In this document: positions 1 to 64,000 of the stretch, piece by piece | Layout of the letters: the number at the start of each line of letters is the position of its first letter | Numbering within the stretch: the first letter of the stretch is position 1 | From: Podarcis cretensis | Taxonomy: Eukaryota | Length of the DNA stretch: 64,000 nucleotides | Assembly (NCBI GenBank): GCA_951804945.1 | Contig: OX638157.1 | Coordinates: 40,362,001-40,426,000 of the forward strand | Direction of reading: 5' to 3' | The notes under the pieces: model-generated | The model's input: the letters and a program-made list of their open reading frames with translations, nothing else | What the model was told of the DNA's origin: nothing | Database searches by the model: none | Program-made: the position numbers and the translations under genes

Positions 1-1356
1 TGAGAGGTGTCCCATGTTTTAACAAAGCAAGGCAAATCTTGCTCTGCAATGGGGTTTTATTTGTGTTAAATCCATTTGGACTTGCTTTGTAAACATGTAA
101 GGAATTAAAATATTTGTCTTGTAACAAATGGTTGTAAGAAGGGATTGCTATAACAGGATCATCATCTCTGGATTTCAGTTCACTAGTTCACTGTTCCCAT
201 GCAGTGATCATCAGCAAAGTCAGAAATTACACTTCTGTAAGCAGAAGAGGTTTTCTACTCACTAAAGAGCACTTTTGTATCATAGACAATTTACTCTCAG
301 TCTCATTAAGTCTCCTAAAGGACAACGGAAGAGTGCACAGGAAGTAAGAATTGCAAAATCATACACTTCCAATTACCTCCTTGATTTGTTAATATCTGAA
401 GCAAGGCTCAATGATTGCAACGACCTTAGAAATCTTAGGTAACAGTAAAAAGCGTAAAATCAGAAAATTGAATTGACAGGCAAATGACAGTATAAATAGA
501 AGGCATGGGCAAGGGATTTACGTAGCTGTATTTTTGAGGAATTTTAAGAGTCACACTCCACATTCCTAACATTTTTTCCTTAACCTGTTCTTTCTACAAC
601 AGATAGAAATAGCAATACTTTGAGAAAGATACTGTATAAAACACACACACATTATAATACAGGCACCTTTTATGGCTTTTACCACAAAACATCATCATTA
701 GTCGTCTGAAAACACCTAGCCTTTCCTTTTGACAGTCCCATAGTGAAGTTGAAGTAGTCTAGATATACAAGACATCTTTCACTGATCAAGCACTGGGCCA
801 GGAAGATAAACTCTCCTTGGTTAGAACCAGCAGCCCTGTAAAAAAATAGCCCCCACCCCCTTGACAGGAAGGAATTCATCCTCGAGAAAGAGATTTTCCA
901 TATCCCCACTACTCCATAAATTACATAGCTACTGAATGATGTACACATTTGTGTAGAAGACCTGGTGCCAGTAATCTTGACTTCATCTCAAGGTCTTCTC
1001 TGCACAAGAGATTTAAAATGATCTAACCTTGAAAATATAAATAATGTTCCCAATGCTGCAATATAATTGCATTATTTGGAGGTAATTTCCCCCCATAAGG
1101 GGAAACTTCCTCTCACAACATCTTCACCTTGGCTATATTTAGATGTGCATGTCAATCATTTAGTGTGCATTTTATTGTCAGCTTACTCTATCTAGAAAAC
1201 ACTTCTCCCAACTTAGACGGCAGAATAACAGTTAATAGGCTAACTGAAAGGTCAGGCATAAGAAATTGTATACTACTGTAGAGTGCTAGTTTCTCTAGAA
1301 TGCAATAGACATCGCAAAACAAATTGGCAATCTGAAGAGCAAATAAAAGGTCTTAC

Positions 1357-1490
1357 CAAACAGTTGTGTCAGGTTGATCCAATGAATATTGCCTATAGTC
1401 CAGCTGTGCAAACAGAGGAAAAAGCACCTGCACTCCTCCAATTGAATGCATTGCACTTTGGATTGAATGGGTTATGACTGCTTTTACATC
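1357..1490 (-). CDS. LRBA: LRBA coding exon 10 ([44 protein letters not shown]); gene continues beyond window
   Basis: 134 nt; AACAG acceptor; TG|GTAAGA donor; next expected exon not seen in 1-1356. Confidence 0.96.
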
Positions 1491-1949
1491 CTGTTAATAC
1501 CAAGTTTGTACAAATTACAAATGGATATTGCATTTGTTTAACTACTTTGAAGCATTCAAAATGTGACCTGAATGCTTCAATAGGATCTCTAAAAATTAAA
1601 CGGTTACCTTGTTGAAATGACACAGAGTGTGGGGGAACTTAAAGATGTGTGACAATAAACTTCAAAAGAAAAGCAGTTAAAACAACTTCAGGAATGGAAA
1701 ATCTATCAGAAATACAAAGCACTGGGCCTGTTCAGCTTTGAGGAAGGCAGAAGAGAGAGCGTTATGACTGCACTCTACAAAACAACTACATTTGGCGACT
1801 GAGCAGGCTATAAATCTAAATAAATAAACAAAACAGATGGACCTGAGTGCTTTAAAGGACTCACAGTCAAACAGAACACAAAAGTATCCAAGGGAAAGAA
1901 AACAAAGGAAATCCACTCCTCCTTGAAGTTGAAACCAATGCTAAAATAC

Positions 1950-2147
1950 CTGCAGCATGAGGGCATGTGGTGAATGTACAAAGATGGAAGGGTTATCCTT
2001 GGGTGATGATTCTAGGCAGAGCTGTGCATCTGTAGCCCTTGGATTGTACGTAAAGGCAATACAATTAGAAAGTTTCCCGTCATACAGTAACAGTTTGTGA
2101 TGGTCAGCAAGGAAGAGGTCACTTTCTCCCTTGAATTTAAAAGTTCC
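1950..2147 (-). CDS. LRBA: LRBA coding exon 9 ([26 protein letters not shown]...[11 protein letters not shown])
   Basis: 198 nt; TTCTAG acceptor; CAG|GTATTT donor. Confidence 0.97.
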
Positions 2148-2687
2148 CTAGAATAGAAACAAAAGGTAAAGTAGGTGAGAATCCAGTTGGAAATAAAACT
2201 TCCACATGTGAAATATTTCAAGACAGCTTAACCATGGAGATCTGAGGTGCATTTTTCTAAATAAAATTCATTAATTTGTGGTCCAAGGTCATTGTAGTTC
2301 TTTTAATTTTCTACACATATGTTTTAAACAGTGTTTTCTTTTAAAGCATGAAAGATTTTGCTTTTCTTATTTTGTAACAGAAAAGAAGACTAGTATAGTG
2401 TCTTTAGACACAGTCATGAATAAAAACTTATTTGCTTATATTCATAACAGTGGTTTGGATGTAAAAAGTTATTTCTGTTTTGCAGTTTAGCTTGATAGCT
2501 CTGCAGGTGGTTTGTGCAAATGCAAAACAAGATATTTGACAACCCACACATAACTTTCATAGGAGAGTTTAAAACTTTTTAAGGAAAATGCATAACAAAC
2601 TAAAGTGTCTGTATTAGCTCTTTGCTGAAACCAGAAACACCAGAATACGGTAAGATTGTATTGAGACTATATTGAGACAATAAATAC

Positions 2688-2834
2688 CTTGTATCCAAGA
2701 CCAAGCTGATAAATAGCAAAAATCTGAGCAGCATTGAGAGCCTCACTGAAAAGATAGACAGCTGTCATCTGGCCACAAAACACTCGATTGGCATCTGCTG
2801 TTTCTGAAGAACCCAGGAAACATTTATCAAATGT
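2688..2834 (-). CDS. LRBA: LRBA coding exon 8 ([49 protein letters not shown])
   Basis: 147 nt; TTTCCTAG acceptor; AAG|GTATTT donor. Confidence 0.97.
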
Positions 2835-3214
2835 CTAGGAAAGAGAAAAAAATATTAAGGAATAATATAAATGGGATCTATATTAGTGTGGTTCTCTTTT
2901 GGAAGGTAAGAATATACATCCAAGTTTCAATATGATGTATGGCTTTGATACACATACATGAATACCAGGCACTGTGGCAGAGAAGGGATGTACCCATTCA
3001 CATCAACATCATGTAGGTTATATGAGGTGTGCATGTGAAAACCCAACTGACACAGAAGTCAAGGGGAAAGTCCCCTGTGCTCATGTGCACATCTATGATC
3101 TAATCCATTAGGGCTATAAGATATAGCCTGCAAAATTATATTTGATCATGGTTAATTCTCCATCCCTCTTCACATTTGACTATTAAGTACAATGTGATGG
3201 GTAAGTTTGATTCC

Positions 3215-3355
3215 AGCGTAGAGCATATGCTTTGTATATGAGAAGTCCAAGTTTCAATCCCTGGCATTTTTATTTAAAATTATCTCAACTTAACAGGAAA
3301 GACCTCTGCCTAAGGTTTTAAAGAGCTGCTGCCATTTGTAACAGACTATACTGAC
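3215..3355 (+). mobile_element. Old tRNA-derived SINE
   Basis: GTAGAGCATATGCTTTG...GTTTCAATCCCTGGCAT..GGAAAGACCTCTGCCT; related copy at 40730-40925. Confidence 0.6.
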
Positions 3356-4308
3356 TTTTTTATCATTTTAGACACAAAATACACTGTAGCAATTCTTAAA
3401 ATATCCAGGGCAATCTTTCATATTTCCAGGATGTAGACATTAACTTTGTGTCATGCAACCACAATTTTACCTGCTTTTGCCTGCATATTATGAAACAGCA
3501 TATCATCCCTACAACTTCAATACATATTTATGGGTGAATAAATGTGGTAATTCACTTCAGTGACTGGGACCAGACAAAAGTAAACAATGGAAGAGGTGTT
3601 TATTTAGGGGAGACAACTTAGTGCTCATATGCAAGATCACGAAGGCAGATTAAAGCACCAGGCAGATTGATGTAGTCAAAACTGGAGATATGAAGAACTG
3701 GCAGAATAGGGGTGGAGAACAGAATCTGGCCAGTGGGCAGTATTGCTAACTTCCTCCACCTTTGGAGGGCTAAGGATGACATATGAGGGTCACCAACAGT
3801 ACCAGCTCAGCCATTAGCTGGGGCAAGGCTGCCTCTTCAGGAGGCGCCCCTGTGGACACCCTGCCTTCCCTGCCACTTCCACTGGCATCAGTGCCAATTT
3901 TGGGCAAGATCTCACCAATTTCCATGCTGATTGTACTGCTTCTCCACTGGCAGTGGGGCAGGAATCAGCAGCAGCAGGGCAGAGTGGTACTTCCTGTTTT
4001 GCCTCATGCGGTGAAATGGGACACACCGCTCCCGGTGACCCACCACATTTGATATCATGTGACTAATATATGCTCACACAATTTAAAATAAAACTCTGAG
4101 GGCAAAGACACAGCCCTCAAAGTACTGATCATCTGATCGTTGGGTATTGCATTGGGCTTTGCAAGACCTGCTAATTATCCAAGTGTTGGCACTTTGCAGA
4201 ATCCCTAAGCGAGGGATTTATTTTTTTAATTCCCATTTATACATTCTACCTCAAATTAAGCATCAAAAAGAAAGAGAGGGACACCTTTTGGTGTAACAAG
4301 TTACTTAC

Positions 4309-4428
4309 GTCACTGGTATTGACAAACCATGTTATCTCTCCATAAGATGCAAGTTCCCCATTCACATAACATCTGAGTTCACTGTTCTTCCAACGGTTAT
4401 AGATATGCACTATAGTAACCATGTACCA
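4309..4428 (-). CDS. LRBA: LRBA coding exon 7 ([40 protein letters not shown])
   Basis: 120 nt; TAG acceptor; GAC|GTAAGT donor. Confidence 0.97.
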
Positions 4429-5433
4429 CTACATAAGAAATTTAGAAATGTTAAACTAAATTTAAAGAAGTTTTTTTTTTCACCTGTTGAAAATTGTGCA
4501 TTAGTTAGAAAAATATAGAGAGAATTGGCATCACACACACTTCCAAAACAAGGGAGATAAAAGAAGACACAAAGTTTGCATATGGTAATTTATATGTGTG
4601 TGTCAATTCTAAAATAATTGCTGTAATTTAATTAGAAATACATCTCACCATAATTTAGAAGGCATCAGGTGACCTAGGTTGCTGTTCAAGTCTGCAAAGC
4701 ATTGGACAATGTCACAGCCCCAATCTCTCTTTTTAAGGTTTCTTATCTTGAATCAGGTTTGGATGGTACAGTCCTCAAACAGAAGGCTGCCCTCCCCTTA
4801 CAAGGGCAGAATACTGTCCTCTGCAAAGTAGGACATATGGCCATCCTCATTAGAATAAGCAGCAAAATTGTCGCCAAAATGCTTAAAATATAATGACCAT
4901 AAACCAAACCAACACATCCAAAACTGATTCATTTTGGGGGGGCATTACTCTTATAATCTTCCCCTGAATAGTTTCACCAGTGTATCTAGCTGTGCTGTGG
5001 TAACAGCTAGTATTTACAAGGAGGTAAACCCCTTCAAACTTAAGTGCTTGCCTAACTAGAAAACTTCAGAATTAATCAACAGCTGCAAATTCCTTTCAAC
5101 TTGAATATTCTGCATAAAAAGAACACAGCAAGGTTGCCATATGAAAAAGTAAAGCACACAGAAAACCTGCACTCTAGATTATTACTTTTAAACGACATTT
5201 TTATACCACATTTAGAGACCTTTCCTTTCCTTTAACTGTAAACTAAACTCATATGCCAGAATTTTCTCTTTTCTCTCCTCAAAGCCAAATTTCAGAACAT
5301 CCAGATGACAACAAATGTTATCATAACACCACTAGAGCCAATGGCCATTAATTCCTGTAGAGCAGAGACTTAAACCTAATGTCTAATGGCATGCATTTAA
5401 TGGGCATTTGCAGGACAACACATCTGAACTCAC

Positions 5434-5560
5434 CTTTTGTGGCTTGAAATCAAATTTCACACAGTGCTGAAAGCCTTTTCCTTTTGATTTAATTGAGGTC
5501 ACAACCAAACAGCCTCCAACGAAATGAGCAGAATACCCGAGTCCTTTGCTTGTTCGAAAA
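5434..5560 (-). CDS. LRBA: LRBA coding exon 6 ([42 protein letters not shown])
   Basis: 127 nt; TTTCAG acceptor; AAG|GTGAGT donor. Confidence 0.97.
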
Positions 5561-5682
5561 CTGAAACAATTTATTTTAAAATGGTTAAATTCACCATTTA
5601 TTCACAGGTAGTTGGTGAGAGCAATCTTTAAAAGTAGACATAGATGAAACACATTTCAGAAGACATAATAATGCATACATAC

Positions 5683-5804
5683 CAATATAAGTAAGGCTTA
5701 TCCTTGTCTACATTGATATTATTTACAGGATCCATTCTTAACCAAGTATGAAAAGTAAATCCATTCTGGTAGGGCCATTTGGCTATGGGAGGTAAGGCAA
5801 TAGC
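5683..5804 (-). CDS. LRBA: LRBA coding exon 5 ([40 protein letters not shown]), start of ConA-like lectin region
   Basis: 122 nt; TTCTAG acceptor; TG|GTATGT donor. Confidence 0.97.
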
Positions 5805-7550
5805 CTAGAACAAAAACAGGTTTATATAAAGCAGTGAGGTACTTCAGAGCAAGTCATTTGATTTGTACAATCAGAAAGCATGCAAAGGAAAAGTGTATAC
5901 AATTTTAGATGTGACGGTATTGGTACCAAAGTTTGCCTCTTCACATTTAAATCATAGTAAGACAAAAATATATTTCGGCTCTTCCACATGGAAAAAAAAA
6001 TCTTTAAAATAGTCACAATTATTACATATGATACCCAATCCTAGAACTAGAAGTCCCCCTTTGTCCCAAATGATGGCAACACTTGCTGCAAATAGAAGTG
6101 CTTTTTTATTTTAGCCTGAAAGATAGCTCAGACATGAAGGTATTTGCCTTTGTTAAGGGGGAAGCTGCAAGGACAAATCTTGGAATCAAAAAATAGTTTT
6201 CTGAAAGATTTCTGTAACTCTGTGGTTTAAAGATGCTGACAACATTATCGATACAAATGAACACAAACATCAAAGAACCTGAATATCAGCAGACTTTGCA
6301 TTACATTGCTAAACTCTGTCGCTATTCCTGCCCAAACACAATACCATAAATCTTCTAGAGAGGATATATCAGTAACCCACTCACATGTCTGAGGAAAACA
6401 TTCCTTGAAGTACATGAGGGCAAAACATTTTAACCTAAACACTATTCCTTAATATATTTCATCCTTAGTAAGATCAGTTTGTATGTTTTATTTATACACT
6501 TATCAAAAATTAGAAATATTTGTATGTTGCAGTTCAATATATATTACAATGCTTTTATATTGTTATTCCTTTATTTCAATGTGATCCATGAAGTCAGTCC
6601 ATAAGGATAAAAATAACTATTGTACAATTTTTATTTTTACTTTTTAATAAGTTTTTTTGTTATGATTTAAAAAGCCATGAAGTAATTAAGGGAGCAGCAC
6701 AAAACACAGCATGGTTCTGGAATTCATTAACATTTGACCTCCAGACTACCATATTCCAGGCCTTTTGAAAGGCACTGAAGATCTACCTGTTATCAAATCG
6801 TGGCAGGAGTGAAGAACCACCTTAGCAACTTGGCAAACTATCTAAACAAGCCACTTACTCTAATAAGTGTAAGATGCACCCTAGTGCAAAGCGTGCTCTT
6901 TTTAAGAACACCTTTAAAAGGCAGCTTCCCTAGGAATTTGGCCAGGAAAATATTGCTCATCAAAGCAGAGTTATCTTGGTCAAGTTATCAAGAAGCACAA
7001 AGAAACAGCAAAGGCAACACACACACACACAAACACCCTCCGGTACAGTACAGTACAGTAAAATAATCTCATTCTGAAAATATTTTTAAAAGCTACAACA
7101 ATGGTTGCAATATTCCCATCAAAGTGTTTTCAAAGCATTGCTTACTGAGACTTGAAATGAGGTTCATTTAATTAGGCAAACCACCCATGAGGTTCTTATA
7201 AGCCATTACATTTAAAACACTTCAATACAATAAACTGAGTTTTCATCAGTTAATGGACAGCAGCCTTTATAGTAGGATGGTATTAGCAAACCACTATCAT
7301 AGAGAAACAAATACTTGAGCAATAAAATGTTTATCAAGAACATTAAAAATTTAACATTCATGTGCATGTGTGTATGTTCAAGTTTCTAAAACCTGGGAGT
7401 GGAAGGAGGGCAGATTTGTGTTATTTTTACTGCCTTGTATTTGAGTGTGCTTAGAACTAAAGGAGCCTAATGAAAGCATGTAGGAAAAACAACCAAAACA
7501 CATAAATTAAAGCAAAAAAGAATAGAAACATAGGGGAAATAACTACTTAC

Positions 7551-7646
7551 TGCAGCACTTTTTCCTGGAAAGTTGAAGAAGGCATCAGGACCATACTTCT
7601 GAGGCATGTGCTTTAACACAGACAACAGCTTTCCAGCATGTGGTGG
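7551..7646 (-). CDS. LRBA: LRBA coding exon 4 (PPHAGKLLSVLKHMPQKYGPDAFFNFPGKSAA)
   Basis: 96 nt; TAG acceptor; GCA|GTAAGT donor. Confidence 0.97.
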
Positions 7647-8255
7647 CTATTTAAAGAACGATTTCTCATGTATTTAGTATTTGAATACAAAATTCAGCAA
7701 AACGATTGAACATTAACTATGAACTTTAGACAACACTTCTGCTGACTTGCACATTACAATAATGCTATCATACACAAATTATCTCATAAATCCTATTTGC
7801 CTTGGATATCTAGAACCATCATTCTGAGTGGATGGTATTGGTTGCAAGTTGAGTTCTTACAATGCAGAATATGAGACTTATGCCCACCCCTCTGCCATCC
7901 AGTGCCAAGGTAGTGAACTAACCACATGATAGGGCACCATACCATGTCATACAAATGTTGCCTAAATAACATGTCTGTTAAGGGTATGGGCCCTTAAGAG
8001 CTGTCATTTCAGGGATTTTGGTGCTTGAGTGAACATGTTAAACTGCATGTTCAATTAACAACAACAACAACAACAAAATTCCAAACAAGTACAGGTCACA
8101 CAACCACATGCTGGCCTGGTCACAGCCTTCCATCTAAGTTCAAATCTTTTCATTAACTTTATGTATGAAATCAATGTATGAAGTCAATGAAATCAGTTTC
8201 AGTGAAATAAACATCTTTTCTCTCTTTTTTGGCTAATGCGGAGTGTTCTACTTAC

Positions 8256-8356
8256 CCATTTTCCTTTGTCTCCCTGAAGTTTGCTGAAGTACAGCTTTAA
8301 CTCCCGAACTGTCACACTGTAGCTTGCTAATACTCCCAGCATATCAACTAGGAGAT
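8256..8356 (-). CDS. LRBA: LRBA coding exon 3 ([34 protein letters not shown])
   Basis: 101 nt; TTTTCTTAG acceptor; TGG|GTAAGT donor. Confidence 0.97.
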
Positions 8357-8496
8357 CTAAGAAAAGCAAATTATTAGATTTAGATTAATAACCAACTTTT
8401 TATTTTACCAGCAAAAAATGTTATAAAAAGGATTCTATGTCAATTAAAGACACTACCACAGTTACTTCCAGTTTTAGGCTTACTGGAAATTCATAC

Positions 8497-8728
8497 CTGC
8501 AATCATATTGTCAGCTTTATCAATCCTCTGGAGCACGTGCTCAACAAGACCCACTTCTGTGCAAATTTGGAGATTTCGTATACTTTTCTTCAAGATGGCT
8601 GTAAACATGCTCCATACCTCAGCTTGGCAAGTGACATCACATTTATCCAACAAGTCCACCATGCAAGTAATACTCTCTCCATCTTGTATAATAAAGTTCA
8701 TTTCCAGATCAAAGTGACCTCCTACAAG
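8497..8728 (-). CDS. LRBA: LRBA coding exon 2 (LVGGHFDLEMNFIIQDGES...DKADNMIA)
   Basis: 232 nt; acceptor TTGAAG with branch-like CACTAAT upstream; donor G|GTATGA; continues the frame of the previous exon. Confidence 0.97.
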
Positions 8729-10485
8729 CTTCAATTTGAAAAGAATAGACATTAGTGATTTTCTCTATCTCCAGAATTATATGTTTAAAAGATTTACAAC
8801 ATACAATAGCAGCATTCCTTCTCTGGGGATACACAGTAAGGATATGAGAAGAGACCACTAGAAACTTTAGATTGCACAATCAAATAAGTGCAGGCCGAAT
8901 TAGAAATAAGTGTTACTGGGTGGAATCCAGAATTATATGCACATAATGGGGTGGGTGGAAGCTAGCCATCCCTCATCCCTATGGCAGCATTCCCCAGGTC
9001 CTCAAGAATGCTCCACTGAGGAATAGGGGCTCTACTACATGAGGTGAGCACCCCCCACAAAAAACTGGGCATGGCACCTTCCATGAGTGAAGCTCCTGCT
9101 TGAAGAAGTTGCTTCTGCCCAGTTTTCAAGAATCTCCCTATTACATGCACTTAGTTTTAAATCCAACTCATTGAGTCCAATGGGTCTTATATTTGCATGT
9201 GTTTCCATCGTTTTACGTTAACAATCTAGCAACAGGCATCAGTGTATATGATCAATGTATATAGGAAGCCAATGTCGGAGTAAGAAATATGATCCCAAAT
9301 ACTGTTTTCCAAGGAGCAATTTTAGAAACATTCCTTTTGACACATGACCAGTAGGTTACCACAGCTGTCCACAGGAATTTTGAGGGTGAGAGGGTGAATG
9401 CTACAAACAAACAAACCTAACTGGCATCAGATAATAGGACTATCATTTGTGGGTAGACCTGGCTCTGTTGAACTTGTATTCTGAGTATATTCTTCCATTT
9501 GTTCTCTATGGGTAGACTGCTGTCCATCTGCCTAGACAAATGCCTGGTGCACCTGTAATGTCTTTTCTCTCACCACTGAAACTAGGTTAAAAACACTGTA
9601 CTATACCTTCAGAGTTAGATATAATAATGATGGACTTTATGTGCATTGGCATGAACAGATTACTTTTTAAAATGTTTAGGAATTCAGAATAGTACCACAT
9701 TTTTGTATGAAATGAGGCCTTAGTTAGAAAGATCACAAGTTCCTGGTTTTGTTGCTGTATATTGTGGTTGAGCTGGCAGGTGAATCCCCAATTGCTACTC
9801 CAAACTTAAGTTCCATTGAATTGGATAGGAAAGTGATCATTGCACTTATTTTGAGGGGACTAACGTGACTAAGGCTGCAATCCTATGCGCGCTTATCTGT
9901 GTGGGACTCTACTGACAAGTAAACATACAACAATCCTATACACATTGCTCTTCTGCTCTCACTGCCCCATTGTACTGACTCCAGTCTACTGCTGCCCGTG
10001 TATTTATACTCCCGGCTTGCTTAGCTATGTTCTTTTACATAGCACTTGGTGGTTTCTTCAACAGATCATCAAGAGTAGTGCCTCATAATACCCAGCCTGC
10101 AATGTCACCTGCCAGCTCGTCTGATGACAGGGTTTATCACACAAGAGCTGTATTTAATTCAGTGAATGACACCCCTTGGGTATATGAGGGTTAGCAGCAG
10201 AGATCTATTACTAAACAGAAACTAATCAGATAGGATTTTTTCATTAAAAATATATTCATTCAGATATAAGATTTGCCAAAACAGTCACTCTTCCTGGCTT
10301 TTCCCTGAATCCCAGCAGCTCCCACTCATTACTCAAGATCTGAAGTGTTAGAGATATACATGTTGGGAAGCACATTTTTCAGCATTCTTAACATAAATCA
10401 GCAACAATGTCATGCACCTCAAGATTAGAAAGCTATAGTGAGTGTATCTGAGATTCCTAAACAGAATACACGTATAATGGAAAAG

Positions 10486-10503
10486 AATGAATGAATGAAT
10501 GAA

Positions 10504-10545
<42 letters not shown>
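10486..10545. repeat. (GAAT)n(AAAT)n microsatellite
   Basis: Direct reading. Confidence 0.95.
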
Positions 10546-10546
<1 letters not shown>

Positions 10547-13500
10547 CACTTTAAATATTTCTCCTCTTTCGCTCTTATTTCATTAATGAAATGAAGGAAG
10601 AATGGCACAGGTAACAACTTGTAGCAGGTGATAACTTTCTTCCGCCTCCATTAGCAGCAGTAGTGAATGTCAAAAAATGAACGGAATTGGAATGTGGCCG
10701 GCTAGACCTTTTGGCCTAGTGGTGAGAGGGTCAGTCCTAGGGGTGTGTTTGAAAGCTGCTGATAGTGAAGGTTCCTAGCAGGGATGGTCAATAGACACAC
10801 ATCGTGCAACAGCGTCCAGGCACAATTTAAAGCTATTTTTTTACCTATAAATCCTAGGAGGGTTTGCAGTAAAACTAAAGGACTACTTTCACTACCTTCC
10901 ATTGTAGTGCCCAGATCAGAGGGCAACTCCTGACTGACATATTGCTGCCATGTCACAAGTAATAACAAAGTAATGTTGGTTTTCTGGCTAGAAAACCTAC
11001 CCTTACCGTTTTATGCATGCAACAGCAACAGTCAAGTACTTGGGCTCAGTAGAAAGGCAGACTCATGCAAAGAACTGCCAACATCTTGAAAGCAAAAAAT
11101 TTAAGGAAGCCATGTATGATTTTATGCTTATGAACCAACGATGGAATTATCCAGCTTTTCTGCCAATGTCAAGCACAGTGCAAAGTTGTTAGGGAAAAAA
11201 TCCCTGGCTCACTAGCTTCTTAAAGTTCATTTCTATGAGTTAATGTATTTGGTTTTAAGTGACCATCAACTACCATGCCAACACTTTACAGGCCATACAT
11301 TCTGCTGTTAACTAAAATGACCTCACCTTCACCTCAATTCTCTACTACCCATCTTTCACTTTTGGCTACATGTACTATTGTCAGTAACTACCCATCCAAG
11401 AAGTTGACAAATTAGTTTTCCTATCTAATCTGCAAAACACAAATAATTCAGCAGCATTAGAAGTAGAACACTCCTAGGACCAGACACTAGACTTAAATCT
11501 CCCTCATTTAAGTGTTTTATGAAATTACTTTAAGAAAATATGGGAAACAGTTACATGCAATTTGTAGTGAATTTGATATACTGTTAATATGCAAAAATAT
11601 TATAGATGCACGTAAGTGCACACCTATACAGTATGTCATATTAACCCTTTCTAATGGCAATTTGAGACTGATCAACCTTCAAGACACAAATTTGTTGCCA
11701 AAGACAGGGATCGTAATCCTGGTCCGTACACTGGCTAGTTATTATCTGAGCTGCAGTAATGGCTGTGCAGAGCAAAATGTAATCTCGCGAAATGTCACAG
11801 TAAGTTATGAATATCTGAGCAGCCTAATGCACCTTACTAGCCATGAAGTGTGAGGATGTAATCTTATTACCTTTTTTATGGTTGTATTTTTTTGAATAAT
11901 GTAGCCTTTGAACTGATGTATAGTCTTTCCCTGCACTTTAGCATGATTTGGTCTCCCGTGTCATGCAGTTCATTTTTCAGAACTCCCTGATTCAATGTAT
12001 TTTAAGTCTTAGGCTCAACTTCATAAACAATCTTTATAACAACCCACAGGGTGGCATAATATTTTCGCTCTCTAGATTGTGGTATAATGTGTAAGCATAC
12101 AGCAGTGATTTTAAAGCAACACATTTGAAGCATTCAAATACATCTTCATAAGTTTTACATTTCATTTTAATATTTGCCTTGGCTATTCGTAAATTTAAAT
12201 AAGTCATAAATATATCAATACCTGCATGAATTCAAGAAGCAATGACAACCTTTTGTAGTTTACATTTGTAGATTATGGGTCTCAGCCCCAATTCCACCCC
12301 CTCCAAAATCTCTAGTATCCAGGGAGATTTCTTTACACCTAATATCATTACTGGTATATACCAAAATAATGGTTAGGCAAAATTAGGCAAGTTAAGAGCT
12401 AGAAACCAATCTAGCTCTATCTACATTATTAATTAACAGTTTATGAGTTCAAAATATCAGTCACAGGATTTTAAATTAATGACAGCTACTGTGATAATGT
12501 GACATTAATTACAAACAAAAACCTGTCTGAAAGTGAACTCCAGTCAATCTAAGACATATTTATTTGATATATTTAAGGTATGAGCTGAAGGAAGGTGCAA
12601 CTGTTCTAAGTACACTGGTCTAGAAGAAAACCCCACTGAAATAAACTATTATGAGAATTAGTGTGCTTATTCTGAAATAACAGAGTAAATAACGATGTCA
12701 TTTACATTGTTTGAAGATACCAATTTAGGTTCCTTTAGTTACCCAGACTGGGGCATGGAGACTTAAAAACAATTTGAAACTTTCTCTTTAAAAAAGCACA
12801 CAAAGTTCAATAATATACGCAGAGGCGAACAGAAACACACAACACAAGTTGTATAAAAAACACCCTACATTTTAAAACACTGCAGAGGTACTATGTTATA
12901 CACCGTAAACTTTTCCTTATTGATAATAAAGAATTTAATATACATAAATGTTTTCCAAATACAACTTTCTATATGCATAATGCACACAGTCAAATTTCAC
13001 CTTGAAACTAGAATGAAACAGCAAGTGACTGGTTGGCATTAAAAAATTATGTATTGCTACCCAGATCATAGTTATGTAAACTGCAAGACAAGACATGCCC
13101 AAGGCTCACTGGGTTTTTCACATGTCAGGTTTAAATGCTGGAAGATACAAATGTTTCAGACCATAAAAGGTGCATACACTATGATAAATACTAACATCTA
13201 TGACTGCTGGCCAATCTTAACTTTCCTAATCCAAGATACAAGGCAATCACTGCAAGCTGCAGAATGTCTAGTTAAAAGAAAGACAGAAAAGTGACAACCT
13301 AGCTGATATTAATGAAAGTTAATTTTCATACCAGCTGGCTCAGACTTAAATACAAAGTATGGTCTGGCTGCACACAAATTATTGAAGACTGCACATTGTG
13401 CTTTCTTCAACCTATTGTATTCTGATTTCTCCTCTCAGTTTTCTTTCTCCTTCCCCATCATCTTACACAGAAAGCATAGGGATAACAGAATTAGAATAAC

Positions 13501-13782
13501 AAACCATAGAAACAACCAAAATTCTCAAGATCACCAATAAACCGGGCAACTCTAGCTTTCAGACACCCTAGGGTTTGCCCAAACCATGGTTTGCCCACTT
13601 CAGATATAACAGCAGCCCTATGCATGGTTTGTTAAAATCAAAATGAAGAGGGGAAAGCAGGGTATGTGAGACTAGTGGGCAAGAGAAGGGAGCGTAAGAC
13701 ACAGATTCATTTACGTAGTGTCAAATCTTGGTTTAGTGTTAAGTCTGAAACAACACAATAGTCACATTTATTTTAAACATAT

Positions 13783-13895
13783 CTGATGAAGCCAACTCTC
13801 ATTCATAAAAGCTTATGGCATATCTTTGAAGGTACCTTAAGACTCTTCGTTGATTTTGCTGCAGCAGATTGAACATGTCTATCCTTCTGGAAATT
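13783..13895 (+). mobile_element. Degraded Penelope-like pLTR remnant with decayed hammerhead
   Basis: CTGATGAAG...CATAAAAGCTTATG...TCTTTGAAGGTACC..AAGACTCTT..TTTTGCTGCAGCAGA resembles reptile Penelope ends (recalled); the GAAA core is mutated to TAAA. Confidence 0.55.
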
Positions 13896-14758
13896 GGATC
13901 CAAAAAACGGTTCTATTGCATGAGTGGAAAGCATTGATTTTCATTGATTTGCCCTGTGCCCTCTTATCACGTGGTTCCCAAAGGTCACCCAATCTTTAAG
14001 AGGAGTTTTTCAGAAGGTGCAGGAGACTGCAATAGGAAGCCATGTTGCAGCAGCACACTTCTGTTCCCTTGTCTTAGGCTTCAAGTCAACTACAGAGACT
14101 GAAGTAAAAGCTACTTAAATTTGATGTAATTTTAATATCCTACGTTAAGCTGTTATATTAAATATATCCATTATCCTTCTATTCAAATTTCCACATTGAA
14201 CCACCCTACATATAAAACCCACTCTCACAAAATAACCAAATTCGTAACCTTAGTTTAATCCAGACGTAAGTACATCAAGGTAAAATTCTTGCCTAAAGTC
14301 ATATGCAAAGTATGTGCCTTCCTATAGGAAATGAGATTTCCAAAATCCATTACATCACTGATTCATACATGAGCACTGAAAGCCAATAAATCACTTAAAC
14401 TATGATACAGAGGTCCTTTAAAAATTTGCATTTACCTATAGTAAATACCGCCATGTTCTTTAATAGCTTGCTAGCGCAATCTTCGCAAACTACTGATTTA
14501 TGGTTGTGACATATTTTCAAAATCAGAAATCCATCACTGTATGACATCTACTAGAAAGGCAGTTCAAGTTACATAACTCTAAATTTAAACTCTGTGTAAC
14601 ATGAAAGTCACATAGCAAAAAAAAAAAAAAAACCTGTACTGTATTGCTTATTTTAGTTTCTCTACTGTTCATTTCACTCTAGGAATATATGGAAGCTATT
14701 TGTTAGTACACCACATCAATTTACAGGCCTACTCATAGAGGTTTCTCAACATTTCATT

Positions 14759-15114
14759 AAAGGTAAAGGTAAAGGTAGCCCTGCCCGTACGGGCCAGTCT
14801 TGACAGACTCTGGGGTTGTGCGCCCATCTCACTTAAGAGGCCAGGGGCCAGCGCTGTCCGGAGACACTTCCGGGTCACGTGGCCAGCGTGACATCGCTGC
14901 TCTGGCGAGCCAGAGCCGCACACGGAAACGCCGTTTACCTTCCCGCTGGTAAGCGGTCCCTATTTATCTACTTGCACCCAGAGGTGCTTTCGAACTGCTA
15001 GGTTGGCAGGCGCTGGGACCGAGCAGCGGGAGCGCACCCCGCCGCAGGGATTCGAACCGCCAACCTTTCGATCGGCAAGTCCTAGGCGCTGAGGCTTTAA
15101 CCTTTAGCGCCACC
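14759..15114 (-). mobile_element. Sauria-type SINE, same young subfamily as the 29767 copy
   Basis: Near-identical to 29767-30136; (ACCTTT)n tail at the left end; CpGs retained. Confidence 0.9.
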
Positions 15115-15329
15115 TACATAATAATGGACAAAAAGAAAATATAGCGATACGGCCCCTAGAAATGAATAGCAATAATCAAACTTGGAAGTAACAAAGGCTG
15201 AAAGCAAACAGTGGACATTTCCTCAAGATAACAACTGTCATGATCTCTTTTAGCAACTTTCCTGAAGAAGAGGTAACCAATGGGCTACCCTAAAGTGACC
15301 TTAAAATTTATATTCAGCAGAAACAATAC

Positions 15330-16280
15330 TGTTCGACCAAAGCCTATTAAAGTTTGTGAGCCATATCCAACCCCGCAACTCTGCCTGGTGCAACAAGCTT
15401 CCATGCAAGCCACAAGCCTTCCTCTTCCTCTCCTGTCCCCTCCAGCCTCCCATGCAACCTCAAAATCAGCTCCAGGGGGAGAAGAGGAAGTGGGATCATC
15501 TTAATAGATGGTCCTGGTTGCGGGCAGGCCCTCAACCCAGTCCCCCCACCCTAGCATGGGTGGAGCCATTACCCTCACCACAGGGTGGCACAACAATTAC
15601 CCAGGGCTATCACATAATCAATTTGAGTGGGGTGATCATGGTAGGGGGGGGGAGTATAAAAGCGGCAGGGCGACGTGTGCCAAGCACCTGCTTCGCGCTG
15701 CCGAACATCCGCCCACACTCCCTTTAATTTAGGTGTCCTCTGGCCTTGCTTTGAACTTTGGGTTGGTTGCCAGTCTTGGACAGGGACCAGGTAGGAATTC
15801 TTCCATCTGGCAAATTGGCACTGGCCACTTGGTTTTCACCTAACTCTTAGCAATCATCACAACTTTGTAAGGTTTGGCAGTTAGGCATTGGCTTATTGTT
15901 GAGTGGGGGAGGGGGAGGTCGGCCATCGCCTGCCCTTCCATTGTCCAAGGGTATTCTGTTAAAGTAATCTGGGGCCTGGATCCTGTCCAAAGTCCGCTTG
16001 AGGGGCTAGGGCCATGTCAGGCCTCTGGGAACACCGGGGGAGATGCAGGCGGGTTCCCCCGAAGCAGCTCCCCTTTGGGTGGTTTACCCTTACAGACTTC
16101 CTGCAAAGGGGGCAGGAGTCCAATATAATCTTTTGCCAATGCCTAAGCCAATACCACTCACATTTCCTGTAATCAATAAAGCTGTCGCCAAAATTTGCCC
16201 AATAACCTTAAACAAAAAATCTGTGTCTGTGTGAATTTCTTTATTCTAATGGGGGGTTGGCTTCAGGGTCTTGACACGCA
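15330..16280 (+). mobile_element. Probable solo LTR
   Basis: TG...CA ends; flanks AATAC / AATAG (4/5 TSD); TATAAAA 15655-15661; AATAAA 16175-16180; GC-rich block in an AT-rich intron. Confidence 0.65.
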
Positions 16281-17699
16281 AATAGAACTCCTGTTATACC
16301 TCTAGAAACTTGCTAGTGCACAACTGGATAAAACCCAATGTAATATGATTTTACTGAAAGAGGATGACCTTCAAAAAGACCTGCCACATGAGATGCTTGA
16401 ATGAAATAACTGGCGAAGGTAGACAAACCACTTAATTGAAAATTCACACTCAGAGATTCCTGATTCTTTAAATGGGAAAGATATCCATTCATTAAAAAAA
16501 ACAACCTCAAGGTACAAAAGTTTAAAGTGTTTTTTTCAGCCAGTGTCTACATTGAATTAATGGCAGTTTTATGAATTTTAAAATAACAAATAGGTATTTC
16601 TTCTCCAAAATTTCCTTGTTTTGTTTTCTCAAATGATGAGGCTTACAATAACATTTCCCCCAATGTTCTTTCTAAGAGGGATACAGAGAATGGCTTGTTT
16701 TTAATGACTATTTTATCATCCTGTGATCCATTGTGATGGAGGTGCCACTGCATATATTCCAAATTGTCAGGCTTTGACAAACCATTTGTGCAAGAATTCT
16801 AGTTTTGTATAAGATACATGGCAACAAACAGCATACAATAAAATAATTGGGAAGGACCATAACACCTGTACTTAGTAGGACTACACCAATCTACACACTT
16901 CCATAGTGTGCGTTTTCTCTCACACTAATGTTCTGAAGGTCCCACACACAAATGAGTATAAGAAAGACAGAATGGAATGAAACGCAGGAGGAAAATATCA
17001 ACTGATCACCACAAATATGCTTCGGATAGGCCCTTAACAAGGTACTCAAAACACTGACAAACTGTGGCCCACCAACTGTAGACCTGCACAAACTGTGACC
17101 CACCAAGCCAATAAAGTTAGCTAGCTGTGCACTGTGGCCTGCCAAGTGATTGATAATCCCCCTGCCAGCCATGGAGTAATAACTGGAGGTTTCCCTGGTG
17201 ACAGCCATATATAGCTGGTGGGTTGCATTTCATTTTGTGGGTGACAAGCTGTTCAGACATGCTACTTTTGCTAGCTTTCATTCTTTTACATTTACCAACA
17301 TTTGGGATACCAGAACTTTTCTGTAGATAATTGTGTAATCTGCAAATGTGTTTTTGTATGAAGCCAGTCACCTATTTACCAAATAGTCAACTTGGTTATC
17401 ACACATTTGTTTAACTTCCATGCATTTGTCATCCAAATGCTTTGCAAGGAATAAAGAAAAAACATATTTATAGATATACTTAGATTATGTTGTCCATAGC
17501 TAACCAGAGAAGAAGGAAACATTTTGCTTTGTATTCTTTTAAAAAAAGGTACAATACATATTTTAATTGCCTAGTGTTTAAGACATTTGCATACAAACAA
17601 TACTAGATGGCTCAGAACTCAATGCACATTTTTCCCAAATTAAAAAGAAAGTAAGGTGATGTGGACTGTGCTGCTCAATATATTTTCCACTGTGTAACC

Positions 17700-18250
17700 A
17701 TAAAAGGGATGCCAGGAAAGTCTCACTAGAAGACAATCCAAAGTACTGGGCAAATTTATACATCGGGAAGCAGTCCTTTAGCTACTGGGATCCTAAACCA
17801 TTTAGAGCTTTAAAAGTAACAACAGCACATTAAATTAAGAACTAGTTGTCAATGCAGCTGGTACAATGAGGAAATAACATGGCCCCCAAATTTGGCAATA
17901 GTCAGAACTCACAACAGCATTTTGAATCAGCTGACATTTTCGAACAATATTCATGGATCAGCCCCTTTAATGTGTTACAGAATCCAATCTAGATGTAATT
18001 AAGGGATCTGTGACCATGGTCCTTATCTACACCCTCCAAGTATAGGCACGGCTAATGCTGAGTAAAAGTTCCATTGGCCATCAAGAAACACTGTCAAGCT
18101 GTGAATATGATCCTCCTAGGGGATGTACAGCCCTAATCTAGAACAGTTTGACCATGATGACTTCTGCCTAGTCCAGAGTAAATTTCAAGATCTGTCACAA
18201 TCCAAGCCACATTTCCACAGCTTCCCCAGAATGAACTGATGAAGAGATAT
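17700..18250 (-). mobile_element. L2 LINE fragment (old)
   Basis: CATTTAGAGCTTTAAAAGTAACAACAGCACATTAAATT...GCATTTTGAATCAGCTG..AATCCAATCTAGATGT, reverse of L2 ORF2 3' motifs. Confidence 0.55.
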
Positions 18251-19034
18251 ATTTTTAAAATCTGCCTCTCTATATATTGGTTATAGTCATTGGTTACATG
18301 GCTTCTCAAAAGAACATTTGGGGATTGAAATTATTTTGGTTGGAACTTATTGTTTGTTTTTATATTGTTTGACCTCCTTTACAAGGTAAAAAGTCATTTT
18401 CAAGTGTTGGGGGGTGGCAAATGCATGACATATAGGCTGCAAAATGAGGGTGGGGTGAACATGCGCCCTGCAACATACAATATATTTCCCACCCCATACC
18501 AACTGCACTTCAGGGATTCTTTATTTCACTGCAAAGCTATGAAGAGGAATTCTAAGCACATTCACTGGAACGTGCTTAAAAACCCTTTGGACATTTGCAC
18601 TGAATATGGGAAGGTCTGAAGTAGTGGTGATGAGTAACTGGTGATGAGCCTTTGATGCGCACTTCTCAGTCATAGACACACTTTAAACCGCAGGCATTTG
18701 AAAAGGGATCATCAGGCCTAAAGGGAAAACAGTAGCTGCAATGTTTAAGGATTAAAAAGAGCCCATCATGAGCAGAATAACCAATATTTGTTTAGTATAT
18801 AAACAAGCAAAGCAATGGTTACTAATTATCCTTTCCCCAATTCAATATTAGCACAAAGTAAGCTTGCTCAGCTATTGCAAAGAGAGAGAGAGAGAAAGGG
18901 GGGGTACAGTACTTAGTGCATTTGACACCATACAGAGAAGAAATATACTGTGCAGGATGTTTTACTCAGCATACTGTTCCAATACCAGCACAGGAGAGGA
19001 GATTATAGGGGCATTCACTGTCTGCAGTCTATAC

Positions 19035-19338
19035 CAGGGGTGAGCAAACTTTTTCATCCGTTGGCCGGTCCACCGTCCCTCAGACCATGTGGTGGTGGGG
19101 AAATGGAACAAATTCCTATGCCCCACAAATAACCCAGAGATGCATTTTAAATAAAAGCACACATTCTACTCATGTAAAAACACCAGACAGGCCCCACAAA
19201 TAACCCAGAGATGCATTTTAAGTAAAGGGACACATTCTACTCGTGTAAAAACATGCTGATTCCCGGAGTGTCCACGGGCCGGATTTAGAAGGCGATTGGG
19301 CCGCATCTGGCCCCTGGGCCTTAGTTTGCCTACCCCTG
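19035..19338. mobile_element. hAT (Charlie-like) MITE
   Basis: TIRs CAGGGGTGAGCAAACT / AGTTTGCCTACCCCTG; perfect 8-bp TSD GTCTATAC; ~70-bp internal tandem duplication. Confidence 0.92.
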
Positions 19339-19576
19339 GTCTATACAGTGGAAAGCACTCCACTAAGTGCCACACAAAATATGGTCCAGTATCAACAAAG
19401 GCAAGAAAATGTAAGGTTTAGTAATTCTGAATTAGGGGTCAGCACAATTGTCTTAGGCTATAATACAACACAGGATATTAGGTGGGCAAAAAAGGAAGAG
19501 ACTGCAGCTGTAGCTGCAATATCTGAGATCATTGTGTGGAAAAATGAAGCCACTCACTCACTCACTCTTCTTTCTT

Positions 19577-19610
<34 letters not shown>

Positions 19611-20187
19611 CCTGCTTATAGGTTTAGGTGCGTACACTGCATTACAGATGAATACACAGCCTTAGAATTTGGTTTTGGAACAATTCCCTCCCATTTAAAC
19701 ACAAAAATATTTTCATTAAGATGACATGTTAAGTATACAGGTTTAAAAGGTCAAGTTTCCTTTGCTAATTGTTTAAATTTAGGTCTCCTTGAAACTTTTC
19801 TGATCTTAGAAATCACAACTGTGAAAACTGTGTTTCTTAAAAACTGTTTCTTCAAAACTAATTTATACCCTATTCTTAAGCAGCATAGGTTACAAAAAGT
19901 TAAAATACTCTGCCTTGCTATAAATGTAATCAGACTGTGTCCAGAGTTCATTCAAATGTTATTTTTATTTTACATTTTGTATGTCCTAGTAAGTAAGTAT
20001 ACTTCCTGCGCAAAGCAGTTATCAGTAACCCCTAAATAAACCATGATATAACACAAAACCAATGCACCGTCAGCACATCCTTGCATATGTGAGAAGTCTT
20101 GCACACAATGTAAACTTTATTTTAGGATTCCAACTGCCTGAAAAACTACAGCTTCTGCACCCTTCCCCTGTCCCCACTATTTATGAA

Positions 20188-20740
20188 CTGTATTTTTTCA
20201 TGTATAAGACTCCCCGCCCCCCCGCCCCCGGGTGTATAAGATGCCCCTTATTTGGGGGAACTCAAATTTAAGAAAATGGGGGGAGATGGCCCAGAGTTGT
20301 TGAACTTTTTCTGGGGATGATTGCCCAAAGTTGTTGAGCTTCTTTTGAGGAGGATTGCCCATAGTTGTGGGGCTTTGGGGGGGGGGGGGAGATGCAGAAA
20401 ATCACCAACCCGACAGACAAATGCTCATAATCACTTGTACTGCAGAATCATACCAGTGCCTGCCCACTCACAATATCCCCTATTGCCACACCAGCCAATC
20501 CACAGCAGCACTTCACACAGCAACCAATCATCCACCCAATTACCGCAGCAGCAGCAGCCAATCCAAAGCAGCCCTTGCCGCAGCCACCAATCACCCACAA
20601 AATTACCGCTTACAAGCTGCAGCTCACGGCTGCAACCAATCACCTATCCCCCCTATGCACTATCTGTGTATAAGACGACCCCAGTTTTTAAACATTATTT
20701 TTGAGTAAAAAAAGCTCGACTCATACATGGAAAAGTACTG
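20188..20740. mobile_element. Non-autonomous TcMar (Tc2-like) element with internal minisatellite
   Basis: CTGTATTTTTTCATGTATAAGAC / CGACTCATACATGGAAAAGTACTG ends; repeated CAGC(C/A)ACCAATCAC units. Confidence 0.7.
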
Positions 20741-21039
20741 TAATTACTTTGGGCAATTAAAAAATGCTTCTGTTTGGAGATTGCACCGATGACCTCATCA
20801 GTATGCTGAAATCCTACACAGTAGCAAACCTTCTGCCAGATTCTGAGTAGATACAGGAAATGACACACTGTGCAGCCCATAGCACTGTATGTGGGCACAT
20901 CCTCCCTTCTTCCAGAGATACACATTGGAAAGTCAGTGCTGCAGGTTGTTAACTCACAACAGCACAAAGCTAGAAGCACTGGGGACTTCTATAAAATGGC
21001 TTTAAAAAACAACAACCCTAAGACTCTAGCTCACTAACA

Positions 21040-21100
21040 TTAAATCTGTTTGGTCTTTGAAGGTGCTACAAAACTTGCTTTTGCTACAACACACCAGCAG
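21040..21100 (+). mobile_element. Penelope-like end fragment
   Basis: AAATCTGTTTGGTCTTTGAAGGTGCTACAAAAC..TTTTGCTACAAC, similar to the 13.8-kb remnant. Confidence 0.4.
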
Positions 21101-21311
21101 AGCTATGACTTGTCCAAGTGATCCTGTCCCTAGGTACACAATTATGTGACCAAAGGACTATGACAACAGAAACCAATGGAGAAATTATACACCAAGTACA
21201 TTGCGCTAGATCACAGGATGTGCCGACCTGTTTGTATCAGTGGATGTTTGGGGCAATGGTATTTTAGATTAGGATGCCAGACTAGAAAATCTCCATTAGT
21301 TATTCCAGAAC

Positions 21312-21452
21312 AGAATCATAGAACCATACAGGTGGAAGGGATCCCAGGGGTCATCTACTCCAACCTCCTGCAATGCAGGAATCTTAACTAAATCTTACAT
21401 GACAGATGGCCACCAAACTTCTGCTTGAAAACCTCCAAGGAAGGAGAGTCCA
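21312..21452 (-). mobile_element. CR1 3' end fragment
   Basis: AGAATCATAGAA...GGAAGGGATCCCAGGGGTCATCTACTCCAACCTCCTGCAATGCAGGAATC is the reverse complement of the CR1 tail at 62.1 kb. Confidence 0.8.
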
Positions 21453-21939
21453 CTTGTCATTTAAGTTCATCGATCTTTTGTCACCAACTGTTACATTTGA
21501 GCAAGCCTTTTCTTTTTTTCTGCACAGTGAAGAGAAAGTATAGAGGCAGGATGTGGAACGACAACACATCTGGACCCTATGAAGCATTTAGCCAATTAGA
21601 AAAAATAAAAATAAAAAGGTCCAATGTGGCAGTCTGTAATTACTTAAAATTCCCACAACAGATCTAGAATATAAAACTGAATTTTTAAATTTATTTTCCA
21701 GATTTCCATTCTATTCAGAAGCACACAAAAATACAACTGAAAAGTAATAAAAACAGGAACAGAGATCTCACCCTGAAGAGCAGTGGTCAGGCTTTTGTCT
21801 TTCAGACGATCTGTAGCTGGGTTCCTTCAGAGATATTTTTGGGGAGGCTACAAGGGGCATGAAAGCATAGGAAAAGCCTACTTTGCAAATGGACTTCTAC
21901 TCAGAACAACTCTGGATCCAACCTATCGTCAGTTTCTAT

Positions 21940-21941
<2 letters not shown>

Positions 21942-21981
<40 letters not shown>
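21942..21981. repeat. (TAA)n microsatellite
   Basis: Direct reading; abuts an L2-like tail remnant. Confidence 0.95.
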
Positions 21982-22145
21982 TTCTATACTGCCCTTCATT
22001 CAAAGATTATGAAGGATGAAGATGAGGAAAATTACTACTACCATCTACTATCAGCCCTTCACCATATGGTCCCAGGATGGATTACAGCAATTAAAACACA
22101 ATATTAAAAATAAAATATATTATTAAAAACATTAAAAACAATTTA

Positions 22146-22465
22146 CAGTGGTGCCCCACAAGACGAATGCCTCGCAAGACGAAAAACCCGCTAGACGAAA
22201 GGGTTTTCTGTTTTGGAGGCGCTTCGCAAAACGAATTTCCCTATGGGCTTGCTTCGCAAGACGAAATGTCTTGTGAGTTTTTCCGACTTTCCCCCCCTTC
22301 CCCCCCCTTTTTCTAAGCCGCTAAGCCGCTTATCCGCTAAGCCGCTAAAAGCCGCTAATAGCGCTAATCCGCTAAGCTGTCAATGGGCTTGCTTCGCAAG
22401 ACGAAAAAACCGCTAGACGAAGAGAATTGCGGAACGGATTCTTTTCATCTTGCGAGGCACCACTG
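22146..22465. mobile_element. Tc1/mariner MITE (CAGTGGTGCCTCGCAAGACGAA type)
   Basis: TIRs with TA TSD; internal GCAAGACGAA and CCGCTAA repeats. Confidence 0.88.
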
Positions 22466-23099
22466 TACAATTACAGAAATAATGTGGGTCCTAAAAGTAT
22501 ACATGTATATAGATGTAATGCAATATACACATGCCATTCAGAATACAAATACAGAATGAGCACAGTTTCTGCATCAGCTTAATCAGGGAAATGGCTATTG
22601 TGAGGGGTGAGGCTTTGGAGTACAGAATATGACTGCAGTACTATTAAAGAGCGTAACACACATAGCTAAAGAAAGCCCTGTTATGAATACGTGCTGTTAA
22701 ACAGTATTCTGGTGCGATCGTATGTCCACAATGACCCAACAATGCTCTCTAATTAATTTAAGAATACTGATATTTCTTGAAAATGGTGCAATACTTTTAA
22801 TTACCACTAATAACTAATGTCTTGCTGCATTTTCGAACTAGTTATTCGGTCATGTTTACTTAAGACTATTCCACAATTAAACAATGTCTTCAGGTATTCT
22901 TTTATTAATATAACAGTGTAACTTTGATCAGCACAACTAATTTCTCCCTGTCTTAAGTTAAAATGTATGTAATTATATGTGTCAAACATATAAACATTTT
23001 AAAAAAATCTGCCACATAAAAAGCAAAAGGGAATGAGCACCATCTCATGGGCATTGGAGGTAATGAAAGAAGAAAAAACGTATTTGCAAGTCTCCTGTA

Positions 23100-23340
23100 C
23101 GGTGGTACCTCTAGTTACGAACTTAATTCGTTCCAGAGGTCCATTCTTAACCTGAAACTGTTCTTAACTACAGACATGCTTTCACTAATGGGGCCTCTTG
23201 CTGCCACTGCGCCGCCGGCACACGATTTCCGTTCTCATCCTGGGGCAAAGTTCTCAACTTGAGATAACTCTTCCAGGTTAGTGGAGTTTGTAACCTGAAG
23301 CGTTTGTAACCTGAGGCATTTGTAACTCGAAGCACCACTG
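23100..23340. mobile_element. Tc1/mariner MITE, same family, opposite orientation
   Basis: TA|CGGTGGTACCTC...AAGCACCACTG|TA. Confidence 0.85.
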
Positions 23341-23720
23341 TACTCAGATGTGAAAATCTCCACCTGATTCTCTAAAATTCTTCAGAAGTATACTAATATT
23401 TTAACAGGTTTTTAAAATGTAATTTAAGAGAAGAACTCACGTAACTATACAAAGCTTTTCTACGATTAAGCTAAACATATACTGGTAGCATGTAAAATTT
23501 AATCAATTAAATCCTATAGGAAATGTTGTACAGGTTTTAGATTACCAAAGCTACAATCCCTATTGGAAGTACCTGTAAACAGAGTGAGATTTATCTTCAT
23601 GTAAACATGTATAGAATTGCACTGCAGCCCATTAGTTATCAAAGGGGCGGGCAGAAATATGAACACACCACTGAAGGTGCCAAGGTAACTTTTTTTTGTC
23701 AAGCTTGGCTTAATTTAGTA

Positions 23721-23933
23721 CAGTGGTACCTCTGGTTGTGGACACGATCCGTTCTGGGGTGCTGTTCACACCCTGAAAAGTCCGTAACCAGAGCGGCGCT
23801 TCTGCGCATGTGCGAAGCATGATAGAGCGCTTCTGTGCATGAACGAATCACGCAGAACGCTTCTGCGCATGTGGCGAAACCCAGAAGTAAACACTTCCAG
23901 ATTTGACGCATTCTTAACCCGAGAAAACGCAAC
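23721..23933. mobile_element. Tc1/mariner MITE with different interior, right TIR lost
   Basis: TA|CAGTGGTACCTCTGGTTG; internal CGCTTCTGCGCATG repeats. Confidence 0.7.
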
Positions 23934-23970
23934 ACTAAGCTAATGCTATTATAGGCTGCATATATATTAC

Positions 23971-23972
<2 letters not shown>

Positions 23973-24020
<48 letters not shown>
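23973..24020. repeat. (AG)n microsatellite
   Basis: Direct reading. Confidence 0.95.
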
Positions 24021-24021
<1 letters not shown>

Positions 24022-24606
24022 ACTTTATTTTATCAAGCACACTTTGCTTTGGAAGTAAATTAATTCTGCTTCTTCACAATATCCTTCTTAATTTTGTACA
24101 GTATAGGAAAATAGTGAACAGAAAAAAAATACAATTAATTCCATTAAATTTGATCAAAGTACTCCTTCTTTCACAAAAACGGCCCTTGCTCATTTCCTTT
24201 AAGCTATCTGTTTTACATGTACTAATTTAAGTACTGGTTCCAGTACCCACTGACCTGAAATTTTACCCAGTAATAGCAGTACTCAGAGAAGTCCCACACT
24301 AGCTTCTGTGTCAGTTCAAGTTACAAACACCTGTCTACTGCCATAACAGTTTGGCAACATACTCTTAGAGGAAATGATTATAACAATGCCATGTTTATAC
24401 ACTGGTGCTGTCTGTCATTAATGAAAGTGTTCACAAAAGGAAACTGTATCAACTCCTGATGCTAGGAAAATGTTCGCAATAGTCTGCATCAACTAACAAT
24501 TAAACATGAATGCATAGCTTTGTGAAAAAAACTGTTTTTACACACTTCCAAATAGAGCTCTTTAATTTAATGGACATGTTTGGACTAAAGCCATCAGTAT
24601 TGTGAG

Positions 24607-24729
24607 CAGTGCTATTTTTCTAGAAAAAGAGGTCCCGGAACTCACTACAGAAACGTACCTCATTCTCTTAGAATAGCATGTTGAGGTGCCAGAACTCACC
24701 TGAGAGGTTCTGGCTGAAAAAAAGCCCTG
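24607..24729. mobile_element. hAT MITE
   Basis: CAGTGCTATTTTTCTAG / CTGAAAAAAAGCCCTG; TSD ATTGTGAG / GTTGTGAG. Confidence 0.8.
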
Positions 24730-25618
24730 GTTGTGAGTAGCCCCTGAATGGACTTAAGTGTAACATGACATGCAGAGAGGATTCTTCTTGCTGTATATAA
24801 TTTTTAAAAGTTTAGAGGAAAAGAATTGATAAGTTATGGTGTATGAAGGTAGGAAACGCCTTGCTGGATCCAGCCAAAGGATGAACTAGTTCTGCAGTTC
24901 ATCAGATGCTTACGTGAAGCCAACTAGCAGGACCTGAGTACCCTTCTCATTTGCGATTCCCAGCAGCCAGTAGTCAAGAGGCATACTAGCTCCCATAGTG
25001 GAGGTACAACAAAGAAATTGTGGCTAATACTTACTGTATACTCCATAAATTTCTCCGATTCCCTTTCAAAGCTGTATGACATACAAAACATTTTCTTTTA
25101 TTCAGAATTCGAAGCAATTTACAGAGATTTAGATTCTCTACCAAAAACGAGGAAGACTACCTGCAAAGCATTTCATATGGCTCACTAAAAAATCAAGTGC
25201 ATGGAACCTGGAACATTATAAACGGAGGGTGAAATATGCAATTTTGAACATACTTGTTATGCAAGGTCACGGCCTTACTCCAGTGCTGGTATGCACAATT
25301 CAATTAACTCAAGTTGTTAACTCAAGAGGTGCAAACTGCCAAATTAAGTGAACAAAATAGTTTACTGTGGGTTTTATTTTCTACCTGTGCAATGGAACTT
25401 CTTCCTCTCCCTGCTCCCACCCCACCCCCCAACAAAAAAATTAATCCAGAGGGTTAGTGGAAAACCTAGGGCGCAGCACAGGAGTAAAAGACTAGGTAGG
25501 AGCAAAGCAGCTACAAGCTTCTCTCCGGGGTCCAGTGTGGTCCCAGTAAGCTACAGCTTGGCTTACTATGATGTGCAAACCAAGTCAATGCTCAAGTTGT
25601 CTAAATTAGATTTAATTG

Positions 25619-25872
25619 TCCCGTTGCTCGGTTTCTGCTCCTGCCAACCTAGTAGTTCGAAAGCACATCAAAGTGCAAGGTACCGCTCCAGCGGGAAGGT
25701 AAATGGCGTTTCCGTGCGCTGCTCTGGTTCTCCAGAAGCGGCTTTGTCATGCTGACCACATGACCCAGAAGCTGTATGCCGGCTCCCTTGGCCAATAAGG
25801 CGAGATGAGCGCCGCAACCCCAGAGTCGGTCACGACTGGACCTAATGGTCAGGGGTCCCTTTACCTTTACCT
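25619..25872 (+). mobile_element. 5'-truncated Sauria-type SINE
   Basis: Colinear with the 55595 copy from CCCGTTGCTCGG to the ACCTTT tail. Confidence 0.85.
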
Positions 25873-26242
25873 ATAAACTAACCAAACAAAAACAAATCTA
25901 AAATAAATTCTGTTGAAAATGAAAGAATACTCCTTTTCTTGATTTGTTATCAAAGTTAAAGGGTTATGAAAGAACATGTGCTATGGGTGGCATTCAAATG
26001 AGTTTTACTCAGAGCCTCCCTGTCTCTGCTGAGAACAAGGCCTATTAGGGCATGGAAGCCTGAGTCAGTACTCCACCCCTGGAACTCACAAAGAAACAAT
26101 TTTGTAACACAATTTTGTGAACAATTTTGTAACACTTGTTTTGGCTGATAGTCAAACTATTTACAAATTGTGAAATATCTAGCGAATGAAGGTGCAATTT
26201 GCACACACATTTTGATCAGCTTCCACATTTAAAGAGATAATA

Positions 26243-26484
26243 CAGTGGTACTTCGGGTTAGATACACTTCAGGTTACATACGCTTCAGGTTACAGACTCC
26301 GCTAACCCAGAAATATTACCTCGGGTTAAGAACTTTGCTTCAGGATGAGAACAGAAATCGTGCAGTGGCGGCGCAGTGGCAGCAGGAGGCCCCATTAACT
26401 AAAGTGGTGCTTCAGGTTAAGAACAGTTTCAGGTTAAGAACAGACCTCCAGAACAAATTAAGTTCTTAACCCGAGGTACCACTG
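26243..26484. mobile_element. Tc1/mariner (Tigger-like) MITE
   Basis: TA|CAGTGGTACTTCGGGTTA...TAACCCGAGGTACCACTG|TA. Confidence 0.9.
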
Positions 26485-26679
26485 TAGACTAAATAGACAT
26501 GAGTCTCTCAGACTGCAAAATGGAAATATCCCTAGGCATAGCTAGGGATATCTAGACTTACCGTATATAGATAGGAGAGCCAAATCTAACCATGGATTGA
26601 ACATTGACAGCAGTTACAGACTTTGGGCTCTCAAATTTCCTGCAGTGCCCTGTGCAATGCTAAAATCCACGTTGCACAG

Positions 26680-26752
26680 ATTTGAACTGCCAACCTTCTG
26701 ATCAGCAAGCCCAAGAGGCTTGGTGGTTTAGACCACAACGCCACCAGCTCCC
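26680..26752 (-). mobile_element. Sauria-type SINE head fragment
   Basis: Reverse complement gives GGGAGCTGGTGGCGTTGTGGTCTAAACCA...GATCAGAAGGTTGGCAGTTCAAATC. Confidence 0.7.
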
Positions 26753-27925
26753 TACAATTACCTTTACTTATTTCAACAATACTGGGCTGTACAGACTAAG
26801 ACAGACAATTAATTAGAAAACACTAATTTGTACAATTTTAAAGCACTGGCATCTCATTTTTGGAGTAATGCTCTAGCAGAAAGCGTTGTGAACAATTAAG
26901 CTGTTTAAGTAGGTCTTTGATAACTACAAGCTACTTCATTACAACAAGCTGTGCAATTTATTGACAATATGTCTTGTCCTAGTCTGTACAATTGTAACAG
27001 AAGAGCATGCAAAGGGTTTGAAAGTTACAGAGAACATGAAAAAGACTATTCTGAAAATGGTTAATTGAGATCAGATGCACAGGCTACAAGACAGTCAAAT
27101 CAATTTTGACGAGGCTTTGTTTATTCATTGATACAAGTCAGAAAATAGTTACAAGAAGTGGAAGAACAATCAAGAACTCATCCAATTATTGTGTCAAACA
27201 TTCACAGTTGGCCAAAGAGCCCATTTTGTATCAATAAAAATATAAGATCACTGTTATTTCCATGTCAAAGATTACAGCACAGCTAGAAAATGCATTAAAA
27301 CCTCCTGCGTTCTGTCAGGTTGGATTGAAAACAAGTAACAAACAAACTCCAAGAAATACACGAAAATATGTTTCCTTGAAACATAGTATGTCAGTCTGTA
27401 CTGAACCTTACTCAGACTGGGAAAAACCAGGTTGCAAAATTTAGAGTAAGGTTTTACTTGGGGTGGGGTAGTATTAGTCTCAGATCATACAGCCTTCTGT
27501 GTGTCTTCCTTATAACACATGTTTCACAAGGTCATCATGGATTTTGTTTTCAAGGGTTGGGTTTACACAATGGTTAGTATAATGAGACATACGGCTGTAA
27601 GATACTGGTGTCCATTGTGCTTTCATAGTGAAAATACAAGATCTTGTGACATCAAGACCAAAAGCAAGACATCTAAAAGCAAGACATCTTAGAAATATAC
27701 AGTAGCCCTTAAAGACTGGTGATAAACTAGCTGCAAGCTAGAAAGTCAGTAGTGCTAAAAGGAGTAGGTGGGGACTGCAACTTCTATCAGTTTGGCAAAG
27801 GAAGTGGCATCTATCTGGTATTCTGAAAGTAATGAGTAAGTGACCTGTTCTACTGCCTTTTTAGGTCTCTTGTTGCTTGAAAAACCCACAACTCATGCAA
27901 AATAAATAAAATATATTGTTAAATA

Positions 27926-28187
27926 CAGTGGTACCTCGGGTTACATACGCTTCAGGTTACATACGCTTCAGGTTACATACACTTCAGGTTACAGACTCCG
28001 CTAACTAACCCAGAAATAGTGCTTCAGGTTAAGAACTTTGCTTCAGGATGAGAACAGAAATCGTGCTCCAGCAGCGTGGCGGCAGCAGGAGGCCCCATTA
28101 GCTAAAGTGGTGCTTCAGGTTAAGAACAGTTTCAGGTTAAGTACAGACCACTGGAATGAATTAAGTACTTAACCCAAGGTACCACTG
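27926..28187. mobile_element. Tc1/mariner MITE, same family
   Basis: CAGTGGTACCTCGGGTT TIRs; TA TSD; expanded internal 18-bp CAGGTTACATACGCTT-type repeat. Confidence 0.9.
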
Positions 28188-28923
28188 TACTCTACTCTGA
28201 CAGAAACCTCCCCAAACCCAATACATGACCTTACCATGCCTTGAGGTGCAATTTATGCAAGACAAACCTAGAACTCATATCATTGTCTGTTCTCCTGGCT
28301 CACAATGTCATTAAAAAATGTTCTGTACCCTACTGATAATGGTAGCAATTAATAGTCAATTGCAGTGTATTTACTTAATAATCAGTGGTCATCTATTGAT
28401 AATTTAAATATTTTCAAAATATTCAAAAAAGTGACCTAGAGATTTATTTATTTTTTTTACCATGGTAGCACTTACATATTTCAAGAGTATTACTCAAATT
28501 ATTTCATAAGAAGGAATATACAGATAGAAGTCATCCACTGAAACTAAAGAGGAAACCAGTCTGGGTAGAGGAGCTCCTTGCATGCTATCAAATTTCCACA
28601 CCCAGAACAAATTGCTGAAAGCTGTTGATATGTCAATGCTTTAAGTATTTATGGATGCGGCAGACACAAAATCAGGAAACATGTCTTATCCATATTGGTG
28701 ACAGTTAGCAGGAATGTATTTTAGAACCTGAGTGTATCTTCTATGGATAATACACCAGACTATTTATTCCTTGGAGAAAAGTCCAGAACAAAATTTTAAC
28801 TACAGTATATGCATAAGGACAAATTTGCAAAGTTTTGTTTCAGTAACACTTCATATTCTTAATGGACTTTTAAAAATATATTAGTATATACTAATATAGT
28901 ATATTAGTATATTAAATATATTA

Positions 28924-30284
28924 GTTTTTCCAGTGTTTAGCGACGAGTATTCTTGCTGCTGTTGTTGCATACATAAAAAATGTTCGGTCCTTCTTTAACA
29001 CCCTCTGGCCAACAATGCCCAAAAGGAAGGCCTCTGGTTTCTTAGGGAAGGTATACTTAAATACCTTTTTCAACTCATTATATATCATTTCCCAGAAGGC
29101 CTTAACCCTAGGGCAAGTCCACCAGAGGTGAAAGAACGTTCCCTCAGTTTCTTTACATTTCCAACATTTATTGTCAGACAGATGATATATTTTTGCAAGC
29201 TTGACTGGGGTCATGTACCACCTATATATCATTTTCATAATATTTTCTTTCAAAGCATTGCATGCTGTAAATTTCATACCGGTGGTCCATAACCTTTCCC
29301 AGTCAGCAAACATGATATTACACCCAATGTCCTGAGCCCATTTTATCATAGCTGATTTGACCGTTTCATCTTGTGTATTCCATTTTAACAGCAGGTTATA
29401 CATTCTTGAGAGTACCTTAGTCTTAGGTTCTAACAGTTCTGTTTCCAACTTCGATTTTTCCACCTGGAATCCTATCTTTTTATCCAGTTTAAAAACCTCT
29501 TTAATCTGAGCATAATGTAGCCAATCTCGCACTTTATCTTTTAGTTTCTCCAAACTCTGCAACCTCCAATTGTCTCCATCTTTTTCTAGTATTTCCCAAT
29601 ATTTCAGCCATTTGACCTCCATATTGGGTCTTTTCAGAGCCTTAGCTTCCATAGATGACAACCACCTTGGGGTCTTATTTTCTAATAAGTCTTTATATTT
29701 TGTCCAGACATTAAACACTGCTTTCCTGACAATATGGTTCTTGAAAGCCTTGTGAATCTTAACCTTAAAGGTAAAGGTAAGGTAAAGGTACCCCTGCCCG
29801 TACGGGCTAGTCTTGACAGACTCTGGGGTTGTGCGCCCATCTCACTTAAGAGGCCAGGGGCCAGCGCTGTCCGGAGACACTTCCGGGTCACGTGGCCAGC
29901 GTGACATCGCTGCTCTGGAGAGCCAGAGCCGCACACGGAAACGCCGTTTACCTTCCCGCTGGTAAGCGGTCCCTATTTATCTACTTGCACCCGGAGGTGC
30001 TTTCGAACTGCTAGGTTGGCAGGCGCTGGGACCGAGCAGCGGGAGCGCACCCCGCCGCAGGGATTCGAACCGCCGACCTTTCGATCGGCAAGTCCGAGGC
30101 GCTGAGGCTTTAACCCACAGCGCCACCTGCGTCCCCGAATCTTAACCTTGTCATACCACAAATATGCATGCCATCCAAAAGCGTTGTTAAACCCTTCCAA
30201 ATCTAAAACATCAGTGTTTTCAAGAAGCAGCCAATCTTTCAACCAGCAGAAAGCTGCTGATTCATAATACAGCCTTAAGTCTAG
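28924..30284 (-). mobile_element. L1-clade LINE ORF2 C-terminal fragment, split by a SINE
   Basis: LDLRLYYESAAFCWLKDW...; CCHC knuckle CWKCKETEGTFFHLWWTC. Removing the SINE and one TSD restores ...YDKVKIHKAFKNHIVRKAVFNVWTK..., about 326 stop-free codons. Confidence 0.9.
29767..30136 (-). mobile_element. Sauria-type SINE, full length, 13-bp TSD
   Basis: tRNA-like head GGGGACGCAGGTGGCGCTGTGGGTTAAAG with B box GGTTCGAATCC; (ACCTTT)n tail; TSD GAATCTTAACCTT at 29754-29766 and 30137-30149. Confidence 0.92.
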
Positions 30285-30540
30285 ACTGACTGGTGTTTGG
30301 CGTATGCTGTCTGTTAAACCAGTTCACTGAAGACAGAGAAAAACTTAGCTTATACTATTAAACAACTGATACTGTTATAGTTAAACAAATACAGCTTTTA
30401 TGCTCCTGTAGAATCATCCCAGCGAAATAGGTGTCTTTCCCTAAAATACAGGTGTTTGTTTAGGATGTACATGACTCAAATACACCAGAAATATATCCAT
30501 CAGAAAATGGAAAGTAATTCCTAATTGCTACAGTTTAGCC

Positions 30541-30672
30541 TAGCCTTTCCCAACCTGGTGCTCTCCACATATTTTAACTCCACCTGCCAGCATCCCTGAT
30601 CATGGCCATATTCGCAGGAGCTGATGGGAGTTGTAATCCAAAACATCTAGAGAGCACTAGGTTGGATAATGC
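30541..30672. mobile_element. Old hAT MITE
   Basis: GCCTTTCCCAACCTGGTGCTCTCCA...TAGAGAGCACTAGGTTGG fold-back; related to the 136-bp family. Confidence 0.7.
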
Positions 30673-33199
30673 AGATAGCATTACAATGCAATCTTATACA
30701 AATCAACTCAGCATAGGTCTTACTACCAGATAAGCAGTTACAGGATTGCAGCCTTAGTGTACTTTGTATGGAGTCACTCAGATACTAGCAGCACAACCCT
30801 ATACATATTTATGCAGAAGTAACTCACCCTTTGCTCAGTATGATCTGCAGTAAATAAACTAGGATTGCAGTCTAAAAACAATAAGGTTGTATCCAGCATG
30901 GCCACTGCACAAGAGCAACAGATTCTCTGAAGCAGTTGTTGGCGTGTGCACACAGCAGGAAGGAGAGGCAGGATAAGTCCCATTGTGGAAGCAGAATTCC
31001 ACTAACGCAGTACTGGATGCAACCCATGGTTGCTGGGAAAAGGATTAGTTATAAGGCCTATAGAGAGTCTAATTAATACTTTTTTAATCAATGTTTCATG
31101 ACAATAAGTGCTCAAGGCTAGTTTAATTTCTGAAATAACTATACCACGTTTTCAGCATGGACAAGTATTTGGGTCTCATTTATATGTTTTACTCAAGAGA
31201 CTACTGTACTGTAATTATTTAGGACACTAGAGTAAAAGGCTAATAATAAGAGCAATTATCTATGCTTCATCTGTGTACTCCAGAAAGAACAGACTTAGCA
31301 AGAAAAAGTGAAAGAGTGAACTGCTATTTTTACAAACTGTAGAAAACCAATAATTAAATCATCCTTGTCATTACCATGGCCTTAAAGGTTTTAAGAAATT
31401 GTGCAAATGGATAGATCTGATCATAGCCTAGGCAATGTTTACCACTGGGGTAGGAAAAAGGAAACTAATAAAAAAGAGGTGCTTCTCTCAGAAGGACAAA
31501 ATCAGAAAAAAGAAAATGAACAGCTCAGGTTCCTACTTAAAAATATGTGCCATCACTTAATGACAGCATTATTATTTTTTTATGTTTACTGTGAAGATCT
31601 AACTTAGTATCATACATTTGTTGCATATGGCACCACAGATGGTAACAAGTAGCTTGAGGAAGTAAGTTTCTAAAAGACTGCAAACATGAAGGCAATCAGG
31701 GGATAAAAACTATTTTGTTTCCTTCCAGTCTCATCACCCTCTAGATTTAGAACAAGGTGTAATTCACAATTTTAATAGTTCCATTTAAAGAATCCAGGGG
31801 CATGAAAAAAGGCAAATTCATCTCAGGCATCTGAATTTTAAAGGGACGTCATTAAACAAAAGTAACAAAAATGGGGATATATGACAATATAAGCAAGAAT
31901 TTAATCCACAGCAGGTTCAAGGAATACAAATTCTTATTATATCTAGTAATATGCTTTGTTTTTTACATCTCAACTTTAAAAAGTATACTGAAATTTTCAC
32001 AAAAGTATTCAGAGTATCAACTTATTTTGCCCCAAACTGGAAATTCACAAGATAAAAAGCATCACTAAAGCTATGTAAGATTTCAGGACTATCTTAATAC
32101 AGTAGACTGTAATCAGTAGTCTTTTATGTCGCATTGCACAAAAGTTTTAAGCTTCAACCATGAAGGCAGACAATTCAACTACAAATTCACTTGTAGCCAA
32201 AGTTCCCTTTGATAGGATTTACAATGCAAAACTATAGCCAATATATTTTACTTGTACGATGGTTTCAAGCCAAAATGTATTAAACATTGGAGTTCAAGGC
32301 TGTCTTAACGAAGTTTGCCGCAAGGGTAAGACAAAATAACTCTAAAAACTTTCCTCGGTACATGTAAAAATATTTTGTACTTCACTGACAAGTATTTTTT
32401 GTCTGCCTTTCCATCCTGGTTATATCTGTTGTTGTTTTTTTACTTTGTTATTTGCATATAACCATCAGTACAATGAGTCATATAACCTTATTACAGTATA
32501 TTCAGAAGGTTTTTAGATAGCATCACATCCATTACTTTCATAGCACAGAAGAAACAAATGTGGTTTGAAAAGCTGTCGTGATCTATTTGCTACTTCTGAC
32601 TTACTTCTCGAAACACAGTAGAAGAACTCTTAAACTAAGGGATGCATAACTTGCCTGTGCTGGTTAATTGCAATTTTATTATCATATTAATTTGTCTATT
32701 GCTAAAAGTTCTATATTCCCAGAAGTTTTTAATGCCAAGAGCATGCAAAGCACCATATAGCAACGAAAAAGAGTCCCTGCTCTCCTCAAAAAAAGGACAA
32801 TCTACATTAGACAAGTGGAACATGCAACAAATGTTGCACTGTATTTCCCCCACCCTCTTTCCTGGGTTCCTGCCAGCCCTTCTGTAACAGACAATTCCAT
32901 TATTCTCCCCGCATTTCCTGTTTTTCTTTTCTCAACACTCCATGAGTAGTAAGCATACTCAATCCTTACTGAGTTGTTTGAGTGCGGTTGTCCCCCTGAA
33001 AGTTGTTTTCTATTATTTTTTTAAATGTATTTTTGTACCTCTGCTAAAATCTTGGATTATCCAGCATATGTTGAGACCATTTTCTTTCACTGGTTCCAAT
33101 AATCCCATGGGCACTTAATCACCTGAGCTTGCCTTTAAAATTGGCAAGACTGGATAACCCAGGAAGTGGAAACAATCCAATAAATTAAGGAAAGCTCTA

Positions 33200-33237
<38 letters not shown>

Positions 33238-35549
33238 TGTATTTATATTTCTTATTATTTATCAAATTTATATAATGGATTTTTAAGAAGAAACTCAACG
33301 AAGAATAGGAAAATGGCCTGAAAAGAAAAAGCAATGGGCTTTAAATGGGTGGAGAGGAATGCGACAGAAGGTACAAAGATGGGAATCACAAAAGCAGACA
33401 AACGGGATGAGACTGTATGGAATGTAAGACATATAAAGTGGAGAAAGAGATATAAAAAAGTATCACTTGTTAGGAAGTGTTACAACTAAACCAGTTTATT
33501 CATAAAGCCTTTTTTTTCTTCTTTTCAACAAAATGGGCTTAAGCAGTTAAGCTTGATATGATTTCCCATATAGCTTCCTGAAGACTTGCCCTGCAGAGTG
33601 AAGCGATTACATTGCCCAAAACTAACACTGCTTACCAAAAAGGATTCAAATTGGGGGGGGGGGAGTTCACTGAAACCTTTAGATGATTTGAAGGTTAATC
33701 TTTATTAAGTGGTGTTCCTCATTTACTACTGCAATAATGTGTCCACAGCTGTAAGTCACCACAAAGCCAGGCCCTTTACTAAGCCCACTGTAATTTCTTC
33801 TAGAAACAAAACCTACCTCAAACCAGCGTTACTTTATCATGGGCACAATACATAGACTGAAGTGACAGAACTAGGATAACCAGAGCTAGAGGTGCATTCA
33901 CCAATGACCTAGAAGAGATTACGTAATGACAGTTATGCACACTTCCATTGAATACGAAGTGATTGCCAAATACTACAGTAGTTGGATCTCCTCACTTAGC
34001 ACCAACATTAGAAAGTCTTGTTAACACAATGAAAAGAATGACTTACATAAGTTTCACGGAAAAGGTACAACAGCATCCTAAAGAATGTATGGGTTTACTT
34101 TAAAAGTTGGGATAACAAAAAAAAAAACCCACAACATTTTGAGAGGTGAAACACCGTTCCATAGCAGCCTTGCACACTCCATTACTGAAATACATTTTGT
34201 CACTTTTTAAAAATTAAAGTTGTAGTTTTGCAGAAACAGTGTTAATACAAGTAGACGGATTTATGCTGCAGCTATTAGACTACTGCACATTTCAAGCATT
34301 CCCCCTTATGTGATTTACACTTGCTTGGAAGACATAATATGGCCACGCCAGGTGACACAGCCATTGCATCTTCTGCCAACCCTTCCCCCTTCTCATCTAG
34401 GTGTTTGGGGCATACCAGCAGAGCGAAAGGCTGCTGAACAAACATAGGCTCTCTCCATGTTCTAGAGCCCTGCATTTGTCAAGGTTTACCTTGATAGATA
34501 TGCCCTCAAGACATGGATGGTGAGGGGTGTAAGTGAGCAGGAGACATAAAAGCCGGAGTTAAGTCCCACTCCACTTTCCCCCTCAGACCTGTGGAGTAAA
34601 CCAGAAACGAGCTCATGTTCATATGCATATCTGCATGGATGTAAGGCCCATCTAGTTCAATGAGGACTTATTTCCAAGTAAATGTGCACAGACTTGCAGC
34701 TTCAGTTAGAAATATACCTGATATAGCATTTTAGACCTTATATTAACTAACAGTTATTATTTATAGAAAATGGTTAAGACAGAATTAGAAAACTGCACAT
34801 AATATTTAAAGATACACAAAAATGCTTTTCCTCATTTTGAAAAGGCTAGTGTAAAACATTTTCAAGCAAAAACAATGCACAGAACACACAAAGAATACTC
34901 TCCAGATCAAATTTTAGAGGCGAAGCACAATTACTGGGTTAATTATTTAACAGACTTCTAGCTTACTAACTTACTTCACAATAAGTCACTATTCAGACCA
35001 ACTTCTAGAAAGGTCCAGCAATTTTCTTTTGTTAAAACTTCACCTCTCTACTCTTCTACCAAGTCTTAGTATCACATTTGCAGAGGAGCTTGCCCCTGTG
35101 CTTCTCTCACATACTATTGATGGTACTTACTCTAACAGTGACCAAGGTTAGAGAGAAGCCTTCAGTAATGAGCTAAAGCATATAGAATATGCCATGCTCA
35201 TGCGTATAACTTCTGAAAATTGAACTATTGCTATTATTCCCCTATATATCATCTGGTTTGATGATAGATATGTATTTATATGGTACAGTATTTTGGAATT
35301 TATTAGTATTATTGAATAGCATTACATTGTATTTTCAGTGTAACCCTCCATGGCACCATATGATGAAGGGTGAGTAACAAAAGAGTTGTTCTAACAAAAG
35401 CTGAAAGCTTGGGCCATCTATACCAGCCCACATCATGATCAGAGCAGCCTGATTGGGAATTACAGCCTTAGACAAGTCCTCCAACATTTACAGTTTCTCT
35501 GGGCATGAGTTCCCTCCTCCCCCCACACCTTCCCTATACTCATTTGTCT

Positions 35550-36577
35550 TAGTGATATTCATAGAGCTTCAGTATGCTGATGACAATGTAGTGTGTACAC
35601 ACTCAGAGGATGACCTCCAAACCATCCTAAATATCTTCGCAGAAGATTTTGGAAAGCTTGGCCTATCGCTCAATATCCAAAAAACCAAAGTGCTGCACCA
35701 ACAAGCAAAAAACAACCCCTCTGCAGCACCACAAATCCAACCATGGTATAACGTTGGAAAATGTCGACCAATTTTCCTACCTGGGCAGTTATCTTTCTAC
35801 AAGGACCGACACTGATGCCAAAATCCAGCATCACCTGAGCTCCACGAGCACAGCTTTCTCCCAATTGAAGCTCAGAGTGTTTGAGGACCGGGACATCCGC
35901 AGTGAAACCAAAATGCTTGTTTACAAAGCTATTGCACTACCAACTTTACTGTATGCTTGTGAAACATGGAACACTTATAAATGCCATCTCCAACTCCTCA
36001 AAAGATTCCATCAATGTTGTCCCTGAAAATGTTTACACATCACTTGGGAAGACAGGTAACTAAAGTCAGTGTACTGGAAGAAGCAAAGATCACCAATGTA
36101 GAAGCAATGATTCTTCAACATCAACTTTGTTGGACTGGTCATGTTGTTCAGATGCCAGATTATCGTCTTCTAAAGCAACTACTCTATTCCCAACTTGAAA
36201 ATGGAAAGCGAAATACTGGGGGAATAACAAAAGAAGTTTAAAGATGTTCTCAAGGCAAATCTTTAAAAATGTAGTATAAGCACTGATAAATGGGAAACTG
36301 GCCTGTGAGTGCTCCAGTTGGAGAACAGCCTTTACCAAAGGTTTTGTGGACTTTAGAAGCACAAACTCAGAGCAGAAAGGAGAAACGAGCTAAGAGGAAG
36401 GCACATTTGGCAAACCCTCACCGTGATCAACTCCCAAGCAGAATCCTATGTCCTCTCTGTGGAAGGATATATGGATCCAGAAATGGCCTCCATAGTCACT
36501 TTAGAACTCACTGTTAAGACCGTTTTCATGGAAGACAATCTTACTCATCTATGAGTGATCACCAAAGAAAGAAGAAA
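35550..36577 (+). mobile_element. RTE-clade LINE 3' fragment (frameshifted)
   Basis: ELQYADD RT motif; YLGS; LYACETW; C-terminal CPLCGRIYGSRNGLHSHFRTH zinc finger; short 3'UTR ending in (GAA)n. Confidence 0.9.
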
Positions 36578-36629
36578 TAAAGTTCAGTAATGATGGAAAG
36601 GTGCAAAAGGTTGCTTTCAAAGAGATGGT

Positions 36630-36678
36630 GAAGGAAGGAAGGAAGGAAGGAAGGAAGGAAGGAAGGAAGGAAGGAAGG
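36630..36678. repeat. (GAAG)n microsatellite
   Basis: Direct reading. Confidence 0.95.
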
Positions 36679-37237
36679 GCGGGCTATGTTTAAGGGTCCT
36701 GCCCCCAATCAGCTTGTAGGACACTGAACTAATTTAAGGTTCTCATTTAGGATTAGCCAATCTTAACATGTCTCAGAGAATGATAGCACTCGCCTGAAGC
36801 TACACTTTTCTTAATGGGATAAGAATACTTTCTTCTAACCACAATTCTTATAAGAGCAAAGAGCCTTGAGTCACATAGTTTATCACTTCAAAGAAATGGA
36901 TGGGTCATTAAGATAAGAAAAAGGGCAAAATGTCTTGGCAAAAGACCAGTCTTTTACATTTGACATGACCTTTGGGAAAGGGATTTTGGAATGAAAGAAT
37001 TTTTAAAAATTACTTTGAAGTACATGTGTTCTCAAAAAAAGTGTTATCTATAGAACTCTCTCAGTTCACCTTAAAGACTTGAGTACAAGTCTAATCCTTT
37101 ATAGCAGTCTTTTATTGAGGACTTTTAAAAATAAAAAGGGTTTCTGATATAATATTTTTTATAACTGACATTTTCAAGGGAAAGATTAGTTAAAGAGGTT
37201 GAATCCAACTACAGGCTGAACTGCCTTATTTGCAGTA

Positions 37238-37436
37238 CAGTGGTACCTCGGGTTACATACACTTCAGGTTACAGACTCCGCTAACCCAGAAATAGTGCTT
37301 CAGGATAAGAACAGAAATCGTGCTGCGGCGGCAGCAGGAGGCCCCTTTAGCTAAAGTGGTGCTTCAGGTTAAGAACAGTTTCAGGTTAAGAGCTGACCTC
37401 CGGAATGAATTAAGTACTTAACCCAAGGTACCACTG
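37238..37436. mobile_element. Tc1/mariner MITE, same family
   Basis: Same TIRs; TA TSD. Confidence 0.9.
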
Positions 37437-37609
37437 TACAACGTTGTATAATATGAATGCTTCAAGTAGTTGTGATGCTAATTCTGGAGAGCCTTCCATC
37501 AGAAACTCTTACCCTAGGTGCAATGTGTTGCATTATTGCAACCTACAATGCAACTGAAGCTATGGTTAATACACTGCTGGCATAACCAGGGAACTAGCCA
37601 GCCTACTTA

Positions 37610-38678
37610 CCGTAGTTTTCGCTCCAAAACACGCACTTTTTTGCTCCTAGAAAGTAAGGGAAAATGCCTGTGCGTGTTAAGGAGCGAATGCACGGATCGG
37701 AGCCATGGCTGCCGTCAGTCAAGCAAAGCGGGAGCCGCTTACACACTCTACGAGGCTCTCGCTTTGCTTGCTTTAAAGCGACCTGGAGCCGGGGAGGAGG
37801 GAGGGAAGGAGAGCCATGGCAGCAAAGTGGGCAGCAGCCGCTTACACGGGAGGAGGGACAGACGCTAGCAAAGGTCCTGCGCTCTCTAAACAGAGCAATG
37901 AGGCTCCAGAGGGATGGCAGGAAAGATAAAATTTAAGCAACCAGCAGCAAAATAAAACCAACCTCGAGCTCTGAGCCATGCAGTGAAAACCAGGAAGTTA
38001 AAAAAAAAAAAGGCTGGGGATGAGGGAGAGGGGAAAACTTCGCAAATTCCCGCGTCTCAGCTGATCTGCTGGGAGCGAGCAGCTTGTTTTCAGGCAATAT
38101 AGATTCGAGCATTGTCTGGGTCCTAGTGCCCCTACCGCTTTTTTGTGCTCCATTTTATTGCTGCTGGTGGCTGCTTATCACTCAGGCTACAAGGAGGAGC
38201 GCTTTTACACAGCTAATGGTGAATCCCCTGCAATCCAAGTCCTCCTCACTTGCTCAAATCTATTCTGCCTCAAAACAAGGAGCAGAAGGAAAAGGCTGCA
38301 AACTGTTAAATGGAAAAAAACCCAGGCACAGGGCAAGTACCTTAAGTATACCTTTAAAGCAACAGTGCTCTTTCCCTCCCTCCTCCCCGCTCAGCTCCCC
38401 GAAAAGCTCCTTCTCCACGCGTGCTCCTTGTCCCTTGAGTGCTTTTCCTTCCCTCCCCACTTAAAACGTGGTTACAAAGCACGGATCCACATGGATCCTC
38501 AGGATTTTTGCATTGGGCTACCCCAAACTCACCATCAGATCACATGTCTGTGGCCACAACATGAACCATAAAAATCATGCACCCACTGTTTCGTTCAGAA
38601 TATTTTTTTCTTGTTTTCCTTCTCTAAAAACTACGTGCGTGTTATGGTCAGATGCGTGTTATAGAGCGAAAAATACGG
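37610..38678. mobile_element. Non-autonomous TcMar (Tc2-like) DNA transposon
   Basis: TA|CCGTAGTTTTCGCTCCAAAACACGCA...TGCGTGTTATAGAGCGAAAAATACGG|TA; CpG-rich interior; no transposase ORF. Confidence 0.85.
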
Positions 38679-40166
38679 TAAGTCATGCTCTGGCAAGCAG
38701 CTTATACAACTTGGCAGAGAGGTGCGAATAAAAAATTTCAATCCCTGCTCAAAAGCTTCCCATCTACATTTAGGCAATGGTGAAGTTGTGCAAGAGGCTA
38801 AACGCAGAACAATGTCTGCCATTGAATAGCAGTAAGTTGCACTTCAGTGGGTGCTGGCTCTTTTCTAGCAAGCACACCTGTACATAATTGAGACATGAAG
38901 ATAACAGGCTTGCAGATCTTCCATTATACTAGTGTAGCCAAACACAGCCACATCTGAGATATGTCAAGCTTGCTATTCTTTCCTGTCCAAATCTGTGTGG
39001 CTCCCTATCCCTCCCATGCTCACTTTGAACTTGATGAGACAGCAAACATACCTTTACTTAGGAACTTGTCATTATTAAGGTTTGCATCACATATTATTTT
39101 CAGAAGACCCGAAGTTCACTTTATAAGTGAAAGTCATCTAATTTCACAACCCAAATGCCACTTAAAAAAAAAAACCTGGTGTAATTAACCTGCTTTTGGA
39201 GAATAAGTATGGCATGAAATCAAAATACTTTAAATAGGCACTAGCTATAAAATGGCAGTGAGAGTACTCATAGGACTATCTATTAAGATTCATGAAAATA
39301 AAAATGTAAATTTTGGAATCAGTCTTGTAACATATTTTGTTTATGGTGATATCTGGTCATTCCTGCCCTATGATTACTTACAATGTGACACACGCAACAC
39401 CAGAGCTATATCCAGGAACTACCCAAATACACAAACACAAAATTAAATTATGCCAAGTGCAAAGAGAAGTTGCTACTAGGCAAAACAGGTGTAGGAGGAA
39501 GGACTGCAACAAGTCTTGGGGGGGGGGGCACCATGAATTTGTGCCTAACTCATCTGTAGGCACCAAGGGTCAGGAGCACTGAGTATCTCCCAGTGTAACA
39601 CTTTCCTGAATTACAACACTTCACTTTTCCTCAAAAAAAGTGAGACACTCTACTGGAATAGAGGCTCAACTATACCTTTCTCCTGTTTACTTTATCCCCA
39701 CAAAACTAAATCATATTTGAATAGTAACTTTTTAGTGCCCAGCTCAGCATAACATAGTGGCTAAAAGTCCAAGCCTGGAGTCTTAACAACCTTGTCCACT
39801 AAGAAGGAAAACATATTGAATCAGCAGAGCTTAGTCCCAGGTACATGAAGTTAGGACTGAAATCTAAGAGAAAGCCCCTTTTGACGCAGTAAGACTTACT
39901 TCTTACTACACATTTGGGATCTTTTTTCTTGCTTTGCCGTTTTACAGTGCTATGGCTAAAGTAGGGTGTCAAAGCCATAGGATTCCTGTTCAACACTACA
40001 TGTGTTCAACCCATTTTTACTGTTCCCAGCAAGTATGCAAAGTCTGCTTGCTCAAACTAAAGCAGAGCTGACATTTCTCAGAAAACTTTTTCCAAAAGAA
40101 AGAGGGAGGTTTTTCCCCCTCACCTCCCCTAGAAAAAGAACACTTCCCAGACCTTTTCTCCAAATA

Positions 40167-40390
40167 CAGTGGTACCTCTGGTTACGAACACTTCTGGTTA
40201 TGAACGCTTCAGGTTACAAGCTCCAGTAACCCAGAAGTAGCTGCTCCTGGTTGTGAACTTTGCCCCAGGATGCAAACGGAAATCACACGCCAGAGGCACA
40301 GGCATAGCGGGAGGCCCCATTAGTGAAAGCGCGCCTCAGGATACAAACGGACCTCTGAACGAATTAAGTTCATAACCAGAGGTACCACTG
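40167..40390. mobile_element. Tc1/mariner MITE, same family
   Basis: CAGTGGTACCTCTGGTTA TIRs; TA TSD. Confidence 0.88.
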
Positions 40391-40729
40391 TATTATTCAG
40401 TTTTTTAACGGTGGCTGCCACCCCTTCCTCACCCCACATACCCTGTTCCAGAATGATGCTGGGTCAGGGGCATCGTACAGGATGCAAAATGGTTGCAAGG
40501 CTGACAATGCGGTTTTCGAAGGGGGGGGGGAAGCTTGGGGGGGTGGAGAAAGAAGCTGTGCTACAGCCACTACTAACAGGGAGTCCAACCCTCATGAAAA
40601 TGTTGAAAATATTCTTTTTTAAAAAGTAGTGAGATGGTCCACCCAGTTTTCTACCCACAAATAGGGTGGAGAACTTTAAGAGAGTAGCAAACAAGACATA
40701 CATTGTGACTGCTATCCACATCCAAACCA

Positions 40730-40925
40730 CAGCTGAGTGACAGAGGACATGCTTTGCATGCAGAAGGCCCAGTTTCAACCCTTGGCCTTTTCCATTACAA
40801 TGTTCTGAAGTAGCAGGGATGGGGGGGGGGGGGCAACACACTCTGTCTGGCACCTTGGAGAACAACTTTCAGTCAGAGTTGACAGCACTGGTTAAATCAA
40901 CAGTCCAACTTAGTGCAGCCTGGTA
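40730..40925 (+). mobile_element. Old tRNA-derived SINE
   Basis: AGCTGAGTGACAGAGGACATGCTTTGCATGCAGAAGGCCCAGTTTCAACCCTTGGC head, similar to the 3215 copy. Confidence 0.6.
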
Positions 40926-42789
40926 TATTCATGAGTTATCTACACACACACATCCTGCATAAATTTCTAATAAAGTTGTGGGTGTATTTAATGAAACTCA
41001 GTTCTAAAGGAAACTGTTCTTCCTATCTTTCTACTCAGGTACCAGGCAGATGGAAAATTTGCAGAATATCCTGTTATTTAGGTCACACACTGAATTTCTT
41101 GAAGACAGCTTTCTATTTCCTATAAAAACTGCATTATTATTTCAGTGCAAAACATGGGAGCTATTTCTTCTGCAGCTTCCACAATGTAGAACATTTCAGC
41201 ATTTATCTACAGAAGTCAGATTTTAAAAGAAAGAGATTTTATAGTTATTTCACGACACATAGGAGAACGATGAGTGGGCAGGAAACTTCAGAGCAGTACT
41301 TCACTTCTGTAGTATGCCTGATCACACACGCTAGCAATACTTTGTACAGATGCTGCAATGCTTCAGAGACTTAAATAGATTTCTGTATTATAAAACAGTT
41401 GGTTGTCTGTAGCTTCTTGATCAGTTTAATGTGGCACAACTGCTTTGTTTTTTCTTCTGTTCCAGGGAAACACGTAAAAGTTTTGTTTTGCTTTTTAAGC
41501 TACAGGCAGCTGCAAAAAGTTACAAGAGGCCTAGTGCACATATGTTTTTGCACTATTTAGTCAGAATAATTGCTTTCTATTTATTATACATAGCAGGTCT
41601 AGACCTCAGTTTTCCTAGGCAGAGCGTTTTCGTTCCACCCTAGTTATACATTACCAATATTTAAGTCAAATAAAAGTCTGCAGTCTTACCCAACCAAGTT
41701 GTATGGACATTGTGAATGCATTGCCTACATTTAACTTCTAAAGGGATATCAGTTCTATTTGCACCAACCAACAACCCTCAGCAGGGCCACAAATGATTTG
41801 CAAAAGAACTTAAATTCTTGCAGGATCAAGAATTCGGTCTCCAGATACTTACACACATGTGGAACACTATACACTGTGCCGTTGAGCTTTCCATTCCACT
41901 TTTTAAAGCCAGATTACATTTAAGCAGTGTTGGGGTACAGCCTTCTCAACTCAACCATTCTTACCTATGGTTGAGACAGCAATATAACTTATCCTCATCT
42001 AATGATTATGTAAATGTACATTGAACAGGCACCACCATTCAGAATATCGCATAATTACTATCTGTTGCCATTACAATTGTGATATTCAAATATAATCTCA
42101 CCGTTAAACAAATCCTTCTGTTTTGGTGTAGCATTTGTCATTCTCCAAGGAAATTCTTATTACTAGGAAAAGTTGAGTGCTACCAAGATAAGTAACACTG
42201 GTGCACAATGTTTCCAGTTCTACCCAAATTGGTAGAAATATCTACAAAGAGTTATATTGCTATGGTTACTGAAAATGGGCTTAAAATGTTCACATGGGAG
42301 AAAAGAGGCATACCTCTGCAAAATCAAAGCCTTACATCAGAGCCCTAAAATTTGCAGCACCAGCAATTGTGTGTTAACAATGGTATATTCCAACTGTGAA
42401 TTAGCCTAAAATCCCAAAATACATTTAAGCATTGCAAACAGATATAACAGCACAACTATTTAGAACCTAAGTGCTTTCAAATGACTACTATGAAGGTGTA
42501 AATAGCAGGAAAGTTCCTTGATAGAAGCTATACCTCGGGAAAGCAAGGAAACAGAACAACTGTGAGTGGAAAAAGTATTGCAGCCTCACGGTTACTAAGT
42601 AAGGCCTAAGTAAGGATCCCTTCCGGGAGAATAGCTTACCAGATGCACCACCCTGTGACAAATAGGTAGGCGGGCAGCCTTAACTGTAAGGATGAAGTAA
42701 TATGAATGTGGGTAGAATGTATTGCTTTCCTTATGTTTCACCACATACCATCCTTCTCCTTTAAAGAGTTAGAAAGATGATTGCCTTAC

Positions 42790-43026
42790 CAGATTAAACA
42801 CAGTTTCCACAATATCCCTGTTGGATACTTCTCCGACTTCCACCAGTCCTGTCAGAACAGCAAATTTCATCCTGATACCACGAATAGGGATTCCTGGATT
42901 CAAAGGCTGCAGCTTGCTCTCCATTTCGGCCGTGTTTCCTTCTTTTCCTCCTCCGGTACCACCTCCCCCTCCTCCATCATCACCTGTTGGCCGAGGAGAA
43001 GCAACCTGTTTGTCTTCACTCGCCAT
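42790..43026 (-). CDS. LRBA: LRBA first coding exon (CDS part), MASEDKQVASPRPTGDDGGG...GIRMKFAVLTGLVEVGEVSNRDIVETVFNL
   Basis: Translation matches the LRBA N-terminus (MASED...IRGIRMKFAVLTGLVEVGEVSNRDIVETVFNL). ATG context GCTATGG; donor CTG|GTAAGG at 42789; 79 codons, phase 0. The 5'UTR part of the exon extends to an acceptor at 43169 (TTTTCAG) or 43176 (TCTTTAG). Confidence 0.97.
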
Positions 43027-43379
43027 AGCTTAGTTCACTTCCAGGTTGCCAGCAGAAGCCAGCACCTCAGAAATAAAAAGAGTTCAATCCGTAGCCTCAG
43101 GTCCAGTTTCTGAGCACTGAGATAATCTTGTTTTCCTTCCCTCGGCGCAAGGACAGCGGCCTCTTTAATCTGAAAACTAAAGAAAAAAATACAATTAAAG
43201 TAAAATATTAGTAGCAGGTGCAGCTTGTTGAAAACATTTGAAAAAGCCTGTCATCTAACTAATCAAGAAACACTACCCCATTCTCTCTTTGCACTCACCC
43301 CCCCTCAACCCAGAAAATGAGGGCAGGTGCAACTGCATCAGGCAGGTGAGCCCCTTTCTTTGTCAGGCACTAAACTTGC

Positions 43380-44240
43380 CTGCAAGGAAGAGAGCGCGGG
43401 ACTCCCGAAGGCGTTTACTTCTGTATTATTATTATTATTATTATTATAGACGCGCCTCTCCCCTGCCCCGCTCTGTTTCTGCAGTGCTTCCCTCCGCCGT
43501 CCTTGTGCTCCAGCAGCTGAGGTAACTGCAAGCTCCGCTCCTCCCTTCACGCACAGTCACAGGTGCAAGGACAAAGTAGGGCCGGCAAAGAAGTTCCCAC
43601 TCACGCAGCCCTGCTGCTGCTCCTCGCCTCTGCCGCGGACGGGGCCGGCGGGGAGGGACGAGGCTCTGCCGACCCCAGGCAGCTCCACGGGCGGGAGGTG
43701 TCTCCGGTGCTTCCCCACCAACAGCCTGGCTTCTACCTGCCCGGGGTAGAGAAGAGGGATGGGCAAAGAACTTCGACCTCAGGCAAGCGGCTGGAAGTTT
43801 CCTGTGCAGCTCCTTCACTCCGCCGACGCCGCGAGGAGCTCCTCCATCGCTTCCTGCCTGCCTTAGCAGTTGCTGCGGCGGCGGCTGCTGCTGCTGCTGC
43901 TGCTGCTCTCTGCCGCCATGACAGCGCTGTGCCGAGCCCCGGGAGTGTTGCCGGGCGAGCGGCAAGTGCGCCTGCGCGGCGGCCAAGAGCGGGCGGGGCA
44001 GGGAGGCGAGAAGGCAGCGGGCTTGGTGGAGGGGGGGGGAGGAGGCGCCCGCGCAGGCTCAGGTGAGCACAGGTGTGTCCAGGTGAGGCGCAGGCGTAGC
44101 CCGAACGAAGGTTCCCGTCTGTTCTCCTCGAGGCAAGGGAAACGCTGCGCCGTTGCTGTGAAGGAGAGCTGTGTTATCTCCTTTCTTTTCTTCTTTTAGT
44201 TTCGGGCAAGCGGCACCTGAAGGGCAAGCGGCAGTTTCAG
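43380..44240. promoter_or_regulatory. LRBA: CpG-island promoter of LRBA with non-coding first exon(s)
   Basis: Dense CpG/GC block in otherwise CpG-poor DNA, directly upstream of the first coding exon. NRF1-like TGCGCCTGCGC 43967-43977; GC box GGGCGGGG 43991-43998. Candidate minus-strand donors: GCAG|GTAGAA (exon end 43737), TGC|GTGAGT (43605), GGG|GTGAGT (43299). Confidence 0.85.
43875..43907. repeat. (GCG)3(GCT)8 triplet repeat in probable LRBA 5'UTR
   Basis: Direct reading. Confidence 0.95.
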
Positions 44241-44546
44241 GAAACTGCAAACCTACCTTTTTAGATAGGTCCAGGAAACCTGAGGGGCAAGGAATTAGTA
44301 GCGTCTTTTTATTTGTTGCGTCTTCACGCACTATGGACATCTGGTGACTTGAGGTGCTAGTCCTGTCGAATTCAGGACTGCTTCCGGGGAAACGTGGTCC
44401 CGTGTAGATTGAGATGGGGAGGCGGCGGGGGGAGCGGATGCCCTTTAGCACTGGTGTGGATAATATACGAAAATGAAACCTCTGCTGAACAGGGTTCAAC
44501 GTTCAACTGGGTTTCTTAATTGTTCTTGGCTGCTTTCTAGTTTGCA

Positions 44547-45344
44547 AAGTATATACACAAAGTATCAAATGTGGTGACAGTAGTAATCATACAACAAAAC
44601 AACACCACCACAAACTGGCTTATAAGTACAATATGAACCAAATTTACTAGAACAATAGCTAGAATAGAGATAGACTTGTAACCATTCAAACAACAAACAT
44701 ACTAAGGTGCCATGTGCAAGACAAAGCCTGAAGATACTGTAAACATGGAGTGGATAAATGTACAACTCTATCTTAACAAGTTACATTTGCAGTAAACATT
44801 ATGCAGACTGGATAAATGAACCGTTCACCACAAGTGGGCAAAAGGAGTATACTTTCTTTATCCTGAGCAAACCGTTTTGTATGATTGGCTTTTCGGACTG
44901 ATGAAGCGTGTAGCGAAACCTGTAATATATCCAGAGTACAGGTCTCCTTTTGCCCACTTGCGTTATTTTCACCAGGGTGGTGGCTTTGATTTGTCTTCCC
45001 ATGATTGATCCATGCATACAGCTTTGTGTTTCCAACTCAGGACCCATTGAAGAACATCTCATCCAGCTCAATCTTTGAAAAACAGCTTTGAAAAACTTTT
45101 CCATATTCTCCAGTGTGCTACCCTTGACATTGTGGTGGCACGGGGTTGCCATTCTGTGATTGGACTTACGCTGCTTGTTGAACAGTTCATTTAACCAGTC
45201 TGTATAATGTATCTCCAGGCTTTGTCTTGCACATGGCACCTTAGTATGTTTGTTGTTTGAATGGTTACAAGTCTATCTCTATTCTATTATTCTAGTGAAT
45301 TTGGTTTTATACTTATAAGCCAGTTTGTGGTGGTGGTGTTTTGT
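44547..45344 (+). mobile_element. Non-autonomous hammerhead-carrying retroelement (retrozyme-like or Penelope pLTR-like) with inverted 5' segment
   Basis: 16-bp direct repeat TGCTTTCTAGTTTGCA at 44531-44546 and 45345-45360; long inverted repeat (44592-44830 vs 45175-45346, with a perfect 71-bp core); central hammerhead; no polyA tail; no recognisable RT or endonuclease ORF. Confidence 0.82.
44895..44947 (+). ncRNA. Type I hammerhead ribozyme, predicted cleavage after GUC at 44944
   Basis: GGA-CUGAUGA(44898-44904)-A-GC[GUGUA]GC-GAAA(44915-44918). Stem III ACCUGUA(44918-24)/UACAGGU(44937-43), 7 bp; C17=44944; stem I GGA(44895-97)/UCC(44945-47), possibly extended by GGC(44887-89)/GCC(44952-54) across a U-rich internal loop. 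Confidence 0.88.
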
Positions 45345-46452
45345 TGCTTTCTAGTTTGCATCAAAATGAAGGCTCGTATATGATCATATCAATCCTGGTT
45401 ATAGTTGTATAAAGTTGCATACCCGTCAAACAATCGTTTTGAAAACTAAAAACACAACACTTTGACTCACTGTTCCTAGTTTTTATAAGACTATACACGT
45501 TCCAATGACACTTGTATGCCAAAGAGCATGTTGCCATCAACACCTGACAGAACCATCAGTGGCCAGAAGGACCTGTTGGGGCAGCTCCTCCCCCACCTTA
45601 CCTGAGGCTACTTAAGACCTGCTTGTCCTAAAGGGAAGGCAAAACCTTTGAAGCCCAAGGTAGGGCCATCAGTTCCTACAGAACATTTTAGCTAATAATA
45701 TTTTGTACCATTTGTATGAATGCTGCATTTTAAATTGTAAAACGCCATGGATACCTTGCATTTGCATTCATTGGTTAATATAATGCAATGAAAATATACA
45801 AAAATAGTTCACGTGGTTGGGTGGTTAGCTCTAAGAGGCCTCAAACTACTTGGAACTATTCAGTAGCACAGTTCCACTATAAAATGAGTATGAGGCAAAT
45901 CGAATATCAGTTTTGTAACTCTGCTTAAAATAAGTAATAAACTGATCAGCATATATTGTTCAGAGTGTACCACTTGTTTTGGACTTGGCTGGGTCCTTTG
46001 TCCTTCCAAAATTGCAAAATATACCCGTAAGTCTTCTACATGTAGAGGTCTGTGAAAGCTGTGTTTGCTGTAATGTGTAAAGAGCACTGCAAGCTTGGTT
46101 TTTTGTTTTGTTTGGTTTTTGTATTATGAGTACAGGGGAATCCCTGCTTACATGGGGGTTCTGTTCTGAGTCACTGCCCAGAAATAAGTTCCAGCACGTT
46201 CCACTCCCATTCCACCTGTGGCCCACCCTGTTCCGCCCCTTTTTTGTGCCCAAACTGGCATGTGTGTCAATGGTTGCCTATCATGTGCAAGTGGGGAGGT
46301 GCCTGTACATAGGTCAGCCAAAGCAACACTTGTCCATCACACATTCTCCTGCTGCTAGAATCAAACTTCCAAAATGCAGGTAGCGTAATTGGTCCTAATC
46401 GCCAGCCACAATCCCTTTATTTTCCTCTCACTGGTTTCTTGGTTGTCTAGAA

Positions 46453-46588
46453 CAGGCTTCCTCAACCTCGGCCCTCCAGGCGTTTTTGGCCTACAACTCC
46501 CATGATCCCTAGCTAGCGGGACCAGTGGTCAGGGATGATGGGAATTGTAGTCTCAAAACATCTGGAGAGCCGAGGTTGAGGAAGCCTG
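46453..46588. mobile_element. hAT MITE, 136 bp, near-palindromic
   Basis: CAGGCTTCCTCAACC TIRs; TSD GTCTAGAA / GTCTAGAC. Confidence 0.92.
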
Positions 46589-46782
46589 GTCTAGACCGAA
46601 TACAGCCAGCATGGTGCTGGACTGCAACTCACATCATCCCTGACCACTAAGCATGTTGGCTGGGACTCATGGAAGTTGGGAGTCCAACAACATCTAGAGG
46701 GCATCACGTTGGCTAGTTCCCATACATGTGCACTTGAAAGAATAAAAAGTTACAGCTATCAGAATCCACAAAATCAGTATGG

Positions 46783-46991
46783 GCAGGTCAGTTGGTAGAG
46801 CATGAGACTCTTAATTTCAAGGTTGGTGTGTTCAAGCCCCATGTTGGGCAAAACAGTTCCTGCATTGCAGGGGGTTGTATTATATGTTCTGTGAACCGCC
46901 CTGAGACCTCTAGCTATAGGGCAGTATATAAATTCAATGCATAATAGTAATAATGACCCTTGTGGCCCCTTCCAACTTTACAATTCTATGA
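46783..46991 (+). mobile_element. tRNA-Lys(CTT)-derived SINE with CR1-type tail, interrupted by an L2-type tail
   Basis: TCAGTTGGTAGAGCATGAGACTCTTAAT...TTCAAGCCCCATGTTGGGC, then TTCCTGCATTGCAGGGGGTTG..ATGACCCTTGTGGCCCCTTCCAACT..TTCTATGA, matching the CR1 end at 62073-62146. Confidence 0.8.
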
Positions 46992-47607
46992 CAAAAGAAC
47001 TCATTTCATACACTGCATTCCATCATATCATTGCAGATTTCTATAGAATTGATTTTCTATCCCCCTGCCCCCTTAATTGTAATAGGGAAAATACTTAACG
47101 GAGAAAGAGAAGATAACAGATTATTATTTTTGCAATAGTTACAATGGTTTATCTGTTCAGTGTAGCTGCTTGCCATGCAAATGACCCAATATTAAGTGAA
47201 ATGAGCTGCAATAAATTGTTGTGGTTGTAAATACCAAAACACGTTTATTACTACTTTATCTGAACATATCCTTATTTGCATTATAAATTTGTTGTATCTT
47301 TCATCTGCAATAAAGTTGTCCTACTAAATTAGTAGCCTTTCTACACCATGCAATGATTGGCTCAGTCTCATCATCATTGTAACTTTTGGTATTATTTTTT
47401 CACACCTGAGGCAATCAAGAAAATGCCCCCCCCCCAAAAAAAAAAAAATCAGGGAAGAAGGGGAGAGTGAAGATCTACAACAGGAATAAGGAGGGAATAA
47501 AGTTTTACATTGGAAACAAGGGTAGGAGGAGACCAGAAGTGCTGCTGTAGAGGCAGGTAGGGGCTGCCGAGGTGGCAGCAGATCCGATCTCCAAGGAGCG
47601 CACCAGA

Positions 47608-47608
47608 G

Positions 47609-47642
<34 letters not shown>

Positions 47643-47643
47643 C
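47608..47643. repeat. (GCTGTC)n hexamer repeat
   Basis: Five perfect units plus one variant. Confidence 0.95.
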
Positions 47644-48483
47644 ACTGACACATTCATTGGAGGCCAGATTTGCTGGCCCTGTGGATCCTGCCACCTGAGG
47701 CGGTCCTGATTTTCCCCTTGAGGTCTTTTACCCACATACTACTTAGGCTCAAGTTAGTTTTCTAGACAAACAGAATCACAAACTATAGTGGCCTGGCTAA
47801 GAACCTTCACAAAAAAATATAAAGAATATGCAGTCAGTATTTAAGACTTTAACTATTATCTGCAATATTCTTTATAATATGGCAAGGAATTCTGTGACTT
47901 GCAAAGCTATATTTGTATATAATTCATTTTATTCCAATGTAATCATTCATACTCGTATTGCACATTGTGAGGAAACTATAAGCCTGTGCAAAACCACATA
48001 GTTTGCCTTTTCTTGTCACCTTGAACTTCCTGTTGTTGTTTTCCTGTGTTGAAAAGTCTGCAGATCTTTAGCACGATATGCAGGAACTTGCAAATCTCAT
48101 CTATACTGAGACTTCTTAATTGACTTATTTCTATGCAAGGTCTGCTTTTATATGTTATAATGATGATTATATTAGTAAATCAAGTTAAGCATGTTTGTCC
48201 AGGTTTTTAAATGAAAAGCAAGGAAGTCTATCAGTCTTACCAAGCAGTGACTAACTCTTCTAATATTATCCCACCAGTAATGTATTGAAAGCTAAACTAG
48301 GTGTGTGAACAAACTGATCTATTAAAAGATAAAGATAAGCTGTGTCAGAACTTGTTTTTACCACGTCATCACCATTACTATGTAAGAGAAGTCCTAATAC
48401 TCTGTTTACCATCTTAATGAAACCCCCACAGAAACCAATCTGGAGATTTGAGGTAAGGGAGAAACTGTCTGCAGACAAACGTT

Positions 48484-48576
48484 AGCTCCCTCGGCCAGTA
48501 AAGCGAGATGAGCGCCGCAAACCCAGAGTCGTTTGCGACTGGATTTAACTGTCAGGGGTCCTTTATCTTTACCTTT
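48484..48576 (+). mobile_element. Sauria-type SINE 3' fragment
   Basis: GCTCCCTCGGCCAGTAAAGCGAGATGAGCGCCGCAA...CAGGGGTCCTTTATCTTTACCTTT. Confidence 0.8.
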
Positions 48577-49074
48577 TTTATTATCAATAGGCAGGTGTTC
48601 CCTGGGTCCCTGTCAAGTAGGTAAGGCAGAAAGTTCTAAACCCACTGAGGGTAAATAAACTGAATGTTAATCCCAATGAGATTTAGCCACGGCAGGCGCT
48701 ACAACCTTCCAGCGTCTTGACCTCACCCCCAAAGATGCAGTCATCCATTGTCTCTCCAGACAGATGGATGTGAACCTCTACAACCCTGTGGGTGATCAGT
48801 CTGACCAAAGAGGCTATGTTCATCCCTGAGTAGATTTGCAGCCACACTTAAAGAACAAGTTCACAGATTGGGGATCCAACACTGTTTAATGCCTTTATGA
48901 AAGTCCTACGGTATCTCAACTGGATATGAATTTTGATTCCTAGATGGCATCTATGCCACAAAGTGCTTTTCAGTAGCTAAGGCTGGTGCACTAATTGTCA
49001 CACACCCACACACACACACCCCAGACAGGAATACTCTGGTTATCTATACGTTGGTAACATACAGGTAAGACTAC

Positions 49075-49650
49075 AGCAACACGTTACATATAGGACTGCC
49101 CTTGAATTCTACATGGAAACTTAAATTGGTGCAGAATATGGCAACCAAATGTTTCTCATGAACTAGATGCATGGAGCTTACGTTGCTGTTGTTAAAGCAC
49201 AGTCTTCCTCAGCATTCTGGGGCAAAATTCAAAGCTCCATTATTGGGGCCTACTGTAGGTGCTTATACTCATATGGGCCTGCTGCTTGTTAGTATCTTTC
49301 TTTAGGTCACCTTGCCTTTGAAAGTTGGACAGGTGACAGAGAGAGGGCCTTTTCTGTGGTGATATCAACTGTGGACCCCATCCCAGAGAAAACTCACCTG
49401 ACACCAAATACTGTAGTTCTGGGTACCACGTCAAAATCATTTATCTGCCTAGGTTTTTAATGATCAATGAGGCTAACTTTAGTGCTGCTTTCAAGTTTTT
49501 TATTGTTTTGTAGCTTATTATTTTGTGTAGTTTCCTATGTGTTACTGGTTTTATTGTGCTTAAAATTAGTAATGCTATTGTATTATTGATTTTTTTTGTT
49601 TTGTTTTCAAAAGCAGTATTGATTTTTTTTAATTAAAAGGTGAAAGATAA
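49075..49650 (+). mobile_element. L2 LINE 3' fragment (old)
   Basis: GACTACAGCAACACGTTATACATAGGACTGCCCTTGAA..AAATTGGTGCAGAAT and AGGGCCTTTTCTGTGGTG, shared with the 63.4-63.8 kb copy. Confidence 0.6.
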
Positions 49651-50094
49651 ATGCATTAAACAATCAGTTTTTTTAAGGTCCCTGAAAGAATCCATGTGAT
49701 ATGTTTTTCTCCTGCATTATATTTAAATCCTGGATGTATGAGGTATATGTTTACATTAATCATAGGCTCTGCATTATATGCTGAACTCTAAACCATGAGA
49801 TAGGAAACACATATATCGTGGATTCATGCACAAATTTCACATATACACAGCGTCTAAAACAACAGTGAGTGACCAGGAAAAAAAGACCAGGCAATTATAC
49901 TGAATAGCTTGATGGAGATGTTGAGTCAGTATGTGTCAGCTATGAAACAAGCAAATTCCTAAATTGCCAGAATCATGATGTTGTTATGCAAATCTCTGGT
50001 GACACCATACTGGAAAAGCTGGAAAAGGGTTTTGGCTGCCCTTGGAAAGCAAACGATTGAAGGGCTGGTGCAAATTCCCTATGAGGAAAGGTTA

Positions 50095-50463
50095 CAATCA
50101 TATTACCCCTTAACCTCCTCTTCTCCAGGCTAAACATGCCCAGCTCCCTTAGCCGTTCCTCATAAGGCATCGTTTCCAGGCCTTTGACCATTTTGGTTGC
50201 CCTCCTCTGGACACGTTCCAGTTTGTCAGTGTCCTTCTTGAACTGTGGTGCCCAGAACTGGACACAGTACTCCAGGTGAGGTCTGACCAGAACAGAATAC
50301 AGTGGCACTATTACTTCCCTTGATCTAGATGCAATACTCCTATTGACGCAGCCCAGAATTGCATTGGCTTTTTTAGCTGCCGCGTCACACTGTTGGCTCA
50401 TGTCAAGTTTGTGGTCAACCAAGACTCCTAGATCCTTTTCACATGTACTGCTCTCAAGCCAGG
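50095..50463 (-). mobile_element. CR1 LINE fragment
   Basis: [18 protein letters not shown]...[18 protein letters not shown]...EKRRLRG. Confidence 0.92.
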
Positions 50464-51708
50464 TGTTGTGTTCAGTTGTTTCCATAGAAATCCTTAGTTA
50501 AAAAAAATGCTGACCATTGGAAGCTCTTCATCTACTTTACCAAATACTGGCTTCATATTTCATTTCATTTCACTTGAAACCAGAAGAACTAGAAACCAAA
50601 CCTGGACTCCTGGACAAGAGATCTCTCTTCTTCCTGCAGAGCAAGTCACACTTTCTCCCTCCCAATTTCTGCAGTAGTGTCTTGAATGCTTGGGAAGCAT
50701 CAGAAAATAGGTTAAGGGATGCACTTTTTTGTGGTTCATCTCAAAGTTATCTTGAAGCATTCCTGAGCCACAGTTTTGACTGGGAGCTGCCGCTCATATT
50801 GATTTACATATATCTGCGTTTGTGCCTTCTTTTGACTTCTTTTACAGCCTTAAATCTATTTCTTCCCCAAGCCTTTATGTACCATTACCTATTTACCTGT
50901 CTGTATTGTCTGGTACAAACCAAATCAATGCTGTCACCTGTATCAAATGGTGTCCTCTCCATATTCAATGTTGTATTCTTCTTTTCATTGCGTCAGCACA
51001 ATCATTTCTACTTGTCAGGTGGAATGTTTTCCCCTCTTTTCCCCTATGTGCTGTTCTGGGATTTCCCCTGACCCACAAGAGCAGATTTGGGGAAGGGGCA
51101 GAAGAGGAAAAGCCGCAATGCACTAGTGGGAGCCCTTGCTCTGGCTTTCATTAGCACAGTGGGTTAACTGAAGCCTTTGATTCACAGTCTGATAGCGGTT
51201 AATTGTGATGAGGTATTAAAAACCCCAACACTTCATATTTATAATCTTGTTGCCTATCAACTGGATTTCCTAAAATATGACTGGTTTAGGGGAGATTTTA
51301 AACATTGTCTCAAAAGGTGTGACTTGCTTTTTGTAGAAAAACAATTGGGGATTTGCTTGATTTTTGCTGTAAGGTTGTGAAATCAGAGGTAGAGTAATGG
51401 GTCCAGTTATAAGGATTAAAACTCCACTTTTATGTAAAAGTTGCACTGTAATTCTATAGGATCTGAGGATAAAAGTGCCTGTGTTGCATGAGAAGCTTCA
51501 TCTCTGGCTTTTAATTGGAAATGGCCCAGTTTATTTCAGCAGCATTTTATTGCATATAAATATACAAGCACCACAATAATAGTTGGTCAAATTTTGATGC
51601 AATTTCATTCTGAACAAGCAAGTGTTTGTTTTTGTGCTCATCCTTGGTTTAATTCTTAGCTGTGCTTAATGTACATTCTTGGATGTATATGTTAAGTCAA
51701 GCATAGTA

Positions 51709-51925
51709 CAGTGGTACCTCGGGTTAAGAACTTAATTTGTTCCGGAGGTCCGTTCTTAACCTGAAACTGTTCTTAACCTGAGGTACCAACTTTAGCTAAT
51801 GGGGCCACTGTGCCGCCGCCACTCAATTTCTGTTCTCATCCTGAAGCGAAGTTCTTAACTCGAGGTACTATTTCTGGGTTAGCGGAGTCTGTAACCTGAA
51901 GCATCTGTAACCCGAGGTACCACTG
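51709..51925. mobile_element. Tc1/mariner MITE, same family, opposite orientation
   Basis: Same TIRs; TA TSD. Confidence 0.9.
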
Positions 51926-53180
51926 TATATCTAGAAACAATCAAAGATTTATGCAGCGTATTGCAAGCCATGGGTTAGTACAATTAGCCAGCTTAACTAA
52001 GACAAAGCATGATAACTAACCGTCACAGCTAAACGACAGTTGCCTGTTCACCTCTTATGATGGCAAAATATATTTGTATCAAGACACTGGGTAGAAGAAA
52101 GGGCTCTGTGCTAGTGTCCATAGCCTCTTGTAGAAACTATATTGCAGAAATCTGGAAGCTATAAATAGTTCCAAGGCTTGGTAAGTCTGGATTAGTACAT
52201 CTGCAGTCAGAATTTGTCATGAGAATAGGAAATGAGGAAGCTGCAATTCAAATAGTGTCTGTGGAAAGACGAACAGTGTATATGGAAATACATTCTCACT
52301 CTAGAGGCAGGAGTAATGTGCCACAAGCGCTGTTGTTTTGACAATTTGCCATAATTTTATTTAGGTCTGACATAAATTTTCCCCATAAAGCCTGGTGAAG
52401 AGATTCCCAGCGTGCAAGGCTGATTTAAAATGTATGTGTAGGCAGTATAGTTTCATTTATCCAGATCTTCCCTGTCCAGATCTTATTATGTGTTGGACAT
52501 ACTTTATGTTCTTTGACACGTCAATATTGAGATAGTATTGTTCTACAGCAGTTGTAATGTTTCTTCCCAGAACTCCCCTCTGTGAGATGCCTGTGATAAA
52601 TGGGACAGTAATCAGACAGTTTCCCGTGGGCCTATGGATAAACATACTTAGCTTTCTTTCTGAGTTTTGCTCTTTAAAATCAGGACTGTGTCTAACATAA
52701 TTTCTCAGACTGCTAAAGTTAACCACTGCCTTGTTCACTATTCTATGCCCTTATGCTTTTTTTGTTGTATCATTGTGTTGATTCTTAAATCAAGAGTGCG
52801 ATCCTGAAAGATAACCTTCCCACCCCCTGTATTACCTTGCTCCTTGGAAATAAAATAGTGTTTGCTGTGCCCATAAATCTATGCAATATTGAAACTGCAG
52901 ATGCAGTCTTTTGAGGTATGGGAAATCATTCTGTTATGTGATTATATACTGTACAAAGCACAATAGGACAGGAAGGGGCAAACTTTCAACATAGAGCTTT
53001 AATAGGTATATTTTTAATAGTTAGGTGGATGGGAAAACTTTGTCAGATACAGACTATAGATATTTGGAATTTCCTTTATGCAACCACTAGGCAACACAGG
53101 GTCAAAAATTCCTTCAGCTGAATCATACTCAATATTCCTATTTATAGTTGGAGAAGTAAGAAGATAAGCTTGGATCCAGA

Positions 53181-53281
53181 CATGGGTGTGGCCAGGTTTT
53201 TGTTTGGGGGGGACACAACCTCAGATTTGCATTGATTTTGATTGATTTAGGAGGGCAGCTGCCCCCTTGGCTATGCCCATG
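53181..53281. mobile_element. hAT MITE, 101 bp
   Basis: CATGGGTGTGGCCAGG / CTTGGCTATGCCCATG; perfect TSD GATCCAGA. Confidence 0.88.
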
Positions 53282-54057
53282 GATCCAGAGGAGTGGGGCT
53301 TGAACACCATTTGTGCAATGGCACTTTTCCACTCGCCCCTAACCACTGTGCTGCATGTACTCCCCAATAATCACTCCTGAGTCCCAACAGTCCAGAGACT
53401 TTCTGGAGTGGCAGGTGGTGCAGGTGCCTGGTCCCATTTCTACCAATTCTCTTCTCCCATTACAGCATTCTGTACCACATTCCAGAAAGCCCACTGCCAC
53501 ATTCCAGAAAGCCCACTGTCTTTCAGGAGCTGTTTTTCAACACTTCTCCAGGGAAGGAGTGGGGAAGCCCCATTTTACGACCAGTGTTTGCACTTTAACA
53601 GTTTCCCATACCATCTTATAACAATAGCAGCAGCCCAAGACGTTGAAAACTGCCTTTATTATTAAAGATGAAGCTATTGATGGGGGCCGGTGTCTTTACT
53701 TGTTTAAAAGTGACGTTCTGGATACAGGCCTTCCTGTGACTTTCTGCTGGTTGTAATTTCATCTGTCCCCATCCGCCTCTAAAACTGCTTCATTGCGCAG
53801 TATCAGATTCTCACACTTCACAAAACATGCATTTTAGGTGACAAAATGAAGTGGTTGCAATAGTGTGGTTAAATGTTCAGCATCTCTGAAAAGTTCTATT
53901 GTATCCCATGGATCACAGGTGGCTATATATTCTGTTGCATGCCAGCCTAAGCTCCAAGTAGTGCAAGATTCCAGGTGCTTGCCCAGGGTTTGATTTCTCA
54001 GAATCAGGGACAGTGGACACTCTGGTGTCTTTAGGAGATGTGGTTTATCTATGCATA

Positions 54058-54425
54058 TGTACAACCTGAGCCTGCAATAGAGGGTTTCACAGCATTAACA
54101 CCCCTAGAGGGTTATGCTTCTTCCACAGCCACAGCCTTGGATCCCAGCAGAAATCAGTCATGACTCTGTCTTTTAGCTGCCTAGCCTGCTTCTTTGCTTC
54201 TAGCTTCTAGCTCACACACCTGAACTCTGTCTGCTGGCCTTCTAACTACCAGACAGTTGGGGGACCCATTTTTGCTTTAGCACAGCCGTGCTACCTTTGT
54301 TACTTTAATGACCCATACTTAGGGAGCCATTCCCAAGAAGCTGGCCTGGCTATTCAAGCAATGAAATCCTCTATTGGATTTTAACCCTTGCTGGCTCCAG
54401 GAATTAGAAAGGACTCAGGCATACA
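54058..54425 (-). mobile_element. Probable solo LTR
   Basis: Ends TGTACAACCTGAG / CTCAGGCATACA (short inverted termini); flanks GCATA / GCTTA; minus-strand ATTAAA near 54304-54309. Confidence 0.6.
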
Positions 54426-55378
54426 GCTTAACCTCAAAAAAAACAAACAAAAAACCTCACAGCAATACTACGAAGAACTATGTGTACTTTACTTACTTTC
54501 ATAAATATTCTCCAATTAGAATCTGCTTTCAGGAATATGTTTGTATCTGGTAATCAAATATGAATCTAAACATTTCACTCATTTTCTCTCAAATGGCAGT
54601 ATGAGTAAGCTAAATTATACAGATGTCTAACTTCAAGCACAACATAATTTTCTATCTATTTTTAGCTTTTCGAGAGCTACGGAATTGATATGATTTCCCT
54701 CTGGTTTGTGCACTTGACATTTCAATATTGGAAGGTCACTCAGATTTATGTTTCTATTTATGTTTTAAATGTTTGATATTTTCTTTTACAACTTTGTTTC
54801 CATTTGGTTCATTTTAGGGATTTGGGACACAGCCAGTCTCTTCCTGCTGTCTTCTGCTCCTTCATCAGCAAATTCATATGCCTTTCCAAACAATTCACAA
54901 TAGGGGAGTCCAGATTACCAGCAGCATTCAAGGAATGTATGAGACAGACCTCAGGGGCAGGCCAGCCATATTCCCTGTTATTTTGCATACGACAGGGGGC
55001 TCTATGCATGTACCAATGTGCACATGTAAAGAGCCTCTGAATGGAGCAGGACCTTGCGTGGAACATTTACATTAGTACACTCTCTTGCCCTCAAGCATTG
55101 CACTGGAGGTGGGGCTCGTCTTGTTTGCCAGATTGGCTTGGTTGCGCTTTCATTGCAAACTGCATATCGGAAATTATGGCTAGAGACACAACTTTTTCCA
55201 AACTTTTCCAGTAATGTGTTGGGCTGCGTGTGTTGCAAATTTCAGTGACCAAGTAGCCATCATAAATGTGTGTGTGTGTTGGAATAATCTCTTAATGGGG
55301 TTCACAGAAGTCTCTTGGTGCACTGAAGTGAGGCGACTGCAGCAGGGTCATCCTCTCCCCACCAGCCACATATTAGTC

Positions 55379-55557
55379 CAGGGGTAGTCAACCTTTTTAT
55401 ACCTACTGCCCACTAATGCATCTTTCTTGATGTTTCTTGACGGTAAAATTTCCTTACCGTCCACCAGTGCTTGATGGAAAGAGGATTCAGCTTGTGCCAT
55501 AGAACCCTCTACCACCCACCTAGAATCCTGAAACGCCCACCAGGTTGACAATCCCTG
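55379..55557. mobile_element. hAT MITE
   Basis: CAGGGGTAGTCAACC / GGTTGACAATCCCTG; TSD TATTAGTC / CATTAGAC. Confidence 0.8.
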
Positions 55558-55594
55558 CATTAGACAACAATGGACTCAGCTACATTAGTAAGGA

Positions 55595-55949
55595 GGGACA
55601 CAGGTGGCACTGTGGGTTAAACCACAGAGCCTAGGACTTGCCGATCAGAAGGTCGGCAGTTCGAATCCCCGTCATGGGCTGAGCTCCCGTTGCTCGGTCA
55701 CTGCTCCTGCCAGCCTAGCAGTTTGAAAGCACGTCAAAGTGCAAGTAGATAAATAGGTACCGCTCCAGCGGGAAGGTAAACGGCGTTTCCGTGCACTGCT
55801 CTGGTTCTCTAGAAGCGGCTTAGTCATGCTGGCCACACGACCCGGAAGCTGTACGCCAGCTCCCTCGGCCAATAAAGCGAGATGAGCGCCGCAACCCCAG
55901 AGTCGGCCATGACTGGACCTAATGGTCAGGGGTCCCTTTACCTTTACTT
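55595..55949 (+). mobile_element. Sauria-type SINE, second subfamily
   Basis: GGGACACAGGTGGCACTGTGGGTTAAACC head; CCTTTACCTTTA tail; degenerate TSD TACATTAGTAAGGA / TATATTTGTAAGGA. Confidence 0.9.
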
Positions 55950-56985
55950 TATATTTGTAAGGAAACAGCAATTAGAATGCACTATAAACATGCAACACTA
56001 GATGGCGGCAGAGAGCAGGAAATTTTAAAACGCTGTTTTCCATAAGGATTTCTTTCTTTTGTTATAACGATCCAATTTCTGACTTATTTATAGCGTTTTC
56101 CCCCTGTGTCTAGAGCCACCCTATGTGATGCAAGCCTATGTGTGCAACAGGGAATCCTGGGTCAATCAGCATTCACCCTCATACAGAGGACCCAATATGT
56201 GTAGGGCTGCTTCTCATGGCTGCCAGATGTGCAGCTAATGGTAAGCTCTGTGGACAGCATGTGTAGCAGGGCAGAAGACAGGTTAGCCACACGACCCCCT
56301 AGCACGTGCTTCCAATATGTGGTGGAGCTTGTATGAAACCTCACCATCATTACTGTTCAAAAAAGTTTTTTAAAGCTGGAACTATAAAAATGTCTTACAA
56401 AAAGAGGACTTTATTGTAGTTCAGGTGCTTTCAGTGTGCTCTAGTCCTCTAAGCTTCACAGTTCAGTAGCTATCTAATACGGTTTACCTTTTCAGACAGC
56501 AGTGCCAGCTTTCATTGCATCATCTGCTGCTGATTTCTTAAGAGCTAAATAAATGGTTCCTTACAAACTTTGATCATTAAAGGCAGCAGTAGAGGCAGAA
56601 GAAGGTGTTAACAAACTGCCAGGATGGATTTTTGTTCCAAAGCTGATATGGTAATGCACTGCAGCAAGAATAATTTTGAACTCAGTCATATCCAGCAGTT
56701 ATGCAAGTGAACTTTCACATGAACAATGACAAGATTAAAGTCAACCTTTATAAAATTCAGCCTTTCTTGCTGAGTTGAAAAACCACTAGTGATTGGTGTC
56801 GGGGAACTTTGATAAAGACCTATGTCTGCCCATCATAAACTTAATCCTTTATGGAATTAGTGATTATGGAAATGTGTCGGTTGGAATAAAGGAAAGAGTT
56901 TACCTATTCTGTAGTGTTTTTCAGGTTTAAACCACTATGGCCCACTCTGTGCATAGGATTGCAGATTTGGAGGTGAAGCAGTTTA

Positions 56986-57227
56986 CAGTGGTACCTCGGG
57001 TTCCATACGCTTCAGGTTACAGATGCTTCAGGTTACAGACTCCGCTAACCCAGAAATAGTACCTCGGGTTAAGAACTTTGCTTCAGGATGAGAACAGAAA
57101 TCTTGCTCCAGCGATGCAGCGGCAGCAGGAGACCCCATTAGCTAAAGTGGTGCTTCAGGTTAAGAACAGTTTCAGGTTAAGAACGGAACTCCAGAACGAA
57201 TTAAGTTCTTAACCTGAGGTACCACTG
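56986..57227. mobile_element. Tc1/mariner MITE, same family
   Basis: Same TIRs; TA TSD. Confidence 0.9.
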
Positions 57228-59261
57228 TACTTTGGGTTGAGTATAATGACTTCAATGTGGTTTACAAAACTTCACTTCACAACAAACCAGTCAGCTGCTA
57301 ATGTGTTATATCACACCGTGTGACATTTTCATAGTGTCACTTTTTACAGTTGGGCTGTTTTAAAGAACAAATTCAAGCATAATAACATTAGCAAGTGCAA
57401 GTGAGTCCTTAAAAAAAGAGACGCTATTCTGCCTTTGGGGAAATCTGCACCCAGTATGTCAGTACACCATGTACAAAAATAAAATAAAGCAAAAATCTCT
57501 CTTGGTTCAGAGCTGATAAAAGTGGTGCGGTAAATAAAATGATAAATTCTCAGTTCAATAGCCAAAAGGAAAATGAATACATTGCTATGCATTGTTTACC
57601 CAATGTTTTAAAAAGCTCTTGAAGTAATGCATAAACATAAAGGACACTGAACTGGAATTTCTGAAAGATGGTCTGATCTACACCAGCTGCAATACCAACA
57701 TACATTTCATTGGCGTGCCAAGAGGCAATTACTTTAGAACTAACGAGGAGGCAGCACCCCACCCGTACCCAGTGGAGCACCCTTTCAAATACATTTTTCA
57801 AAAAAAAAATGGATAAAAGCATGAGCACGTAAGATACTGAACTGCAAGCAAATCCAAACACAGTTGTGTTAATGCTCTGCATGCAATGTCTGCTCCAGAA
57901 GCAAAAGCGGGGGGGGGGGGTCATTAGTTTGACTGCATTTGTAGTTTATTTATTTCATGTCTTTTAAAATGGATTGTTTTCCTCCAAATGTATTTTTAAA
58001 ACACGTGCCCATTTTATTGATTTATTTAGTAATATTCTTTAGACCACATTTCGTGACACTGGTCATAATGTGGTTCCCAAGATAATGAAATCACACAGCA
58101 TTTAAAACCAGGAGCACAATTAAAATCATCAAAAATTAACAGCAACAGTAATTACAGTGCAGGAAATCCTAAAACCAAGCTTAAACAAAAACCCATGAAA
58201 TCCTGTGAGAACAGATGTGTTGTTAATTAGGTGATGGAAAGCCATCAGTGATCAGTGTCTCCAACGGGAGTGAGTTCAGAAGCATATTACAGATCTGCTC
58301 AGTGGCCCAAAAAGACTGGCAAGCCCTAGAAGAGGAGCAAGGTTTCTAGACGCATGCAATGCCCAACTCTGCATCTGGTCTTCTTGGCACGAACCTCTAT
58401 TTGGCAATTAATCACCCCTGAAGAGAACAAATATATTTTCCTGATGAACACTGCCCCTTCTGGTTAAATCAACCACAGGGACCTCAACCAGTTTTTCACA
58501 TGGATATCTATTGGTGCACCACTCTTTAACTCCTGACATGCAAGGTCAAGTACAGTCTCTGTCAACTTATACCTATCTGGATTGGCTCACCTATGCTTCC
58601 ATCCACTCGCAAAAAAAATTGAAGGTAACAGGTCTCCAGTTACTTGGCAACCTTTTGTTTTTCAATCCCCTCCCTCCTTAGCCTCAGTCTCAATCATGTT
58701 CATGTTTTGTCTCAGGGACCCCTCCACACACACACTTCTCATTAAACTGGGGCTTTAGGTTTTTGTCCCCAAGGGCCCCATCACTGCCCAATCTCAATGG
58801 GAGGCTCCAGAACAATTTCAACCCCTAGTAGCTCCTCTACTCTCTTCCCTTGCCTCTTCTCTTTCTGTGTGTGCTTCTCTCCAAGTTAGTTGATGCCCTT
58901 AAGGGGACATGAAGTCATGTGGCCTCCCATGAGGTAACTTTCCCATCCTTAAACCACCTGTAGTGGGTTCTCCACCATGCAGAGTTTCCTGGGTGAAGCA
59001 CAGTCTGCAAACTTTGAAGGGTAGGTTATGTCTTGTGTCCATGCGTAGCCATTTCAAGATCCCTGCTATGCAACTGTGGCCCCAGACTCCTGGGTCGCTG
59101 TGAAACTTGGGGAACCCACTGCTTCTTTTTGCCTGGCAACATGTAACTCATAGCATTTTAACCTTTGTTTCTTTCTCTTCTATTTCCTTGATCTTGCTGT
59201 CTTTTCTGGCCGCCCAACTTCTACTTAAAAACCTCAAAAGAATGAGAGTCCGTCACATCCC

Positions 59262-59670
59262 AAGGGAGTCTCTTCTCTTCCACTGTCAAGCACCTCTTAG
59301 GATCAGAAGGTTCTTCCTGTTAGTTGGAATATCCTGTCTTGTAACTTGAATCCATTAGTTCAAGTACTACTCTTTGGAGCAGGAGAAAACAAGCTTGCTC
59401 CATCGTCCATGTGACAGCCCTTTAAATATTTGAAGATGGCTATCATATTTCATCTCAAGTTTCCTCTTTCCCAGGCTAAACTTGACCAACTCCCTCAACT
59501 GTTCCTCATTAGGCTTAGTTTGCAGATCCTTGATCATTTTGCTCATCCTCCTCTGCACACGTTGCAACTTGTCAATATTCTTTTTAGATTGTGATGCCCA
59601 GGACCAGAAAGAGTACTCCAGGTGTGGTTTGACCAAGGCAAAAATGAGTGGTGACTTTCCTTGACCTGGA
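59262..59670 (-). mobile_element. CR1 LINE fragment (degraded)
   Basis: VKPHLEYS..WASQSKKNIDKLQRVQRR. Confidence 0.85.
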
Positions 59671-61096
59671 CGCTACATTTCTGAGTAGTATACATGCAGA
59701 GACTCAAGCACTGAGTGCTACATGATTGCAAAGCCTTGGAGGTATATAAAATATTTGCACTGTTTAGCACTGCAAAGACAAATGCTTTTACATAAGAACA
59801 CACTCTGAACTAATCCACCAAAATCAGTCAGTTAAGCCTTTAAGATGTACACAGCACAGTATCTAGCTCTTTTTCAAGAAATGTGTGGGAAAATGAAGCA
59901 TATATTGTTTGTTAGAAGCTGAGCAAACAGAACTGGAATTCTGATGTTTCCTAGCTGTGAATCATCCATTTTTTTTAAAGTCAGAGCTTTTTTCTTTTTT
60001 TTTAATGCCTACAGTGCTGACACCCAGTCCAGGTGCATATGCTTAGAGTCAACCCAGGAATAAAAATGTCTGCTACGACTGATTGCAGCCAATCCATTTT
60101 GGAAAAAAGAATGTCTATCCTTCACTCTACTGAACTATTCTTTTGTTCTAAAGATAAGAATGACGAAAGAATATGTGAATTTGGTTTTGTCATTTGAAAA
60201 TTTAGAAGACCCCCTATCTAATAAGTATTTTTCTATATAATACTGACATATTATATAGAAATATATATATATTGCAATTACAGCAGCACAGTGCCACTGT
60301 TGGGGTCCCAAATGGTGCTGGGGGTGGGACAGGACTGGTAAGAGGCTGAGTTTTGATTGCATTCCTGAGACTAACATTTGCTTTGACCCACCAGTGTTGC
60401 AGCATGTTTTCTATAGATGTTTCACTTGAACAAGTTTACATTGGAATGTAAGCTTAAAACTCACATGTATCATGGGTTATGCAGTAGGTCTTTCTCGTCC
60501 TAAAAACAGACCATTAATTTCAGGAAACAACTTTAAGTACAGCTCACCAACATTTAAAACTTGAACCACACATTATAAAACAAAAAGCATTATTGTCATG
60601 AATTACGGGGATCAAAGGCAGCAAGGAATCTGTTTCTTTGAAATCAACCAAATTCCATTCACATGAGCCATAATGTCTAACACTACTGAAAGTGCTACTA
60701 CTTCTGAATTTTTACTAGCCAGGTTTTCTCCCCAGTCCTACTGGAAATTCTGGTTCCTCAAGTGATAAAATCTTATCAGATCAGCAACTCAGGCCATTTC
60801 TTCCTTCTCTTCAAGTGACATAATTTGAAGCGCTTGGACCAAATGCTGGGTGTCCATAAGAGATCCAAAATGACACCTTCCCTCCAAGTTACTGAACTTG
60901 AAATTTTAATGCAACTGTATGCCAGATATGTAGAATGTGAGCAATGCAAATGGTTTTGGATAGGTATACTTATATAAATTTTTAAGGCGCTTAGAAACAA
61001 TGTTGAAAACCCTGAAAATATTTGCTTTCATGTTCTTATACAAGTAAATTTGTATTGCTTGAAGAACAGGGCTGGAGAACCTTTGACTCTCTAGAT

Positions 61097-61232
61097 CAGG
61101 CTTCCTCAACCTCGGCCCTCCAGATGTTTTGAGACTACAATTCCCATCATCCCTGACCACTGGTCCCGCTAGCTAGGGATCATGGGAGTTGTAGGCCAAA
61201 AACATCTGGAGGGCCAAGGTTGAGGAAGCCTG
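61097..61232. mobile_element. hAT MITE, 136 bp, same family, nested in an older MITE
   Basis: Same TIRs; perfect TSD CTCTAGAT (61089-96, 61233-40). Confidence 0.93.
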
Positions 61233-61659
61233 CTCTAGATGTTGCTGAACTACAACTCCCATCAGCCCCAGCAACTATGACCAATGCCCAGGGATTAGGA
61301 AGGCCATATGTTTCTCACTGATGGCTAAGAGCATCTCCATACAAAGGGCATCCTGATTATGTTAGGACCCACCCACCCCCATACATTACCACATTTATAA
61401 AGCCCTTTCTAAGCAACCTGGGGGCATGGGACTAGGCTAGCCTGCATGGCTGCACTACCTGCTTCAAGTGGTCTTTCAACAGGCAGAACCACCACCACCT
61501 TTTAATTATCTGAATCCATGCCTTGAAATGCAAGGTAAAAGCCTCAAGTGGAATCAAATACATGGCTAGGATAGGAGGGAAGCTGCAGACATGTCTCCCC
61601 CCCATTCATTTATTTGTTTAGAACACTTTTGGGTTGCCCAGCCAACTAAGTCCTCTGGA

Positions 61660-62146
61660 CTGTGTCCAGTTCTGGGCGCCACAATTTAAGGATATTAACA
61701 AGCTGGAACGTGTGCAGAGGATAGTCACCAAGATGATAAAACGTCTGGAAATCAATCCTTAAGAAGAACAGTCGAGGGCGTTGGTTATGTTTAGCCTGGT
61801 AAAAAGGAAACTGAGAGGAGATATGATAGCCATCTTCAAAGGGCTGTCACATGGAAGATGGAGCAAGTTTGTTTTTTTCCTGCTCCAGAGGACAGGACCC
61901 GAACTAATGGATTCAAGTTACAGGAAAGGAGATTCTGACTGAACAGAACTTTCTGAAAGTAAGAGGTGTTTGACAGTAGAACAGACTCCCTTGGGGGATT
62001 GTAGACTCCCCTTCATTGGAGGTTTTCAAGCAGAGGTTGGATGGCCATCTGTCATGTAGGATCTAGTTGAGATTCCTGCATTGCAGGAGGTTAGACTAGA
62101 TGAGTCTTGGGGTCCCTTCCAACTCTACAGTTCTTTGATTCTATGA
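61660..62146 (+). mobile_element. CR1 LINE 3' end
   Basis: [10 protein letters not shown]-coding sequence through GGTCCCTTCCAACTCTACAGTTCTTTGATTCTATGA tail. Confidence 0.9.
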
Positions 62147-63004
62147 CGCAGACAAATCTGAAAAATGTTTTTGAGTGATATAACACTATTCATAATGCGG
62201 TATGAAAAAAATTTATGTGCTTTTCAGTGGGATACGGGTAAATAAAAACAAAATAAAAGGGACACAGCTTCACAACTGTAAACTCAATGGAATTAATGCT
62301 TGGATTGAGATGGACCTGCTGTTGTAATCCCTCTTCTCCTCCTCCTACAGATTTTACTACCTTGTGTGACCCTACTGGGAGTATGAGACTCCCGATGGCT
62401 TTGCTCACAAAGATCAGAGGAACGTGCAGGCCCACTCACCATGGCAAGGTGATGATCCAACGAGTGAGAGAATAGGAGTTATTACCTTTTGAATCTTGGA
62501 TGTAGGAATTTGCAGCAGTGTTTGAAGTGCTACCTAAGGAAATATCTTTTTGAAAGGGAAAACATTGCACAAGAGTGGTTTTCATTCTACCCCAAACAAC
62601 CAATTTCTTTGCCAGAAAAACAAATAAAAGTGAGAAAAATGTTTTCTTCTAAATGTTTCTGGGTTTTTCCAGGCCTTCACATCTCAAAGTATGTGGGCAA
62701 TTACAACTGAACTGTTCTGTGCATTCAATTGCTCTTCTAAAGTCCCATTGTTAAATGTAGTCCATTGATCCTATTTGTAAGACATGCATTGCCGTTTTTT
62801 TAAAAAGAGGAAGCTGCACCAGCATAGTCTTTTGCTGAAAGAGAAAGGAATCCAGATTCTTCAGTACTGCTGTAACTAGTAAGTATTACAGTGTAAGTGC
62901 TGGGTTTATGGTTTGGCTGTTAAGGGTCCCTGGATTCAGAAAATCTGAGCAACTACAGTCTCCTCTTCTTGGACAAGGCTTTTTGGGTGGTCACAGACCA
63001 AACC

Positions 63005-63995
63005 CAGGCACTTTTGGAGGAAATTGATTTCCTAGATCCATTTCCATCAGGGTCTAGGCCCATTTTTGGCACAGAAACTGATTGGTCATCCTGTATGATG
63101 ACCTCTCCTGGGAGAGAGACAGGGGAAATGTGTCCCTGTTAATTGTCCGTGACGGGTTTCAATACCATCAGCCATGGTATTCTTCTGGAGCTGCTACTTG
63201 AGTTAGGGATAGGCAGCCCCACTTTGCAGTGGATCAACTCCTACTTGGATGGTTGTTTCCAGAGAGGGATGCTTGGGGAGTGCTCTTTGGCCCTGTGGAA
63301 CCATCAATGTGGAGTTCTTCAGGGTTCACTTTTATCCTCTGTGCTGTTTAACATCTACATGAAACAGCTGAATGGGGTTATCTAGAGTTTTGGAGTATGC
63401 TGTCAGCAATATGCCCACGACACACAGCTCTACTTCTCGTTTACATCTGCAGGTCTGAAGATGTTTCAGAAACTTCAGCTGATGCAGAATTTGGTGGCAA
63501 GGTTGCTCAACAGGGAAAGACCATTTTAGCATATTATACTGGTCCTGAACTGACTGCACCAGTTGCCAATTAGTGTCTGGGCCCAGTTCAAAGTGCTGGT
63601 TAAACAACTTACAACTGCAATACCTCAAGGACAAACCTCTCCCCATATGAACTGGGCCCTGCAGTCATCATTTGAGGCCCTTCTTTGTTTACTTCTTCTA
63701 CAAGGGGTTTGGAAGATGGCAACATGAGAACAGGCCTTTTCTGTGGTGACTCTCAGTTTGTGGAATGCTCTTCCCAGGGCGGCTTTCCTGGCGCCTTCAT
63801 TACATATTTTTAGGCGCCAGGTTTCTCTTCAGTCAGAGAATGTTGTCTGGTTGATCAACTATCTATTTTTTTAAAAAAAACAACCCAAACCAACACTATT
63901 GGTTTGTTTTTGTTTGATTATGTATTTTGTATACTCATTTTGTATTTTACTGTTGTGAACTTTACCGGGGTCTTTGGCCAGCTGAAGGACAGCAT
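63005..63995 (+). mobile_element. L2 LINE fragment(s)
   Basis: FNTISHGILL..GVLQGSLLSSVLFNIYM..YAHDTQLY RT remnants, internal deletion, then L2 3' region. Confidence 0.8.
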
Positions 63996-64000
63996 ACAAA

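Follow-up and report, generated by a model that had tools for sequence, protein, structure and literature searches.

The insert of about 800 bases that lies in the 64,000-nt stretch of Podarcis cretensis DNA analysed here (hereafter the window) consists of two head-to-head pieces of a multi-copy repeat, with their 3' ends outward (Table 1). We think it on balance probable that it is a non-coding Penelope-like (PLE) insertion unit, made by two-ended priming on two overlapping templates that were joined head to head. Two fixed 3' termini, a one-sided 46-nt tail, an inverted arm, a target-site duplication (TSD), a type I hammerhead and no poly(A) were found, and membership of the PLEs is likely on these structural grounds; no ORF for RT or GIY-YIG is linked to the repeat family, and the lack of such a partner is a point against the two-template reading. 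An earlier, sequence-only reading had proposed twin priming on an RNA whose 5' end was the ribozyme cut. It is partly supported: the insert is a real feature that was correctly described, and internal two-ended priming, which is already known for PLEs, stands. Classical twin priming (the process of which Ostertag and Kazazian reportedly gave the original description in L1) on a cleaved RNA is possible, and the paralogs lend it no support. Related copies do not stop at the cut; the insert is therefore likely to be an ordinary insertion scar that carries a weak hint of ribozyme cutting.

Table 1. Position, strand and basis of the features of the insert and of one dispersed repeat, in coordinates of the window
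Feature	Position	Strand	Basis
Left TSD; its last A also fits the 8-mer	44531..44546	+	exact repeat; junction spanned by contigs
Inverted-arm tail, 46 nt, without counterpart in the forward arm; outer end is family terminus A	44546..44591	-	sequence; contig loose ends
Inverted-arm body, homologous to 45173-45346; 44592 is family terminus B	44592..44835	-	sequence; contig loose ends
17-nt piece equivalent to 44944-44960, ending on C17	44831..44847	-	perfect reverse complement
Junction base T, where the family continuation of both arms has A	44848	.	window against loose-end consensus before 44849
Forward arm, running through the intact hammerhead and ending at terminus B, no poly(A)	44849..45346	+	sequence; contigs
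Type I hammerhead motif	44887..44954	+	core bases, stems; paralog alleles
Right TSD; its first TG also fits the element end	45345..45360	+	exact repeat
250-nt dispersed repeat copies	23097-23342, 26239-26487, 27922-28196, 37218-37440, 40163-40330, 51700-51927, 56982-57234		

The insert is flanked by an exact direct repeat of 16 nt, TGCTTTCTAGTTTGCA, for which the probability of a chance occurrence is about 1e-6. The length of the TSD is 13-16 bp, depending on whether A44546 and TG45345-46 are assigned to the element. These bases are the junction microhomologies of 1-2 nt on which the sequence-only reading had drawn: their positions are right, but they are no more frequent than chance allows (0.26 and 0.07). 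The two arms (the inverted one spans 44546-44847) are overlapping duplicates rather than adjacent segments, the overlap extends over the whole inverted arm, and 160 of the 168 aligned bases are identical. The arms differ by 8 substitutions, two 4-nt indels and two large deletions. A 60-nt block of the inverted-arm body (44738-44797) is missing from the forward arm, and the inverted arm is without the 217 nt equivalent to 44961-45177, its 17-nt piece being joined to the body through the microhomology ACTTG. The 4.8% divergence between the arms might have served to distinguish one template from two. It was rejected as a test, since private changes are found in each arm and several species splits are more recent than the insert. 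No coding ORF was found in a six-frame translation of the insert, the longest frame having no Pfam match. If the insert were part of a transcript, it would fold as a long RNA hairpin with a predicted energy of -365 kcal/mol.

The head-to-head geometry also raises the question of a fold-back event, in which the first cDNA primed itself and copied itself into the inverted arm. Self-priming has been proposed for palindromic junctions of PLEs (PMC3846280), and the motif CCTGT is found a few bases past the head-to-head junction on both sides. The tail of 46 nt and the 60-nt block of the inverted arm, though, have no counterpart in the forward arm, so that both would have had to be lost later, and we regard such an origin as very improbable.

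The breakpoint itself may carry a short duplication. The 8-mer TATACTTT is present in the forward sense at 44848-44855 and as its reverse complement at 44546-44553, which confirms the coordinates given by the sequence-only reading. By chance such a match would be expected with a probability of 1e-4 at the exact positions and of 2e-3 with 2 nt of slack. In the family sequence only the six bases ATACTT are common to the tail and to the start of the forward arm, which reads ATACTTTCTTTATCC in the insert, and the chance value for this 6-mer is 8e-4 to 1e-2. The odd base T44848 may be a filler, a later mutation or, if the template was a dimer, derived from the tail.

Paralogs of the repeat were taken from short contigs of four of the 23 listed runs, which represent four organisms, mapped on 44300-45175. 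The loose ends considered here are the 24 listed out of 206 (182 more rows exist, as well as 1213 further pieces), and a locus shared between runs is counted once per run. Within the 64-kb window itself neither blastn nor nhmmer found a second copy of the repeat, and the family 5' motif is likewise absent; exact-pattern scans of metagenome contigs and viral contigs gave no match. Summed contig depth over the repeat is 55-630 times that of the flank, a figure that is not a copy number and that nonetheless makes its multi-copy nature plain. The junction between the left flank and the element is crossed by one contig in each of the four runs; the insertion therefore predates the split of the four organisms, whose flanks show 0, 4, 6 and 9 differences in about 273-282 nt.

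The loose ends of the paralogs define two termini. Terminus A corresponds to loose ends before 44547-44550 (32 contigs in 7 of the 24 listed rows, all four runs) and terminus B to loose ends before 44585-44592 (22 contigs, 4 rows, three of the four runs). Beyond both, the consensus is of low agreement, which indicates unique flanks. They are 40-46 nt apart and match the two outer ends of the insert, terminus A being a short zone rather than a point, as the similarity extends for as many as about 10 more bases in some contigs. Thus, the internal priming without poly(A) that had been suggested from the sequence is borne out by family-wide termini, and the heterogeneous 3' ends expected along with it are replaced by clusters at two sites. 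A minus-strand stem-loop is predicted at 44558-44612, where a GUGGUG run pairs with CACCAC in the tail and terminus B falls inside. At the other end of the family, 18 contigs (4 rows, one per run) have loose ends before 44849. Their consensus upstream of this position agrees for 16-18 nt, differs from the tail and then diverges, which places the family 5' end, as it seems from these contigs, about 18 nt upstream of 44849 and about 114 nt before the cut. The start of the forward arm of the insert thus lies some 17 nt downstream of where the family seems to begin. This different family sequence before 44849 speaks against the idea that the tail ran into the forward arm on one RNA.

According to these results, we propose the following scenario. 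After a staggered cut of the target, both 3' ends would prime reverse transcription at the two fixed start sites of the family. At site B (45346) the bottom strand would start the copying of an uncleaved RNA, and this first cDNA would cross the hammerhead and end some 17 nt before the 5' end of the family is reached. The top strand would be primed at site A, the tail end, on a second RNA or on a second copy of the repeat. This second cDNA would stop near 45173-45178, re-anneal through ACTTG at 44956-44960, 16 nt from the cut, and then be extended by about 12 nt, being halted either by the stem III hairpin, at its base, or by the end of a cleaved RNA. End joining with 1-2 filler bases would complete the insert, and the 8-mer would then consist of the family 6-mer ATACTT, one target base and one filler base. 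Ribozyme cleavage is allowed in such a scenario and not required by it. As regards twin priming, retro-insertion with a long TSD and priming by both DNA ends are retained, and the classical form with a single RNA, which would need a dimeric template, lacks support. The scenario has its own cost: the match of the 8-mer is then largely a matter of chance (1e-4 to 1e-2), and the end on C17 is an event of 2.5-9%.

That end is the feature on which the case for ribozyme cutting was built. The hammerhead core is complete, with all conserved bases, at 44898-44944 (core segments 44898-44904 and 44915-44918). Its stem I has 3 bp and possibly a distal 3 bp, stem II has 2 bp and stem III has 7 bp. The predicted cut lies between 44944 and 44945, with C17 at 44944. 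An Rfam search gave no hammerhead match at the gathering score or at E up to 5, returning two chance-level matches only. In RNA folding, the forced active fold was 3.5 kcal/mol above the minimum, and the folding z-scores of the region were unremarkable (-0.16 to -0.35). When the monomer was folded in three sequence contexts, the pairing probability was 0.998-0.999 for stem III and at most 0.022 for stems I and II. C17 is the unpaired base that immediately precedes the stem III hairpin, and its position at the base of this hairpin would make it a natural stall point for reverse transcription.

Three variable or constant features of the motif in the repeat family are worth describing. The family alleles 44933G and 44937A, found in paralog contigs, give a palindromic TCCGGA in loop III (region 44931-44936), which suggests dimer folding. 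In the 2-bp stem II (44906-44914) no variant was seen among the paralog variant rows listed, 26 further rows existing, and such a short stem II looks like the state of the family. Finally, between 44888 and 44889 three paralog contigs from two of the four runs branch into a GTAAG donor-like sequence, with no acceptor seen in them. Positions 44888..44889 may thus be a putative splice junction, and the insert copy perhaps a spliced form; splicing at this point would create the GG/C strand of the distal stem I helix.

The inverted arm keeps C17, so that its end lies one base beyond the predicted cut. The claim that the inverted block, which stops at 44847, ends within 1 nt of the equivalent of the cleavage site is correct, and the 17-nt piece is a perfect reverse complement. 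This cut-site end rests on 17 nt, because the inverted arm jumps 217 nt through ACTTG. Given the jump, the arm would end no more than one base from the cut with a probability of 2.5% if ends are uniform and of 6-9% if extension was short. Moreover, a cleaved RNA lacks C17, and the retained C17 therefore needs an untemplated G. The use of a cleaved RNA as template, and hence an activity of the ribozyme in vivo that left a genomic footprint in this one copy, is accordingly a tentative idea that we would sooner doubt than accept. To call the junction independent evidence of an active ribozyme, as had been done, was too strong for one copy and a 17-nt piece that keeps C17, with a stall at the hairpin as an alternative and a chance of 2.5-9%.

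The paralogs were informative in this respect. None of the 24 loose-end rows listed out of 206 falls at 44940-44950, where the cut lies, and depth shows no step there, the ratio of upstream to downstream being 1.02-1.45. The distal part has 3.6-4.7 times the depth of the part behind the cut, in line with 5' truncation. Among the joins listed, at least three other loci have head-to-head junctions with overlapping arms, their ribozyme-side arms having inner ends at 44987 (seen in two runs and also in a variant row), at 45097 and at 45143. Another apparent 5' end, at 44914, comes from a single long contig. The pile-up of 5' boundaries at GUC^ that a cleaved template led one to expect is thus not what the family displays, either in the 24 listed rows or in the mapped 5' ends (0 of 4). 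Zero of three junction loci at the cut has a probability of 0.125 if half of the templates were cleaved, a value that excludes only a very high cleaved fraction. No starts shared by many molecules were found in the contig data, for which this measure is uninformative.

The same junction loci bear on whether the insert could be a DNA transposon of foldback or MITE type that has long terminal inverted repeats, a possibility that long inverted arms between direct repeats naturally bring to mind. The inner junction varies among the paralogs (3 loci), the junction of the insert is private to it, and the termini are asymmetric; in addition, the depth gradient fits 5' truncation and a TSD of 13-16 bp is long. 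We consider this origin extremely improbable.

How the 217-nt gap arose deserves separate consideration. In paralogs, 44827 is followed by the 45172 region and not by the 17-nt piece. The join table missed the insert's own 60-nt deletion, and the normal continuity between 45172 and 44827 was seen in one contig in each of three runs. Contig depth is lowest at 44810-44869, a stretch that paralogs leave at 44827 and 44849. Two paralogous inverted arms end at 45178 and about 45167, within 12 nt of the jump point, and the main body of the insert's own inverted arm stops in this zone as well. The chance of such a shared stop zone is about 0.004, a post hoc value exposed to detection bias, and the equivalent of 45167-45178 is a possible candidate for a stop site of reverse transcription. 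One could imagine that the unit was a two-template PLE insertion whose inverted arm, originally longer, was trimmed afterwards by deletions that relieved the palindrome; the C17 end and the 217-nt gap would then be uninformative about the RNA. Indeed, both large deletions look private, no listed paralog join has the 217-nt form, and paralog contigs cover the 60-nt block well. The insert is also old enough to be common to the four organisms, and microhomology deletions are common in PLE copies (PMC3846280). Trimming would nevertheless leave the end within 1 nt of the cut to chance (2.5%), and the two paralogous arms that stop at most 12 nt from the jump point favour a stop during synthesis. We hold it to be improbable and retain the stop and re-annealing of the second cDNA as part of the two-template reading.

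The model of the sequence-only reading can be refined into a form that accounts for more of the junction, namely twin priming on one dimeric, retrozyme-like RNA cleaved by its hammerhead. Its source would be a locus in which the shared ATACTT links two units of the repeat, and cleavage at the upstream hammerhead would provide the 5' end of the RNA. The first cDNA would start from site B of unit 2, traverse the second, uncut hammerhead and reach the point where the two units meet. The other cDNA would begin at site A of unit 1, run off the cleaved end and add one G. This would explain the 8-mer (tail T, ATACTT and the next T), T44848, the end at the cut site and both natural termini. Of L1 inversions, 17% have short duplications at the breakpoint (10.1101/2024.08.27.596794), tandem hammerhead retrozymes derived from PLE repeats were reported in 4 of 5 reptiles sampled (10.64898/2026.07.22.740005), and hammerheads of retrozymes cleave better as dimers (PMC7229834); the palindromic loop III of the repeat family points the same way. 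However, among the joins listed in the four runs none connects the tail to 44849, contigs having limited power for rare joins, and the required join is also absent from the consensus of the 18 contigs with loose ends before 44849 and of the 32 with loose ends before 44547-44550. The retained C17 again demands an untemplated G, the indels and 8 substitutions between the arms exclude identical monomers from a rolling circle unless all of them arose later, and the other head-to-head junctions of the family avoid the cut. We keep this alternative, which is doubtful, in consideration because a tandem dimer, since lost, explains the 8-mer exactly. Likelihood bookkeeping with assumed priors gave the dimer 0.33-0.99 before correction for C17, for two extra priming choices and for a conditional null; the weights that we attach to the two-template and dimer readings are a matter of judgement and not of measurement. 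That a hammerhead-cleaved dimeric retrozyme RNA was integrated by Penelope machinery, in a case of genuine twin priming from both PLE start sites, appears rather unlikely to us. If true, it would be the first sign that a hammerhead-cut RNA of PLE type served as integration template in vivo, and it would offer a direct mechanism for the inverted repeat and one-sided tail of PLE insertions.

The surroundings of the insert contain other features. A GC-rich island at 43400-44200, 350 nt upstream of the insert, has a (GCT)12 repeat and splice-donor-like sites and is probably a promoter or first exon. Two copies of a palindromic repeat family of 150 nt, at 46439-46678 and 61083-61295, are 96% identical as an inverted pair, and we take them to be MITE-like. 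A dispersed repeat of 250 nt, whose ends are inverted and which contains a tandem unit of 16 nt, has at least seven copies in the window (Table 1). The ORFs at 28921-29841, 35453-36026 and 49973-50497 resemble decayed LINE fragments, presumably of L1, RTE and CR1 type, and a Pfam scan of the window ORFs at E 0.01 matched none of 8.

The sole reconstituted PLE system needed no cleavage by the hammerhead (PMC11167929). A family with copies that end at the cut would show that cleaved RNA is used. The repeat family described here seems to be the opposite, its copies passing through the ribozyme as far as the contigs show. The insert is a clear example of the use of both PLE start sites in one event, and its locus offers a genome-wide test of how the inverted arm and the one-sided tail arise.

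The insert can be compared with several known systems. L1 twin priming gives the same succession of TSD, inverted part, forward part and TSD, and both nicks prime there (10.1101/2024.08.27.596794). The arms of L1 inversions are adjacent segments of one RNA with one poly(A) end, whereas those of the insert overlap and both of its ends are fixed sites. Non-LTR retrozymes resemble the insert in being non-coding and of low GC, with a type I hammerhead, a likely derivation from PLEs and a long TSD (PMC7229834; 10.64898/2026.07.22.740005). They are tandem units, whereas the insert has one intact hammerhead; no tandem units were found in 42000-48000 or among the contig joins listed, a comparison of limited power. 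In R2, with an HDV-like ribozyme, and Perere-3, with a twister, a genomic 5' boundary at the ribozyme cut is taken as the footprint of cleavage in vivo (PMC8501958). In these elements the boundary recurs across copies beside the TSD, whereas the insert has one inner junction that is unrepeated in paralogs. Among papers searched by title and the start of the abstract, most subscription papers being outside the search, we found none on PLE inversions by twin priming or on PLE copies bounded by the hammerhead cut.

The closest likeness is with the PLEs themselves. The usual PLE layout is an inverted 5'-truncated copy, a one-sided tail of 30-40 bp and a TSD (PMC3846280, PMC8557442), and hammerheads are described in PLE repeats, including those of reptiles (PMC4209133). 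For Poseidon of the anole, the PLE protein nicks and extends both strands, two internal start sites define the tail, and hammerhead cleavage was not needed, no RNA reads ending at the cut (PMC11167929). The insert differs from endonuclease-positive (EN+) PLE units in having no ORF or linked autonomous partner. Its tail is of 46 nt against 30-40 in published PLEs, and its stem II of 2 bp against 6-8 in described PLE hammerheads. About 460-500 nt separate its cut from its termini, whereas the start site of anole Poseidon is about 85-90 nt behind the cut. In common with EN+ PLE units, in which a pseudo-LTR carries the hammerhead, it has a type I hammerhead in the repeat, head-to-head arms, a one-sided tail, two internal termini, a TSD and no poly(A). 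A candidate intron donor lies just before its stem I, as in Penelope of D. virilis, where an intron ends at helix I (PMC4209133). Finally, the start-site region of the insert is UG-rich in the ribozyme sense and not AC-rich, and the predicted stem-loop around terminus B resembles the stem-loop start site of the anole element.

What the first reader, a model, noticed from the sequence alone, without database searches (positions are those of the whole stretch)
44531..45360. Non-coding ribozyme retroelement: ~390-nt cleavage-to-cleavage monomer plus a second unit (retrozyme / Penelope-pLTR-like)
Seen: 16-bp TSD. The left block 44546-44847 read on the minus strand starts with CTCCTTTTGCCCACTTG (= 44944-44960, the bases at and just after the predicted cut) and ends ...GTGTATATACTTT. 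The + block starts TATACTTT at 44848 and runs into the hammerhead. Flipping the left block gives one continuous RNA: cut site, unit A (301+89 = ~390 nt, ending at the next cut site), then unit B (44945-45346, stopping before its own ribozyme). There is no RT/GIY-YIG ORF and no polyA. Known: metazoan non-LTR retrozymes are tandem units of a few hundred nt with a type I hammerhead and circular RNA intermediates; Penelope pLTRs also carry hammerheads. Inference: a non-autonomous, ribozyme-processed retroelement family; I do not recognise it as a described lizard family but cannot search to confirm.
Basis: partly seen in the sequence, partly recalled or inferred. Interest (0 to 1): 0.92.

Follow-up and report, generated by a model that had tools for sequence, protein, structure and literature searches.

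The report
Penelope-type inverted insertion with hammerhead motif
This is an old, roughly 800-bp insertion of a high-copy, protein-less lizard repeat built the way Penelope-like retrotransposons insert (duplicated target, two inverted copies, an extra "tail" at one end, a hammerhead-like ribozyme motif), so it is an ordinary member of a known kind, not a new ribozyme retroelement.

Summary
The sequence facts hold. A perfect 16-bp target duplication (14-16 bp once a 2-nt overlap is allowed) flanks a 798-bp, 38.5% GC insert with no RT/GIY-YIG ORF. The insert is an inverted arm (44547-44847) joined to a direct block (44848-45344). The direct block carries a hammerhead-like core with the cut predicted at 44944|44945.

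Contigs from public runs show the insert belongs to a high-copy family: 283-554 contig pieces per run, against a single contig on each flank. This insertion is itself shared by three related organisms, so no empty site was found.

Every structural feature matches published Penelope-like element (PLE) insertions:
- a long target duplication of variable length;
- 5' truncation;
- an adjacent inverted 5'-truncated copy;
- a 47-nt tail at one end only;
- a sense-strand hammerhead with the PLE-typical extra base between A9 and G10.1.

Other family copies show inverted junctions at other positions.

The hammerhead is atypical (2-bp helix II, 7-bp helix III), Rfam does not detect it, and its activity is untested.

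One unusual point remains. The inner end of the inverted arm falls within 1 nt of the predicted ribozyme cut. This may record run-off on a cleaved RNA (about 0.3).

First readers of this scan noted many Penelope/hammerhead insertions elsewhere in this genome.

The parts
44531..44546 (.). Left copy of the target-site duplication (16 bp)
   Evidence: Exact 16-mer found only here and at 45345. Many family contigs lose similarity at 44547-44550 (table 7).
44547..44593 (-). 47-nt 'tail': extra 3' extension carried only by the inverted arm
   Evidence: It extends beyond the point where the direct block ends. Other family contigs also end here, next to unrelated sequence. This matches the PLE tail that lies between two RT start sites (PMC11167929, PMC8557442).
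44594..44830 (-). Inverted, 5'-truncated copy of the family's 3' part (carries a 58-nt internal duplication, 44748-44821)
   Evidence: Ungapped blocks are 89-95% complementary to 45176-45346. Past 44827 other copies continue with the reverse complement of 45150-45177.
44831..44847 (-). 17-nt cap: reverse complement of 44944-44960, i.e. C17 plus the first 16 nt after the predicted ribozyme cut
   Evidence: 17/17 match (I5). It is not the family-typical continuation (loose ends behind 44827). It is joined at a CTTG microhomology.
44848..45344 (+). Direct, 5'-truncated copy running through the hammerhead motif to the short 3' end
   Evidence: Other copies continue upstream of 44849. Family contigs end at 45346/45347.
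44887..44954 (+). Type I hammerhead-like motif; predicted cut between 44944 and 44945
   Evidence: Hand descriptor. Core, extra A at 44905, G10.1-C11.1, 2-bp helix II, 7-bp helix III, helix I 3+3 bp. No Rfam match.
45345..45360 (.). Right copy of the target-site duplication
   Evidence: The first two bases (TG) could also belong to the element (I2).

Best explanation
This is one old retrotransposition event made by Penelope-like element (PLE) machinery, using RNA of a high-copy family that has no RT/GIY-YIG ORF in this copy. The family is either a non-autonomous PLE derivative or the 3' part of an autonomous PLE; this could not be decided. Inferred mechanism: the GIY-YIG endonuclease nicked both target strands 14-16 bp apart. 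Each 3'-OH primed reverse transcription near the 3' end of a family RNA, one at the 'short' start site (right end, 45344-45346) and one at the 'long' start site 47 nt further on (left end, the tail). The two cDNAs grew towards each other, both stopped short of full length, and were joined head to head at 44847/44848. This gives two inverted copies inside a target duplication. The hammerhead-like motif lies in the sense strand of the direct copy. It is inherited from the PLE lineage, where such motifs sit in the pseudo-LTR. Shown here: the anatomy, the family's copy number and shared termini, and junctions at other positions in other copies. Inferred: priming on both strands, and use of two templates. 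Untested: ribozyme activity.
For: Perfect 16-bp duplication exactly at the family's termini. Both outer ends are the same end of the unit and the inner ends are truncated. A 47-nt extension sits at one end only, and both termini recur in other copies next to unrelated sequence (table 7). 283-554 contig pieces per run lie on the insert against one contig on each flank, in three organisms. At least four other loci join an inverted arm to a direct arm at other positions (44827 to 44987, 45002, 45021 and 45097, tables 5 and 5c). Published PLE hallmarks: 5' truncation, an adjacent inverted 5'-truncated copy, a 30-40 bp tail at one end, variable target duplication, hammerhead in the pLTR (PMC8557442). 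The purified Anolis PLE protein nicks and extends both strands and starts RT at two internal sites that delimit the tail (PMC11167929). The motif has the PLE-hammerhead signatures of an extra base between A9 and G10.1 and a G10.1-C11.1 pair (PMC4209133). Chance expectation is about 1e-4 per element. Indels that distinguish the arms also occur in other family copies (table 4), which points to two templates.
Against: No RT/GIY-YIG ORF was linked to this family: none in the window and no PLE protein in the protein searches. The hammerhead differs from published metazoan PLE hammerheads (2-bp rather than 6-8-bp helix II; 7-bp rather than minimal helix III). Rfam does not detect it. The 3' end is GU-rich, not the AC-rich stem-loop reported for the Anolis Poseidon element. 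The cut lies 400/447 nt from the RT start sites, against about 90 nt in that element. The tail is 47 nt, longer than the usual 30-40. The target is not the ATT site preferred in vitro.
Confidence: 0.75

Rival explanations
1. Non-LTR retrozyme in the strict sense. The family lives as tandem arrays with a hammerhead in every unit. Transcripts self-cleave to unit-length RNAs that circularise. This insertion copies a multimeric RNA (unit A of about 390 nt followed by unit B), with one part flipped.
For: No RT/GIY-YIG ORF, 38.5% GC, a type I hammerhead-like motif and a long target duplication, as described for metazoan retrozymes (PMC7229834). Retrozymes are reported in 4 of 5 reptile genomes and are derived from PLE pLTRs. 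The inverted arm's inner end lies at the predicted cut (I5). There is an 8-nt TATACTTT overlap between the tail end and the start of the direct block.
Against: There is only one hammerhead at the locus. No head-to-tail ('goes back') joints were listed among 283-554 family contig pieces per run. Sequence beyond both family termini is unrelated (consensus agreement 0.52-0.59), not the start of a next unit. Other copies read differently upstream of 44849 than the tail does. Similarity of the tail to the 5' region is not significant (329 of 1000 shuffles score as high). Contigs of the possible RNA run cross the cut site uncut (records 10-12). The arms both begin at the 3' end, which flipping one RNA does not explain.
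Confidence: 0.12
2. A LINE-mobilised SINE-like repeat with a twin-priming-type inversion. The hammerhead resemblance would be a chance or decayed feature with no link to PLEs.
For: A 14-16 bp duplication and 5' truncation also fit LINE-type target-primed reverse transcription. Rfam finds no hammerhead. The looser descriptor also hits a LINE RT fragment at 63455 by chance.
Against: Twin priming gives an inverted 5' part plus a direct 3' part, not two 3' ends. There is no poly(A) or microsatellite tail. The one-sided tail and the recurrent inverted junctions are PLE hallmarks. The stricter descriptor is expected only 1.25e-4 times per element, and the motif is in sense orientation as judged independently from the truncation pattern.
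Confidence: 0.06
3. A DNA transposon, MITE or fold-back element with long terminal inverted repeats.
For: About 170-bp inverted arms flanked by a direct duplication.
Against: The inverted repeats are not terminal on the left, where a 47-nt unpaired tail intervenes. A 14-16 bp duplication is atypical. The arms have unequal content. Other copies have the inversion junction at different positions and many are not inverted at all.
Confidence: 0.02

Closest known systems
Penelope-like elements of the Penelope/Poseidon clade, e.g. Poseidon_Ac (PAc) of Anolis carolinensis (PMC11167929; PMC8557442)
   Same: Variable-length target duplication, 5' truncation, an adjacent inverted 5'-truncated copy, an optional tail at one end between two RT start sites, a sense-strand hammerhead motif, no poly(A), and high copy number in lizards.
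   Different: No RT/GIY-YIG ORF in this copy or demonstrably in the family. The hammerhead shape differs (short helix II, long helix III). The cut site is 400/447 nt rather than about 90 nt from the RT start sites. The 3' end is GU-rich rather than an AC-rich stem-loop. The tail is 47 nt.
Metazoan non-LTR retrozymes (PMC7229834; bioRxiv 10.64898/2026.07.22.740005)
   Same: No RT/GIY-YIG ORF, low GC, units of a few hundred nt with a type I hammerhead, larger target duplications, and derivation from PLE pLTRs. Solo 'monomer' copies are known.
   Different: The defining tandem arrangement with a ribozyme in each unit is absent at this locus and was not seen in the family contigs. There is no circular-RNA evidence. 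Average reptile retrozyme consensus is 176 bp, against roughly 500 bp or more here.
Minimal PLE hammerheads (min-HHR; PMC4209133)
   Same: Type I topology, full catalytic core, an unpaired base between A9 and G10.1, a G10.1-C11.1 pair, a short helix I with an internal loop, and location in a PLE-type repeat.
   Different: Published metazoan PLE motifs have a 6-8 bp helix II and no or a tiny palindromic helix III and are thought to act as dimers. This one has a 2-bp helix II and a 6-7 bp helix III with a 12-14 nt loop, closer to the fungal and protist PLE variants.
L1 twin-priming inversions
   Same: An inversion inside a single target duplication, explained by priming on both nicked strands.
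   Different: In twin priming the inverted segment is the more 5' part of one RNA. Here both arms begin at the element's 3' end, and one carries the tail.

Membership tests
Penelope-like element insertion | Target-site duplication of variable, often long, length | tested here: met
   A 16-bp perfect repeat (14-16 bp effective) at the element's edges.
Penelope-like element insertion | 5'-truncated copy with an adjacent inverted 5'-truncated copy | tested here: met
   Arms 44547-44847 (-) and 44848-45344 (+) both start at the unit's 3' end. Other loci show the same build with other junctions.
Penelope-like element insertion | Optional 30-40 bp tail at only one end (sequence between two RT start sites) | tested here: met
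   A 47-nt extension on the left arm only. Both the short and the long termini recur in other copies. It is somewhat longer than the published range.
Penelope-like element insertion | Hammerhead motif in sense orientation in the pLTR region | tested here: inconclusive
   The core and PLE-type extra base are present, but helix II is 2 bp and there is no Rfam match.
Penelope-like element insertion | RT plus GIY-YIG endonuclease ORF in the element or in a partner sharing its 3' end | not testable with these tools
   No such ORF in the insert or the window. No eukaryotic genome or repeat library could be searched. Protein searches found no PLE protein.
Metazoan non-LTR retrozyme | Head-to-tail tandem units, each with a type I hammerhead | tested here: not met
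   One hammerhead and no second CUGANGA in sense orientation. No head-to-tail joints were listed, and sequence beyond the family termini is unrelated. Short contigs could miss rare arrays.
Metazoan non-LTR retrozyme | Unit-length linear and circular RNAs | not testable with these tools
   Only assembled contigs were available, with no raw reads. Contigs of the possible RNA run cross the cut site.
Metazoan non-LTR retrozyme | No coding capacity; low GC | tested here: met
   GC 38.5%. The only long ORF (146 aa, antisense) is accidental.
Hammerhead ribozyme, type I (Rfam RF00163 and relatives) | Conserved core C3-A9, G12-A14, A15.1-U16.1 and H17, with three helices | tested here: inconclusive
   All core bases are present. 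Helix I is 3+3 bp, helix III 7 bp and helix II only 2 bp. The hammerhead fold is 2.1 kcal/mol above the minimum-energy fold.
Hammerhead ribozyme, type I (Rfam RF00163 and relatives) | Match to the curated covariance model | tested here: not met
   No hammerhead hit at gathering score or at E<=10.
Hammerhead ribozyme, type I (Rfam RF00163 and relatives) | Self-cleavage after H17 | not testable with these tools
   Needs in vitro transcription. The Anolis PLE hammerhead cleaved only with its protein present.

The most novel reading that the evidence does not exclude
The 16-17 nt cap at the inner end of the inverted arm (44831-44847) would be the footprint of a PLE reverse transcriptase. It jumped (CTTG microhomology) onto an RNA whose 5' end had been made by hammerhead self-cleavage, ran off that end at U1.1 (within the 1-nt ambiguity of the junction) and then switched to the other cDNA. 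That would be genomic evidence that ribozyme-cleaved RNAs exist in vivo and are used as PLE templates, which the in vitro study of the Anolis element could not show. It would also indicate that one insertion complex can carry two different template RNAs.
Probability: 0.3. Interest if true: 0.6.

Novelty: new member of a known kind. Interest (0 to 1): 0.3.

Why it matters
As it stands, this is a textbook example of PLE insertion architecture in a lizard genome. It is useful for repeat annotation, because such inverted composites are often misread. It is also an atypical hammerhead variant (long helix III, 2-bp helix II) worth adding to descriptors, since Rfam misses it. If the coincidence with the cut site proves recurrent across the family, it would give the first in vivo footprint that hammerhead cleavage takes part in PLE or retrozyme mobilisation. 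That question is still open: cleavage was dispensable in vitro, and no RNA-seq read ends at the cut were found for the Anolis element (PMC11167929).

Tried and rejected
- Rfam at three settings gave no hammerhead.
- Minimum-energy folding does not recover the hammerhead.
- A search for PLE-type minimal hammerheads (helix II of 4 bp or more, no helix III) found none in the window.
- BLAST of the insert against the window found no other copy of the family in these 64 kb.
- The 146-aa antisense ORF (44799-45239) was considered as a sign of a coding origin and rejected. It has no Pfam match and no homologue of 0.55-1.75 times its length (longer kin not excluded by that search alone). The family-majority base at 45173 makes a stop in that frame, and 11 of 14 differences are non-synonymous.
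- The 66-aa ORF of the conserved arm gave no homologues, so no related loci could be fetched through proteins.
- A full HMMER scan with the sense ORF that starts next to the hammerhead (tested because the Anolis PLE ORF starts in the hammerhead) gave four weak hits. All are tandem-repeat proteins without RT or GIY-YIG domains, so they were treated as noise.
- Similarity between the tail and the family's 5' region (which would indicate a tandem or circular template) is not significant.
- A suspected internal repeat between 44944-44985 and 45161-45200 is not significant.
- The scan's findings index by sequence was blank.
- No empty orthologous site: the two related organisms examined both carry the insertion.
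- The second descriptor hit at 63455 lies in a LINE RT fragment and is taken as chance.

Full report
**1. What is in the sequence**

The 16-mer TGCTTTCTAGTTTGCA occurs exactly twice in the 64-kb window, at 44531-44546 and 45345-45360. Between the two copies lie 798 bp of 38.5% GC. To the left is a CpG-island-like block (43500-44499: GC 0.56-0.68, CpG o/e 0.70-0.77).

The insert has two arms in opposite orientation.

The left arm (44547-44847), read on the minus strand, has three pieces:
- a 17-nt piece identical to 44944-44960 (I5);
- 237 nt that match the last roughly 170 nt of the right arm (ungapped blocks of 86, 40, 35 and 23 nt at 95, 95, 89 and 91%), plus a 58-nt internal duplication;
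- 47 extra nucleotides that the right arm lacks.

The right, direct block (44848-45344) runs through a hammerhead-like motif and ends at ...GTTTTGTT, or at 45346 if the first two bases of the duplication are counted with the element (I2). There is no poly(A) and no RT or GIY-YIG ORF.

**2. The hammerhead**

Read by hand, 44887-44954 has these features:
- helix I: GGC/GCC and GGA/UCC around a U-rich internal loop;
- CUGAUGA at 44898-44904, then one extra A at 44905;
- helix II: two base pairs (GC/GC) with a GUGUA loop;
- GAAA at 44915-44918;
- helix III: seven base pairs with a 12-nt loop;
- GUC, with the cut expected between 44944 and 44945.

A loose descriptor is expected 0.15 times per 64 kb on both strands. 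It also hit an unrelated LINE fragment at 63455. With helix III of 6 bp or more, the expectation falls to 0.01 per 128 kb, or about 1e-4 for an element of this size. The motif is therefore not a chance match.

It is not canonical, however. Rfam 15 reports no hammerhead at the gathering score, at E<=1 on 4 kb, or at E<=10 on 201 nt. The hammerhead fold (-12.0 kcal/mol) lies above the minimum-energy fold (-14.1), and the region folds no better than shuffled sequence.

Cervera and de la Peña (PMC4209133) list the signatures of PLE hammerheads. Two are met here: an unpaired base between A9 and G10.1, and a G10.1-C11.1 pair. Two are not: a long helix II and a minimal helix III.

Whether a 2-bp helix II allows useful activity is untested here. 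From my own knowledge of minimal hammerheads it should allow some.

**3. It is a high-copy family, and this insertion is shared**

Contigs from four public runs were laid on 44281-45610 at 80% likeness or more.
- Each flank is covered by a single contig.
- The insert is covered by 377, 283 and 554 contig pieces in organisms A, B and E.
- It is covered by 38 pieces in a small run of organism I, which is only guessed to be RNA.
- Flank contigs run 26-36 nt into the element at both ends in A, B and E. Only E passes the tool's 31-nt bridging rule; A and B stop at 26-27 nt, as expected where assembly breaks at a repeat.
- Flank divergence is 0% (A), about 1.4% (B) and about 2.6% (E).

The insertion therefore predates the split of these organisms, and no empty site was seen. 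Many positions where this copy differs from nearly all other copies are CpG-to-TpG/CpA changes, which fits an aged copy.

**4. Family termini and other junctions (tables 5, 5c, 7)**

- Many contigs lose similarity at 44547-44550 and at 45346-45347 and continue into unrelated sequence (consensus agreement 0.52-0.59). Both the long (tail) end and the short end are therefore real, recurrent termini. Most copies are dispersed, not head-to-tail. No 'goes back' joint was listed.
- Upstream of 44849, other copies continue with GCTGTGCCTGTGA and then with poorly agreeing sequence. The direct block here is therefore 5'-truncated. Whether the family continues into a longer element is unresolved.
- Past 44827, other copies continue with the reverse complement of 45150-45177, not with the 17-nt cap. 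The cap is thus a feature of this locus.
- At least four other loci join an inverted arm to a direct arm at other positions (direct arms starting near 44987, 45002, 45021 and 45097). The inverted composite is a recurrent property of the family, with variable junctions.

**5. Comparison with what is known**

Craig et al. (PMC8557442) describe PLE insertions as:
- highly 5'-truncated;
- often preceded by an inverted 5'-truncated copy;
- carrying a 30-40 bp tail at only one end;
- having target duplications of variable length;
- carrying hammerheads in the pLTR.

Frangieh et al. (PMC11167929) studied the purified Poseidon element of Anolis carolinensis. They found that:
- the protein nicks and extends both target strands;
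- reverse transcription starts at two internal sites;
- the stretch between those sites is the genomic tail;
- the hammerhead needs the protein to cleave and is dispensable for insertion in vitro;
- no RNA-seq reads ended at the cut.

Every architectural feature of this locus fits that picture. Li et al. (bioRxiv 10.64898/2026.07.22.740005) report PLE-derived non-LTR retrozymes in four of five reptile genomes. First readers of this scan also noted a dozen Penelope/hammerhead insertions on other pieces of this genome (titles only, not checked by me).

**6. Most likely mechanism**

Both strands of the target were nicked 14-16 bp apart. The + strand 3'-OH at 44546 primed cDNA at the long start site of one RNA, giving the left arm with its tail. 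The minus-strand 3'-OH primed at the short start site of another RNA, giving the direct block. The two cDNAs were then joined at 44847/44848.

The arms differ by small indels that also occur in other family copies (table 4), by the 58-nt duplication and by about 215 nt. This favours two different templates. The substitution difference alone (5-11% in the ungapped blocks, mostly 5-9%) could have arisen after insertion.

The priming scheme and the use of two templates are inferences. The anatomy is shown.

**7.

The idea of one RNA (cut site, unit A of about 390 nt, then unit B) rests on two things: the 8-nt TATACTTT overlap and the 17-nt cap.
- Other copies do not have the tail sequence upstream of 44849.
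- Similarity between the tail and the family's 5' region is not significant.
- No tandem joints were seen.

I therefore do not accept the monomer, nor the proposed 390-nt and 535-nt RNA species.

What remains is the coincidence that the inverted arm's inner end lies at the predicted cut. The cap begins at C17, or at U1.1 if G44847 belongs to the direct block, as the reading of other copies (GTGA before 44849) allows. For one locus the chance is about 0.4-1%. But a dozen such insertions were flagged in this genome, and a 17-nt inverted templated filler copied from 97 nt away is also what end-joining repair or RT snap-back can produce. One further contig in organism E starts its match at 44944 (record 29), which is suggestive but could not be examined. 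I put the 'run-off on a ribozyme-cleaved RNA' reading at about 0.3.

**8. Things ruled out**

- The 146-aa antisense ORF across the motif is accidental.
- No PLE protein is encoded in the window.
- Protein-based routes to fetch other copies failed.
- The full-library scan with the sense ORF beside the hammerhead hit only tandem-repeat proteins.
- A DNA-transposon reading fails on the non-terminal inverted repeats and the variable junctions.
- A LINE twin-priming reading fails because both arms carry the 3' end.

**9. Verdict**

This is a new member of a known kind. Two points are modestly interesting: an atypical hammerhead geometry that Rfam misses, and a possible cleavage-site footprint that a genome-wide census could test.

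Family-majority bases are quoted only as observations.

Noticed in passing
window 43500-44499: A CpG-island-like block (GC 0.56-0.68, CpG o/e 0.70-0.77) directly abuts the left edge of the insertion. The long GC-rich ORFs in it gave no convincing Pfam match. Another first-reader note places a gene start (LRBA) about 1 kb from the hammerhead.
   Followed up: partly
window 46455-46693: Two near-perfect palindromic hairpins give sub-threshold matches on both strands to repeat-derived miRNA families (mir-5408, mir-3524, mir-3160, mir-727; 23-41 bits against gathering scores of 80-104). They look like a MITE or hairpin repeat rather than a curated miRNA.
   Followed up: no
window 63200-63500: A decayed LINE reverse-transcriptase fragment (the region around 63410-63440 reads like an RT YADD-type motif). 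It contains a chance match to the loose hammerhead descriptor at 63455-63504.
   Followed up: partly
window 44799-45239 (minus strand): A 146-codon open frame runs antisense across the hammerhead and the inversion junction. It is unusual for 38% GC DNA but is not conserved: the family-majority base at 45173 gives a stop, there is no Pfam match, and no homologue of 0.55-1.75 times its length was found.
   Followed up: yes
window 44924-44937: Nearly all other family copies read G at 44933 and A at 44937. That removes the seventh pair of helix III and creates a palindromic UCCGGA inside loop 3, reminiscent of the palindromic loop 3 of dimer-acting PLE hammerheads.
   Followed up: no
window 45442-45604: A single-copy stretch to the right of the insertion is held, with 2 differences in 163 nt, by a contig of a small (95 million letters) run of another organism that is guessed to be RNA. 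If that run is RNA, this flank is transcribed.
   Followed up: no
window 45541-45610: Depth rises again about 10-fold at the right edge of the laid stretch in all three DNA runs, so another repeat probably starts near 45540.
   Followed up: no

What the first reader, a model, noticed from the sequence alone, without database searches (positions are those of the whole stretch)
44887..44954. Apparently intact type I hammerhead ribozyme about 1 kb upstream of the likely LRBA transcription start
Seen: full catalytic core on the + strand (CUGAUGA 44898-44904, GAAA 44915-44918, GUC 44942-44944), 7-bp stem III, 2-bp stem II with GUGUA loop, and 3-bp stem I followed by a U-rich internal loop and a possible GGC/GCC extension. 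Known: an extra A between A9 and G10.1 is tolerated in natural hammerheads (e.g. CChMVd viroid), and a loop II / stem I bulge contact is typical of fast natural hammerheads. Minimal Penelope hammerheads usually have a very short stem III, so the stable one here is notable. Inference: it should self-cleave as a monomer after 44944.
Basis: partly seen in the sequence, partly recalled or inferred. Interest (0 to 1): 0.88.

Follow-up and report, generated by a model that had tools for sequence, protein, structure and literature searches.

The report
Hammerhead-like motif inside a Penelope-type insertion
A sequence with every conserved hammerhead-ribozyme base really is there, but it sits inside an ~800-bp Penelope-type retrotransposon insertion upstream of a lizard LRBA gene, so it is most likely baggage of that mobile element and not a host gene feature, and whether it cleaves is untested.

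Summary
The motif is in the sequence exactly as described: CUGAUGA, an extra A, a 2-bp stem II, GAAA, a 7-bp stem III, GUC and a 3-bp stem I. On its own it is weak evidence. No Rfam hammerhead model matches, even at E<=10. A descriptor this loose hits random sequence about 0.01-0.02 times per 64 kb, which is hundreds per genome. The hammerhead fold is not the minimum-energy fold.

The context changes the picture. The motif lies in an ~800-bp insertion (44547-45344) flanked by a perfect 16-nt target-site duplication. The insertion is built of two head-to-head 5'-truncated copies, with a 45-nt tail at one end only. This is the published signature of Penelope-like elements (PLEs), which carry type I hammerheads. 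The motif is on the sense strand of the longer copy and shows two PLE-hammerhead hallmarks: an extra nucleotide after A9, and a G10.1-C11.1 pair. The shorter copy begins within 1 nt of the predicted cut.

My best reading (about 0.55) is a PLE-lineage hammerhead with atypical proportions (short helix II, long helix III). Its link to LRBA is incidental, and in this locus a 17-bp competing helix probably blocks it. A chance motif remains plausible (about 0.35). Paralogs, orthologs and reads could not be obtained, so covariation and cleavage are untested.

The parts
44531..44546 (.). Left copy of the 16-nt target-site duplication (TGCTTTCTAGTTTGCA)
   Evidence: A perfect direct repeat of 45345-45360 that abuts the insertion on both sides.
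44547..44591 (-). 45-nt one-sided 'tail' at the outer (3') end of the inverted copy, absent from the other end
   Evidence: It has no counterpart beyond 45346. It shows no significant similarity to the region upstream of the core. PLE insertions often carry a 30-40-bp tail at one end only (PMC8557442; PMC11167929).
44592..44847 (-). Inverted, 5'-truncated copy of the element. Its inner end (44847) is the complement of 44944.
   Evidence: It is the reverse complement of 44944-44960 plus 45176-45346. There are 8 mismatches in 173 aligned nt (6 transitions), an extra 60 nt at 44738-44797, and two 4-nt indels.
44848..45346 (+). Direct, 5'-truncated copy of the element (sense strand +), which carries the hammerhead-like motif
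   Evidence: There are no other copies in the window.
44887..44954 (+). Type I hammerhead-like motif (the finding)
   Evidence: All pairs and core bases were verified. Energy of the hammerhead fold is -12.0 kcal/mol against an MFE of -14.1.
44898..44905 (+). Core box C3-A9 (CUGAUGA) plus an extra A before G10.1
44906..44914 (+). Stem-loop II: 2 bp (G-C, C-G) with loop GUGUA
44915..44918 (+). Core G12 A13 A14 A15.1
44918..44943 (+). Stem III hairpin: 7 Watson-Crick pairs with a 12-nt loop. This is the only helix that appears in every predicted fold.
44944..44945 (+). C17 and the predicted scissile bond (44944|44945). This is also the boundary of the inverted repeat.
   Evidence: Arms 44831-44847 and 44944-44960 are 100% complementary and stop here.
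44831..44847 (+). Left arm of a perfect 17-bp helix that competes with hammerhead stem I in any transcript that includes it
   Evidence: Folding 44815-44975 gives an MFE of -49.8 kcal/mol (z = -4.2) with this helix formed. The best fold with the hammerhead pairs enforced is -25.2.
44961..45175 (+). Segment present in the direct copy but missing from the inverted copy. The deletion is bounded by CTTG microhomology (44957-44960 and 45174-45177).
45345..45360 (.). Right copy of the target-site duplication
42790..43026 (-). LRBA exon 1 coding part (context only). A CpG-island-like promoter region lies at about 43400-44400.
   Evidence: The ORF peptide matches LRBA/neurobeachin N-termini. The best named hits are geckos at 83-86% identity. 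CpG o/e is 0.64-0.85 across 43400-44400.

Best explanation
The motif is the hammerhead ribozyme of a Penelope-like (PLE-type, probably non-autonomous or heavily truncated) retroelement. It was brought here by one retro-insertion of about 800 bp.

The insertion consists of two cDNA copies joined head to head. One is a 499-nt direct copy (44848-45346) that still contains the uncleaved ribozyme. The other is a shorter inverted copy (44547-44847). In sense orientation the inverted copy starts within 1 nt of the predicted cut and runs to the element's 3' end plus a 45-nt tail.

In the element's own RNA the ribozyme would cut after C17 (44944) and release a 3' fragment that can itself be reverse-transcribed.

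Shown here: the motif, the target-site duplication, the head-to-head architecture, the one-sided tail, and the coincidence of junction and predicted cut.

Inferred: descent from a functional hammerhead, cleavage in vivo at the time of insertion, and the PLE assignment, which rests on architecture with no reverse-transcriptase gene seen.

At this locus the copy is about 2% decayed. A 17-bp helix formed with the inverted arm probably locks it, and it has no demonstrated role for LRBA.
For: 1. The core is complete with clean closing pairs.
2. The insertion has a 16-nt perfect TSD, head-to-head 5'-truncated copies about 95% identical, and a tail at one end only. These are the features described for PLE insertions (PMC8557442). 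They fit a PLE enzyme that cleaves and extends both DNA strands and starts reverse transcription at two sites that bracket the tail (PMC11167929).
3. PLE pseudo-LTRs carry type I hammerheads (PMC4209133; PMC6765202).
4. The LRBA peptide places the window in a squamate, closest to geckos. Similar PLE hammerheads are reported in turtles and snakes, and a PLE hammerhead has been shown to cleave in the lizard Anolis.
5. The motif is on the sense strand of the longer copy.
6. It shows two hallmarks that were not built into the published descriptor: a nucleotide between A9 and G10.1, and G10.1-C11.1. Random sequence gave 0 such hits in 48 Mb.
7. The inner end of the inverted copy maps to 44944, 1 nt from the predicted cut. 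A uniformly placed truncation point would land there or at 44945 about 2 times in about 450.
8. A 2-bp stem II is common in natural hammerheads (PMC3088659).
Against: 1. No Rfam hammerhead model matches, even at E<=10.
2. Stems I (3 bp) and II (2 bp) carry little information. Motifs this loose occur about 0.01-0.02 times per 64 kb by chance, and the scan has read hundreds of windows of this genome.
3. The proportions are the opposite of metazoan PLE min-hammerheads, which have helix II of 6-8 bp and a minimal palindromic helix III.
4. The hammerhead fold is not the MFE, and the fold z-score is -0.19.
5. No paralog or ortholog could be obtained, so there is no conservation or covariation evidence.
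6. The junction is at 44944, not 44945. That is exactly the first unpaired base 3' of the stem III hairpin, so a reverse-transcriptase stop at a hairpin explains it equally well.
7. For the only PLE studied in vitro, hammerhead cleavage was not needed for insertion, and no RNA-seq reads ended at the cut.
8. No PLE reverse transcriptase or GIY-YIG ORF is present in the element.
Confidence: 0.55

Rival explanations
1. Chance match. The insertion is real, PLE-type or not, but the hammerhead-like arrangement is a coincidence. It is built around one ordinary 7-bp hairpin, a CUGAUGA heptamer and a GAAA, and it never cleaved. The inverted copy ends at 44944 because reverse transcription stopped at the foot of that hairpin, or at a random point.
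For: - Rfam gives no match.
- The chance rate is 0.011-0.019 per 64 kb, hundreds per genome.
- A looser hit at 63455 in the same window shows that such motifs do turn up.
- The fold z-score is -0.19 and the hammerhead fold is not the MFE.
- The architecture is unlike PLE min-hammerheads.
- Perreault 2011 warns that consensus-conforming sequences occur by chance in large databases.
- The junction includes C17, which fits a hairpin stop exactly.
Against: The chance rate within the sense strand of a 500-nt element is about 1e-4. In addition, the extra nucleotide, G10.1-C11.1 and the junction within 1 nt of the cut must all coincide. The motif also sits in exactly the kind of element known to carry hammerheads.
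Confidence: 0.35
2. One reading: an intact, fast, monomeric ribozyme that acts at this locus. For example, it might process promoter-upstream or divergent transcripts of LRBA, having been kept by the host.
For: The core is complete and stem III is stable. The motif lies 0.5-1.3 kb beyond a CpG-island-like LRBA promoter region, on the strand that divergent transcription would copy.
Against: - Any + strand transcript coming from the promoter side contains 44831-44847. That arm forms a perfect 17-bp helix over C17 and the stem I 3' strand, about 25 kcal/mol better than the hammerhead fold.
- The two arms differ by 8 mismatches in 173 nt (6 transitions) plus indels, the pattern of neutral decay.
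- No tertiary-contact motif could be verified.
- No expression data could be obtained.
Confidence: 0.05
3. The element is a DNA transposon or MITE-like foldback with long terminal inverted repeats, and has nothing to do with ribozymes or retrotransposition.
For: It has inverted arms of about 170-255 nt at both ends. It has no poly(A) and no RT ORF.
Against: A 16-nt TSD is unlike the short fixed TSDs of DNA transposon superfamilies (established knowledge). The ends are asymmetric: a 45-nt unpaired tail is present on one side only. The left arm is continuous with the inner 17-nt repeat, so it reads as a copy with a 217-nt microhomology-bounded deletion rather than as a terminal repeat.
Confidence: 0.05

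Closest known systems
Minimal type I hammerheads of Penelope-like elements (Cervera & de la Pena 2014; Lunse, Weinberg & Breaker 2017)
   Same: [quoted passage not shown]
   Different: Those have a long helix II (6-8 bp) and an almost absent, palindromic helix III, and they work as dimers with low activity. This motif has a 2-bp helix II and a 7-bp helix III with a 12-nt non-palindromic loop, so it would have to act as a monomer.
Hammerhead of Poseidon from Anolis carolinensis (PAc; Mob DNA 2024, PMC11167929)
   Same: Squamate host. The hammerhead lies upstream of the element's 3' end. The tail is explained by two reverse-transcription start sites, and both DNA strands are cleaved and extended, which explains head-to-head copies.
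   Different: In PAc the cut is about 90 nt from the reverse-transcription start, the ORF starts in stem II, cleavage was dispensable for insertion in vitro, and no reads ended at the cut. Here the cut would be 402 nt from the 3' end and no ORF follows. The sequences could not be compared because none is held.
Metazoan non-LTR retrozymes (Cervera & de la Pena 2020; Li, Clavereau & Pollet 2026 preprint)
   Same: Non-coding, low-GC, a few hundred nt, a type I hammerhead, long TSDs when present, and proposed derivation from PLE pseudo-LTRs.
   Different: Retrozymes are tandem repeats with a hammerhead in every unit. Here there is one motif, no tandem unit, and no significant similarity between the tail and the sequence upstream of the core.
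CChMVd (+) hammerhead with an extra A between A9 and G10.1 (De la Pena & Flores 2001; recalled from memory, and cited)
   Same: The same inserted A at the same core position, tolerated with a moderate loss of rate.
   Different: That one is a type III viroid ribozyme with normal helices.

Membership tests
Hammerhead ribozyme (any type) | Conserved core C3 U4 G5 A6 N7 G8 A9 / G12 A13 A14 / A15.1-U16.1 / H17 | tested here: met
   All are present, with one inserted A between A9 and G10.1.
Hammerhead ribozyme (any type) | Three helices around the core, with no mispair adjacent to the core (curation rule of Perreault 2011) | tested here: met
   A2.1-U1.1, G10.1-C11.1 and A15.1-U16.1 are all Watson-Crick. 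Helix lengths are 3, 2 and 7 bp (rule).
Hammerhead ribozyme (any type) | Match to an Rfam hammerhead covariance model | tested here: not met
   No hit at gathering score, nor at E<=10 on 268 nt or 81 nt.
Hammerhead ribozyme (any type) | Covariation or conservation of stems and core among homologs | not testable with these tools
   There is no paralog in the window. Metagenome and viral scans gave only unrelated coding matches.
Hammerhead ribozyme (any type) | Mg-dependent self-cleavage 3' of H17 | not testable with these tools
   This needs a bench assay. The only indirect hint is the copy junction at 44944.
Hammerhead ribozyme (any type) | Loop-loop or pseudoknot tertiary contact between helices I and II (fast natural forms) | tested here: inconclusive
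   Loop II (GUGUA) can pair with UAUAC at 44848-44852 (seen in the MFE). A 5-nt complement with G-U allowed is expected by chance in flanks of this length (my estimate).
PLE minimal hammerhead (min-HHR) | Nucleotide between A9 and G10.1, and a G10.1-C11.1 pair | tested here: met
   the criterion is.
PLE minimal hammerhead (min-HHR) | Long helix II (6-8 bp) | tested here: not met
   Helix II has 2 bp.
PLE minimal hammerhead (min-HHR) | Minimal or palindromic helix III that forces dimeric action | tested here: not met
   Helix III is 7 bp with a non-palindromic 12-nt loop.
Penelope-like element insertion | TSD of variable length, an adjacent inverted 5'-truncated copy, and a 30-40-bp tail at one end only | tested here: met
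   A 16-nt TSD, head-to-head copies and a 45-nt one-sided tail.
Penelope-like element insertion | RT plus GIY-YIG ORF, or sequence similarity to a known PLE | tested here: not met
   The only long ORF (146 aa, minus strand) has no Pfam family and no homolog. No PLE consensus library was available. This would be expected for a 5'-truncated or non-autonomous copy.
Non-LTR retrozyme | Tandem units, each with a type I hammerhead | tested here: not met
   There is no tandem repeat and only a single motif. Tail versus upstream similarity is not significant.

The most novel reading that the evidence does not exclude
Squamate genomes hold a PLE or retrozyme lineage whose hammerhead has swapped proportions (2-bp helix II, stable 7-bp helix III) and therefore cleaves as a monomer. 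In this reading the insertion is a genomic fossil of that cleavage in vivo: one of its two cDNAs was copied from an RNA whose 5' end was made by the ribozyme. That would be the first evidence that hammerhead-cleaved PLE RNA serves as a template for insertion. The only in vitro PLE study could not show this.
Probability: 0.25. Interest if true: 0.55.

Novelty: new variant of a known kind. Interest (0 to 1): 0.3.

Why it matters
Hammerheads in Penelope-like elements are well known, with well over 100,000 motifs reported, but their role is unresolved. They cleave poorly, are thought to need dimers, and were dispensable for insertion in the one reconstituted system.

A PLE-borne hammerhead able to act as a monomer, together with insertions whose internal junctions fall at the cut site, would give a direct genome-wide test of whether cleaved RNA is used as a template.

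For LRBA biology it most likely means nothing. It is one more transposon insertion near a promoter.

Tried and rejected
- **Rfam.** I searched at gathering score and at E<=10 on three nested ranges. No hammerhead family matched; the only low hits were unrelated (RT-18, snoJ26, sR55).
- **Paralogs in the window.** There are none. No PLE-type minimal hammerhead with a canonical core occurs anywhere in the window.
- **The 146-aa minus-strand ORF over the motif (44799-45239).** It has no Pfam family and no homolog among 5.8 billion proteins. I take it as a chance ORF. It was also my route to paralogous DNA, and that route failed.
- **Metagenome scan for the core pattern.** It gave one unrelated contig with no stem III or cut site.
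- **Viral-contig scans.** 25 contigs matched, all unrelated phage sequence that lacks stem III and the cut site downstream of GAAAC (it reads as coding DNA). Two other element patterns gave nothing.
- **Tandem or circular unit, the '~390-nt cleavage-to-cleavage monomer' of a sister note.** The tail does not resemble the sequence upstream of the core (alignment score 9 against a shuffle mean of 7.5, p about 0.2). No second motif or unit exists.
- **Snap-back self-priming as the origin of the inverted copy.** There is no terminal complementarity at 44848 and 44943. Two-strand priming, as published for PLEs, fits better.
- **DNA-transposon reading.** I rejected it because of the 16-nt TSD and the asymmetric ends.
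- **Earlier-findings look-ups by sequence and by relatives.** Both came back blank.

Full report
**Observation**

- CUGAUGA at 44898-44904, then an extra A at 44905.
- A 2-bp stem II (G44906-C44914, C44907-G44913) closed by GUGUA.
- GAAA at 44915-44918.
- Seven Watson-Crick pairs of stem III (44918-44924 with 44937-44943) around a 12-nt loop.
- GUC, with C17 at 44944.
- A 3-bp stem I (44895-44897 with 44945-44947), followed by a U-rich 5x4 internal loop and a GGC/GCC extension.

**Weight of the motif alone**

No Rfam family reaches its gathering score anywhere in the window. No hammerhead model appears even at E<=10 when only 268 nt or 81 nt are searched.

I wrote a descriptor just loose enough to accept the candidate and ran it on first-order Markov sequence with the window's composition. 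It gave 12 hits in 40 Mb and 8 hits in 48 Mb. That is 0.011-0.019 per 64-kb window, or a few hundred per vertebrate genome. The scan has read hundreds of windows of this genome, so a chance hit of this quality somewhere is expected.

The isolated 68-mer folds no better than shuffles (z = -0.19). The hammerhead fold (-12.0 kcal/mol) lies above the MFE (-14.1). Only stem III is robust.

On the other side, a 2-bp stem II is explicitly common in natural hammerheads. The candidate also passes the curation rules of Perreault et al. 2011 (PMC3088659).

**Context**

The motif is not in ordinary promoter-upstream DNA. A perfect 16-nt direct repeat (44531-44546 and 45345-45360) flanks an ~800-bp insertion.

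Inside the insertion, 44592-44847 is the reverse complement of 44944-44960 plus 45176-45346. There are 8 mismatches in 173 aligned nt, 6 of them transitions. The left arm carries an extra 60 nt and two 4-nt indels, and it lacks 44961-45175, a gap bounded by a CTTG microhomology. The left arm runs without a break into the inner 17-nt repeat. The simplest reading is therefore two copies of one sequence joined head to head at 44847|44848:
- a direct copy, 44848-45346;
- a shorter inverted copy, 44592-44847, which alone carries a further 45 nt (44547-44591) at its outer end.

This set of features is what Craig et al. 2021 describe for Penelope-like elements (PMC8557442): a variable-length TSD, an adjacent inverted 5'-truncated copy, and a 30-40-bp tail at one end only. 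The reconstituted Anolis Poseidon enzyme explains it. That enzyme cleaves and extends both DNA strands, and it starts reverse transcription at two sites that bracket the tail (PMC11167929).

The LRBA exon-1 peptide encoded at 42790-43026 (-) is closest to gecko sequences (83-86% identity) and to annotated LRBA of other reptiles. The host is therefore a squamate. Similar PLE hammerheads are reported in turtles and snakes, and one has been shown to cleave in the lizard Anolis.

No RT or GIY-YIG ORF lies in the element. Its one long ORF has no family and no homolog. The PLE assignment therefore rests on architecture alone.

**Why the context raises the odds**

PLE pseudo-LTRs carry type I hammerheads on the sense strand. 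The candidate is on the sense strand of the longer copy.

It shows two features that Cervera and de la Pena list as emerging from PLE hammerheads without being in their descriptor: a nucleotide between A9 and G10.1, and a G10.1-C11.1 pair. With those two added, my null gave 0 hits in 48 Mb.

The inverted copy, read in sense, begins at the complement of 44944, one base from the predicted scissile bond 44944|44945. A randomly placed truncation point would fall at one of those two positions about 2 times in 450.

The geometry is as that note says, but with two caveats. First, the boundary includes C17, so one extra matching base must be assumed (a 1 in 4 event). Second, 44944 is also the first unpaired base 3' of the stem III hairpin, which is where a reverse transcriptase might stop without any cleavage. 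Other unverified notes on this genome describe PLE fold-backs at hammerhead stems, so hairpin-linked junctions may be common. I rate the junction as moderate support, not proof.

**Why doubt remains**

The proportions are the reverse of metazoan PLE hammerheads, which have a long helix II and a minimal palindromic helix III that forces dimeric action. This is therefore not a member of that subclass.

In PAc, cleavage was dispensable for insertion and no reads ended at the cut.

I could obtain no second copy of this element from any source:
- the window holds none;
- pattern scans of metagenome and viral contigs returned only unrelated sequence.

**Behaviour at this locus**

Any + strand transcript that includes the inverted arm forms a perfect 17-bp helix between 44831-44847 and 44944-44960. 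That helix buries C17 and the 3' strand of stem I. The MFE of 44820-44975 is -49.8 kcal/mol, against -25.2 with the hammerhead pairs enforced. Even within the direct copy alone, the hammerhead fold is 4-8 kcal/mol above the MFE.

The CpG-island-like LRBA promoter region spans about 43400-44400. The motif lies 0.5-1.3 kb beyond it and points away from LRBA. Divergent transcripts from that promoter would contain the blocking arm.

The two copies differ by mostly transition mismatches plus indels, as expected for neutral decay. At about 2% decay per copy, an undamaged 68-nt motif is unremarkable whether or not it is under selection. I see no evidence for a host function.

**Verdict**

The most likely reading (about 0.55) is a hammerhead of a PLE-type retroelement with unusual proportions, carried in by a head-to-head retro-insertion. 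It may still be able to cleave slowly in isolation, and it is probably silenced by its own inverted arm in situ.

A chance motif inside such an insertion is the main rival (about 0.35). An exapted LRBA-linked ribozyme and a DNA-transposon reading are each unlikely (about 0.05).

If real, it is a new variant of a well-known kind. The point of some interest is the possible genomic record of in vivo cleavage, which can be tested genome-wide by plotting the truncation points of this family against the cut site.

No contig was taken for human, and no reads tool was used.

Noticed in passing
window 44799-45239 (-): A 146-aa ORF runs antisense through the whole centre of the insertion, including the hammerhead-like motif. 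It is one of only 10 ORFs of 130 aa or more in the window. It has no Pfam family and no homolog.
   Followed up: yes
window 46445-46678 and 61090-61295: There are two near-spacerless hairpin repeats: about 65-nt arms with 20 nt between them, 86-89% complementary. They look like copies of one short foldback or SINE-like family.
   Followed up: no
window 59207-59582 and 61688-62047: Inverted arms of about 370 nt (76-91% complementary) enclose about 2.1 kb. This could be another transposon or a PLE-type unit. My scans found no canonical hammerhead core in it.
   Followed up: partly
window 23179-23778 and 26241-26486: Inverted arms about 2.9 kb apart, whose outer ends read TACAGTGGTACC, which resembles Tc1/mariner termini (from memory).
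   Followed up: no
window 28921-29718 (-): The longest ORF in the window (265 aa) has no Pfam family.
   Followed up: partly
window 43424-43447, 43871-43907, 47608-47641: Microsatellites: (TAT)8 and (TGC)12 inside the LRBA 5' CpG-island region, and (GCTGTC)5.7 further upstream.
   Followed up: no
window 63455-63504 (+): A second, weaker hammerhead-like match to my descriptor: CUGAAGA, a 2-bp stem II, a 4-bp stem III and a 3-bp stem I. I take it as a chance hit, and it illustrates the background rate.
   Followed up: partly
window 44748-44763 and 44806-44821: A 16-nt direct repeat 58 nt apart lies within the 60-nt stretch that only the left arm carries. This suggests a local tandem duplication in the inverted copy.
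   Followed up: partly
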